From NCBI GenBank assembly GCA_030704615.1, contig CM060731.1, positions 21,080,001-21,144,000 of the forward strand: a stretch of 64,000 bases of DNA, written 5' to 3'. This document shows, piece after piece, positions 1 to 64,000 of this stretch; positions within the stretch are counted from its first letter, which is position 1, and each line of letters starts with the position of its first letter. The translations under genes were made by a program, and so were the position numbers. The notes beneath the pieces are model-generated. The model searched no databases. It saw nothing but the letters and a program-made list of their open reading frames with translations, and was not told where the DNA came from. Source of the stretch: Takakia lepidozioides (taxonomy: Eukaryota; Plantae; Bryophyta).

Positions 1-746
1 ATTCGATAGAGAAGTAGTCTTCGACAGTCAGCATGCTATTCCATCCAAAGAGGCAGCCATTGCCCAGCAGCCAACACACTAGATACGCTGTCTTCCGACC
101 CTGAATACAGGTGAAGGCGAGCTCAACACAACATCTGTTTTCAGGGCACAACTAACTTTCATTTCTTCTAAAGATTTCATGAAGGAAAAGCTACACGTGA
201 CCCAAAATAAATCCCTTGTGATAGGAGAAAGTGAACGGAGTTATTGCACATCAACATGACAAATGTCCAGATTGAGCACGTAGAAAAGGTAACGTTTCGA
301 CATTGAGACGTGGAAAACAGGAAATCGTTGGTGTCATACGAAAAGTGTAATTAATGTGTATTGTTACAGTTTCCTCATTGCCCAGGCGTTTGGGTAGCAG
401 GACAGGAAAGACGGAGGACAATGGGAACGGATGAGACTGAAAAGATTGAGCAAGCTTAAATTGGACAAGGAAACTCTTCAAATGAATAGATGTGATCACT
501 TTCGAAGTGTTTCCAGTCGTGGCAAATTTATAGAGAGATAACACTATGCACACTCTATGAAGTGTGAGAGCGAAAAAGGACTTCAACCTTCGACTATAGA
601 ATTCAAAGCCCAATGCTATACCAACTGAGCTACACATTCCGGCTCTTGAGAGAACTCCGAGCGCCTTGATTAACAAGGCATAGAGAGAAATCTACCTTGA
701 TGGGCTCCGTGCCCACGAACGCCACTGAATCCTTGGACTCCCCCAT
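1..746 (-). CDS. Equilibrative nucleoside transporter (ENT family), 5' part; runs off the window's left edge
   Basis: Exon 746-696 (MGESKDSVAFVGTEPIK) splices GT..AG to exon 100-1 (GRKTAYLVCWLLGNGCLFGWNSMLTVEDYFSIE), matching the plant ENT first-TM motif LG.G.L..WNSMLT..DY. Not in the ORF track; translated by hand. Confidence 0.85.
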
Positions 747-1537
747 GCCTCCTTATTGCCCACGGAAAGTTCAGTCTCACGCCATGGCACGTCAAAACCG
801 AATTGTGCTACCCAACTGCAACCTACATGTAGCTGGTGCACAAAGAGGCCAGTATAAGAGGGATGGCAGACGATCAGAAGAACCCAATTGGAAAGTGCTG
901 TCGCAGACAACACAAGCAAGGATCAAGCACGGATAGAATGCAGCTGGGCTTGAATTGAAGGTGGGCGCTGCCCACCCTCCAAGTGTAAGAAAGAAGGTCA
1001 ATTTTCTGCAGTATTCCCAAAATAAGTCCTCCCCCAAACCACCACTTGCTCGTCAAAACATGACTGTTTGACTGCATCTCCATCTCCTTGCGGACTCCAC
1101 CACCAAAACAGATTCCAAGCACACATGGAGGCAAAAAAATTCTAACATGCAGCAAAAGTTACACGGAGAATAACATACTGTCCAGGTTTGACTCTATTCT
1201 ATGGAGCAGACAAGCAGGATCCGTCCAATTGACCCGGGTCAAACCAATCCAGTTGCTCCACTGTTGTCCATGTCAACTGAAGAGCCAAGTGTTGTCTTCA
1301 TCAACCATGACACTGTTTACAGTGATGGCTGTCAGGAAGGGGGAGGCATCCATCTGGGCACACATTCATCACTACCCCTGCATTCTCCATGTTTGCATGC
1401 AAAGGATGTACATTGTGTTTTTGTGCCTGCAGATGATCTTACTATTGTGGTTGGTGGCAACGGAATTGTTTTGTGGGGTAGTATGATCCATTAGGCAAAG
1501 CATTTTCTCAATATATTTTTCACAACATGTACATCTT

Positions 1538-2651
1538 TACTGTTGCCAGTCTGCTGCAAGGCTGCTATTGCGTGCTATTCAAAACTTCTCACTGGAGGAT
1601 TGGTCCCTCTCTCAGCAACCCTTGCAACTCAGCTCGTCTTTGAAGCCTTCCGTGGTGTCTCAAAGGTCTACTTGCATCCACATGTTTTCCTTTTCAATTT
1701 TGTGTTTGATCATTAGGAGCAATGACCACATACACAGGGTATGGCTATCTGCTGGTCGGCCAAACTATTCTACTGTGAGCATCCTCTCTTGCTCCTGCGC
1801 ATAAAGAGCTTCCTCACTAAACATCAATTCTGAGACGTTTCTGTTAAAAGCTAAAAGAAAGATTGATTCCCAGGCATTGCGCTCCATGCCTAGAGGCATG
1901 CAGGCAATGCTTCCCACAATCTCCTCCGCGGGTATTTTGTGGACGGCGTCATTGAAGGCATACGCTCCATCTGCCAAAATCTCTCGAACCCTAGAGCTGA
2001 CGATGCCGACTTCTTCCCATTCGTCTTTGCTGAAGCCGCTGAAATAGTGGCTCCACGACTCCTTCTCTTCCCTCTTTCTACCAATTTTCCCTTGCACCTC
2101 CTCCCGGGCCAAAGTCAATGTCACTTTGTTCCCCAAATCCACCCCTCTTTTCAAAAACCTTCTCAATGCCTTGTGGTCATCAACCATACTAGACATCTGG
2201 TTCTTGATGCTAGATATCTGGTTCTCGAGTTCAAAAATCACTTTCGCATGCTCTTCCCCACAACCATGCTAGACATCTGGTTCTTGATGCTAGATATCTG
2301 GTTCTCGAGTTCAAAAATCACTTTCGCATGCTCTTCCCCACGCTTCATAAATCTTTCCACCTTCTTCTCGAGATCCACAGTTTGGGTTTGCAACGCACAT
2401 CTCACCTCGTTAACCATATCTCTACATGCAGCAGCGATCCCCGCCAATTCTGCCCTGACTTCGGCTAGGGTCTCAACCTTCATCACAACCATGGCCTTAA
2501 GGTCGGTGACCTGATTCATTAAACCCTTCCCATCTTGCTGTAAGCCAATCGTGATGAGACCTTTACCTGGAGCAAGATCAGAATATGCAACAGCGGACTC
2601 CGAAATCTGTTTGACATACAAATCTGATGGCTTCACCCTAGGGAGATTCAG
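1538..2651 (+). repeat. ~1.1-kb direct repeat, copy 1 (copy 2 at 34507-35500)
   Basis: Near-identical blocks, from tgttgccagtctgctgcaaggctgct to gggagattcagc, at both positions, with reciprocal indels. Confidence 0.95.
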
Positions 2652-3046
2652 CCCCCACCCACCAAGTGACACGGCCACGCACCTCTGAAGAAATGTTGGA
2701 CGTATCCCGCCGGCAAAGCGTTTGAAGAACGGTCTCGGTTGCGGATCGTCTTCTGAGGGGTGAGTCTCTAGCAAAAGTGTGTATGACCTGCCATCGTCAC
2801 TGAAAGTACCCCATGCCCAGCTTGCGGTCGTCTTTTTGCGTGCATCAGCGCGACACCAGCGCACGTGTGCGGCTCTTCATTAGTCTTACACAAATGGTAC
2901 TTCTCCATTTCAGCCCAGTGTCTTGCACACGCAACCTCCTGCCTCTGCATGGCATTGGCTTTCAGCTCTAGATGTACTGGGTGCATTTCAGCTAGGACTG
3001 CCAAGGCCTCGTCTGAATTCCGGTGGCACTGCGTCATGAGGTCCAA
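1765..3046 (-). pseudogene. Degenerate coiled-coil protein gene of unknown family, copy 1
   Basis: ORFs 2238-2864 and 1765-2241 are one reading frame broken by an 80-bp tandem duplication; helical, heptad-like composition; paralogue at 34795-35500. Confidence 0.5.
2181..2340 (+). repeat. 80-bp tandem duplication
   Basis: caaccat(a/g)ctagacatctgg...ctcttcccca at 2181-2260 and 2261-2340; frameshifts the coiled-coil ORF. Confidence 0.95.
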
Positions 3047-3069
3047 CTTGTACTCCGTCTGCCCTTACA

Positions 3070-3568
3070 CAGGCTGGCTCGTGATCCTGCTGATATACCA
3101 GCATGGTATCTTTTCTTGTTATTTCCTCAGTGGTGTTTGGTTTTGCCCCCTCGTGGCGGTCAGTCAGGGCACAGAGAGACGCGCATCCGTCTTCGCCGTT
3201 TTTTATCTGGAGATTGGGAGAGTCTGCAAGATGAGCATCAATTACGGGCACCAACCCTTGTGGCACGCGCCCCTCTCGCTTCCTCCACGCAGCCACCCTC
3301 ATCGGCCCACTGGCGTCTTCGTCATAGTCTCATGTTAGGCCGCGTTGGCGAGTACTCACGCGCGGCCAAGGCTTTAGCACCTTCCACACCAGCGCCTCCA
3401 TCAGTGGATATTGTCACTGCCCTCGAAGCCCTTCACCCATCAGCTCAGGATATTCTGCCGCTTTTTGTCGAGGACTTCGAGCCAGACCAGGATCTCAAGC
3501 TAGATCGGGAGGTCTTCACTCAGGCCTTCTCGCGCAGTCCCCATCTTGGAGCGGCAGGTCCATCCGGT
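3070..3568 (+). mobile_element. CRE-like (restriction-like endonuclease type) non-LTR retrotransposon, pre-RT fragment
   Basis: AWYLFLLFPQWCLVLPPRGG...GEYSRAAKAL...ALEALHP...GAAGPSG matches the region preceding RT domain 0 (aaGPsG) of CRE/R2-group elements; cut at 3568 by an LTR. Confidence 0.7.
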
Positions 3569-3974
3569 TGTCATGGTTTTAGTTATGGTTAACTAGAATT
3601 ACCTACTTCTAGTTAACTAAGACATTTTGGATATTTATATTTGTATTTTGTGTGTTGGGACTTCATTTGGTCTCACATGCCAAGTGAGGTGTCAAACCTC
3701 ACTTGGGACATGGGGATGGGTTTTCCCCTTGTGAGTGTTGAGGAGGGCTCATCTTCTTGTAGTTGAGCCTCCATGAGCCTCCATGAGCCTCTCCCACCTC
3801 CATAGCTCTAGGTATTGAGAAGGAGTGTGGTGAGGGCTTTGTAGGGTGGATTCCTTTAGCAAAGGTGCCCTTGGCTTGACTTAGTTTATGTGATTGAGTG
3901 GATTCATGAGTGGAGTGTTTCCATTGTGTGTTCATTTCCATTATCACTACAAGAAGATCACCTTATGCTTGTGA
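3569..3974 (+). mobile_element. LTR (5' part) of a degenerate LTR retrotransposon, interrupted by the CACTA insertion
   Basis: Starts TGTCA abruptly inside the CRE frame; resembles the LTR-like sequence at 25562-26010; its continuation lies inverted, left of 21837. Confidence 0.65.
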
Positions 3975-3995
3975 CACTACTACGTTTAGGGGGGT

Positions 3996-4380
3996 TAGCG
4001 ACGTCGGGATCCCAAGCGCGTCAGACGCGACGACCCTCCTGCAACTGCTGCGCCGCGTAGGTGCTCGGCCCGGAAATAGCGACGTCGGCACGTCGCCGCA
4101 GCGCCGCTCCGGTGACGCTTCGCCAGCTTGCGATTCAGGTACGTCGCTGCAGTTGAGGCATGACCCGCCAGCAAGCTGGGGGTTGCGACGTCCGGCGTCG
4201 CACGTGCCCTCTACGACGCTCGGAAATCGCAACAACACCCCCTCACACTTAGGCGCGTGGGGAGGGCCGAGCCAGTTCGCGCTGGGGATTGCGACATCCC
4301 AACGTCGCAGCAATGCCACAATGGCGACGTTGCGATTCCCCGCAGTCGCAGGCCTGCTGGGGCGTCGCAAGTACCCTCTT
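3996..4380. repeat. CACTA subterminal repeats (GCGACG/CGTCGC motifs)
   Basis: Many direct and inverted gcgacg(t) copies; also at 4800-4875 and 21876-22510. Confidence 0.8.
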
Positions 4381-5549
4381 GCCTGGGGGTCTAGGATTGG
4401 GGATTGCTGCTACATAATTTTTATTTTTATTTTTGTGTTTTGTTCTATGAATTCGACCCTTGCACCACTACATCCGTGCAAACTATTGGACCATATACTT
4501 AATGTTTGCAATGCGTGTGCAAATTTTGGGAGTGAACAAAAATCATTTGGACTGAAAACCATATTTGCTTCCCTCATTTGCACTCCGAAGTTGAGTTCTT
4601 TTCAACTTCATGCACTCTCCATAGAGAGTTCCGCAATTGTGAGTGAAGGAAACTCTTTGTTTTTTTTTAATTTTTGTTTGGTCCAATTTTTTCCATGGAT
4701 GTAGTGGTCTGGGGTCTGCATTCACAGAACAAAATAGAGCTAAAACAAAAATCATTGCGTAGGAAAAATCCTCAATCATAGATGTTGTAAATGGAGGGAG
4801 TTGCGACCTCCAGGGGTCGCCTTACGACGGTATTGCGATGCCCCAATAGGTCTGCGACGGCGGGGAATCGCAATATTGCCAAAACAAAGTTTGATGCATC
4901 AAAATGCAATTGAAAATATCCATATGGTGGATTCTCTTTGCCCCATCAATGATTTCTAGTGTCTTTGCAAAGGTCATGACAGAGGCCAACCTGAATGGAT
5001 CCATTGTTGCAAATCTTTTTAGTCCTCCTTCTGTGCTACAATATAATAGGTCTATCTTGCATGTGGGAGACCGTGATCAACCCGGGCGGCCTTATTGTTA
5101 AAGACAAAGGCAAGAAGAGGGGGTGGGGACACTAGGAAAGGAAAAGGGAGGGCCATGGGATTAGAGGGTTGAGGGTAGATTGTTTTGGCAATGGCTTTGG
5201 CAACATTGTTGTCTGTCACACCAATTTCGAAGATTCTTTCTGTTGCATCGAGATCATGGTAACCAAATCGATTGAAGGGTTTCCAGGGGTAAGTCTTGGT
5301 CAGCACTTGTAGAACAAGAACCATGTCTTCCAACATTCTTGCCCTCGCACAAAAACTTAACAATCCTAGAGTCACTTTTCGAGTCACAACTTCACTAAAA
5401 TCATTCCTAGATCGCCACACCTACAAAGGATTTTTTTCATGGATTTTTCATTAATCAATCATAGAAATAAGCTACGTGCATGTATATGTACAATCAATCG
5501 AAGGGATGGGTACAGTTATGTGCGAGAATTATTATGTAGCTTTGATTAC

Positions 5550-8500
5550 GTATCTAATCGACTTGAACATCATCATCCGGAGCTTCTTCGTCCTCATCAA
5601 GCTGCAAGTCTTCTTGCTCATCAGAGTCATTGTCATAAATGGCTTGGTCACCAAAAAGCACATCTGAATCATCTTCCACCTCGGTTTCAATGACCATGTC
5701 TTCATCTTCTTCTCCAACATCCGCATCTGATGGAGCCTCATCGTATAGGGTCCGGGATGCATTGTCCGGGGCGTCATCATTCTCTTGTACCCCCTCTATC
5801 TAACCTCGGCCAACACCAGCGTCATCATGACCAGTCTCTTCCTCCTCTGCATTTGCCTCGCCCCATGTAGATCCCCGACCATGATAGATACGTCTTCCTC
5901 TTGGCTGAGCATGCACAACCACCTTCCAATTTCATGATTCGGAGAAGAAAACTTGCTCCATATCTGAAAGCCATGAAAAAAGCTCATCGGAGGGACGATG
6001 AGTAGACTCGAGCCTATCTGTATTGACGCACATGAAACCACACTCGTCTTCTACCATTGTTGCGGATGGCCCCACAAGATGTGGCTGGAACCACCTTGCC
6101 TTGAAGATAAGAGGCTGGTGCCTTGTATACTGAAGTTGGAGTATGCTCTCAAGCTCTCCAAAGTAGTTGAGTGTGCTCATGGTAGGTCGTGTATCTCCCC
6201 TGCCCCACACGGAGTCTTGCCAATATGAGGCACACAAGCCAGAATCAAACGTTGTTTTGCGCTTCATGTCAAGAGCACGAATGCGGAAATGACGACCATG
6301 AACCCAAACCGCCGTGTATGAGGTCGCAAATTGAGAGGGGCCCCTTGCAATGTCTTGCACCAAATCTGAAACCACCTCACCTTTCGCAATGTTATCCTCT
6401 ACTTCAGTCCGAAGCCAATGGCAGAATGAACTTAGAGGCTGCAATTCCATGGGCAATTCTTGTGAAGGCACATTCCTACGCCGGCCCCTTGCTCGCGGAG
6501 CGCGTGTAGTCGCCCTTGCATGGTTCCGCCTCCACGCAACCATCTCCTCTGGTTGTTGCTGAACAAGGTTATTATATCTTGTCTCCCACTCATGTATGGA
6601 TGGGGTGTTCTTCAGTATGAACTCATGCGCTTGGTTAATCACCATGATGGGTAATTTTACCCTCTTTGAATTTTTGGGCAAAACGATGTCTTTGGTTCGT
6701 ATATCCTCATCTTCCTTCCACATCGGAGGGGCTTCCTTATCCACCCTTGCCAAGTACTCCATGCAGTAGAACATAGCCTCTTGCAATGTATACCCCTCCG
6801 CCATGCTACCCTCCAGGTGTGCCATTTGTGTTACATGTGCTTTCTTCATGTATCGCTCAAGGTAGTACATCCACCGAGAAGGAACGGGGCCGGCAATCGA
6901 AGCCTCTTCCACTAAGTGCACTACCAAGTGCACTTGGATGTCAAAGAAGGAGGGAGGAAGGTGCATCTCCAACATACACATGACCACCACCGCCGCCTCC
7001 TTCTTCATGCGTGGAAAGTCCGCTTCCTCCAGCTCTTTGGAGCAAATCCACCGGAACAATGCTCCCAATCTATAGACTGTCTCGCGAACCTCGGGAGTCA
7101 ATGTCTCACGTACTGCAATGGGCAAGATATCTTGCAATAGATTGTAGTAATCATGAGACTTCAAACCATGGACCCCGTCTTCATTGAACTTCATACGAAG
7201 GGATGACCCATAACCAGTTGGTGTTCGGACAGCTCCTATGGTGGCTGTCACTTTCTTGTATTCCTCCTTTGTCCATTGCCAAGGTGCGCGCCTATACTTC
7301 CACCGTACAACACCCTTTGGGTCCACACCATTTTCTTCGGCCCATAGATGGGGCATGCGACCCTGCTCCTCAAGTTCCTTTCTAACACCGAGAGAATCTC
7401 CTTTTGCAGCCACTCCCTTCTTTGTCGGCGTGCCATGAAGAACACGAAAAAGGAACGAGCAAACATTCTTCTCAATATGCATGGGATCTAGAAGATGACG
7501 AATCTTTAGGTCCTACATATATCCCCACCCACAAATTCTTACACGTCTATTTTGTCATGAAAGTGACAATGGAAATCATACAAAACATGCAATATCACAT
7601 GCATGCATAGCAATATTGATGGTGTTTTTGTGGAATATGTACCGCCCAATATTCGTAGAAGATTGAAAGCCGCTTCATGCCGGGCACCTCCACTTCACCG
7701 GACCCCTCCGGATGGGCCTCCTTCCATCGGTCTTCCCAAAAGTGCCCGGATGGTGTCACAGGTGGGGGTCGTAACTCCACTTTGCCATCAAACAAGTGTT
7801 TGTCTCTTCTTCTCCAATGATGGCTCATAGGAAGAAACTTGCGGTAGTTGGGATATACCATCTTGCGAAGATTGTTGGAGCTTTGTGCATCAAGTTCATC
7901 GCCACAATACAGGCATGCGTGGTACCCTTTAGTGCTCAACCCCGAGCAAACAGTAAGTCCTGTAGACATTCCGCCACATTAGGAAAGACAAAAAGTTTAC
8001 ATGTGCATCTACCCCACTACGGTGCAGAAGACTGTCGCCGCTACTTCAATCAATCCCAATCCTCATCAATATCCCTTGACAGGTAAATGTACGCGGGTTT
8101 CTCATAGGGAACATAATATACCTGGATAATCATGCATTGTCCAAAGCAAGATGCCTCTCATCTGAAAAGATTGTCCGGCCATAGGGTCAAGTGAAGCGTC
8201 CAATGCCGGAACCCCCCTCCATAACTCCTTCAGTTCATCAACTAGAGGTCGCAAGTACGTGTCCATGTCTTTCACTTGTTTTTTCTCTATGAGACATTCA
8301 CATCATTAATTATTTCAATGCTCCACCATGCTAATTATACTTCATAATGAATGACACATTTTACTACATGATTACGTCACTCATCAATCTTCCATCGGAA
8401 TTGCGCCAAAGAGAAGAAGATTAATGTAAAATCCAAAGTAATAATAAGCATGAAATGGAAACACTCACCCGGTACAATGGCAGCCAACATGATATGGCCT

Positions 8501-9530
8501 TTTTTTATTGAAAGATACGGAGGGATGTTGTAATTCACCATGGTCACCGGCCAAGTGGAATGACTACATGACTGGACAGAGAATGGGTTGACCCCATCCG
8601 AGGAGAAGCCGAGGCGGACATGTCGTGGGTCCTCCAAGAGAAAAGGCCACATCTCTTCAATATGCGTCCATGCTTGTGAATCTTGTGGCCCGCACACCTT
8701 TCCCGGGGGGCTCCGATGCGAGGCGTGCCATCCCATCACTTCTACCGATGAGGGGCTTCGGTACTGTGCCTGCAGTTGCGGGATGATTGGAAAGTAGTGC
8801 ATTTTCTGGCACCATCCCCATGTCGGCCCCATATCATAATCAGTGTCATTCATATCTCTAAGTAAAACCTTGCGTCTTGTAGCGGTTGCAAAAAGGTAGA
8901 ATGCAATATACAAGTGTATTGTGGCGCGGGTATACCTTGCGCGGGGCTTTCTTCCGTTGAACATCATCCCGATATCGGTGTTTGTTGCACTTTGGACACT
9001 TGGTGAGTTTCACATCCTCTCCGTAGTACAGGGTTTTATCACATGGACATGCATGAAAAATCTTATAGCCCATCCCCACAACATCCAAGGCTGCTCTTGC
9101 CTCTTTTCTTGATCGTAGCATTCTCGGCTTCAAATGTGGGGCAAAGATGTAGTCCGCAATAGTCCGCATTATGGCAGACATACCCACATTGCTTATGCCA
9201 AACCGGATTCGCAAATTCAGCAACAACAAGATGGTTGAAAGTCTACTCACTTTGGCCCCTTCGTATAAGGGAGTTTTGGTTTCTTTTTCCATGTCATTCA
9301 AAGAGTCTGTGACCTCATCTACCATCTGATGCATTAAGAGGTCCTCCATTGCTGCCACATCCTCATGCATAATTCCATTGTCATTGTTGTCCTCATCATC
9401 GGAGACCGCCATTTCAGACGGGGTTGGGTCCCTTTGATACGCACCCCCCTCCGAAGGAACAAAATCCCGGTTCATGACAAGATCATGAACTTCATGAATT
9501 AACGTCGTGGGGTTGTAGGCCGGAATCCTA
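5550..9530 (-). pseudogene. CACTA TnpD/Tnp2 transposase (multi-exon, disrupted)
   Basis: HACPCDKTLY..CPKC..RY; Transposase_21-like YFPIIPQL, RLGFSSDGVNPF, STWPV, LRPLVDELKELW, WTMHDYPG, GYHACLYC; DPMHIEKNV; DUF4218-like GLKSHDY, PPSFFDIQVHLVVHL, GPV..RWMY..ER; DUF4216-like YFGELESI..FKARWF; acidic tail; stops and frameshifts present. Confidence 0.95.
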
Positions 9531-9844
9531 AGATGCCAAAAACAACCAGGTCATTATCAGTTTCCATACATGGCGTTGTTCATTATCATACAAGATAAAA
9601 CCCAAAGTACATTATTATACACACGAGGGGATTACATACATTGCTTCACCACATGAAGGAGACACTATATAATTCAAAATACCCAAATTCACATATAACG
9701 TCCACCCAAACTCCCTTGAATATAGCATGAAAAATTGCATCCAAATACACATCAATGCCTATGTATATATATATACACGGTGGAGGAAGCCACCTCAATG
9801 TATAAAATGTTTTCCTACGTCCATCTACACATGATGAAAGTCGG

Positions 9845-11460
9845 CTAACGCCTAAAGTCATACTCTGCAAACAACTCCTCCCCAGCCCTAATAGTTCTCT
9901 TTGCACATGTCATCACAAAAGTGGTGATGTTAGGGTCCAATCTACTATCCCCGTCATGGCGCTCATCCCAAAACACGTTGGCGGTGTGGCCCGGTGGTAA
10001 GGTAACTGAATTGTTGATGAGCCCAGCCACGTTGCCGTACACATCGGGGTTTCCGTCACAATAAATATGGGCTTTGCGGCCCAAATTTCTCGCCCTTACA
10101 TCATTGTCGTTCACAACAAGGATGTAAGGATGGATCAAGGACCCAAGGCCGTGTGTCTACAATAATTGCCACTCCCGGTGGGTGTACCTCGGCCCAAAAT
10201 AGGGGAACAAATCCACAGAATCCTCTCCTCCCCCCAAAACTACATCCTCCATCAAAAAAAGTCCACGACCCATACTAGGGTCCATTGCCTCCATCACGCA
10301 ATACATGCGACCCCAAAAAAGAAAGGGCTCACCCTCAGGAATCGGAACTGGACAAGGCACAAGACATTGGTAGAAATGGGGTTGGACTCCCGTCGTGAAT
10401 AGCTCCCTAGCACCACGATGACGTATGGTGCCTTCATCAGGTCGGCGAAGGCGCGGACCAACCGTGAGAAACAACTTCGGTCCACCTCTCCTAGGGGGCG
10501 GCGCCCGTCTATCACTTCGGGGGCCCTTCTCCTTGAGTAGGAACCTAGTGATCCATCGGTCCCAGTCATACACAGTCCCCAAAGGTGGTGGGATCCATCC
10601 GGGTTCTGCCGGAGGACCCGGATACGGACTCGGTGGCAGCTGTGGTCTCGGCAATGGAGGGGAAGAGAAACGTAGGTTGGTATGAGGGATCTCGCGTGGA
10701 GGTAGTACTGGCCGAGATGGCCGGGATGACGATGGTGATGAGGAAAGAACATGTACAATAAGAGGAACGGACGATGCGGATGATGGTGATGATGGGGGTG
10801 CCGATGTTGAGGATGTCAAACTCGGACTCGGTGGCGGCTGTGGTCTCGGCAATGGAGGGGAAGGGACACGTAGCCGGTCGGTATGAGGGACCTCGGATGG
10901 CAATGGTGATGAGGAAATACCATCTACAATAGGAAGAACGGACGATGCGGATGATGGTGATGATGGGGGTGCCGATGTCGAGGATGACTAATGTGTGTGC
11001 GTAGGTGACAAGCGCCTAGCCCGGTGCCCAAAAATAGAAAAACACGCATCGTACCCCGCTACCTCACAAATTGCATCTACGTCATGTTGCGAGAAAAAAA
11101 TGTTCACATCCGGAACGGGGTGGGGCTCGTAAGAAGGAAGAAACCTGCATCGGTATGCCTCTTCAGCAAAAAAAATAGCGAGCTTGGACATCAAGATGGG
11201 GCTGCAAGATGCATGATATGAAATGCATCAATACTCAATTCACAAACGCGAGGTTTCATTAGATATAGTACTTTTAATTGAGGAGTACGTGAGAAGATAT
11301 ATGGACGACTTACCTTTGCTGCATCAGCAATCTCGTACTTGGCGTAATGTTTTTCCACAACATGGGGTCGCCGCATCATCGGGTGGGTCCTCCCAACCGG
11401 TAGTCGTGCCCAACACCAACTGCACCAACACTCAATCTTGGGGAGGCGGTCCCAGCGCGT
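9845..11460 (-). pseudogene. SET-domain (lysine methyltransferase-like) protein with N-terminal Cys/His domain and Pro/Ser-rich linker, inside the CACTA element
   Basis: ORFs 10988-11194, 10157-10903 and 9845-10138 are in frame, separated by TAG stops at 10990-10988 and 10159-10157. SET motifs GRGLF, YFG, GNVAGLINNS and TIRAGEELFAEY occur in canonical order. An upstream exon ECWCSWC..HVVEKH ends AAG|GTAAGT at 11314. Confidence 0.78.
10625..10990. repeat. Imperfect ~180-bp tandem duplication encoding the Pro/Ser linker
   Basis: The ggacgatgcggatgatggtgatgatgggggtgccgatg and tgtggtctcggcaatggaggggaag blocks each occur twice. Confidence 0.85.
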
Positions 11461-11973
11461 GCATGTAAGCAGCGTGCAGAGTTGTTCAAGAAAGTCATGC
11501 CCATGGCTTTTGAGAACCTTGCCATTGCACAACATCGTGATACGTTGAGGTATGCTACCATACGTGGTGGGGGTTATCGTCCTGGGGTTCGGAGATTCAA
11601 CCCTGGTGACTATGTCTATTTGCAGCAAACTGCTCCTACGACCTTGGATGTGACTGCAGGACGTGTTATTTTGAGGGTTCGAGAGGTGTTGCTTTCAAGA
11701 GTCCTGATCTTGGAGGGTCGGGATGGCATGATTTGGAAGGACCATGTGCGTAATTGCGCGCCATGTCACCTTCCAAATGTTGATGGAAGGGTTGACCCAA
11801 ACCTGGCAGTGGTACCTACAAGTTTGAGGTGCATGTTGTGTGGGTCTGCTAGAGGGGCAGCCACCATGCTGGTGTGTGATTGATGCTCTAGAGGTTGGCA
11901 TATGGGATGTTTGACTCCACCTCTTGAGATGGTTCCTGATTGGGATTGGTTATGTCCGCATTGCATTGGATAG
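11461..11973 (+). mobile_element. Ty3/gypsy pol 3' fragment: integrase C-terminus (GPY/F-like region) plus PHD finger
   Basis: FENLAIAQHRD..F.PGDYVYL..CAPCHLP matches 32930-33250; followed by CMLC..MLVCD*CSRGWHMGCLTPPL..VPDWDWLCPHC (C4HC3 PHD, 11830-11964) with one TGA at 11881. Confidence 0.9.
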
Positions 11974-12499
11974 TGGGAGTGGATACAACCATGGAAGACT
12001 AACAAGAAATGCAAGGCCAAGCCACTAGGAGACCTTGTCCTAAGTCCTTCAAACTGAAGGCAAAGCAGTTCTTGTAAGCCCTCAAGAACCGCCGTATACG
12101 TCGTCTCTCTCCTCCGGCGACTATAGGTCCAACATCAGGCTCCCAGTTGTCCTCCGTGACTGCAACCTTGAGTCCAGCAGGCTTAGAGGTAGGAGACGCG
12201 TCCCGTGGTTGCTATGCTGCAACCTCTTGAGCAGTGACCACTGCCTTCTCTGTCAGTGACAATGTCTCATCCTGCCCCATCATCCCATCCTTGAGGACCT
12301 CCTCAACCCGAGAAAAATCCCCAACCTGATCCATCACCGCCACCTTGGCTGCCAACTCCTTCTGAACCTCGAGCACCTCCCACGTGTGCCATGGATGCGG
12401 CCTGTACCTCGTGGTCCTCAACTGCTCGCCCCCAGTTGCTGCCTGTACCGTCTCGGTAGGCGGGGAGACCATGAAGGGAAGTGTACTCCGTACTCTGCG

Positions 12500-13969
12500 C
12501 TACTCAGCCATAGCCAAGCTGATAATCCAGGTCAAGCAATTGAGATCCATTGCTTGCCCCAACACCTGACAACGTGATGCCTCAGAAAGAGATGGCACCG
12601 CCGTGGTACCAGTGGTAAAACCCATCGCCTGCTCGCGCTCGTCAACATTGGGCTCCACTAATTGTTGCAATTGGCTATCCCACAAGAGGCCAGGTCCACC
12701 ATCCCGAAAAGCATGGGATCCTGGGAAGCTGAGCAGTGTAGGTAATGCTACTTGTGGTTGACCCACATTGTTGACCACTGCCAAAGGCAAACGGTCAGCG
12801 TGTCTCACACGTTGAGACTGCCTCCTTGTGTCCAAAATGCTATCCACTGTGAAGTGTGCTGGCCGCTGCACCCCATCAAATGCACGCTTGAGCAGTGCGG
12901 GTGGCATCAAGTTAGTCCACCATAGCCGTGGACGATGAGCCCGTGACCCCACTGCAGCTGCATCCAGCAACACTGCTGACCCAAGCCACGACCAGACTTG
13001 ATGCACACTGACCATCACCCTGGCCCGAGAATCACCCATCAGTGGCACATTCTCCAAGATGTATGCTAGAGATACAGCTTGATGAAGCTGCAAGTGGCGC
13101 AAAACCCGCACCATCTCCCAAAACAGACCCGTCCTCGAGTCTCGCAATCCATTGTCATGCCCAGCTGATGAATGCCCTTGGCAGGGCCAACCTGCCACTA
13201 CTCGATCAATGGAGCCAACCTGCTCCAAATCCTGTGCCCCCAGCAACGAAATGTCTGCTGACAAGGCTTGTTGGTATCCACGAACTGCAAACACTGGCAA
13301 CAAATCAGGGTACTGCTGTACCAACTGAGCAACATGGCGCAGTGAGACGCGTCGTGCAGTTTCATCCCTCTCCACATACAGGTAACGTCGAACTCGTACA
13401 CCTGCCTGCAGTACTGCAGCCAATCCAGTGCTGATCCCGCCAAACAAGTCCAGAAGGCATATGCCTTCATCCGGGCATTGCCACACAAGAGGTGTGGTGT
13501 CCAATGGCGACAACTGAGGTGGTCCTGGTGCAATCACCGCACTCTCCTCTTCTCCTGACGGTATGAAGGCCTCTACCCAGGCTTGTTGTACCCGTCCATC
13601 AGCAGCCTGCTGCAAATCCTTGCTTGTACCCCACAATGGAGTGTGAGCAACCATGGCAGGCAACTCCGCCGTACCATGCATGTCATCCTGCTCTGCTGAA
13701 GGTGGCACATCCTCTGCATGGGCATTGCCTTCCAGCAACTCTCCAGGCCAACTAATTGTAGCTGTAAAGGCGGCTAGTGTTGGCATCTTGCCCCGCTGGG
13801 CAGCCGCAGTACCCCCAATGAATGTCACAGGGAGCTGTGCATGACGACCATCCCCTGACTGCCATCCAGGCCTGTAGGATGCTGACTCCTCCCAAAAGTC
13901 CAGGGTGAAGCCTATGGGATATAACATTGTGCCACCAACGAGGACATCGTAAGAGACCGCATCTGTCAC
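12500..13969 (-). CDS. DNMT3-like C5 cytosine DNA methyltransferase domain within the retrotransposon pol (uninterrupted 489-aa stretch; domain ~13465-12510)
   Basis: Motif I LLDLFGGISTG, II YLYVE, IV AGWPCQGHS, VI YILENV, VIII DAAAVGSRAHRPRLWWTNL (DNMT3 has DAKEVSAAHRARYFWGNL), IX EREQAMGF, X RCQVLGQAMD; in frame with the upstream protease across one TGA. Confidence 0.93.
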   Translation of the reverse strand: MTDAVSYDVLVGGTMLYPIGFTLDFWEESASYRPGWQSGDGRHAQLPVTFIGGTAAAQRGKMPTLAAFTATISWPGELLEGNAHAEDVPPSAEQDDMHGTAELPAMVAHTPLWGTSKDLQQAADGRVQQAWVEAFIPSGEEESAVIAPGPPQLSPLDTTPLVWQCPDEGICLLDLFGGISTGLAAVLQAGVRVRRYLYVERDETARRVSLRHVAQLVQQYPDLLPVFAVRGYQQALSADISLLGAQDLEQVGSIDRVVAGWPCQGHSSAGHDNGLRDSRTGLFWEMVRVLRHLQLHQAVSLAYILENVPLMGDSRARVMVSVHQVWSWLGSAVLLDAAAVGSRAHRPRLWWTNLMPPALLKRAFDGVQRPAHFTVDSILDTRRQSQRVRHADRLPLAVVNNVGQPQVALPTLLSFPGSHAFRDGGPGLLWDSQLQQLVEPNVDEREQAMGFTTGTTAVPSLSEASRCQVLGQAMDLNCLTWIISLAMAE

Positions 13970-13981
13970 AATGGCCTTGGC

Positions 13982-14314
13982 TCACATCACTGAGTCATCC
14001 ATAGGATGATCCGGCTGCAGTCTAATGGCCAACTCACGTCTTGTCATGCCCCGAGCCTGCTCTGATCCTCCCAGAGATGTCTGTATCTGGAAAGGACAAG
14101 GCTCCATATCCGCCTCCATGAGGCCCAAACCTGCAATAGCAGCTCTGCCCAACATCAGTGGCTGAGCTCCCGAGTCCAACAAGACCCGCAGTGGCCGGTT
14201 CTTCTTGCCTGCGGGTCCACTCAAAGAGAAAATGTCATCCTGGTTGTCTAACAAGTCAACTCCAGGTGTCACCATGGCGCGCTCAAAGGCTGGCCTAGCT
14301 GGCACCTCCGTCAA
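13982..14314 (-). pseudogene. Retropepsin aspartic protease (copy 2)
   Basis: LRVLLDSGAQPLMLG; the TGA at 13984-13982 corresponds to Arg in the other copy (VMRAKAIV). Confidence 0.88.
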
Positions 14315-15119
14315 CCTGGCAGCTGCAGCTTGCCGAGGATTCCTCTGCCACTACACCTTCCAGTAACTCCGCAGAAGATGAAGTGACCTCCCCACTCTCA
14401 CAGAGTGTTGCTGCTAGTCTGAACACTGCAGCTGGTCTTACCCCCGGCGTCGCAATCATGGTTGCCGAAAACAGTGGGGCTCGACACAAAGAGGTGGCTG
14501 CCCCAAACAACACCGGGCTGCACTAGCCTTGGTAGCAGGTGTCAGTGATGCACGTGTAGCTCTCCCCAATGGCATAGTAACCTCCGCTCGGTAACAGTCG
14601 GGCGAGAACTAGGTGCCATGGATGGCGTCAACACTGTCTCCGCCAATGTGAATGACTGAGGAAGCCTCGCCTGATGGCTTGCCTCCCCACGCTGTGGATC
14701 CAACTCCACCTCTGCACCTCGTGGCTCAGGAACTCGTGCTGCTCCTCTCGAGTCACTGCGCACATACTCCCACAGCCACCTGCTCTAGTGGTAGTGCTGC
14801 TCCGCACATGAATCCCATGCCTCCCATATCTTCTCCCTCAGGAGCAGGCGGTGGACCATCCTGCTACTTGTTCCACTACTAGTGCTGGCTGTGGGAGATA
14901 TTGGTGCTGATGCAGCTACTGGTCGCGTTGTGCCTCGAGTAATGGAGACGTAGTCAGGTGACCAACACATCCTCCACTCTCAATCTCTGCTTCATGTCTC
15001 TCGCCTGAACTCGTGGTAATCGTCCATAGGCGGGCCTCCAAATGCTGGACAGTCCCCTTCCACGCCATGAATGGGGTGAACAGCTGTGGATTGCGCATCT
15101 GCTGCAGATCACACCAGCT

Positions 15120-16332
15120 GTACTTGCGTACTTTAATCCCAGCTTGCAACACTCCTGCAAGCCCAGTGCTCATGCCTCCAAACAGGTCTAGCAAACAAAT
15201 CCCTGGTCAGTGGTTTCCAGATAGGGCACTGTATCCAAAGGAGCTAACTGAGGAGGTTCAGGTGATGTCACTGAACTCCCCTCACTCACCAATGGATAGG
15301 CCTCCTGCCATGCTTGGTGCACACACTCGCCTACTACTTGATGCAAATTCCTAACTGTACCCCACAGTGGAATATGAACAGACACATGAGGAAGCAATCA
15401 GCCTTGTATGCCAATTGTTTGTCCTCATTAGGTGGTGGCCTATCATCTACATGGCTATTGCCCTCCAAGAGCTCACCACCCCAAGCCACCACCTGTGAGA
15501 ATGCAGCCAATGTGGGCATCATGTTCCTATGATCCACCGCTACATTTCCAATAAACCGCACTAGGAACAGTGCACGCCGACCATCCCCTGACTGCCATTC
15601 CGGCCTGTAGGATGTCGTTTCCTCCCAAAAGACCAAAGTAAAGCCCATCGGGTATAACACAGCCCCACCAACAAGTACATCATAAGACATCACGTCCGTA
15701 ACAATGGCTTTAGCTCTCATGACAGAGCCATCTGTAGGATGATCTGGCTGCAATCGAATGAAGAGCTCATGGTGTGTAATCCCTCGTGCCTTCTCTGAAC
15801 CGCCCAAAGATGTTTGAATTTGGAAAGGACAAGGCTCCAAATCCGCCTCTGTAAGGCCCAAGCCTGCAATTGCTGCTCTCCCCAACATCAATGGTTGTGC
15901 TCCCAAGTCCAACAAGACCCGCAGTGGCCTATACCTCCTCCCGGCCGGGCCACCCAACTGAAACACACCATCCTGATTGTCCACCAGGACTACCCCAGGA
16001 GTCACCATACTACGCTCAATGGCTGGTCTAGTTGACAACTCTTGCAACCTTGCAGCTGCCGCTTGCCATGGCGCAGCTGTGGCTGTCTTCACCCTTGAAT
16101 CCAGGGCATCCATGCACTGCACCTGATCCGTTATCCCCGCAGATAGTGCCGATGCATCACCACTCTCACAGAGTCTAGCTGCCAGTCTAAACACTGCAGC
16201 TGGCCGCATCCCCGGCATTGCAATTGTCGTGGCAGAAAATAATGGAGCTTGGCAAATTGTCGTAGCCGCCCCCAACAATGTATTGGCTGCACCTTGCTTT
16301 GCTGCACCACCCACTGGCATTTCCCGAGCCAC
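15120..16332 (-). pseudogene. Aspartic protease (copy 1) followed by a truncated DNMT start
   Basis: RVLLDLGAQPLMLG..YDVLVGG, then VC*LDLFGGMSTGLAGVLQAGIKVRKY, fused at ~15120 to a duplicated gag segment. Confidence 0.85.
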
Positions 16333-16869
16333 ACCAACTCTCCCAATGACACTCGTGGCTCTATTTCTGACACACTTGGGCGAGCGGGTGCCATCAATGG
16401 CATAGTTGGCACTGTCTCAGCCAATGTGAAAGACTGTGGAAGCCTTGTCTACCGACTTGCTTCCCCTCTTTGTGGATCAAAATCCCACCGCTCCTCTTGG
16501 CTCAGGAGCACGCGTTGCTGCTCGAGTGATAGCAGCTGCAGAGTCCACATGCAATGGTCCTGCAAGTGCGGCTCCACACATGAAGCCCATACCAATCTGG
16601 TCTTCCCTGGGCATAGGAGGTTGTGCAGGTGGGGCTTGAACCTCAAGCCTTAGAGCTGGCGCAACATGAGTAGTGGCCATGGCAGCAAGACGTTGCTCTA
16701 GCTGGGCAAGTCTATCCACCATGCTTGGTCATGACCTTGACCCTGACCCTGTGCTCCTTGATTTTGGTTACGTCCTCCACCCCGACCTCTGCCTCCTCTA
16801 CCTCTCTGGACTACATTGCCTCGTCCTTGGCCACCATTGTCCCCTTGGAACCGGCCTGGCCGTAGCTCA

Positions 16870-18106
16870 AGATGCAAGTCATAACAATGGGCCTCTTCAT
16901 GCCCATACTTGTCACAATGCCCACATTGGAGTTGTGTAGACTGTGCCTGTGCCGGCCCTTTGCCTCTCTCCGGGCAATCTCTCTTAACATGGGGTCCTCC
17001 ACAATCCCAACATGTTACACTCGACTGTTGTTGGCTTGAGAATGAAGGAAGTGACCTCTGTAATTGAGATCCTCTCGGCCCTTCCCTAGGCTTCGCCTGA
17101 GCCCCCTTGTTGCCTTGAGCACGTTGGGGTAGTGGTTGTTGTTGGCTAGGAGCCCCACTTCATTGTGTCTCCTGCCCAAACCCCACATGACCATGACTCT
17201 CGCTCCTCCACCATATTGAGTTCTATCCGCTCTGCCAGCAAAAACACGTTTGCTCAGGTAGGTTGGGCCACTTGTAGGAGAGTTGCATCTTGCATCCTTC
17301 TCCTCAGCTCCTTGTCCAATATCCCATACCAGAATTGGACTGCTTGAGCTTCCGTAACCCCTTGGGTTACATTTATCAATCGCCTCATGCGCATGTAAGC
17401 CTCCTTCAAACTCTCGGCAGGCTTTCGTTGAAACTCTTGCAAACTCCGCAATTTCTCCGTCCTTATCCCTTGGTAGTTTCTCCTTAACTCCTCGAAGAAC
17501 TCCACAACTGGGTTAAAGGCAGGCACGGGTGTTGGTGTTGCAACAGGAGCTTGGGTGGACTTCCCAGCTCTTGTTCCACTTGACGTCCACTGCTGCTTGC
17601 GGAAGCTGTCGGTGTAGCTGCCGGTGTCACCACTGCCCTTGTGCCTCTAGTGATGGAGACATAGTCAGGTGACCAACAATACCCCCGCCATTCCTCAATC
17701 TCCACCTCATCTCCCCGCCTAAACTCATGGTAGTCATCCATGGGCGGCCCCTTAAGGTACTGAAACAACCCTTTCCACGCCATAAAAGGCGTAAACAATT
17801 GTGGATTGCGCATCTGCTGCAAATCACACAAACTATCAAACTCCTATATGAAATCAACAAGCTGGTGCCCACAGCTCCAGAGTACCGACGTGGCCCCTTG
17901 GTAACTCCATACATTTCCTCTATCGTATCCCACAACAATGGCACGGAAATGGCTTGCATCCTCGGCGAGAATCCTCCTAACTCTGGGTCTGAACCTTCCT
18001 CAGAAGACACTGAAGGTGAAGGTGGCCTAAACCGCAGACCTCGTCTTATATACCCACTAGTATCGCTGGTGCTCGTACCGGCACTCTCCTCAGCAACTGG
18101 TGGCAC
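16870..18106 (-). pseudogene. Gag with two zinc knuckles
   Basis: Capsid-like FFEELRRNYQG..LQEFQRKPAESLKEAYMR; hand translation of 17015-16880 gives CWDCGGPHVKRDC and CGHCDKYGHEEAHC (CX2CX4HX4C). Confidence 0.85.
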
Positions 18107-18156
18107 CTCCGTGATGAAAACTCACAACCACACATGTTGTAAACCTGTTTCTAACC

Positions 18157-19231
18157 CCTGGGGGGTGCACCCCAGCCAACCTGTACTAGCCACGTGCGTG
18201 CACAGGAGGGGGTATTTTTAACCCCCCCATGTACAACATTATACATACATAGGGGGGTAAAGCAACACCTTGAATATAAGTCTACAGCAAGGGATTAGCA
18301 TGATTAGGAGGGTAGTGTAGTGGTAAGGGTCACCATTGCCACGACTCTCATCGCAGGTTCAAATCTCACGGTGTCTTGAATTTTTCGAAAACTTTGAAAA
18401 TATGTATATCACAATGCAGATTTGAGCCCAAGACCACTGGCACACCATGACCAATTCCATACCACTAGGCTGGTCCATGGTTCTTGAAACAATTATAATG
18501 TTAAATAGTAATATACAATAAAGACAATATTTTGTTTTGTATCATTGTTGAGATCTCCCCAACCGCGGGCCCCAGCCCTGGTGTTTGGTACCGTTGGAAA
18601 GCCCTCAATGAGGAGGGGTGCACTGGCTTGGTCTCATAATTTTGGAACTTGCGGTGTGGGAGATATGAAATTTCAAGTACTTTTGGTCGTTGGAAACTCG
18701 CAAAAAATAGCAAAATGGGCTTTCTTGCAACAATTACTGGCCATTTTTATCTTTGTACACGGGGACATAAATTGTAAATAATTGGGTTTGTTTTTCAATA
18801 TGGCATGAACACAATATTGTTTGTAGGGTCCTTGAGATCTCCCACACCACAAGGCCTCTAGCCACGATTTTGGTACCGTTGGAAAGCCCTCAATGAGTAG
18901 GGATGCACCGACTTGGTTTCATAAAATTTGGACCTACATAGTAGTATAGGCCGCGGTCTGTTTTTAAATGAATAAACTTGATATAATAATAATAATAAAT
19001 ACATATATATATTTGAGGGTATTTTTTAATGATTCAAAAAAGAAATATACATACAGCAGGGGTACTTTTTTAAAATTACAAATTTCTATATATTTACAGG
19101 AGGGGATTTTATAATCTTCAAAGTATGTACAGAGGGGTATAAATGATCCAAGGACCCATATACAGGGGGATTTTTTATTAGGCGGCGAACGCACGTGATA
19201 CAGACATTTTATAAAGAGTGCACCCCCCAGG
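18157..19231. mobile_element. Non-autonomous hAT-type TIR element (MITE)
   Basis: Perfect 14-bp TIR CCTGGGGGGTGCAC/GTGCACCCCCCAGG; 8-bp TSD ttctaacc/ctctaacc (7/8); AT-rich, non-coding; internal ~110-bp direct repeat (18545-18660, 18830-18940). Confidence 0.9.
18310..18480. other. Two convergent degenerate tRNA-like (A/B-box) sequences inside the MITE
   Basis: Plus strand: TAGTGTAGTGG...GGTTCAAATCT (18313-18366). Minus strand: GCCTAGTGG...GGCTCAAATCT (18470-18418). No convincing cloverleaf. Confidence 0.45.
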
Positions 19232-19789
19232 CTCTAACCCCTTTCCACAAGGTAACCGGGTAGAGAACCTGTTGCGGCTTATGGCTTAGACTACTAGGTT
19301 CGTAACATAAACCTGCACTTGCATCCACCGCAAGCACTCATATGGTCTGCTGGTCATCAACCCAGCCTCAGCATAAGAGAAACAATGGTGGTCTGACTGG
19401 TCATCACCCCAGCCTCACCACCGACAGCATGCTCTAGGATTGGCCGGTGATCAAATCTGGACCAACCTCCTATGAAAACAAGCGCCCACACAAAACTGAC
19501 ATGGCGCACAGTCAAGCATGCAGGTGTGGGGGGGATCCAAACACAAGAAAATCAAGACAGTAACTCTTCCACACCAAAAAAAACACTCCACAATGTCGCT
19601 CCTACAAAGACACTCTAGCCCAAACCCGGACTGACTCTTGCCTCTACCTACGGAAAGGTTTTGGCCTACATAGAGGGTGAAGACTACGAGGAAGAGAGAC
19701 TAAAGCATTCCTATCCCAGATGCTCTCATCCCACTAGTCTCCCCCTATCTCTAAACGCTCTTGCTCATGACCAACAGACATAACCTACC

Positions 19790-20170
19790 TTCTAGGGTCT
19801 CTCAAATAACTCTGCAAAAGCCTCAGATGTCTCTCAAACAATCTCCAAAGGCCCCCAAAGCCTGCCAAACAATCTCACTAAGGCCCCCAAAGCCTGCCAA
19901 ATCTTGGCCCTCAAGGACTCCAAAAAGTCCTTCAGACAAGTTGCCAAAGACTCCTTAAGCTCGCCAAATATTAGCCTCCAAGGACCCCAAAATAGTCCTC
20001 CAAATAGCCCTCCAAAGCTCCAAATGTTTGCCAAATATTGGTCTTCAGGGACCCCCAATAGTCCTCCAAACAGTCCTCCAAACACCCCTTCAAGAGCTCT
20101 TCAAGTGTCTTACAAAAGCTCCTCAAAGGACCCCCCAAAGATCCTCCAAAGGCAATACTCCTCCAGATAC
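19790..20170. repeat. Degenerate low-complexity minisatellite (cctccaaa / ccccaaag)
   Basis: Repeated short units visible by eye. Confidence 0.6.
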
Positions 20171-20231
20171 ACCCTAGATCTCATACACTTTTAATGAAAA
20201 CGTATGGTAGGAAAAGTCTCTCCAGTTGTAT

Positions 20232-20399
20232 CCATACACTGTTCACAAAGAGTATGGTGGGGCAGATGGAGCCCATACTTTGTTCACAAAAACGTATGTT
20301 GGGCAGAGGGGGCCCATACTCTGTTCACAAAAGTGTATGTTAGGCAGAGGGTTCCATACTCTGTTCACAAAAGTTATGATGGGCAGAGGGAGCCCATAC
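20232..20399. repeat. ~41-bp tandem repeat, about 4 copies
   Basis: Unit cccatactctgttcacaaaagtgtatgttgggcagaggg. Confidence 0.9.
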
Positions 20400-21837
20400 C
20401 TAGTTTCTTGAAGAGTATGGAGACTAGGGTTTGTAGAGTAAAGTAAGAAACACCTTCTTCATGGTATCTTCCCCCCTAACATGCATGCAAGATTGCATTA
20501 TCTTACTTTGCAATGCATTCATCCCAAATTGACAAGTTCCTCTTGATCTCCTTGGAACTCATAGCAAGCTAATGTGCCCAATGACAAGCGCCAAGCCTTG
20601 CTTGAATTTGAATTTTGTATGCCATCTTCATGTGCTTTCCCTTGCATGGGCTAGTCACACACACTTCCACCTCTTGACCTAGGTGTTCTCTTCATTCATC
20701 ATAATGTGTATCCACACCTCTATTCAAGAGCTCATCTTCTCAAACTTGAAGTCACAAGCCCTAAATAACATGCTCCACATAAGCATCACTTGCTTGATCA
20801 ACCATCCACCACAAAACTTAAGCAAAAAGGGAGTGAATACATGAGCTTCACCTTCCCCTTCCTTGTCTTGTCACATGCTAATGTATGGTTGAAGTTGTTA
20901 TGCATGCCGTGAGCCACAATCTCTTTTCTTCGTGAAGACCACCTCCAATGATCTCCCACATGTGCTCCAAGTTCTTCAATACTCTAGGCTTGGTTTCACA
21001 TCATCATGGATAGAATTCTCACCCACATGCTTCCCTTTGGAGTCATCTTGAGCTTCTTGATGCTCTCCAAGTGGTTGCTTTTGTTGTCTTCAAGCCCTAG
21101 CCTATGTAGCTCCTTGGCTTTTCTTCCACAACATGCATCACCTCATACACAAGGAATGAACTTGCTCACTTCACCTTCTAGCTCTCCTCAAACTTGAATT
21201 GGAAGCCACACTTGGAAAGCATGCTCCACACATGCGTCACTTGCTTGGTCAATCACTTGCTTCACCAAGAGCAATCCAAGAACTCATAGAACTAGCAAAA
21301 GCACTCCCTTCCAGCGCCGCCTTTGCTTGCTTGTTTGTCAACCAAATAAAACCCCACTTGGCTTCATTTCACCATGGATAGAACACCACTTCTTAGCTTC
21401 TCTTGAGCTACTCAATGCTCCTCAAGCTACCCTTGTTGTACTCCTTCTATTCCAACCCAAGCATGTGCCGCTCTTTGGCTTCTCTTTCAGACCATGAACA
21501 AGTACTAGAGCTTGCTCTTGAAACCCTAGTGTCTATCTTCTCCACACACAAGACGCTTCTCTTGTGATGCAATAACTCTTTTCCAAGCTCTCAAACCCTT
21601 AGTGCACATACAAGCACTTACCTTGCAAAACCATGCAAGCTTTGTGATACAAGAGCTCTCTCCTTAAGCTCTCCACCTCTATAGAGAAAAGTAATGCTTC
21701 TCAAACCCTAACATCCATGTTCTCCACGCCACAAGGATTTTCCTTTGCTACACCTGCAACACCTTGCAACACAAGAGCTCTTTACCAAGCTCTCTCCAAC
21801 ACACAAGTGCTAACCTAACCCTTATACTCCGCACTCA
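20400..21837 (-). mobile_element. Inverted continuation of the degenerate LTR element begun at 3569
   Basis: Minus strand reads TGAgtgcggagtataagggttaggttagcacttg, parallel to ctgTGAgtgcaagg..agggttagcacttg in the related LTR near 25935; CpG-depleted, no intact ORF. Confidence 0.65.
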
Positions 21838-24800
21838 CGCTACTACGGGGGGCGGGGGGGGGGGGGGGGGGGGTTAGCGATGCCTCAGCGACCTCCAAAC
21901 GCCGCGCCTAGCGACGAAAATACACTACAGCGCCCGGGGCGCGCCGGGGACAAATTGCGACGTCGGGAAGTCGCCGCCACGTCGCTCCCGGAACGTCGCA
22001 TATTTAGCGACCTCGGGGAATCGCTAATCCCCGGGTCCACCTAGCCACGACAGCGACGGCCAAAAGACGCCGCCCTCCGGGGCGGCGCAATATGGCAACT
22101 CCGAGGAGTCACAACAAAGGGCAGGGAGGGGTCCATCCCTTCCCCTGCGTCATGGGGCCGTCGCAAGGACGTCGCCCATTCTCAGAATAAGCCATGTGGT
22201 GGCGTCGCCAAAACGTCGCAGCCTGGCAACGCCCGGGAATCGCCATGACGTCGCCACCATTTGGGGGCGTTGCTAGACCCCCATGGTAAGGAGGTTATGT
22301 AGCGACGCCCGGGAATCGCAGGGACGTCGCAGCCCCCGGGGGCCGTCGCTAGCTCCATGGGAGGGCACGTTCGTGTGCGACTCCCTGGAGTCGCAACAAC
22401 GACGCAGCCCCTTCGTGCGTCGCTAGCTCCATGTTGGTGGGTATGTTGCGACGGCGGGAATCGCAATGGCGTCGCTGGTCGCACCCGGCCGTCGCGCCGA
22501 CATCGCTGGGTGGGAGGGTAGGCAACTGGTATTTGGGGTGGGGGGGGGTTTTTTTTTTGTTTTGGGGGGGGGGGTGGGGTTTTCCTGGGGGATGGGGTGT
22601 GCCTCGTGCTTGCATGAAATGCATGCATTCTAATCTATAGGTTAGATTAGAATCCACATGTCCATTAAGGTTAGAATGAGGATCGAAATGGTAACTGAAG
22701 AAAATATATACATAAAGCGAGTACTACCTTTACATGTCTCTAACTGGGAACCATCCCTCACTCCTCATCACCTGAGTCATAGGTGTACTCGTCCAAGGAA
22801 TGCAAGCTACGTTGGGCATCCAAAGGATGATGAGGCCGAGTCCGAGATTACATCATCCTCAAACCAACCTCCTACTACTGGCTCTCCCCCATCCGGCCGA
22901 GCCACTGAACTACCCATCCCCACCCCTACCGATGCACTATCCTCCGTCAATTGTGGCGGTCTTGGCCATTGAGGCTACAAGGGCCTTCCACCCCTGAGTC
23001 TTGCAAAAGTTGTGCTCGATGGCGGAGAGAGGCCTCTCAAACTTCTTTTTCTGCACATGACATACAAATGCAATGACAGATCAGAATTCATAATGGAAGG
23101 AGAAGCTAAAAAAGAAGAATGGGTACGACAAGAGAAAGAACACTTACGAATCGGATGACAAATTTCTTGCTTCCGCCGGGGCCCCACTTGTGTGTTGATT
23201 CCGCACACTTCTCGAGGCGGGCTGCAGTTGCCGCACGTCCCCTTGCGAAGATCTCCGCCTTCAGCTCTTCCCTCTCCCCTGCGATGAGAGCCTCCCAAGA
23301 TTCCTGTCCAGCCCAACAAAGACACTATAAATGTTAATGAACTCCATACCGCAATGAACATGCATTCAAAGACACCAATGACAACTGAAGTGCGTCTTAC
23401 CTTGGTTATTCCATGTGGCATGGTCGTTGGTTTGACCCCTGCCTTGAGTGCCTTGCGAATGGTTTGTCGCGCACGGTAACCTCTGTCTTTGAGGTTCTTT
23501 CCCACCAGCTCCAAGAGCTTCCCCTCATTCCACTCACCGGAAATGTGCCCTCAAGTGCTTGCACGAATGCTCGCCTATGGCGATGTGATTGGCGTGGCCA
23601 ATCAATATGCCAAGGGAACCACCTCGCTGCCAAGTCGAAGGCTACTTTTTTCATGGCCTCCCAATACTCACCAATGGGGTCACCAACCTTATTGGTCTCT
23701 AAGGGGGCACCTTCATCTTTGGCAAATCAAGGTTGCGGGACCCGAGGTCTTTACCTCGTCCATGCTCTTCTGAACTACCTCTCCCTTGTCTTTTGTTGCC
23801 CCGCTAATACCCTCCACACTCTGCACGCTCATCTGAACTAGCTCCCCCTTGTCTTTTGTTCCCCCACTAGTGCCCTCCCCCGGCTGCACCTCTCTCCTTC
23901 TACGCCTCTTTCTCTTACGCTCCCTCTCCTGGGCCTGTCCTTTCCCTTTCCCCTCCACTACTTCCCTCCCCCCCTCCACTACTTCTCTACCTTCCTTGAT
24001 GATTAGGGGAACCTCGAGGACACGATGTCTTTTCCTCTTCCTACCGTCCCCACGGGTAGGCACCACCACTGTCCCTGCTTTGTCGATGGCAATCCCACTG
24101 CTTGCCACAAGCTTAGCCACGAATGCGCCAAGCTCCTGAACACAAAACCCACAAAATTAGAAACAAACCAGAAACAAAATGAAAGGCAAAGGATAGAAAA
24201 AAAGGTGAAGGAAAGAGGCTCACCTTTGCGTCCATGACCTCAATGTTGCCCTCGGTCCCCGCTTGTGGTGCACCCCCACGCCCTCTCAGAATAAGGGTGG
24301 AAGCCTATCCCATGCACCCAATAGGCTCGCAGGCGGCGCCCCAAAGTCTAGGGTCTTCTTCATTGACCATTCAGGCGACGGACTTCGCAAGGGGCCCTCC
24401 ATAGCCAGTGTCACCCTCTCCTCTTCCCCCTCCCTTTCCCGTGCCCCCTTATTTCCCTCTTCCCTCTTCTTGTCTTCCTCCCTCTTCCTTTCCTCCTCCT
24501 TCCACCTCATTGCGGCCTCCTTTGAAGCCTCCCTCTTCACCCAAGGTGAGGAGGAACCCACCCCCTTCTGAGCCCCCCCCCCCCCCCCCCCCCCCCTTAT
24601 AAGCACTCTTGGCTGCAAAAGAAGGGGAAAATACATTTGGCGGTGGGGCTAAGATCAAGTTGCCCATACCTGGCGGCAGATCTGAGAATGTGCTTCCCCG
24701 CGTAAAAGTCAGGGCCCTCCATCAGCCTGTGGGGTGGCGTCCCAGCCTAAACATTGGGTGCACCACCCTAAAGTGGAGGCTCATCCCCAGCCTCAACCTT

Positions 24801-25527
24801 CAAGGGCGTGGAGGCCTCGACTGCCTTATGGCTTGGTCCTCTCACATAGCCGCCTATAGGGCTGGTGAGTTTGGACCAAGTGGACCGTGTCACACGGCCG
24901 TCAATGACGGGAGCGTTGTCAAGCTTCCCTACCTTAGCGGCAGGCGATTTCTGCTCCTTCAGCGGCGCCTTCTCCTTGTCCTTCGCCATACTACCAGCTT
25001 ATCCCTGCACCCACAACACTACTACCGTGCGATTTCACATGCCAAAAACCAACAAGGCCTGACCCTCCCCCTTCCCCTCTCTTCCTCTCCCTCTATCTTT
25101 ATGTCTCTATATCTTTGTCTCCCCCTTTCTCTCTCTGCTGATAAGCAAAAAATGAAAAGAGGGGGGGGGGGGGGGTGGGTGCTGAGAGCACCAGCACTTG
25201 CTGCTGCTGTCAGCCCCCCACCATTCCAAAAAGAAAAAAAAAAGGTGGGGGGGACTGAGAGCAGCAGCAGCAAGTACTTGCTGTTGCAGCTCTCACCGCC
25301 CCCCACCATTGCCAAAACCAAAAAATGAAAGGTCGGGGGGGGGGCTAAGCAGCAGTAAGTTGCTTTCAGCACCCCCCACCATTCCACAAACAAAAAACGA
25401 AAAGGTGGGGGGGGGGGAAGTGACTGAGCAGCAGCAGCTGCTGAGTCACCCCCCCCCAACCTTATTTTTTATTTTTCTTCCCTCATCTCTCCCACTCTCT
25501 CCCTTTCCCTCTTTTCCCTCTTTTCCC

Positions 25528-25560
<33 letters not shown>
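21838..25560 (-). mobile_element. CACTA transposon, second (inverted) half, with a TnpA-like gene
   Basis: Terminus CGCTACTACG..GGGGTTAGCGA parallels CACTACTACG..GGGGTTAGCGA at 3975; same subterminal GCGACG repeats to ~22510. Confidence 0.82.
22900..24989 (-). pseudogene. CACTA TnpA/Ptta-like (Transposase_24-like) accessory protein, multi-exon, disrupted
   Basis: Spliced translation ..GDPIGEYW..WHIDW..PHGITK|ESWEALI..AARLEK..THKWGPGG..; GT/AG introns near 24220-24137, 23400-23304 and 23146-23052; charged low-complexity N-terminus. Confidence 0.68.
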
Positions 25561-25561
<1 letters not shown>

Positions 25562-25562
<1 letters not shown>

Positions 25563-26010
25563 GTCAAGTTAAATAAACACAGTGTGAAACTAACTAGAAT
25601 AAATCTAATTATTTGTATTTAACACTTGGATTTAGTTCAAGTGTTAAGTCAGGTGTCAAGTTTAGTTTGACACCTGAACCGTCTTATCTTCACGAGAGCG
25701 TCAGTCGTGCGGCTCATCTCTCTCGAGTTGAGCCTGCACGACCGAGCTCCTTCATCGTTCAGAATCTGAGTGTGCTCATGAAGGGAGGATAGGTTGTTGT
25801 GGGGTGGAGTCCCCATAGCTTGGGGTGCCCCTGGCTTGACTACTATTTTAAAGAGTGACGGTGGTGGATTTCATGTTTCTTGTGTGAACAGTGTGTTCTT
25901 AGTTTCTTATCACTCAAGAGAGTTGACCTCTTACCTGTGAGTGCAAGGTAGGAGTTGAGGGTTAGCACTTGTATGATTACCTGTGTGTAAGTAATGCTTA
26001 GTTTGAGAAG
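25562..26010 (+). mobile_element. LTR-like fragment related to 3569-3974
   Basis: Starts TGTCA after a (CT)n tract; shares aggtgtcaa and gtgagtgc..gttagcacttg blocks. Confidence 0.55.
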
Positions 26011-26059
26011 CTTAAAAAAAGAAAAAAACAAAAAAAAACATGCAGGTTTCGATCATCAT

Positions 26060-27520
26060 TGGTTTCTGGGTATATAGATGGTCCATGGAGGCAGGCTGCA
26101 TGGCAAGCAGGGGCAAAGAACTGGTCTCGTTCTACTGGTTGAGGATAGCGTTGGTTCTGGCATGAGGCCGCCGAGGCAGGACGGAGCTATACTGCGGGGA
26201 AGCAGCCTTCGTTTTGGTTGGTGAGGAGACATCATGGTGTAGCAGCGATTGGCCATTCGGAAACTGACCAAGTTCGAGACTTAAAGGGGTACGTGTAATC
26301 GAGCAGATGAGTAGAACTTCCGTGCCTGGAGATGGCCGGGCTGCTCGCCTTAGTTCGATGTGCACCGACCAGAAGCGGTCAGTGAGGTCGTGTGCAGGGT
26401 AACTGCAAGTGCATCTTACCTTGCTCCTCGTCACACCCACACAAACGCAGGGAAGAAATGAGGTGGAAGCAGACGTGTATGTGTCAAACTTGGTCTGCTT
26501 CCTGGGTTGGGGGATGATGTCTGCGTTCGTGAGTTGTAGATAATGGGTTGCAAGGTGGAGCAATGTTGAGAGATTGGACACGTCCGGTTCCCATGCTCTG
26601 AGTGTCGTGAGCAGTCCCGCACCTGCCCTACCTCCTGGGTGCCAACACTTTTTGTTTTGTAAGATGAAGCTGACGAGTGGTGCAGGGTACAGAAAGACTT
26701 GGAGATCGAACATGTGACCGTAGCAGTTCTCCGAGCCTTGGTGAGGCACAACAGCCGTTAAGGAAGAAATGGGAAAGAGTGACGTATTGTGTAGTCAGGA
26801 AAGGCAGCGGAAAAGCAGAATCTGATTGATTTTCTGAGGTAGCATCCTGGTCAATAGCAATACCATCACCGGCAACCTGCATGTTTCCTTCCTCCGAACT
26901 TCTCTTCGCTTCCTCTGCACCTAGGGTAGCAATTTGAGAGATGCCCACTCCAACATCATTTGCAGTAGAGCACACCTCACTCTCTCCATTTTCATCATTT
27001 CCACATTCTGGCTCCTCAATTAGAGAGCCTGGTCCTGCAAGTGGCAAACTGAACATACTGTCTGTATCAGGCTCCTCTGCAGGCAAAGCATATCTTTCCA
27101 CTGAAGTTGGGCTGTAGCTTTTCTTGACGCATGTGGGCACATTGGCAGCTGTCACAGTGGCTGTATCTTCTTTCTTAGCCTGATCAGAGTCTGGCAGTTT
27201 CTCTAGCATGTCTGGCTTTTGCTGCAATTGAACCGTACCAGGAGCAGGAACTCCAAGAGCTTCGAATGTGATTGGTAATGTTGAGGGGCTGTGGAATGAG
27301 CAAGAGATAGGAATACCAAGGAACTTGGCGTATTCTGCTGCCTGGTGGTGTCATGCAGTGCTCGGTCTATGTGAACAATCCAGAACTTGAGGGCAGCCTG
27401 TGCCAACTCCATGTAACGGCTTACACAATCAGTGATAGCAGATCTGTTGCTGCCACCTTGAAAAATCAGCACGCATGAAGGGCTGTAAGCGTTCTTGATC
27501 AAAGCTAGTTAGCTCTGGTG
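26060..27520 (-). pseudogene. Unidentified decayed coding-like sequence
   Basis: Chain of overlapping minus-strand ORFs (27203-27502, 26628-27227, 26132-26749) suggesting frameshifts; acidic disordered segment; no family recognised. Confidence 0.3.
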
Positions 27521-29148
27521 CTTTCCGGGGTTGCATTGTAAGTGCTGCTGCTTTTGTTGGGAATATTGGTGCAAAGGATTAAGGCTCGGCATAGCTACGG
27601 ATCTCGACTGGAGGAGAGCAGGTCACTGGGAACCAAGAGCTGTTATGGTGCATTTGTAAACACAATTGAAATCCTGGGAAATATAGGTCACGCTGCCAGG
27701 GAGTCTGTGGTGAGAACTACATGAACACGTTTGGAACCTGTTAAGATAACGTGGGAACAACGTTTAATGGCGAGAACGTTTTGGTGTTAAAAAAAAAAAA
27801 AAAACCCTTTTTGATCTAATTTCAATGATTTAGAGCCTAATTGGTCATATCTTTGTCAAATGGACTCCGTTTGACTCAGTTTTTGGGGGGATAGCTGTAG
27901 AAAGGGGAAATCTACCTATCTGGTTTTAGTTTTTTGGACTCTGCTAAAAATCTATGGAATTTTTTGAGTGTGAGTGTGCTATGAAAGATCCACAATTCTG
28001 CTTCTAGAACCTGTTGTGGTCTACATGAGAGACAAATCTGGGGATGTCCTCCTTGTATGGCTGGGGGAAATGAGGACGTAATTGAAGGGCAGGTCTCTTC
28101 TCTTAGCCTGTGCACACAAGGGGACAAGACTTATGTTTCTCAAGGAACTCAGACTGATTTGAGTGGAGAGCAGTTGGACGAGTTGATTGCATACTGAAAG
28201 TCAGACATTAGCAATAGACAACAAACTGCTGTAGTTGGCGTTGAGGGCCTCAATATCGCTTTGGACAGTCAGAACTTTGTTGGAGCCAGCAGTTCTGCAG
28301 TTGTAAATGAAATACCAAAGTGGGTGAAAGCTAGGCTTGGAACACAGCCAAAGTCAGCCTCGGGCACCAAGGTGTTCAGCCACAAGGCCGTGGTGTACTG
28401 TAGTAGAGGAGCAGGAGCTACACAAGTTTGTGCAATCAGACATGGTTGCAGCCGGATACGCTCTACATGAGGCAACCACGAGTGGGGGTTCATTAGCAAT
28501 GAAAAGTTTGTGCTGCTTGAAGGAGATGCAGTCATTCGCAATGAGGACACCCGCAACCGTCTCAAAGCTTTCGAGTTGAGAGACTGTCAGACCCTACCTT
28601 TATTTTCTTTAGTGTTCAGTGAGCGGGAGATAGGGGAGTATTGCTTTGTCTTCACCTGGCAGAAAGAGGAGGAGGGTTGGTTAGAGCGAGCTACTGTAGC
28701 TTGGGACAAGGTTAGTGGCAGGTTTCTGGACATAGATATACCTCCTACACCTTACCATTATGCAGAGCGAGGCACTTTGAGAGAAGTCTGGCAGTTGATA
28801 GCATAGATCTGGATTAGATCTTGCTTGGTCGGGCCTCTATTCTTCCCCTCCCTCTTGTTACTATTTCCATTACTTTGTACTTGTAGTTGCCAAAGCCTCT
28901 CTTGGTGGAGGCCAGTCAATCCGGGGTTTTGGGTTGGGATATTCTGCAGGATCAGCACTGCAGATTGATTTTGGTGTGGGGGTGTTGATGTTTGATTTCT
29001 TGTGTTTGGATCCCCCCCAACACCTGCATGCTTGACTGTGCGCCATGTTGGTTTTGTGTGGGCGCTTGCTTTCATAGGGATTAGGCCGGATTTGATCACC
29101 GGTCAATCCTAGAGTATATTGTCGGTGGTGAGGCTGGAGTGATGACCA

Positions 29149-30030
29149 ATGTGGAGAAGGATGAGATAGCTCGGCATATTTCTATGCGCCACATCGCCTT
29201 GCTCACACACCGGTATCCTGAGTTGTTGCCTCTCTCAGCAATTCAAGGGTATCAAAAGGCCTTGCCAGCAGACATTACCTTGCTGGGGGCGGATGATTTG
29301 GACCGGCATGGTGCCATTGACTAGGTGATAGCTGGATGGCCTTGCCAAGGACACTCTCCCGCAGGTCATGGGAACGGCTTGCATGATGCTCGATCGCATT
29401 TGTTTTGGGAGATGTTGAGAGTGTTGTGTGACTTGCAGACGAGGCAAGTGCATCCTCTAGCCTATATCTTGGAGAATGTTCCTCTTATGGGGGACTCTCG
29501 GGCCAGGGTTATGGCCAGTGTGCATCAGGTGCGGTCTTGGATTGGATCGGCGGTGCTATTGGATGCAACAGCGGTGGGATCACGAGCGCATCGACCTCGA
29601 TTGTGGTGGACCAATCTTGCACCACCAGAGCTGCTCAAGAGAGCATACGATTCCATTCAACGGCCACCCAATCTCACAGTTGAGGGCATTTTGGACCAAG
29701 GGAGGCAACCACAGAGGGTGCGACATGATGACCGTCCACCTCTAGCAGTGGTAAATCGAGTGGGGCAGCCACGTGCGGCCTTGCCTACGCTCATGAGCTT
29801 TCCCTCGTCTCATGCTTTTCGAGACAATGGTCCTGGGTTGATTTGGGACAGTGTGCTACAGCAATTGGTGGAGTCCAATGCAGATGAGCGAGAACGGGCA
29901 ATGGGATATGCACTACAGCTATGCCAGCTCTGTCAGAGGCATCACGCCGACATGTGTTGGATCAAGCAATGGATCTAAATTGCTTGACATGGGTCATTGG
30001 CTTGTGCATGGCTGAGCAACGGAGGTTGCA
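29149..30030 (+). pseudogene. DNMT3-like methyltransferase domain, copy lacking motif I
   Basis: IAGWPCQGHS, YILENV, GSRAHRPRLWWTNL, ERERAMG, RHVLDQAMD; stop at 29322 and frameshift near 29910. Confidence 0.9.
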
Positions 30031-30459
30031 GACAGTGGTGGCTACTTTTGCACTCCCATTTGGTATTGTATCCCCTCCGCCAATCGGGACGGTTGAGGCA
30101 GTGAGTGGGGGCGAACACAGGATCATGGGGTGCAAACACCCATGGCAGATGTGGGATGAGATGCAGAAAGAGAGAGTCCTTGGATCTCTCAAGTAGCAAT
30201 ATGAGGAGTGGGGAGAGCCATACACTGAGGATCAGTTGGAGGCCAAGGTGGCCAATGTTTTTGAAGAGGTTGAGAATGTTTCTTCCCCACAGGATGTTCT
30301 CAAGGTGGTGGAGGCTACGCCACAGTCAGATTGGGCGGACAAGGCCCAAGAGGTTGCTATCTAGCACCCAAAGGATTCGTCTCCTACCCCCAAGCCTGAT
30401 GTACCCAAGGTTGCAGTCACTGAGGACAATTGGGAACCAGATGTTGGACCTACAGTCAC

Positions 30460-31850
30460 CGGAGGAGAGAGACGGAGGATCCAGTGATTTCTAAGGGCTT
30501 ATAGAAATTGCTTTGCCTTCGGTTTGAAGGATTTCGGGAGTTTGAAGGGTCAGGAGATTCGTATTGATTTGGCAAGTGACACGCCAATCTTTCGAAGGCC
30601 CTACCGGTATAGTGACATGGAGAGGTCATTGATCCAGTCACGGACTATGGAGTTGTTCGAAGCTGGATTGGTGGAGTTGTCAGGCGGGGAGTATGCCTCG
30701 GCAACGGTGATGCCAGCTAAGAAAGATATCTATGGCAATTGGACAGAAAGAAGGATGTGTGAGAACTATCGTCCTGTGAAACATCAGACTAAGTCCGATA
30801 GATATGCCATGCCAACTCCAAAGGAAATCTTTGATGCCATTGGGCATGCGAAGGTGTTTAGCACATTGGACTTGCGATCCGGTTACCACCAATTGCCAAT
30901 TAAAGAGGTTGACAAGCAAAAGACGACATTCTGGGGGATTGACCAACATGGGAAGGATTGCTTGTACCAATGGTGCTTCCTACCGTTTGGGTTGAAGAAT
31001 GCTCCTATAGAGTTTCAGAGGGTTATGGATAGGATTCTCGCGGGGCTAGACTTTGCCCGATGTTACATTGATGACATCATCGTCTTTAGTGTTACGGTTG
31101 AGGAGCATGAGAAACACCTTCAGGTGGTGTTTGAGCGCTTGAGAGCGCATGGGTTGAAATTGCACCCTGGGAAGTGCAAGTTCTTCCACAACCAGATTGA
31201 GTATCTGGGCCACATGATATACCCTGGAGGATTGGGTGTTCAAAAGACGAAGGTGGAGGCCATTGCACGCATTCCACGCCCCATAGATGTTAGCAGAGTT
31301 CGTGCTTTCATGGGGTTGGCAAACTACTATGGACGGTTTGTCAAGGGATTTAGCAGCATTGCAAAGGCTCTTACTAAGTTGACCAAGGTGGGTCAGGAGT
31401 GGTAGTGGGAGGAGGAGCAGGATGAAGCCTTTGAGGAACTCAAGGCTCGATTGACTTCTGCACCTATTCTGAGGCAGCCTATTCGGGGGCGGCCTTTCCA
31501 GCTATATACGGATTGGAGTATGCTAGGGATTGAAGCAGTGCTCACACAAATGGATGATGAGGGAAGAGAGTTTGTAGTGGCATATGCTAGCCGCTCAAAC
31601 AATGATGCCGAGGCAAAGTATAGTTCCTATGAAGGGGAGTGTCTAGCTGCGGTATGGGCAGTGGCACATTTCAGATGCTACCTCTATGGCAATCTCTTCA
31701 CCCTTGTCACGGATCACCAACCATTGAAGTGGTTGATGGGACAAGCTTACAGGGAAGCTTGCACGATGGGCACTTATGCTTCAAGAATACGACTTTCAGG
31801 TGGTGCATCGAGCCGGAATTGTCAATCGGGATGCAGATGGATTGAGTCGT
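30460..31850 (+). pseudogene. Ty3/gypsy reverse transcriptase and RNase H
   Basis: RRPYRYS, FSTLDLRSGYHQL, LPFGLKNAP, YIDD (31064-31075), YLGH; RNase H LYTDWS, YEGECLAAVWAV, VTDHQPL. Confidence 0.96.
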
Positions 31851-32149
31851 AATCCATGCACGAGCGAGCATGATGATACTGGAGCTCGGTGGCATGGTGA
31901 GACGGATGAGGAGATGGTGCCAGGATGACATGCATCTGCCTTTTTGTGCATCATAGCAATGGGAGCTCAAGCTGGTCTATCCCATAGCATTGGTCATGTA
32001 GATGGTGTGCATGACGATCCGGAGATCAGTGAGGAGCTTGGTGGTGCTAAGGATGTACATGAAGATGCAGCAGTGTTGGCCTACCTTCGTATTGGAGAGA
32101 CAGCAGCCATTGTGACTGCTAAGGAGAGAGATTGGATCCTACAACGAGC

Positions 32150-33252
32150 GCGATTGGTATGCCATGCCTATGAGGAGTTGAGACATTTTGGGGTGCGGCG
32201 CACTCATAGTTTGCTGCAAAGACAATACTGGTGGCGGGGCATGCACACGGATGTGCAAACAGTTAGTGGCAAGGTGCATGGTGTGTGATAGAGTGCGAGC
32301 TTATTTCAATGCACCTACTCCACAATTACATCCTTTACCCATTATGGGTTTGGGCTATCGTTGGAGTCTTGACTTCGCAAGCCCATTGCCACTAACAATT
32401 TGCCATAACAAGTATGTGCTGGTGATGGTGGAACATTTTTCCAAGTGGATTGAACTGGTGACATTGCCTGACAAGGCAAGTGAGGGGGATGCGTATGCAT
32501 TCTTAGATCGAGTGCTTAGCCAATTTGGTGCTCCAGCCGAGGTACTCACGGACCAGAGGAGAGAGTTCTTGGGGGAGTTTCAGGCTTTGTGTGAGCAAGC
32601 CTTGATAGATCACCGCACTACTTCTCGGGATCATCCCGAGGCTGATGGCCTGGCAGAGAGGGCTGTACAAACAGTCAAGCGAGGCTTGTGCAAGTATGAC
32701 TTGCAGAAGAGACACTTAGGAGATTGGGATCTTTAGCTACCTTGATTGGCCATGGGCTACAGGTTTAGCAAACAAACATCACTTGCCTCGTTCTCGCCGT
32801 ATTAACTTCTCTTTGGCCGAGAGCCAGATTTGCCTGCATCTATTCGCAGGGAGACTGCAGTAGTTCTCAACCTTGATGATCCGGATATATGGACACAAAC
32901 ATGTGCCCAGCGGGCATAGTTGTTCAAGAGAGTCATGCCTATGGCTTTTGAGAATCTTGCTATTGCCCAACACTGACACACGTTGAGGTACGCCACTATA
33001 CGTGGAGGGGGATATCGGCCAGGTGTTCGGCGTTTCCACCCTGGGGACTATGTGTATCTGCAGCAGACAGCGCCTACGACTTTGTCACAGCAGGGCGTGT
33101 GATTCTAAGGGTCCGGGAGGTGTTGCCTTCAGGAGTGTTGATTCTGGAGGGTCGAGATGGCATGGTATGGAAGGACCATGTGAGCAATTGTGCGCCATGT
33201 CACCTTCCACATGTGGATGGGAGGATAGATCCCAACTTTGCAGTGGTACCTG
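32150..33252 (+). pseudogene. Integrase (H2C2 zinc finger, DDE core, C-terminal region)
   Basis: HFG..YWWRGM..CMVC; WSLDF, VEHFSKW, LTDQ, HPEADGLAER; several stops. Confidence 0.92.
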
Positions 33253-33254
33253 TC

Positions 33255-34430
33255 GACAATGGCATTTTACCCTTCCAGCAGCATCTCCGCTCTGCACGAG
33301 ATCTTCTTCCGGCACCGGCGCGAGTATGTCTACCACCATTTGAGCAGTTGGTTGCTCAAGACCTCGACTATCTTTAGGAGTCCATTTCCGAGTGCGTGCA
33401 CCGTCATTCCTTTTCTGGCATGCTCTCAAGTGCTTTTTCTGAGTTGCATCGAGCCCGACTTCTATCATGCGCAGAACCCGGAGCAGGGGCATGGTTGGCA
33501 GCACGATCCACTATCGCACCTTTTTGCCTCTCATCCCTTATTTTCACTACTGCGCTCCGCCTTCGACTCGGTTTGCCTCATCCTTCGGCATTGGGCCTTC
33601 AGCGCCTGTCTTCAGCCCATCGATGAACTTGCCATCCATCTCCTCCGCTATCCATGTGGTGGTGAACGCACTGCGTCTTAGCGATGCGGTGGCATCTATT
33701 GCTCGGGAGGCAGGATATCATGTACTGCGTGAGCAACCACATCTACGACCCACGCTCACGTCCCACTCTACACGCCGCCGTGTTGACATCGTCCTATCTA
33801 GAGATGGTTTGCGTACCCTAGCGGATGTCGTTCTCGCCGACCCCACTCGAGCGGATCTGCTATCTCGTGCAGTTACCACACCAGACATGACAGCCATTGT
33901 AGCAGCCCAGGCCAAGGAGCGCGACTACAGCGATCGTCACCCCACCGACAAATTTCTTCCGCTGGCGGTCGAGATATTTGGCTCATTGCACCGGCACTTC
34001 CACGATTTCCTGCGGACATGTGCACATCATGCAGCCAAGAGCGGGTCCACTGGCATCCCACATGCCTCCGTCCTTGTTGCCTACTATCGACAGCGTGTTT
34101 CAGTTGCTTTGCAGAGAGCACAAGCCATATCTGTTTTGCATCGGGCTGATGTGGCTAGCTCTGCGTCATCTCATTTTCTGCCTATGCCTGACACTTTGCC
34201 TATCTCCTTGCCTAACCTTCTCCAGGCTGTTGGCTTGGAGGGTTGCTCTGCTTGAGTAGCTTACTATAGCTTCTGTTTTCGTCGTTGGTTGAGTAGCTTA
34301 CTATAGCTTTTTGTTTTCTTCTCTTGTTTCTTGTTCCTCCCCCCCCCCCCCTCCCTTTTTGGGAACTTCTCATCCTATGCATGTTCACCCATTGTACTTG
34401 TTGTAAATAAAGTCTTACAAGGTTTCATCA
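33255..34430 (+). mobile_element. CRE-like non-LTR retrotransposon 3' end with restriction-like endonuclease
   Basis: AGAWL..ALRLRLGLP..HLL..GGER; RE..RRVDIV..ADVV..DP..AKERDY..FLPLAVE.FG..QRVSVALQRAQA; 3' UTR with a duplicated gagtagcttactatagctt and AATAAA near 34406. Confidence 0.82.
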
Positions 34431-34506
34431 TATGTACAAATCTCCAGAGATTGTACCTTATATTGAGTGATGCTTGGGAATATGTATTTGTATTTTGACA
34501 TTATAT

Positions 34507-35500
34507 TACTGTTGCCAGTCTGCTGCAAGGCTGCTTGGATGCTCTCCTGATATTGCGTGCTATTCAAAACTTCTCACTGGAGGATTGGTCCCTCTCTCAG
34601 CAACCCTTGCAACTTAGCTCGTCTTTGAAGCCTTCTGTGGTGTCTCAAAGGTCTACTTGCATCCACATGTTTTCCTTTTCAATTTTGTGTTTGATCATTA
34701 GGAGCAATGACCACATACACAGGGTATGGCTATCTGCTGTCAGTGGTATGAATAGTAAGACAGATATAGACTCGTGATCTGCTGGTCGGCCTAACTATTC
34801 TACTGTGAGCATCCTCTCTTGCTCCTGCGCATAAAGAGCTTCCTCACTAAACAATTCTGAGACGTTTTTGTTAAAAGCTAAAAGAAAGATTGATTCCCAG
34901 GCATTGTGCTCCATGCCTAAATCTCTCGAACCCTAGAGCTGATGATGCCGACTTCTTCCCATTCGTCTTTGCTGAAGCCGCTGAAATAGTGGCTCCACGA
35001 CTCCTTCTCTTCCCTCTTTCTATCAATTTTCCCTTGCACCTCCTCCCGGGCCAAAGTCAATGCTACCCTTTTCTTCACTTTGTTCCCCAAATCCACCCCT
35101 CTTTTCAAAAACCTTCTCAATGCCTTGTGGTCATCAACCATGCTAGACATCTGGTTCTTGAGTTCACAAATCACCTTCTCATGCTCTTCCCCTTGCTTCA
35201 TACATCTTTCCACCTTCTCGAGATCCACAATTCGGGTTTGAAACGCACCTCTCATCTCGTTAACCATCTCTCTACATGCAGCAGTGATCCCCGCCACTTC
35301 TGCCCTCAATTCGGCTAGGATCTCATCCTTCATCACAACCATGGCCTTAAGGTCGGTGACCTGATTCACCAAACCCTTCCCATCTTGCTGTAAGCCCATC
35401 GTGATGAGACCTTTACCTGGAGCAAGATCAGAATATGCAACACGCACTTCGGGATCTGTTTGACATACAAATCTGATGCCTTCGCCCCAGGGAGATTCAG
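34507..35500 (-). pseudogene. Coiled-coil gene copy 2 (second copy of the 1.1-kb repeat)
   Basis: ORF 34917-35447 paralogous to 1765-2864; lacks the LADGAY..IACMP segment. Confidence 0.6.
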
Positions 35501-35862
35501 CACAATACGGGTACTATGTAGTATGCAATAGCTTGGACTGCTCCGAGGGGTTCACATGGGACGAAGAGTGAAACCCTTGACGAACGACGAGGGGAGCCAC
35601 AGCGAAACGTGCAGGATCCGACGAGAACCTAGCAACGAAAAACTAGGTGTAGGACAGCCTCCCCAAGGGGGGATTGTTTTTTTGTAAGAGAGGGAGGAAG
35701 CCTTGCAAGTATTTTCTTAGAGAGAGCAGATTTGAAGAGCGAAGATCTCCAGGACAGGAGATTGTGAGTTGGTGGCAGTCTGTGCTTGCAGAGCGGGAGT
35801 AGTCAGTGCGTACATCGACATATAGGGTTTGCAATTGTTTTGAGGGAGGTGGAGGGACGAGG

Positions 35863-38800
35863 ATGTCAAAACGAAAATTTGGGTTTGAAGGATTTGGCAT
35901 CAACAAGCGATCGAGTTATGAGTTTGAGGCAGACCTGGCGAAGCCGCGGCTCTACCTCCCGTCTCCCCCGCGTAAAACCCGCCCTGATAATGTGGAGGAC
36001 CATGATCTTGACAATATTCGGTATGAAGAAGATGGTTGGGACTCCGATACGGGTGAAAGTGTAAAAAGAAAAGGGGCCAACGGGGATACGGCCTTGGATA
36101 GGGATACAGGACATGGGAAGTCAGGTGACGGAGAAGATGTCGGGATCCTCGGTGAGGAGTATCGAGGAAGGCCTGAGGCGGTCCAGGAGGATCCGGATGG
36201 CGATGATATTGATCCACTGGATGCATTCATGGAAGGCATTCACGAGGAGGTAAGCATCACTGATACACTACCTAGGATTTTGACGTAATATGTTCAGGCT
36301 GTCCACAAGTTACTACGATTCAAATCCCTCGTTCGAGTATCATTCTCTTCCGTCAAAGCCAGGGCTGGTTTGTATTTTCAGCACGCAGCATAAATCAGGG
36401 TTCATGATGTATTATGCCTATAGAAAATCCCCAATTCTCTATTTATTTGTGGCAGTGTCCAAGCAAGCATTTCGAAGGTTGTCTGGCTGTTGATGTATTG
36501 GTTGGGCATCGAACTCATCCACTCACCCTGCTTCTAGATGTTCACTTGTGACAATCTCAATGTAGGGGTTTCACAGTTGGTTTGATTCCTGTTTGTAGTT
36601 GTAGTATTGGATTTGTCGATATAGACCTGACCCTTACCCCATTCAATGTCATTGGATACAATGCCATAATAATCTCACGTTATTGGCAACTTTATCCTGC
36701 AGACACTTAATAAACAGTCTCACCAGCTGGTAATAATGACTTCCTAACTCAAGGATAGGAAGGTACCCTTTCTCCCGTCTGTACAGGATTACTTTGCCAA
36801 GTTGCCAAGTGGCCAGGGTTATCGCTTAAAAGACAAAACTAGTACTATCTGGACACACTTACATCTCCATACTAATGTTGTTGTTATTCTTATTTGCCAG
36901 TAGCTATGAACCATGGGTATGGTGGTGTTGCATATAGTTCATGCTGGGTATGTTTTTTGCAGAGTTGGGTGTTGTCTGGACTACTGATGGTTCTACTCTT
37001 TGGGGGAAAATGCTTGTGTAGGTGAAAAAAGCACCTGTGAAACCTAGGGCTATAGTTGAAGAGTTAGAAGATGAAGAAGATGATCCAATGGAGAGCTTTC
37101 TCAAGGCGCGGGCCAACGCCGGTCTCTCATTGGCCGCAGAAGCGTTGCATGCTGGTTATGACACTGATGAGGAAGTCTATGCAGCCGCCAAGGCAGTTGA
37201 TAATGGGGTGCTTGAGTATGATTCTGATGATAATGCTATTGTGACCCATGACTCTAAGAAGATAGAGCCCCTGCCACCATTGGATCACAGTGACATTGAT
37301 TATGGACGATTCAACAAGGATTTCTATGAGGAGAGTGTGTCAATATCAGGTATGGTAATGTTTCAAAGTCATTGTAGATGCTTTCTTTGTAAGTCAACAG
37401 GCTGTCCTCATCGCTTACCAGGGGCATCTGCAATCTCATTGCGCCCATTTTCTCTATGCTCAGTTTAAAGCTGAATTTCATTTTCGCAGCCAGTACCCCC
37501 TTGGCTGTTCAGTTGAATAATTTTCCTGTTCCTCATTCCCTTAAATTTGTAGTGGTCATTTTGGCAATTACACAGTAATCTAGGTGCTCTTTCCACCACT
37601 TTTGACACCCTCTAAAAGCAGGTCAAATGTTAAGTGAAAATCACCAGGTTTTTTTTTGGTTGCTGGCAAATCAAAGTAAAAGCTGACCCTGTGACTGAAT
37701 GGGTGTAGGCATGAGTGAGGACGAGGTCTCTGCTTACCGACAGTCACTGGCAATTAAACCTTCTGGATTTGATATCCTGAGGCCAGTCAAAAAGTTTGAA
37801 GATCTAGGTTTTGATGCTATGTTGATGGGGGCAATTTCGAAGCAAAATTATGAAAACCCGACACCTATTCAATGCCAGGCTTTACCTGTTGCCCTGTCTG
37901 GTAGGGATATGATAGGCATTGCAAAAACAGGGTCTGGAAAAACTGCAGCGTTTGTACTGCCAATGGTGGTTCATATCATGGACCAAGAAGAGCTTGGGAA
38001 GGGAGAGGGCCCGATAGCTGTGATTTGTGCCCCCACTCGTGAGCTTGCGCAGCAAATCCACTCAGAGACTAAGAAATTTGCTAAAGTCTATGGCATTCGA
38101 GTATCAGGGGTCTTTGGGGGCATGTCGAAGTTTGAGCAGTTCAAAGAGTTGAAGGCTGGCTGTGAAGTTGTGATTGCAACACCTGGGCGGTTAATTGACA
38201 TGATCAAGATGAAGGCCTTAACCATGGTCAGGACAACCTACCTTGTGCTTGATGAGGCTGACCGCATGTTTGACTTGGGGTTTGAACCCCAAATTAGGTC
38301 AATCGTAGGTCAGATACGACCTGACCGTCAGACGTTGCTGTTTTCTGCGACAATGCCTCGCCGGGTGGAGCGTCTGGCAAGAGAAATCTTGTCAGACCCA
38401 ATTAGGATAGCAGTTGGAGAGGTTGGGAAGGCAAATGAAGACATAACTCAGGTACGGCTGCTCTTGACATTGTCCTCATGAGAAATGTGATAGGTAATGA
38501 TATCTGGGTTGCCATTAGCCATGGGCCACTGAGCATTCCATTTCTGGCTATGTGACCTGCCCATATTGGCATCATCCAACTCAGTGCTCATTGGGATTTT
38601 TTTTTCCCATCCGTCAGGTCAGACATGCAAATGATAATTAGTCCATGAGGTGTATCACAGTCATATGCTGTCCAAGAGGTCGCTGGTCTTATCCATATGT
38701 CCCCTTTCATCAATCAGGGCACAATAGGGATGACATAAGGGAACAGGTTTGCAAGGTATAGATTGTGTCTCTCTTTTGGGTTTTGAGGGCACTGCCCTGG

Positions 38801-41800
38801 CTCGCTAAGATGACAACCCAAAATGTCATCTGACCCCTTGAAAATTGAGTTGTAGCATTGTAGTATAAGGTGTTTTGTACCGTATTCGTATTGTCACCTA
38901 TTTATTTATGTGGAATGGGCTGTTCAGGTTGTAACCGTGCTCCCTTCGGATGCGGAGAAAATGCCGTGGTTGCTAAGTCGGCTACAGTCCATGGTGGATG
39001 AGGGTGATGTCCTCGTGTTCGCTTCTACCAAACTGAAGGTGGAGGAGCTGGAGGGAAAGCTTGGGGAGTGTGGGTTTAAGGTTGCAGCTCTGCATGGAGA
39101 CAAGGACCAATCATTGAGAATGGAAGTCTTACAGAAATTTAAGTCAGGGGTATTCCACGTTCTAGTAGCCACAGACGTAGCGGCACGTGGCCTGGATATT
39201 AAGTCCATCAAAACAGTGGTGAATTTCGACATTGCTAAGGATATGGACAGCCATGTGCATCGCATTGGGAGAACAGGGCGTGCAGGTGACAAAGATGGGG
39301 TTGCCCACACGCTAGTGACAGGGAAGGAGGCCCGATTTGCCGGGGAGCTTGTCACCAGTCTCATTGCAGTGGGGCAGAATGCACCTACAGAGCTTATGGA
39401 CCTTGCCATGAAGGTTGTTCTCTCTCTCTCTCTTCCTCTCGTTTTACTTTCTGATTCATTGTACTGGGTACTCTCACCAGAGAGACACCCATTTCAAATC
39501 CATCAAGGGATTTGTTTCTATACCTCTGTTTACCAACTTTGAAAAACTCGAGGCTGAGCCAAAAGTCTAGGCCCTTTTGGGGCCTAGTTATTGGCCAAAT
39601 CACATCAGAGCAGATTGATGCTTGTGTAAAGGGATTTCTAGAGGATATCTGGAAAACTTGGATCAATTGTCTGTTCCAAGGTAAGTCAGCGTCAGCCCTT
39701 GCCAAAGGTAGTTTCTGTCCCTTTGTGTTCTGCTCAAACTGGGTGCGGGGTCACTGGCCACAATGCTACGGCAATTAACATCTTATGAGTACATTCTCTT
39801 GTTTATCTTGTTCGTGATACATTGTCCAGGGTATTCTCACCAGAGAGTGACCCTCTTCAAGACAAGGTTCCTGCAACTCTGTTCACCAACTTTCAATATC
39901 TCGAGGCTGAGCCTAAAGCCTGGTCCTGTTGGGGTCTAACTTTTGGGCTGCTCACTCCAGCAGATTGATCTTGTTTGAAGGGCTTCCATAGGATATCTGG
40001 AAAGCCCAAACTAATTGTTTGTATCAAGGTAAGTCACACTACTAGAGTGAGCCCCTCACAAAGGTAGTACCTATTCCCCATGTTTCTGTCCAAAGTGGGC
40101 GCGGGGTTGATGGCCACAAACAAAGTCCTATGAGTACATTTTTCTTTCTCTTGTTTCTCTTGTTTCCTGCATATCCCCAAGCATGTCATTTCTGTGGTAA
40201 ATGCAGGGAGATACTAACAGATTTGCTTTGAAAGCTATGGCAATGACACAAAGTAAGTTTCTGCTTAAGTTTTGGCGAAGGTTAATGTGTAGGTCTTTGG
40301 CTATGTGCTCATCAATATGTTGGGTACGATTCAGCTTATTGGCATATAATAGTTGCTTACAAGGAATGGGGTTGCATTCACTCATCTCTGCAGGATGGTC
40401 GTTTCCGGGCTCAAAGAGAAGGGCGGCGAGGAGGTGGCGGAGGTGGCGGAGGTAAGGCATTGTTGGTTCTAGTGTTATCCAAATAAATGCTGATATACAC
40501 TGCAGTTGGTAAAGCACAACTAGTAGTGGAGATGGGAGATATTGAGGAGAGAGGGATTTTTCACCTATTGGGGTTTTGTTGTCCTGCCCGTGGATTCCAT
40601 CAGAAGATCCTAAATGACAATCCAGATGCCAATTCTAGTTTGAGGTTATTTGTCAAGTAGATGAGACAGTGGAAAAGCAGAGGTTTTTCTGTTTATAGTA
40701 CCTTCAGATTATGACATTAAGCAGTGCTGTTAGGAGCTGGAGTAAGGAACTATAGGATAAGAGGGAGAGTATTGTGCATTAGACAAGAGAGTTAACAGGT
40801 TCTGAGAGTTTTTGTGTTGAGTTTGTGCAGGGAAAGGAAGAGGATGGGTCGGTGGTCGTGGCAGAGGAGGAAGTGCTGGCCGGAGTGTTCGGGGTGTAGA
40901 CTTTGGGTTGGGCATTGGATATAATCCTGATGCTCCAACACCTAAGTCCATTCCACCAGGGCCAGCTGTCAGGCCCCCAGTGAGAAGCGAAGATGGCTTG
41001 AATCGTGGGGCCGCTGTGGACTCGTTGAAGCATGGTATGATGGCACGTTTCAAAAGTAGTTTTGTGGCTGCATCACCAGGGGCATCAGCAGGCTCAGGAT
41101 CCTATACAGCATCAGCTGGCCAAAGCTCTGTCCTACAGGGGCGTGTATACGGTGCTGCGGTTGGGACTGGAGCTGGGGCTACATTTGGAAACTCTTCAAG
41201 TTATGCATTGGGCAGTTCTCAGACACGGGATGGGGGTGGGTTTTCTTCATATCCTTCAGGGTTTAGGCCAGGGGCCACAGTGGGGGGATCAGTAGTTGGG
41301 GGGGGTTCAGTAGTTGGAATGCCTCCTGGAGCCACATATGGAGCTAGCGCAAATAGCTTTGTTACAAGGGATGGCGAGAGCTTGGCAAGTGCGCCTGCAG
41401 CAGCTGCTAATGGAGGAAATGACAGAGAGGGGGACAAGGGTGGTGATTCGGGCAGAGGAAGGGAGCGCTTGCGATGGGATCACCCAGGAGGTGATAGAGA
41501 GACAGATCAAGAGCAAGATAACAGAGCAGATGGTGACTCCAGGGACAGTGGGAGGGAAGGGGATGGGAGCAGAGAGCTCGAGAAGGAACGCCAACCTGAA
41601 AGGTGCGTGTAACCAAAGCTTTCTTTGGGTTTTATAGTGGAGTGTAAAGTACGATCAAGATTGCACGAGGATCTAAAAACCACAACCTGGTCCTTCGAAC
41701 GCCTTCCAATATTACAGTGCTATTTGTGAGACTTCTATGGGTGCCATCATGAGCCTTTGTGACATTTAAATCTGTTCATGAAAGGGGCTGGGGGAAGTTG

Positions 41801-41895
41801 GGTGCAAGAGAGATTGAGCTGTCTCATAGTGTTTGGTGTGATTTTGCAGAGATACTTCTCGACCGAGGAGGCGGCTTTCAGGTTGGGATCGATAA
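35863..41895 (+). CDS. RH24: DEAD-box ATP-dependent RNA helicase 24 / DDX42-like
   Basis: Exons 35863-36249, 37022-37349, 37709-38451, 38928-39413, 40394-40451, 40831-41602, 41850-41895, all GT/AG. MSKRKFGFEGFGIN, DPLDAFM, AKTGSGKT, PTRELA, DEAD, SAT, HRIGRTGR, GVDFGLGIGY, C-terminal SGWDR. Confidence 0.95.
39465..40150 (+). mobile_element. Two tandem 5'-truncated LINE 3'-end copies in an RH24 intron
   Basis: ~330-bp units at 39465-39800 and 39828-40150, homologous to 52595-52940, each ending atgagtacatt followed by a CT-rich tail. Confidence 0.75.
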
Positions 41896-43214
41896 TAGGC
41901 ATTTAGTATCAGCCAAAGTCCCCAACAGCAGTTGGCTTTATTCATGTCAAGGTTTTGGTCACTTTCCAATCTCATTGTAGCATGCTATCCCTAACTAAGC
42001 GGGCCACGTTGGAACCTTGTATCCATGTTGTAGGTTTCTATGCAAGTTTCTTGGGTTGCAGTGTGTATATACACTGTAGTGAGGGTCCTGGCTGATCTCA
42101 TTAGCCTGTGGCTTCAATCGAGTGGTTTTCTCCTCCCAAGGCCTTAGAATCCTTGTGTGCTATGGTCACTCCTGAAAACTGGAGTTTTGAGGTTCTTTAT
42201 GTTCTATCACTTTTCCTTTTTGTCACCTGACAAAGAGTTGTTTGATATCATATTGGAAAACTGTAACTGTTTATCTGACCCTGTGGAAGCAGTCTGGGAA
42301 AATGCTCGGTCAAGGCTGAGAAATAGAGTTTAGGATGTGAACTTTTTTTTGGCAAGGTACCTCCTTATGCTGTTGGACTACATTGAGAAGATTGAGAAGA
42401 TTTAGAAGTTCTAAACCCCTAAACGTCTACAGCCTTCCTCAACAAAATATCTGAACCTCCTACCACATTTTCATTTATATCTAAGACTTTACTGAGATCT
42501 ACTAAAGTTAATCATGTTGGTAATAGAGTACATCCCATACCTTTAACTAAAATTTCATGACATTTGGCCTTAGGATGTGAAATCTTACATCATTTTTTTG
42601 AGCCTGAGAAGTTTCTGCAACCTTTGCAGAGTAGGAAGAATCTCACCAATCTTATTGAAACTCCTAAATGGTGGAGCCAATTGAGTTCAAATTTCACATG
42701 CCTCGTGAAGTTAGCCACCTTCTCCTAATTTTTTCGGAGTTCTTGGATTTATACATATTTAATCTTGAACATACCCTGTAGTACGTAGATGACTCCCCAC
42801 TTCGTAGCATTGAAAGCTCACGAGTTAAAGTTGTGAAGAACAGTAGCAATGAGTACGCAGGTCGTTCGGAGTGCGGGCCGAATTGACAGACTAACTTAGA
42901 TGGATTTCAATCGATAGAGAGCTGTCGTTGCCTCGCATCTGCTAACTCTCCACGAGGAAGGGGAGATTCAGCCTTTTTTTAAAACTTCCGTGAGGAGTTT
43001 TGGGTGCTCGAACAGATCAGACATGGAGATCTCTGATACCGGCCGCAAGATCTGTGTCGGTAAAATGTTCGGGATTGCGGGGGGATTTAGTAGTTGACTG
43101 CCTTTACTATTATGGAGCGATGACAATCGAATGATCCATCGTTTCTTCAGCTATGGGCATTTTAGTCTTTCACCAAAAATGGACAAAAAGTCCAAAACGG
43201 GCTTGGGAGCAACA

Positions 43215-43387
43215 GAGACACTATTAATCCTCAAACGCGGACCAGAGTTTGGGGGTGCCATTCCCTTTTCTGTCAAAACTCTAAAGTAAGCAACATCAAA
43301 AAGATCTAAACAAGGATAAAAGTTAGGGAGTAACTTTTAGCCTCGGGCTATATAAACCCCGCCAACCTCGCTCGCTTTGCGTGTCTC
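43215..43387 (+). promoter_or_regulatory. SAUR promoter: TATA box and AuxRE-like motifs
   Basis: TATATAAA 43349-43356; GAGACA 43215-43220; TGTCTC 43382-43387; TGTCGG 43055-43060. Short motifs, function unproven. Confidence 0.5.
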
Positions 43388-43486
43388 TCTCCTGTCTGTC
43401 TGATCACTGCCTCACTGTCGGACTCTCTCTCTTTGAGCTCTGAGTATTCTGCAGGCGTCTAGAGCTGATCTTCACTGCTCCACAAT

Positions 43487-44182
43487 ATGTTGGCAACACT
43501 CTCTTTTCCTTGCACGGACAGTACAGTACAATATTCGAGCTCCGATCGCACCCTGTTGATGTCGACATCCAAGAGCCAGAAGAAGCTGGTGTCTAAGACA
43601 CAGACAACAAACAAAGTGACCAGCTATGTGAAGCATCATTTACAGGCCATAGGCTTTGGAAAGCCTCAAAGTTTGGCCTCCTTCCAGTCCGAAGCATCTC
43701 TCGACACACAATCCGATCGCTCAAGTTTGCTGATTTCGACGTGTCTCCAGAGGTCGTCTAAGAGCAAGAGACGTTTACTGGGCATGGAACTTGGAAAGAC
43801 TAACGGTTTGGCTCCCGACCAGTCCCATAGATTGTCTTTGGAGTCTGGTACTGACCATATCAAATCTGTGACGAAATTTGTTTCACACCCACCGGGGGTG
43901 CCAAGGGGCTGCGTGGCGGTGTACGTGGGCACAGAGAGGCGTCGATTTGTGATCCCCATTATGCTCCTGAAGCATAAACTGTTTGGTGAGTTGCTTGCAA
44001 AGACGGAGGAGGAATATGGATACCAGAATGAGGGAGGTGTGCGCATCTCTTGCGACCCTGATCTCTTTGAGCAATTCTTGCATGGCAAATTGAAAAAGAC
44101 TACTCTACAAATTGGAGGCCATTCTGCTGATGCGGGCGTTGTTTGTGGCATGGAAGGAGGGTTCACAGCACTGGTATTATAA
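43487..44182 (+). CDS. SAUR-family auxin-responsive protein with long N-terminal extension
   Basis: VPRGCVAVYVGTERRRFVIP..LKH.LF.ELL...EEEYGY..EG.VRI.C; intronless. Confidence 0.9.
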   Translation: MLATLSFPCTDSTVQYSSSDRTLLMSTSKSQKKLVSKTQTTNKVTSYVKHHLQAIGFGKPQSLASFQSEASLDTQSDRSSLLISTCLQRSSKSKRRLLGMELGKTNGLAPDQSHRLSLESGTDHIKSVTKFVSHPPGVPRGCVAVYVGTERRRFVIPIMLLKHKLFGELLAKTEEEYGYQNEGGVRISCDPDLFEQFLHGKLKKTTLQIGGHSADAGVVCGMEGGFTALVL

Positions 44183-45801
44183 GCGGCCATGATGTGCTAG
44201 TGTTCACCTTGCAAGTGTGACCTGTACATTCTACTCACATTTAGGCCAACATGGGCCTCGGATGCCCCGGGAGGGCCACTTTAGAGATCTAGTGGCAACG
44301 TTCTGCCGGCTGGCAACGGTCAAGCTTTTATTCCGAAGCTGATAGGTTTAATTTACCATTTAGAAAGCTTGAACCATTGAGTTGGAGATTCATTTTTGAC
44401 ATTTATGCATATTTTTCACTTTCCCATGTACATTGGTGACATCATTTGGAAGAAATTCATGAGCCCAATTAAAGGCCATCAATTGGAAACTACCTTTTGA
44501 CCCCTAGCTAGGCATGGATTGTCAGTTGCAGGATGATATTGTCCATAACAAATCAATGGGATACTCTTAGTAGTGAGAGTAATTGGAATCCTTGAAAAGA
44601 GATCAGCATTCCTGCACCCACCTCCGACTGTAGTGCCCAAAGCCACTTCCAAGAAAAGCCATGTGAAGCTCAGAAATGAAGCACTAAATAGACATGTAAA
44701 ATTATTACAAGAGCTGAACAAAATTTGCTGACTGCAATACCCATGAATTGAACAAGGCATGCATACCTCAATCACCCAGACTGGGTGAGTTTGGGGTTCC
44801 ATGGGAGTACTATTTCAGTGAGCACAAAGGTAGCATGGTTGAGAGGGAGGGCAGATGTGACTATAGTTGTGTGTGAGTTCGCTTCACTTCACATGGGTTA
44901 TTTCTTCCAATCCTTGTGCATGTAATGCAAAGTCTGACTTTTGCAACACACTATTTACTTTCTTTGGGAAATCAATGATTTGACTGTTATCTTAATTTTC
45001 ATTATTTATACCCGGATTGATAACCGGTTGGTATATTACGATTGGAATACCCCTCCTATTGATACCCATCCACAAATCAAAAATCATACCAGTATCGGCC
45101 GATATTAAAATTTAGTGAATGTTCTAATACTATGCAATCAGTATTGAAAAATAACTTTTTTTCAATAACAGGACGCAGCAGGTTTAAAGAGAAGTAATAC
45201 CTGCCCAACACTGGTTATTTCTCTCATGGTACCCTGCAATGCAGGCAGCTTCACATCAAACAGCTTCACATCAAACCCCTCAAGTATGGCTGAAGGTGCC
45301 ACAAGCTTAATCGCGGTTGCACCATTTTCACATTAGTCATCCTGACTTTTTGCAACATGCCCGCAAAAACTATTAAGAGAAACTTTCACTTGTGTTGTAT
45401 TTTTCTGGGAGGCTGGATGAGAGGGACCCCAACAATTTTCGATCCAAAATCATCTCTAATGAGAGTGTGAGATCTTTACAAGCCCTTTTCGCGTCAAAGT
45501 GGGTACTCCATGGGGTCCAGAAGGCACATCTCTCTTGAGGAGGATGGGGAATTGGTTTAACACTGCAGGTGCATTGACAGTTTCCAATGTCCACCAGGAG
45601 GCATTTATTAGGGTCCAACTATAGTAGTAAGACTACTGAATGTTGTCCAATTGTTGTTGATAGAGGTCTTTCAGTAACTCTTTGCAACAAAAACTTGATG
45701 CAGTGCCAAAAGGTGAGGCATACAATCAGGGATGCCAACAGCTAGCAGTAGCCCTTTCTTATACTCTTTCCTTCATGCATTAGAATGCATGGTTTGACAC
45801 G

Positions 45802-46064
45802 GCTTCTGTAAGCTACTAAGGATATGGGAGTATGCTACAGAAATCAGTTACTAAGACTCAATAACAGCGCTGAAATAAACTTCCTGTTCCTTCACGATCT
45901 GCAATGAAATTTATCATTTTGAAGTTGGTTGTAGCCTTCTGTAAGCTAGTAGGATATGGGAGCATGCTACAGAAATCGGTTACTAAGACTCAAAAGCAGC
46001 CCTGAAATGAACTTACTGTTCCTTCAAGATCTTCAATAAAACTGATCATTTTCAAGTTAGTTGT
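45802..46064. repeat. ~131-bp tandem duplication
   Basis: cttctgtaagcta..ggatatgggag.atgctacagaaatc occurs twice. Confidence 0.9.
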
Positions 46065-46733
46065 TGAATGGTAAGGGAGACTTACTCACTCCTGCAACTA
46101 AACTAGATGGCCCCTTGCTCCACTGTAATTTTTGTGGAGAAGCTTTCGTCATTCAATTTGAAAACTCCTGGAATAGCATCCTGACTATTTTAGCGAAATA
46201 GAGCTAGTGGACGTTTAAGTTTCAAACCAGGTTGATCAAGCACAATCCATTTGTACTTGCAACTAAATTAGTCAACTGTGATTGAGGCAAGTTGTCCCTC
46301 TCCACCTGCAACAAATTGACAGAGTATCAGTGACATGCTACCTTAATCAAAACTTCAGCATTCCGGCAATTTTAGTCTTTGAATCCTATTTAACAGTCCC
46401 CTGGACATTCATATTTTGGAGAGTTCTCACCTTTTGGAGTGATGCTGGCTGCAAGAAATAGACCGCGAAGCAGACCACGCTCAGGACAGGTACCCCATCA
46501 TCCTCTTGCAGGCAACAGGCAATGCTTGGAGCAGCCATCAAGGAAGCTCAAACTACACTATGACAGCCCTCAATTTTCAGTATGCTCTGATTGCACAAAC
46601 TGTAGTCAAAGCTCTGCAACAAATTGATCTATCCGCTTCAGATTTCTCTGTTCTCCTCGGAACCAGCAACCAAGGGAGTAAAAGCCCCTTCCCTGGGCAT
46701 GATCACTGCTACATATGTGCGCAGTGTAGGACG

Positions 46734-49700
46734 TCAAGAACACAGTTCAAGAGTGCTGATACATTCAATGTGGGGGGTTTGAGGGAACATGTCCACAGGT
46801 TGCACACTAAGCAATCGGTAGCGTGTTGGTGTCTCAGATCCCTCCTACCATCCAAAAATCCCACGGTTATTGTTTGCTTGCCCCACCAGTTCTCTTTTCT
46901 GTCTGTTGGTCCCTCTGTTTCATTAAGATAAAAGTCTTCTACTAAAAACAAACATATGGCAAAAGTAATGGCCCATCTACTTTTGTCAGGCTCCTCCTTT
47001 CCCCCTCACCCATTTCGCTGCATCCGACTAGGTGGCCAACAGGGTAGGCCAACCAAAAATCCGACGAGCACATTCTCAAAGGACTCCTATATGTTGGTGC
47101 AGACTGTCTACATGTTAGCCATTTTGGGATGTACACCATTGGGTCCTGCAGGAGCTATCCCAATGCAAAACATGAATGAATCAACACATAATCCATGACA
47201 GTGTCCACTTCTGAGTCATTCAGGCATACACCAAGAAAATCAGAAACAAGGTCCTGAAGAAATCCAAAAAAAGAAACTCACTTCATTATGGCATAGGAGG
47301 TCAAGGTCCCTGGCACAGGTGGCAGGGTTGCAGGAGATATAGACAATACGAGGCGCTTTCAGCTGCAACAAATAGCGAATAAGCTTTGGGTGCATTCCTG
47401 GCCTGTTGGGATCTGCATCAAGACAACGTCAAGGTGATGTGAAGGGGAAAAGTTTCATGGTAAATTTCTCAACAAATGTTAGTCATGATGTGGGACGGAG
47501 ATTTCCAAGAGCATGTGAGTACCAGATCAACCTCCCCAACACGAGAGAGAAGCAACAGTGGGAGGACAAGATATCTCTCTATGAACCCCCTATAAAAAAG
47601 TACACTTGAGGTAACAGTCCATGGGAATTCTAACCCTCTCCATGGAGACATGGAGAGGGAAAGGAGGTACCTGTAATTACAACATCAGGATGTGGAAAAT
47701 CCCTTCCAAAGTCCTCTGTCAGTTTGTTGAGGTCACCTCGAATGAAGGTAGCATTGTGGATACCATTCCTCTCAGCATTGCGCCGGGCGTCTGCTACAGC
47801 TTCAGGCACCAGCTCGAAGCCATACACATGCTTAACCCTGACCAACCCAATGCCACTGGGTATTAGTTACTGCTGTCGTTTGTCACAAAAAAACAAATTT
47901 CATCTTTAATTGGTGTTTGAGAGACTGAAGCTCAATGCCAATGTTACAATCCATTTCCAGCATGTACCCCTTTGGATCAGAAGGCAGCACTCACTTTTTG
48001 GCCATGCTGAGGCCGATGGTGCCAGTACCGCAGAAGAGATCCAATATAATTTCACTGTTGTTGCCTTTCAACATACACTCATCTTCCACCCTCTGATATA
48101 GCACCTCGGCCTGCAAATAACCATCCATTCATGCCCTTATACTACAGTCTCCACCTTTCTCAAGCATTTGGGCTTAGAGGCTAGCCAATAACTCATTTTA
48201 GTCATGCAAGAATGTGTGTTTTTGTGTAGAGACACTTAAGAGTTGCACTTCTGGGGTGCTACCTATAAACACTGCCTACAAGGTATGCTTGAGTAGTCCC
48301 CTAGAGGATATGTAGCCACCCACCAGCACACAACTCGCCTCCGATCACTGTAATGCTTGCCATAGCAATGAGAATCTGGTTGATAGGTGGCTAGCATGGA
48401 CAAGGTACTCAAAGGCATAATGTTGTTTCCAGAACTGCTTCTGTAGCCCTCCTGCTACAAGGACACACATGTGACTAACTCACTAAACACTTCAGGACAT
48501 ACGATTGACACATGAAATGGATGCTGGGGAGAGAATTGGGCCTGCAAAGAGTGTTCCAATGCAACTTGTATCAGAATTTACCTGCTCGGTGTTGGTCTGG
48601 AAAAAGGAGTTGGCCGATATCTCGAATACAAGACCCCGCAGGCGCTCTGTAATGAAACCTTTTCCATACAACACATGTTCTTTCTCTCCTACTGAGGTTG
48701 GTCCTATTGAAGTATTTACATTGTTCAGGATGCTCACCTGCATCAGCCCCACACCTCCACTCAGAGGACAAACAAGGCAGGCATGACTAATCTTCACTCA
48801 CCAGTAGATTGGAATAGCCGAATACAGTGTGAAGAAATGCTAGAAGCTAGGAAAATATCGACTTAGAACCATTTAAGTAACCCGACAATCACGTTTGAGA
48901 GCTTTACTTCATCTTAGAGGACAAACTAACTGCAAGTGGGTCAGAAGGGAATCAGTACGTTGCAAAAAGAAGAGAAGATGCAATGTTTCTACTAACAGGA
49001 TTTCATGGACCTGACTCAAAATGCTCGGGCAAGAGCTTTTACACATCTGAGCAAATTTGATGGCGTGGGTCCTTACCACTTGAGGGAACAATGACGTAAT
49101 TTGGTGTACCAAAGGTTGCAGGAGCTCCGGGTTGTCACTCTTTGTTACCACATTCACCATGAGCTGTAGGTCTCCTGTGTTACAATCCCTGCTCACTCAA
49201 ATTTGATGATGATGGGAAGAATTAGTTTCTGCCAGTCATGCACACGCACAATCGAGATGTACTGTTGCCAATGAGTAAGTCCACTTTGACACAAAATCGA
49301 GACTTCAACAATAAAAAATATTCTCTTGCAAAACTGAACAGGGGTTAAATGCTCTTAGTAACATTTATCACACGCTCCTCATAAAAGAGGTGGCTTGGGC
49401 CTCTAATGTAAGTAACAGAAGACACATCCTAAATACGAATACAACCAATGAGGCATGGAACAAATTCTGTGTTAGTGTGGACCTCAACAGAAAAGGGTGA
49501 GAGCAGCTAGCCCCACATGACACCCACTGCTTAAGCTGTCTTCTGCACAAGGCATTGTGAAAGATTGTTACAATAGTACGGCAACCGAACTGAATGGACG
49601 TTCTTTAAGTCACCTGCCAGATCGGATGGCTAGATGCTTGAGGAAACCCTCATAAGTGTGCACATTGTATGGTGGCAAATCTTCCACATTCTTTTCACCA

Positions 49701-51494
49701 AACTCCTGTATCAACTCCAGAACCTGCGAAGAATCATGAGATCCCCAGATGCAGCTTAGTTACCATAGTAGTTCAGTGGTCTGGTAAGGATTTGCTCAAT
49801 ATTGTAAGCTACAGGCTTGCACTTCCTCCATCCACTCCCTCCAATTCTTAGCACCTACAATGTGCAACAAGAAAAATATATTGACCCTCAAACAAGCCAG
49901 AAACAACATAGTCCTGGGTCCAACCATTGACCTTGCTCCATTTTTCATATTCCCAGTGCACACTCCCTAATTCTGAGAATCTCAAAAGTCAGCTCAGAAA
50001 TTCCACTACCCCTCACCAGACATGAAACATGTGGACAGACAATATGGCGGTAGAGAGAGAGAAAACATATTCTGACCTTATTTGCAACATCGTGCTGCAA
50101 TAAGCACTCGTTGACGGGCAATATTTTGTCGAATCTACCAGGGGCATGAAGACCCAAAGCAAACTCTCCCAATTTCTTATCCACATTTCCAGCTTCTTTG
50201 CTCGCAGGCAGGTACTCCTCAAGGGGTGTCCACTTTTGTGTCCCGAATGAGAACTCCATCTGAAATTCATACAGATATTGAGGCTTTTACATAGCAGTGT
50301 GTCAACAACATATTTTTCAAACTAGGTTCTTTGCAACACTAAGGTATCCAAGCATATGGCACACCAAAATCCCCTTGCCAAAGCACAGGACCATACAAGC
50401 AAACAAAACTACTGACTTACTAGATAGTGACAACCTTAGGCTTTACAGAGCTTGAAGATTTTGATGGTTAAACTACAGGTTTATTGCATCCAGTAAATCT
50501 GCAAGGGGATAGAGAAAGTGGGTACCTTATTACGATAATGATATTGAGACACACATGGCACTATTGGCATCATATAGCAATATGGATCTCCTAAAGCAGG
50601 GCTCTGGCCAAATCTGCCGACACGTGCGATCAATTCGTGGACCTGCTGCTGCTTGGCCATCAATTGGGCCTCGTATGCCAGGTTTTGTGTCTTGCAGCCC
50701 CCACACTCTCCAAAGTGCTCACATGGAGCAGTCACGGCATTATCATGAGCCGACAATGTCTTCAGCTTGTATGCCTGCATTCAAAGAACTTGTAATCAAG
50801 TACAATGTCTTCAGCTTCCGCACCTCAAATGGATTATGCAGGGACAAAATCTTGCAAGTGGATGGAAGAGTGGACACTATTACCTTAGGCCGGAAGGTAA
50901 GTAAAACTTGGAGCCAGCATATAAAACTTGTACGTACATGCCTCCTTGGCCGAAAGGCTAGAATGGGTAGAGAGTTACAAAACACCCGGGGTGATGATCG
51001 TCTGTGAGAGAACCAAACTATTTTAAACATACCTCTGCAAATCCTTTCTTTTTTTTGCGAATGCGAGCCATCAGACGCTCACCCGGGAGAGCTCTTTCAC
51101 AAAACACCACGAACCCAGTGTCCACAACCCTGCACACTCCAAGTCCCTTGTACGCAAGGCTGTCACACACCAGCTCGAGATCCTGGCCCAATTTAGGGAA
51201 ATATGGTTTCTTTACCCGCTTTGCACCCTCTGATTGCAACACAGTAGCCTCAACAGATGAATGGGTTCCTTCTTCCCCATTCCTGGTCACTTCCACAGTC
51301 TCACTGCATTCGACTCCAGTGCTTGACGCTGCTATGACAAGGGTCTGGTACTTTGCATTGGATGTGTAACCAATATCTGGAAAGCGCATAGATGGAGACC
51401 ATGACTTCTGTGAACGCGTATGCACAGAGGCGAGGCAGCGACCCCACAAGGAAGAAGCAGCCATGGTCGCGAGAGGCGTCACCATGGCCTTCAT
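46734..51494 (-). CDS. TrmA/RlmD-family RNA (uracil-5)-methyltransferase with TRAM domain, probably organelle-targeted
   Basis: TRAM (LAYKGLGV..RALPGE), CEHFGECGGC, YRNK|MEFSF, FEISANSFFQTN, LDLFCGTGTIG, DPNRPGMH, YISCNPATCARD, VDMFPQTPHIE; stop at 46736-46734; multi-exon. Confidence 0.93.
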
Positions 51495-51841
51495 GTCTCC
51501 ATAGTAGCCAAAAGCTTCAAATGGAAATTAGGGTTCAGGGTTTTACACTTGAGCTGTTTGAAAAAGGGTGGATGGATAAAGGTTCACTCACCCAGTCCCT
51601 ACGTTATCCCTTCCTTCTCATTTGGGCTCAAATAATTTCTGAGCTCGTCTACATCCTTCTATGCTGGACATGGGTTTAGAGTAGAACTGGCTGGTTATGC
51701 AACAATCTATGCTTGCGATGTGTCTTCTCAGTCACAGAGGGCAGTCAAGTACAGGGTAGAAGTTGATAATCCATCTCCTCAATCTCGCTCTCATGCTGTG
51801 TCCGGAAGCAAAATCCATCAACATAGCCTCCTTTGAGCTAA

Positions 51842-54800
51842 ATGTCAATGCCAGAGGTCTTTCCAAGGTTCCCTCGCACAGCAGCTTCCATCACTACTAC
51901 TTCTCCTACCTCGACCCGTTCCTTGATCCCTCTCACCTTTCCGCGTGCTGCCAAGACGTCTCCTTCATGTCTATCTTGTTTAGTAGGATCACTTGTCTCG
52001 CTTCCTTTGTCTTCCAGCTGTTGCTCATCACTGGTCTCTGTGGGGGTTGATTCTCTATCATGTTCCTCCCTGAACGCTCTCGATTTAAGGCGGTCCTCCC
52101 TCACCCGGGGAACCATTCGCACAAATGTTTCCAGGACAATGTGTGGAGCTGCTGTGGCTGAAATTGTTTTGGAAAATGCGGTTCCCAAGGTGGCTATTTC
52201 TTTTCTGTATCACTCTCACCATACAGGTACACAGACGTGATCAGGTACGCTAAATGGGTCGTCCTTGACTGTAGGAGAGATGTGGCCCTTCCATGTCACC
52301 CTACCTGGAGGGCCTGTATCTCGTGGAGTCAATGACCTTAAGGCTATGGCATTGTGAGGCATTATCGTAAATCTCAGAACACGAAAAAACTTTGACCGAG
52401 AGAAGCACACTCGCTCTCTCTCTTTCTCTGTTTGACTGTCTGTCTTTTCTGAAGGGCCTACCTACCCTCGGCACTAGACTGAAATTTAAACTGAGGTCGG
52501 GGAGTCTACCTTTGCAGATGCAGAGAGGAAAGGGACATTGCCAATGCCTGATGTGTGGGCGGCGAACACAATAGCCATTTTCTGATGCAATCTCTGGGTT
52601 ATTCTCCTCAGAGAGCGACCCTTTCCAGGACGATCAAGTACATAGTCCCACAACGGTACGCAAACTTTCAAAATCTGGAGGCCGAGCCTAAAGCCCTGGC
52701 CCTGTTAGGGTCTAATTGCCGGGCAGCTGACACACAGCAGATTGATGCTTGTGTGAAGGGATTTCTTCTGGAAATCCTGATCTCAGTTTCTACCAAGGTA
52801 AGTCCCACACTGGAGTGAGAGCCTCACAAAGGTAGTGTCTGTTCCCTCTTGTTCTGCCCAAACTGGGTGCGAGGTCTATGGCCACAAGACTACGGCAATC
52901 AATGTCTCATGAGTACACAGACTTTCTCTCTCTCTCTCTCAATTTGGCTGTCAAGTTGATGGTCTGGTAACTAGCTTTCAAAAAAAGAAGTGGCAAGCCA
53001 GCATCAAATTAATTACACAAGTAATGAGCCTTCCGCCATGATGATGGCCCTTTTAGTGGCCCCTCCCTCTTGCTTGCAAACTTGTCCAAGCCAGGGATGG
53101 GATCCTGCTGCGCAAGCAAAGTTGAATGAGTATATCCTCTCTTTCCTCTATCCCATGTTGTACGGAAAACATCATTTTGACACTAGTGTGTACCTTCCCG
53201 ACCAACCAGAACAGACATAAAGAACAAACACCATAAAGGAAAGGTCTCTGCTTGTTAGTTTCAAATTTGTTTGTTCATCTTTTTTCTGGCATCCTCATGA
53301 AATTTTTAACGTAGGGGTTTTTCAGCGGAGAAACACATCTGGAGCACAATGGAGACCTGACGTGAGCCAAGACATGCTGGAGGTCATTGCAGAAATCCAA
53401 CATGGGGCAGATGTTGAGGCAATTTTGACGCCATGGGTTAACAAATTGTCGCCTGAAGAATGGAATAAGCTGGTGAATAGGGTCGCCGAGAATGATTGTG
53501 TGCTTGCCCTCCAAGCCTTTCGTGTCCTGAAAACCCAAAGTGCTTTGGCGCCAGTGACTCCAGCAAGCACAGGAGAAGAGACAGATTGCCTCCGTTCAAA
53601 GTACTATCTTTTGACTTCATTTTTGGAGAATTTTGTTTTGCAATTAAGAGTGTGCTTATGAATGCCACCTGAGATTCTAGGGTGTCAAAAGTATCTTATC
53701 TGGTTTTTTGGTAGCTTGGGCTATCAGTGGTTAGCCACTTCAGACACCCGTGGTTTATTGAAATGCTCTCCATATGTGCTTGGTGGGAAAGCAATGTTTG
53801 AGGATCCGGGCGCCCCATACTCGGGATCTGCACTGATGTTGAAGCTCTGATAACTGCTGAGCCTTACAACTCCTTTGGACAAGGATCTCATTTGTTCTAG
53901 CAATAAGCTACCAGAGAGGCGATTTCAGTTGATGCAAACAAAACAGCTTGGTAGAGTTGCATGACTGCACCTTGGTTGTGAGGCAGTGAGGCATCCACAC
54001 AAGGGTTGGAAATTGACGGTGATAGTAGAGCCCCGCTCATGTGGGAAGTATTCAGATTACTTGTCTGCTTCTTCACATATCTTTTAATTGAGGTCCTTTC
54101 CAGGCTTGGCAGAATAAACTGTACTTTAAGACTTTGCTTTAGCCTTGTGGCCATAGACCCAGCACCAGTTTGGACTGAAACATGAGCTAGGCAGAAAAGA
54201 TTGTAGGTATGAGATTGCTGCTCTCTTAATGCTACAACATTTAGTTCTGTCATGTTGGTAATGGATATACTACAGGGAGATAATGACGAGATGGCTGAAG
54301 GCCTACACAACCCTTGCAGCAGTGCTAGCGAGGCATGGGAGAGAGGATGAGGTAGAGGTACTTGTGGGAGAAATGAAGCAAGCGGGAGTGGAGCCTGACA
54401 TATTTCTGTTTAATTCACTTGTGAGGGGATATGCAAGCCAGGGCTTAGTCCTACATGCCTCGCGAGTGTTGCTCCAAATGGAGAAACATGGCATTCAACC
54501 CAACAGTGTAACTTATGACAGAGTAAGTATCATTCTTTTCTCTTTGATTCAGCTCGCTTGTAGCTGGATTGTCATTGGCTGTGTGGGCGGTACTATCGTT
54601 TATGGATGAGCTTCTTTTGCCCTTGTGCCCCCCCCCGTCCACTCTGGGTAGTGCGGGGGACTATGTCCTGCAGTATGTTGTTGTAGCCAACGTTTCAAGG
54701 GAACAGTCAAACTGTTCATCGTTAATTCAGCTTCCTCCTGTTCCCTAGAGTGGTACTGACAGTACCATGACAGCAGTATAGTGAGAAGTTCTATCAGTCT

Positions 54801-57800
54801 TGTGATAACCAAGCTGATTGTAAGATTTGAGTATCTTGTGTATGCCCAGGTGATTGCAGCGTATTTGGGTGTGGAGGAACCCCAGGTGGACAAAGCTGTG
54901 CAACTGCTGCGTGGATTACGCTCTAGCAAATGCACGGTGCACTACAAAACGCTTTCGGAGTTGATAAAGGCTTGTTGGCTTGCAGATCGGGTAAAGGATG
55001 CTGATGAGGTTTTCTCTGACATGCAAGCTGCTGGTTACGTTCCTGACATCAAGGTTAAACTGCCCTTCCCTCCCCTGGGCTGCTTGCACTAGTACCTGGA
55101 ATCGGCATTCTGTTTGTAGGATGATGTTTAAACCTGGGTGGCTGTGTTATGAGCATTGCAACTTCATCATAAACACCAAAATTGGAGGGTTAGGTCTTAT
55201 TAGCCAGCCATCACACGGACGATCATGAGTAGATCTCCCTGTGTCACATGCAGATGCAGACTGCCAGCCATATCATATCTTGCTTTTTCAGTGATGTAGA
55301 ATCATTGAAAACCCAGATTGGCACGTGTTCTTTTCTGACAGATGACTGTTGGTGTCAGGATTGGATCAAGATGATGCAACTTCATGGACGGAATGGCAAC
55401 TGCAAAGTAGTAGAGGCCTTGTTTCACAAGTCAAGAGAGGCAGGATTGGTTGCATCAGGGGGCATATATGATGCACTTCTGCTGGGTTACTGCCGAGCAG
55501 GGCTCTCTGATCAAGCCCTGAGTGTCTTTCGGGAATACAAACTGGTAGGTATTCTCCCTGCCTTTGTACCCATTCTGGGAGGAATGATGAAGCATCTGCA
55601 TAATGTATTTTGTACCATTGTAGGGTGCTTGTTCTCTGACTACGTTGCAGAGCATGATACCTTCATTTGTAAGGTTGATTCTGGTCTTCAGATTTCTTCA
55701 GGAAAGCTCTTTGACCATAGAAGAATATCCTGTTCTTTAATTTGAAGGAGGGTGATGGCTTTTGTCTTAAGCCTTTGAATTGCATTTTACAAAAGGCATC
55801 TTTCTTGCCTCAAGCTTCCAGAGCCATGTCCTGAGATAGCAACTGCAGAGCCCAACACAGAGATGTCTGTCTCCTGCAAAAGTAGCGAGTATAGAAGTGC
55901 AGTGCATTAAACAATGTACACCATCAACATTTAAGCGGATTAACAGCAAGAGCTCACCGCCATACATATATCTATCTCTAACAAACCTGTCTTCTGGCTG
56001 GACAGAATATGAAACCCTCACTGGTGGCGTACAATATGGCAATCGATGCAAGTGGCAAAAGTGGCCGGCATAAGGAAGCAGTGAAACTGTATGTGGAGTT
56101 GATTGACGCTGGTTATCGCCCCTCCACTGTTACCTACACCTCCCTCATCTCTGCTGTAGTTCAAGGTGGCCGGTATGAGAAAGCTGAGGAGCTGTATGAA
56201 AGGATGTTACGAGACAAAGTGTCACCCAGTCTGCACACATATGCAACAATGATTCATGCATACTCCTTGCGTGGCTGGACCAAAGTAGGGCATGAGGTGA
56301 GTACGCTGGTTACTTTGCCTACCATTATGTACTCTCTGTCTCTCTCTCTGTCTCTCTCTCTGTCTCTCTCTCGTGTTCCGCTCAAACTGGGCACGGGGTC
56401 AATGGCCACAAGGCAACGGCGAACAACACTTTTGAGTACATTCTCTCTCTCTCTCTCTCTAGCGGGTCTAAAGGCCACGGCAAACGTCTTAGGAGAATAT
56501 TTCTCTCTCCCTCTGCCCCACGTTTGCCATCCCAAAATGTGTTGCCAACATATGCCATTAATGGGTCTCATTGCAAATGGCTGGGTGGCCTCTGATGTAT
56601 CAGCATGAATAAATCTCTAAGAAGGTGCTAATGAGGTCAGAATGAATGGAGGACTGAAACCTGAACTAAGGGATAAACATTTTTAATTAATAACTAGCTC
56701 TTTGTACAAAGTTATCATTCATACTCAAAAGAACAGAAACAAAATCGTTTGTTTGAACAGGCTTGGTTATAGAGAAAACAACCATCCAATTGCAGAACAA
56801 TCACCTTCGTATGTGTCCATGCAAGAGCTAGAAATCAGTTTTCATCAAGCGATACCACTCTAGGTTGGTCTCTGTAGCTGGTCTTTTCACTTGCATTTCT
56901 CAATGTGGTTTAGCTCCTTTTGGAAGTCCAGGTTAGTTGAAAGGCGATGATCGTAGTCTGCAGTGTAAAGTTCAGTAATATATATGTGTTTTGATTGCCC
57001 TGCAGGTGTACCTGACTGCAATGGCCACCATTGGGGATGTGGCCAATGACATCATTTATGGCGCAGTCCTGGATCTGTATGTGCGGGGACGTTGGTATTC
57101 GCATGCTGCAGATGTACTACAAGACATGGAGACAAAAGGTGTGGAACCAGACCGTTCAGGCTATGGGGTTGTGATCTCTGCTTGTAGGGAATTAGACAAT
57201 GAGGCATTTTCTCCCTTGGCAAAGGCAATGCAAAACAGCAAATTTGAACCACTTAGCGTGGCATATCAACTCGTGTTCTCTCCTCCAGCTGGGGACTCAC
57301 TAGTAACGATGCATGAAGCTGGAAATGACCCCACCCCAATACAAGATGCACGAGATTCACAAGATGATGTAGAGGGCTCCAATGCTTTGGAGCATGATAG
57401 GGTGGTGGAGGATGTGACAGCGTTCTTCGAGAGCTTTGCAACAACAAGGGACAGAGAGACAAATGCATCACTGTATAGTGCCCTTCTGGATGTTCTGTGG
57501 AGAAGAAGGTTGAGGAGAAGAGCCAAGTCAGTGATGCTGAAGGCTAGGGGTTTACTTGAATGGTACAATCGCCCTCATTTTGGGGAGACTGTGTGGTCTT
57601 TGGACTTGAGAGGCACATCGGTGGGAGCTGCCCAGGTGGCGCTGGTACATTGGCTAGGGGAAGTGGTTGTTAGGGCTGAAACTCGAACTGTAACTCCATC
57701 AAAGCTAATTCTCATAACAGGGGGGCGAGGAAAGGATGGTGGAAATCCTACTCCCGATTATGTTGGCCGAGGTCAAGGAAATGGAGCAGTAAAGCAGGCA

Positions 57801-57944
57801 ATAGAAGCTACTCTAAAGGACATTGGGGCACCATTCGTGGATGCGTCTGCTTCTTCAGGTCCAGTTCAGTTGCAAGCACAGACAGAGGATGTGTTACGAT
57901 GGGTTGTAGCACATGAGGATCTTATAAAACTTGTGGATTCCTGA
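51842..57944 (+). CDS. P-type PPR protein with C-terminal SMR domain (pTAC2/GUN1/SVR7 group), probably plastid-targeted
   Basis: Ser/Thr-rich transit-like exon 1; PPR motifs (GVEPDIFLFNSLV, KPSLVAYNMAID, RPSTVTYTSLI); YSALLDVLW..WSLDLRGTSVGAAQVAL..W..LITG.G SMR signature. Exon boundaries approximate. Confidence 0.88.
52440..52940 (+). mobile_element. LINE 3' fragment with a degenerate C-terminal Cys/His knuckle and (CT)n tail
   Basis: KLRSGSLPL..CLMCG-E..HFL..Y..R..LALLG..IDACVKGFL; a shorter copy lies at 56372-56460. Confidence 0.7.
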
Positions 57945-58652
57945 AGATATCTATGAGGCATGTGCAATTTTACTTTCTTGTGCACTGAGAGCGGTGGAAA
58001 GTGTGAAAAATTTGAATGCATAGAGACTACAGATAAACCACAAGATTTAGGATCATCTCCTGTCCATCCATTGTGAATTCCTTCAACTTAAAAACTGGAT
58101 GCAGGGTACAACAGTTGTGAGAGTAAAGTAGAGAGAAATGGCATTTTGAGTCATGAACTTCAAGCAATTGATCAAAGTTTATACACATAAAACATGCCTG
58201 GCAGATATTGAGGCACATGAAATTGTACCATCTTTTGCACTGAAAGAGCTGGGTTTGATTGCATAGAGATGATCAGGGGATTAAAAACCAGAGCCGAGAG
58301 TAACCTGACAGTTTGAGAAATAGGTTCACTGTTCACTTCAAGCAATGGAAGTTATAAGTGCATAGACAACAACTTGGCCTGATGCAACACTCGAAGAAGA
58401 AAACCCAAACCCAGCACAGTTGACAAGCAGCTGGACTCCATGTATTGCTCATTGGCTGGCGACAACTTCAAAGTTCAGACATGACTCTCTAAAAACATTT
58501 AAGAAAAAATAAGGTTTATATCCTTGCAAGTTGCAACATGCTCATTGTTTTCCCTGTATGTAGGGCAGGGGCAAACAAGCAACAGCAAAAAGCTTTTGAT
58601 TCACAATCTAGTCATTAGCTGAACGTTTAGATCATCAACACGAGCTTCATAA

Positions 58653-59810
58653 TTAGCAGGCCGGCTTCGCCTTTTTCACACCCACTATGGATTGCCTAAC
58701 AAGAACCCCAATGCACCATGTGGATCCCCTCCAATGCCCTCCTGCTTCGTTTTGTCCTCTCACTTCCGGCCACCACCACCACCACCCTACAGCTTTTGGA
58801 GGCCATAGAGGCCCTGAGCATGGAGGGCAAGTGACTGGTGGTTGAAGAACTGCAGTTTGTGTAACCGGTTCTGAAGGTTTCACCAAGCAAAGGGAACGTG
58901 GAACACTTAAGCCCTGCTGGAAAAATGGATGCATGAGTGCCTCTGATGCAGTTAGCCTCTTGCTGGGATCCCATGCACATAGAGCTGAAATGAGATTGAT
59001 GGCTTCAGGGCCTGCAGATGGTATATGAAGAGAAAGATCACGTGAAGAATACGAAGGAAAACGGAAGTTCAGATCAGCTGCCATCTCCATTCCCCGACAC
59101 CATGTGTTCTTGTTTGGCCACATGTTCTTGTTCGGCGCCCCAAGTACCTGACAAATCCTGGTAATTTGATCCAATTCATCGCTACCGGGAAATAAGGGCC
59201 TCAGTGTGAACAATTGTGCCATGATTGCTCCCATTGCCCACATGTCTATAGCTGCACCGTAGATCGAGGAGCCAAGTAAGAGTTCCGGTGCACGATACCA
59301 TCGAGTGCCCACATAAGAATTATACGGTGGACGCGATCCAACTTGTTTTGCCATCCCAAAATCAGCAATCTTTATGGTATCCTTGGTAACTAACAAGTTA
59401 TCCGGTTTCAAATCCCGATGGAAATACCCACGGTGATGCATATGCGCAAGTGCATGGAAGAGTTGAAAACACCACCCTCGTACTTGTGCTTCAGAAAGGA
59501 GTTCCCCCGTGTCCTGTCTCTTTCGGATTACCTGTAAAAGATTTCTTTCCATGTACTCAAACACAAGGAACAAGTGACCCCTTTCTCTTGGTACTAGATG
59601 AGCTCCAAGTAGCTTCACAATATTTGAGTGTTCCAAGCTTCGAAGGCACTTCACCTCTACCAATTTCGTCATGCACTCATCCAATGAATTAAACTTCACA
59701 TTCTTCATCATCTTGATGGCGACAATCTCGTTGGTTATCTTGTCCCTGCCCTTCCTGACAAATCCGAAACTGCCCTCACCCAACTTCTCACTGATTATAT
59801 ATCGATCCAT
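58653..59810 (-). CDS. MAK/MHK-like Ser/Thr kinase (CMGC group), intronless
   Basis: MDRY..LGEGSFG, VAIK, HRGYFHRDLKPDNLL, KIADFG, YVGTRWYRAPE, LCAWDP.KR; ATG at 59810. Confidence 0.92.
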   Translation of the reverse strand: MDRYIISEKLGEGSFGFVRKGRDKITNEIVAIKMMKNVKFNSLDECMTKLVEVKCLRSLEHSNIVKLLGAHLVPRERGHLFLVFEYMERNLLQVIRKRQDTGELLSEAQVRGWCFQLFHALAHMHHRGYFHRDLKPDNLLVTKDTIKIADFGMAKQVGSRPPYNSYVGTRWYRAPELLLGSSIYGAAIDMWAMGAIMAQLFTLRPLFPGSDELDQITRICQVLGAPNKNMWPNKNTWCRGMEMAADLNFRFPSYSSRDLSLHIPSAGPEAINLISALCAWDPSKRLTASEALMHPFFQQGLSVPRSLCLVKPSEPVTQTAVLQPPVTCPPCSGPLWPPKAVGWWWWWPEVRGQNEAGGHWRGSTWCIGVLVRQSIVGVKKAKPAC

Positions 59811-60378
59811 CGATGACACCGTACAAAGAGATCTCCTCACAAAAATAATCCACAAAACATCATCGTGCAATTACTTCAAGAGCTTCCAAATCATCAGCAG
59901 ATGTCTAGATGTCCGAAGACCGGCCCTGTAGCTGCAAAATTTCACTGCCAGAATTTTTGTTCCTTCACCTTTCCTGCCTCAGAATTCGTCAGCAACGCAG
60001 CTGTGGCGTCTCAAGGAAATGGGCAGAGTGGGTGGTGCTGCGTACAAGCAGCTCTAAACGATTTCCTCCCGCCCACACACACTCTACAAACTAACACCTC
60101 CACCACCACCTCACTTCAAACGCGCAGTGCTAGCAAAGCAGATCAGGAGGCCGATATATACGATCCTGATCAAAGTTGGGTAACTAAAAAGCTGTGTATA
60201 TTTGGCATTTCTCGCACTTTCTCTTGCTTTCTCTTTTCTGTTTCGTTTTTTTTTTCTCTTTTCTTCACAAAGCAGCCAGATTTTTTTCTTCAAAGAATGT
60301 TCTTAAAAAGGGAAAACACGCAGTGGGGGCTACAGCCACGCTCACAAATCAGGCCCATAGTGACAGGAGAAAATAACC

Positions 60379-60857
60379 CAGTGGTGGTCTGGTATATAGG
60401 ACTGGTATATATGCTAGTATATGCACTGGTATTAAATACCAGACCAAGTCTGCTATCACCAGTCTGGTATCTTTTGGGACAATACTTGGTCATATACCAG
60501 TCTGGGCTGGTTTCAGTTTTTTTACACCAGCCACAATACCCCGTCTTCCTCATTTACTCTGGTATATGTAATATACTAATTTATGTGTACATATGCCTAC
60601 ATACTTGTATTTATGTATATTTAGTTGTTTATGTGTACTTTATTCATCTTCACTTTTTTATTTTTTCCTTAAGGTCCGACTTGTAATTCAAACAGAATTG
60701 ATATCTCATACCAGCTGGTATTGTGGTCATGATACTCGTACTCATACTAGTATCTGAAAAAAAATACATGCACCATTATATAGACCAGACTGGTATGAAA
60801 GTTTTGTGATATGTCTAGTGTCTGGTATGTCCTAAACCTGATACCACAACAACACTG
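60379..60857. mobile_element. Non-autonomous TIR element (CAGTG...CACTG) with a 9-bp TSD
   Basis: aaaataacc at 60370-60378 and 60858-60866; imperfect 17-bp TIR (14/17); many ctggtat/ataccag subterminal motifs. Confidence 0.85.
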
Positions 60858-62102
60858 AAAATAACCTCTTTCACAATAACCTCGCCGTGAAGGAGAGCAT
60901 GGGACATGGACCAATTTTTTTAATCAATTAAAAAAAAAAACAAATGGTGAAATTTGTTTTGTTTTGTTTTTTGTTTTTGTTTTTGGTTTCTTGGGGGGGG
61001 GGGGGGGTGGGAATAGGGCAGCCTCGGCCCTGGTTACTTTATTTGAATTATTTGGAGGGAAAAAAATTAAAACCCTTGATGCCCGTAGGCTGCCATAAGG
61101 CTTACACACACGGCTAGTTATTACAGTTGTAGTCGCAGCCCTAACAACCATTTTCGCACGGCATGTACATACCATTCAGGGAAACCTTCAGCAGTTCCTC
61201 GCAACAACACAAACGCAAACAGAAGGAAATTACACATGATCAGATCTTTCTGTAATGAATGATAGTTTACTTGTTGGAAAAATATAGGCTGCTGCTCAAT
61301 GCTCCGCTACTTCTACTAGTCCGAGGCCTCCACAATCCAAGTTCGATTTCCACTCCAACTAAACTATGCGTTTTAGCAGGGCCTCCATAGTACTACTAGT
61401 TATCTCGATGTAATGTTGTGAGGCTCGCCGTCATAGCTCTCGAGCTTCGATCTCCAGCTCGTCTCTATGTCTACTCTAGTCACTTAGCTTGCTCGTAGCT
61501 TGCAGTTTACCCCATATATTACTCCCAGATTTGAGAATACTCTAGAAGCCCTTGCGGAACCAGCGACCTATTGGTCTTGCACGGCCATTCATCACGGTTA
61601 CTGTCATCTGTCCCAATTCAAGATTAAAGCAAATTCCAGTCCACTCGACTAGTGCGTTCGTCTAATTCCAGGGCTAAAGCAGGAATCCGATGTACATATT
61701 ATTTGTATGAAGCTGTATTTGCTGGGGCAGGCCTCCGAATCATCATCATGCACTCTGCAGGTGACGAGCAGGTCACAGGATCAGACTGAAGTCAATTTCA
61801 CGGGCCTTACTGTAAAACAGAAGTGGGCAGAGCTATGCGAATGTCGAATTTGGCAGACGTCTTGAAACACCACATCTTCCCAAGTATAATATTGTCCAGA
61901 AGATGGTTGTCTAATCGACAGAATTTTGCACACAGTTTGTTCTTGGTTCTACTGAGTAAATCTCTTCCTTCCGCAAAAAAGCAATCACGGTACTGTAAAA
62001 CTCCAACTAGCTTTCGGGTTAGAGTAGTACAACGCTCCAACTTCACCCACGATATTGGAACCCTATCGAACAGCATCTTTGTTCCCTGTACAATCTGGTT
62101 AC

Positions 62103-63958
62103 CTAGCGTGAGGGTCGAGGGTCTTTTCCAAATCCCATGAGAACGTGTGTGGCTAGCATATTGCCGCGGCGCCATGTCTCCACACCCCGCCCCACTAAAG
62201 GCACCCATACGGTCTTTCTGCTCCACAGTGGACGTTTATACCACCTGCCCCGCCAATGCAAGCCCCCAGAAGGTGCACCACAATATCTCAGCTCAATTTT
62301 GGCTTGGTAGGACTTTTAAGGCAGAATGTCGCCTGTAATTTACAACCTCAAATATAACATCTGTGCATTTGCTCATAATCGTCACTAGCCTGGTCTTACG
62401 GATACACTAAAGAACACAACTGTGCCAGCAATATTGCATTCCACATGTAGACACAAAAAATCAAGCTTACAGATCTTCATGATGCACAACTTTCCCGTCT
62501 TCGACCTGCATCGACATCAAGCCAACATCATGACGGGTCAAAAAGCGCAGAAGAACAAATCCTGAGGAGCTAGAGAGAGGAAGAGAGAAAACCTTTCGCA
62601 TAAAAAGCCACATGCAGAATAACATGTTCTTTTGTTACAATTCTTTCCCCTAAAGCCTATAATAAGCTTGCATAAACCAGGGATTGGAGCAGTGCCTGAC
62701 CTGCAATTTGATCAGGGACCTCATGTCAAATGCTGTCCCCAAGAACTTATATCGCTGCAAGTTATCTAGCCGGAGCTGCGCCATTGCAAGGATAAACAGT
62801 CAAATTTGATCAGAGTTTTAGCTCATAGACATGATTGATGAAAAGGTTAGACATCCAATACCCATGGTGACGGTCCCAATGGGAATTTTCCAGTCTAAAA
62901 CTTGCAAAGGCTCTTGATACTTCAACCCCTCTTCCTCTTCCCCTTCTTTAGAGTCAATCCAACCGCTGACAAAGTGCTAGTTCTGGACCTCTTGTTTTGG
63001 CTCTACGCTACCATTTGTTATGGTCGCACGTAGGAACGGGCAGAACTGGATACCGTTCACAGGGAAAGTCCTAAAATTAGGTCGTTGTGATTCATCATTT
63101 CTTCCGTAAACTAGTTCTAAACATCCCTAGGGAGTCTGCAGTTTTATGTACCTTGTCCACTCATCATACCTCTAAATAACCTCCTAGATAGGACAAAAGC
63201 ACATTACCTCGCCAGAGCCTGGGGTTGTTTCCTCCTCCTGAACTGTGTAGTCCACAATCTGAGATTCCTTGAAAACCTGCCAGGTACTCTCAGTCAGACT
63301 TTGAACAGGACGATAATTAAGCACCAGAATCGAGACCTAAAAAAACTCCTCTACTCCTCCTCGTCATCAATTGAGGATGTAAGATCCAATGCACTCTGGA
63401 CAGAAGGTAGAGTTTTTAAGTGCAGAATTGTAGTACTTACTAGATCTCTCAACTTGCTATCAGCTCGCTATCAGTTGGCCAACTGTTAAAAGAAAACAAG
63501 TGAGGTGCTCAGGATAGTCACCTTTGGAATGGCGTAAAATGCTGATTTTATTTGTTTCACACTGCAAGCAGCACCCGAGCAGCACACAGCGCGTCAAAAA
63601 AAGCAGTATTCATGTCTTTCTCTCTCCAACTGGTACGCTCTTAGATGAGCTTCTACCCCGCTTCTACTGGATGTTATACTCTTTCAGATTCTGTTCTCCT
63701 AGTCTTCCTTCAAACCCCTTCCATCTTCCGAAGTCCATGACCACACCGCTAATACCCCACAGTCCATCTCGAGCTATCCTCATGTCTAACGAAGAACAAC
63801 GTAATTGCCACTGAGGTAGAGAATCACCCGAAAATACTCTCCTTATCTACCAGAACTCATGGCAAGAGTGTTACCCGTGAGCCTGCATGAGAGGGTCCTC
63901 GAAGATTGCGTTCTGGGCATAAATCTCGTAGTCAAGCGCCGTTGCATTCGAGTTATAT
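62103..63958 (-). CDS. NTF2/SnoaL-like family protein, 3' part (5' end beyond the window)
   Basis: Exons 63958-63875, 63561-63522, 63276-63208, 62775-62701, 62505-62471, 62244-62103 splice in frame: DYEIYAQNAIFEDPLMQAHGVKQIKSAFY..LDNLQRYKFLG..GKVVHHEDLW..LATHVLMGFGKDP. Missed by the ORF track. Confidence 0.9.
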
Positions 63959-64000
63959 CTGCCATTAATTATCCGGCCAAGTTAAGATCAATGAACCAGG

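Follow-up and report, generated by a model that had tools for sequence, protein, structure and literature searches.

Decayed Ty3/gypsy copies in the moss Takakia lepidozioides carry a DNMT3-like methyltransferase domain behind the protease

Described elements related in content or layout

Several retrotransposons are known to carry a cytosine-C5 methyltransferase. The closest to the family described here is KnitGypsy-Dnmt3 of the alga Klebsormidium nitens, which, like the present family, is a Ty3/gypsy element with an unrearranged DNMT3-like domain (DNMT) that retains its key residues and is under purifying selection (PMC5890265). Its repeats are arranged in a DIRS-like order, A-coding-B-A-B, according to the legend of Figure 4c in that paper, and this order is also found in two relatives of the present family, L011 and L030. 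KnitGypsy-Dnmt3 gave no methylation in yeast, a result deemed inconclusive by its authors, and SymbioDIRS-Dnmt3 of Symbiodinium was reported to methylate CG in yeast (PMC5890265). The latter and SymbioLINE-Dnmt of the same organism are also retrotransposon-borne C5-methyltransferases, but they belong to other element classes, i.e., tyrosine-recombinase elements and LINEs, respectively (PMC5890265). EpiLTRs of Cymbomonas and Euglena also bear a C5-methyltransferase, but theirs is a DNMT4-related enzyme with a DAM domain and a chromodomain, unlike the one considered here (bioRxiv 10.64898/2026.05.21.726589).

Whereas KnitGypsy-Dnmt3 is algal, the present family resides in land plants (mosses and liverworts). 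Furthermore, PMC5890265 describes the DNMT as part of the Pol ORF, together with reverse transcriptase (RT) and RNase H (RH), whereas here it is found at the end of ORF1, before a stop of the UAG-CARYYA type. The K. nitens protein GAQ93235.1 also terminates just past the DNMT, as ORF1 does here, and the published Pol-ORF description may be incomplete for some K. nitens copies, to judge from this one protein. A predicted self-priming site, target duplications around A-coding-B forms, and a PHD finger in the integrase (IN), which are seen in the present family or its relatives, are not mentioned in the accessible text of PMC5890265. No published DNMT-bearing Ty3 element of land plants was found in the literature, in which subscription papers and supplementary trees (PMC5890265, PMC12344493) were thinly covered and may show copies. 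Likewise, the literature covered contained no report of readthrough in a DNMT-bearing Ty3 element nor, except for PMC5890265, of split repeats in Gypsy elements. Two later papers use the term streptophytes loosely. A DNMT-bearing Ty3 element has already been published for an alga, and it is broken land-plant copies that are described here.

Among the plant Ty3 clades of REXdb, neither a PHD finger nor a methyltransferase is mentioned for any clade in the main text of PMC6317226. Membership of two clades was considered and rejected. Tcn1 elements of mosses and club mosses are predicted to be self-primed (Neumann et al., 2019, PMC6317226), as are the present relatives, but these chromoviruses possess a chromodomain where the present family has a PHD finger. 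Phygy elements of mosses are 7.7-10 kb long, produce 4-bp duplications and lack a chromodomain, but their NCGN duplication and tRNA-Trp primer site are absent in the relatives (PMC6317226).

Copies in the window and their methyltransferase

The window, i.e., the whole 64-kb stretch of T. lepidozioides DNA that was analyzed, contains four broken pieces of the Ty3/gypsy family: copies A, B, and C and fragment D. In a tree of host genes, the window falls with bryophytes, which supports the predicted land-plant host. All of its copies are dead, and neither an intact copy nor an LTR pair was found within it. The interval 12030-19776 of the original prediction is chimeric and joins two copies with a mutual identity of only 68%. 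It contains a 5' leader or LTR-like segment at 19398-19776(-), of which 19398-19670 is 81% identical to 28882-29148. The segment did not match the repeats of related loci and may be a leader rather than an LTR; LTR ends of the window's own subfamily were sought, and none could be set. Copy A comprises a frameshifted gag with two CCHC-type knuckles at 16818-17913(-), whose match to Retrotrans_gag (E 0.0018) is under the Pfam cut-off, a protease (PR) region at 15412-16416(-), detected by tblastn with the Marchantia ORF1 protein P0182, and the first 32 codons of the DNMT, including motif I, at 15108-15203(-), where the junction into copy B follows. Copy B continues with a protease and deleted gag remnants at 13469-15114(-), with one stop at 13984-13982, and a complete DNMT3-like C5-methyltransferase domain of 322 aa at 12503-13468(-), which has no internal stop and matches PF00145 and DNMT3A in the PDB. 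The linker behind it, 12215-12502(-), opens with a stop that is private to copy B, as nearly all family contigs compared differ from the window there. Then follow an in-frame stop that ends ORF1, TAG CAA CCA, at 12206-12214(-), a candidate type I readthrough signal, and the start of RT at 12038-12205(-), which is truncated at 12038, where it has loose ends. At 12205-12217, four sequencing runs contained no variant with a share of at least 2%.

On the other strand, fragment D, 11404-11978(+), consists of an integrase C-terminus with 81% identity to 32900-33251 and a PHD finger (PF00628, E 1.3e-9, when one stop is read as X). In copy C, a leader or LTR-like segment at 28882-29148(+) is fused straight onto a DNMT without motif I at 29149-~30020(+), which contains one stop and one frameshift (PF00145, E 2.5e-10). 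The counterpart of the copy B stop, TAG CAC CCA, lies at 30362-30370(+), and RT, RNase H, and integrase (RVT_1, RT_RNaseH, Integrase_H2C2, and rve) at 30371-33251(+), with stops and frameshifts and truncated before the PHD finger. Three DNMT pieces had been predicted and are indeed present, i.e., a complete one at 13468-12503(-), a start only at 15203-15108(-), and the one at 29149-~30020(+). All domains of the proposed consensus, gag(2 knuckles)-PR-DNMT-RT-RH-IN-PHD, are present in pieces as well, but the PHD finger is found only in fragment D, and a single PR-DNMT-RT frame is absent. The copies carry no self-methylation footprint, their CpG observed/expected ratios of 0.41-0.52 being level with the window-wide average of 0.51; their CpG/CHG ratios were uninformative.

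The methyltransferase of copy B lies in a stop-to-stop ORF of 493 aa, 12500-13981(-), which matched the PF00145 profile with an E-value of 4.6e-12. The C5-methyltransferase motifs claimed between protease and RT could be located at 13453 (LDLFGG), 13378, 13195 (AGWPCQ), 13060 (ILENV), 12943 (RAHRPR), 12640, and 12562. The proposed DNMT3-like identity was supported by a structure model (pLDDT 77), for which Foldseek returned DNMT3A/B/C as the nearest structures and DNMT3 proteins in all listed rows to rank 50. Profile scores against the PDB were consistent with this, with 77 bits for DNMT3A, 42 for DRM, 31 for M.HaeIII, and 20 for DNMT2. In an alignment of 172 DNMT rows, the catalytic Cys was kept in 166, the Glu of ENV in 169, and both Arg residues of RxR in 166. 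The dN/dS ratio of the DNMT was 0.09-0.17 in seven between-lineage pairs with unsaturated dS, pairs with saturated dS having been left out, and resembled that of the protease. Thus, the DNMT is under purifying selection between lineages. The enzyme would probably be active in functional copies.

The conserved stop and the wider family

The DNMT had been predicted to sit in pol, within a single open frame PR-DNMT-RT. Instead, it closes ORF1 (gag-PR-DNMT) before a conserved in-frame stop, behind which RT-RH-IN-PHD constitutes a second ORF in the same frame. In the window, the TAG is present in both copies that reach RT (12214-12212 and 30362-30364). A stop is located 34-45 codons upstream of the RT anchor in 51 of the 53 loci that have a DNMT and an RT start, as compared with 8 stops in 1484 control codons. 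The 52 metagenome loci among these 53 represent 44 distinct linkers and about six lineages; L013 and L078, with linkers of >700 nt, were included in the stop count and left out of the linker comparison. Of 41 gag/PR-DNMT proteins that lack RT, 38 terminate 71-182 residues past the last DNMT motif, and seven from Marchantia do so 91 residues past it. The end of ORF1 is, hence, almost certainly the position of the DNMT in this family. In deeper members (P0412, P0535, P0540, P0175, and P0155), a single ORF covers DNMT and RT, and several predicted gene models of Marchantia, Sphagnum, Riccia, and Closterium also join the two.

The context of the stop corresponds to the type I readthrough signal of TMV, UAG CAR YYA, which works in plants without downstream structure (PMC13517186). 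It is exact in window copy B and L007 (TAG CAA CCA), L051 and L054 (TAG CAG TTA), and L074 and L082 (TAG CAA TCA), and matches at five of six bases in copy C and in the largest lineage, which has mostly TAR CAA CCC. Twelve loci with TAA CAA CCC and four with a second stop right after read as decay. In L051, uninterrupted ORFs of 1369 and 1047 codons in the same frame are parted by one stop, and ORF2 ends in a PHD finger, with no chromodomain match. MuLV, SIRE1, and Tca2 also have two same-frame ORFs split by one stop, but there it lies between gag/protease or pol/env and not after protease and DNMT (PMC2194720). Judged by its context and conservation, the stop is probably, with good confidence, read through at a low rate. 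Since the DNMT closes the Gag-PR frame upstream of the stop, it would be produced at Gag rather than Pol levels.

The order gag-PR-DNMT-RT-RH-IN recurs across 80 metagenome loci, in which the DNMT is present between protease and RT; the family architecture that had been proposed is, therefore, not a one-off fusion. The order of the other domains, gag-PR-RT-RH-IN with a DDE integrase, is that of Ty3/gypsy elements. Relatives were found in Marchantia, Calypogeia, Riccia, and Sphagnum with identities of 60-73%, and in Closterium, Klebsormidium, and the chlorophyte Hariotina with about 36-40%. The element counts are weighted heavily towards a single peat-moss-like lineage. A search of viral contigs yielded one weak locus (34% identity), and one of genome contigs two loci, i.e., a partial match at 34% and L082, which is a complete element located on a 9.3-kb contig of a cyanobacterial MAG and was read as eukaryotic contamination. 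No bacterial donor of the DNMT was found among the genome contigs searched. In the ESM Atlas, clusters with PF00145 from Streptophyta and from phages tied at a score of 0.96, which does not discriminate between them.

In the relatives, split repeats replace the LTR pair. L011 and L030, with 65% DNMT identity, show the A-coding-B-A-B layout, and the B|A junction is also present in L005, L051, L074, and L082. Other forms are A-coding-B with 4-bp target duplications. Elements end in TG...CA; where both ends were available, the 4-bp duplication was exact in four of six elements, mismatched in one, and absent in one, and left flanks were GGTA, TTCA, TACA, TGTT, CACA, and ATCA. The primer site is not tRNA-like; in nine of ten copies, 12-16 of its 16 bases can pair with the left repeat of the same element, from which we infer that the relatives self-prime. 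Neither this repeat layout nor a self-priming site was found for the window's own subfamily.

Proposed mechanism, alternatives, and significance

The reading that we consider fairly probable is that the window holds decayed copies of a bryophyte Ty3/gypsy element of the order gag-PR-DNMT / leaky UAG / RT-RH-IN-PHD. ORF1 would be translated at coat-protein level, and the conserved UAG would occasionally be read through to yield RT-RNase H-integrase-PHD. Gag-PR-DNMT would be packaged into the particle, where the protease would free the DNMT, which would then methylate the element's own new cDNA. Reverse transcription would be self-primed from the left repeat, and integration would use cDNA circles opened at the internal B|A junction; the form A-B-A-coding-B, expected under such a circle model, was present in none of the loci. 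The family would share its ancestry in old green-lineage elements with KnitGypsy-Dnmt3.

Parts of this reading have alternatives. ORF2 might be made by reinitiation, splicing, or from a separate transcript, with the stop merely parting two genes. Reinitiation would be possible in the largest lineage and in L074, because an ATG directly follows CAA CCC in the former and a Met is found at ORF2 codon 14 in the latter; moreover, some gene models join DNMT to RT, and the gag-UGA-pol junction of Tca2 gave no readthrough in yeast (PMC2194720), which shows that ribosomes do not necessarily pass an in-frame stop. However, the first Met of ORF2 in L051 is at codon 117, none directly follows the stop in window copy B, the frame is preserved over linkers of five lengths (348, 390, 462, 468, and 471 nt), with CAR-YY retained where the adjoining protein sequence diverges, which makes this alternative unlikely. 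An alternative in which the DNMT has no function and is just carried along, or is a fusion peculiar to the window, would fit the broken state of all window copies and the dN/dS of 0.36-0.58 for all domains in within-lineage pairs. It is already largely refuted by the conserved catalytic residues, the protease-like dN/dS between lineages, and the existence of hundreds of relatives, with 523 representatives at E<=1e-30, and is extremely improbable. As to the target of the enzyme, Gag-PR-DNMT might instead methylate or bind host chromatin, the insertion site, or the repeat of the parent element, e.g., timing or damping its expression; insertion-site and damping roles are among those listed in PMC5890265. 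The placement in ORF1 would yield much more enzyme than one cDNA requires, and the family couples the DNMT with a PHD finger, but ORF1 itself has no chromatin-reading domain, as the PHD finger belongs to the integrase. Fusion to Gag-PR would be expected to bring a domain into the particle alongside RNA and cDNA. We consider such a non-cDNA target possible but doubtful, and the element's own cDNA as the main substrate slightly better than an even chance.

The land-plant elements might also have acquired the enzyme independently of the Klebsormidium elements, from a host DNMT3 or a phage-type enzyme. A FastTree DNMT tree was built from 165 of 224 full-domain proteins, retained after dereplication, seven window or locus rows, and three phage rows. 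With these phage enzymes as the only outgroups, K. nitens P0513 is on a separate basal branch outside the bryophyte-plus-Closterium clade, and phage C5-methyltransferases reach 25% identity and 68 bits (tblastn). Neither host DNMT3 nor DRM is in the DNMT tree, and the RT tree contains neither the K. nitens RT nor DNMT-less RTs as outgroups. However, all 172 element DNMTs group against the three phage enzymes (SH 100). Kinship to the Klebsormidium elements, as originally predicted, is indicated by GAQ93235.1, a gag-PR-DNMT protein with 36% identity over 341 aa, i.e., the whole domain, as against about 20% to DNMT3A in the structure alignment. The position after the protease and at the ORF end is shared as well, as is the unusual repeat layout. 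Plant host DNMT3s carry DUF3444 (PMC6453930), which a domain search did not find in the window elements and their relatives. Independent capture is, thus, quite improbable. The KnitGypsy-like repeat layout and the low DNMT dN/dS between lineages suggest that the family is an old one of the green lineage and not a recent capture, and an origin shared with KnitGypsy-Dnmt3 is likely; of the two options in the original prediction, that of a surviving old lineage is favored. More tentatively, these elements may represent an ancient green-lineage Ty3 superfamily that plant element databases leave unclassified and that is still alive in mosses and Marchantia, with an active DNMT3-like enzyme made at Gag level via a leaky stop, self-priming, and insertion of pre-methylated circles that the DDE integrase would cut at a palindromic LTR-internal junction.

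Since 2018, it has been an open question why a transposon retains an enzyme that silences it, and attempts to demonstrate activity of the algal Ty3 enzyme have not succeeded. A land plant now offers a way to test this, because Marchantia polymorpha, a genetic model with methylation mutants, has long gag-PR-DNMT frames, annotated as hypothetical genes (e.g., Mp4g09160, Mp8g17980, and MpVg00370). Such genes can make DNMTs seem more numerous in bryophyte annotations than they are. The permuted ends hint at a way of integrating that is unusual among Ty3 elements and may account for LTR-pair finders overlooking most copies, whilst the placement in ORF1 predicts that the DNMT would far exceed RT and integrase in amount.

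Methyltransferase domain and its setting

The ORF at 12500-13981 (-), 493 codons from stop to stop, matches PF00145 (E 4.6e-12), and its last 322 codons, 13468-12503 (-), contain the complete C5-methyltransferase motif series without an internal stop, as originally predicted. Motif numbers within 13468-12503 (-) follow the C5-methyltransferase scheme. Among solved structures, DNMT3A is the top sequence match of this domain (DNMT), followed by DNMT3B/C and DRM, and a profile of 23 relatives scores DNMT3A at 77 bits, DRM at 42, M.HaeIII at 31, and DNMT2 at 20. An AlphaFold model (mean pLDDT 77; below 50 in the target-recognition region) retrieved DNMT3 chains only among the matches listed to rank 50, with a TM of ~0.65 and 18-22% identity. 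Because phage C5-methyltransferases also match the domain, at 25% identity, the term DNMT3-like denotes resemblance, descent from DNMT3 being unproven.

The domain belongs to a series of four broken Ty3/gypsy pieces. In copy A (17913-15108, -), a two-knuckle gag and the protease (PR) are followed by the first 32 codons of the DNMT, where the sequence passes into copy B (15114-12038, -); the two copies are 68% identical. Copy B retains gag remnants, the protease, a complete DNMT, its linker, and the beginning of RT. In copy C (29149-33251, +), motif I is missing from the DNMT, behind which come RT, RNase H, and integrase; fragment D (11404-11978, +) comprises an integrase end and a PHD finger. 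No LTR pair was found within the 64-kb window. CpG depletion of the copies equals the window average. Run X1, a public data set that apparently stems from this organism, has 41,415 contig pieces that align to 11900-18200 at 80% likeness, a figure that is not a copy number; the element region is a many-variant repeat. The ORF directly after copy C, 33443-34255 (+), resembles the endonuclease part at the C-terminus of non-LTR elements; a Pfam search of it gave no match.

The window further contains genes for a DEAD-box helicase, a SAUR protein, a PPR protein, and a kinase. The helicase shares 83-86% identity with its orthologues in mosses, liverworts, and Diphasiastrum and 78-82% with those of seed plants; a tree of 19 rows places it in one clade together with proteins from two mosses and three liverworts and one further protein (SH-aLRT 96). 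This agrees with the land-plant host originally proposed, a bryophyte being most likely. A ~355-nt repeat recurs at 39436-40164, 52579-52940, and 56359-56457, with two copies in tandem in or beside the helicase gene, a repeat with a coiled-coil-like ORF occurs twice (1537-2652 and 34506-35501; 83-91% identical), and a tRNA-Gln(TTG) gene is located at 566-639 (-). Upstream of, and on the same strand as, CACTA ORFs at 5932-9550 (-) (Transposase_21, DUF4218), a small SET-domain-like ORF at 9845-10156 (-) (PF00856, E 7.8e-4, 20.3 bits, under the cut-off of 22.4) may encode a transposon-borne histone methyltransferase.

The stop between methyltransferase and reverse transcriptase

The original prediction placed the DNMT in pol, within one open frame from protease to RT. 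The gene order stands, recurring across related loci, but the frame does not: an in-frame TAG separates linker and RT in both window copies that reach RT, and the DNMT ends ORF1 (gag-PR-DNMT). In 51 of the 53 contig loci, nearly all metagenomic, that have a DNMT and an RT start, an in-frame stop lies between the two, 34-45 codons ahead of the RT anchor; L015 (linker deleted) and L078 (insertion) are the exceptions. Among control codons, 8 of 1484 are stops. Many of these loci represent one peat-moss-like lineage (52 loci yield 44 distinct linkers). Retention of frame and stop context across about six lineages with differing linker lengths is more telling than the locus count. Locus L051 exemplifies the layout, with two same-frame ORFs of 1369 and 1047 codons divided by a single stop, the first encoding protease and DNMT and the second RT, RNase H, integrase, and PHD. 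Over 12205-12217, which spans the copy B stop and its context, no variant had a share of at least 2% in four runs drawn from two samples at most; a second stop, which in copy B follows the DNMT directly, is private to this copy.

Among gag/PR-DNMT proteins without RT, 38 of 41 end 71-182 residues past the last DNMT motif, and Klebsormidium nitens GAQ93235.1 terminates right behind the DNMT. Counting against the placement in ORF1, DNMT and RT share a single ORF in some of the deeper members and in some gene models. The stop contexts are TAG CAG TTA, TAG CAA TCA, TAG CAA CCA, TAG CAA CCC, and TAG TAG CCA; the TMV-type readthrough signal is given as UAG CAR YYA (PMC13517186). Against readthrough count the ATG that follows the stop context in the largest lineage and the in-frame stop of Tca2, which shows that readthrough is not obligatory (PMC2194720).

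Selection and relatives

Between lineages, dN/dS of the DNMT is 0.09-0.17 (seven pairs with unsaturated dS), as compared with 0.09-0.30 for the protease and 0.04 for RT (one pair); within a decayed lineage, it is 0.36-0.58 for all domains. The catalytic Cys is retained in 166 of 172 rows, the Glu of ENV in 169, and the two Arg of RxR in 166 each; the residue before the catalytic Cys is Glu instead of Pro in 71.

Among ~8,000 candidates scored per search, the DNMT had 147 relatives close to it in length and 61 that were longer, and a profile search gave 523 representatives at E<=1e-30. Relatives occur in Marchantia polymorpha, M. paleacea, Calypogeia fissa, Riccia sorocarpa, and five Sphagnum species, mostly at 60-73% identity, and in Closterium at ~40%; cluster look-ups added the chlorophyte Hariotina reticulata and K. 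nitens GAQ93235.1. They show two layouts. In the DNMT tree, the layout with PR-DNMT ahead of RT makes up one clade (47 rows, SH 93), to which bryophyte and Closterium sequences belong, and the layout with DNMT placed between RNase H and integrase another (121 rows, SH 92), which includes Hariotina; K. nitens has a branch of its own with 3 rows. The RT tree parts the same layouts (17 vs. 51 rows, SH 100), 8 of the 17 rows being low-identity extra matches from loci; both trees were built without host DNMT3 and without DNMT-less RTs. Together with Marchantia, Calypogeia, and Sphagnum sequences, the window DNMT belongs to a clade of 16 rows (SH 100), in which Marchantia and Sphagnum group together and Calypogeia apart (SH 96), suggesting either that the lineages are old and ran in parallel or that transfer took place between bryophytes.

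The RT-RH-DNMT-IN-PHD proteins (e.g., P0158, P0162, and P0164; 46 have the full layout) are a large sister group with a related DNMT, the chlorophyte Hariotina included. Protein P0176, with P0264 and P0266 alongside, combines PHD and PCIF1_WW with the DNMT of the window family (cluster members reach 2311-4799 aa), possibly representing an element with two methyltransferase-type domains. Full or partial elements in bacterial MAG records (L082 and P0019; a cyanobacterium and an Obscuribacterales bin) most likely reflect eukaryotic contamination of the bins.

Element ends and proposed role

In relatives, the peat-moss-like family begins with a 339-nt repeat A (repeats A and B are distinct from copies A and B) and carries a 115-nt repeat B behind a G-rich tract. 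L011 and L030 end in B-A-B, L005 in B-A at a contig edge, and L029, L033, L034, L035, L052, L055, L061, L062, and others at B. The A-coding-B-A-B layout of L011 and L030 is that reported for KnitGypsy-Dnmt3 of K. nitens (PMC5890265). Of six elements with both ends, four have an exact 4-bp target duplication, one has a duplication with a single mismatch, and one has none. The B|A junction, also present in L051, L074, and L082, reads CA, two bases, TG. From this arrangement we infer that the true LTR would be B+A and that integrase would cut circles with one or two LTRs at the B|A junction inside the LTR. Alternatively, A-coding-B forms could arise via recombination between two B copies; the form A-B-A-coding-B, expected if circles are cut, was not found among the loci examined for repeat layout. 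In L028 (5200-5314) and L031 (5210-5324), the place of the left A repeat is taken by a B repeat in inverted orientation together with its G-rich tract, which may have arisen by self-insertion.

The sequence that follows A can pair with a site in A located shortly downstream of a TATA-like box (12-16 of 16 positions complementary, in 9 of 10 copies), the pattern that self-priming would require; REXdb reports self-priming for Tcn1 (PMC6317226). Membership of Phygy and Tcn1 was rejected on duplication motif, primer, and chromodomain.

In print, DNMT-bearing Ty3 elements are known from K. nitens, whose enzyme was negative in yeast methylation tests that were called inconclusive (PMC5890265). Our literature searches found no report of such elements in land plants; supplementary trees may show land-plant copies. 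Beyond the observed anatomy and selection, the most likely scenario is that functional copies would make plentiful Gag-PR-DNMT, that a small amount of readthrough product would bring RT and integrase, and that the protease would release the DNMT inside the particle, where it would methylate the cDNA.
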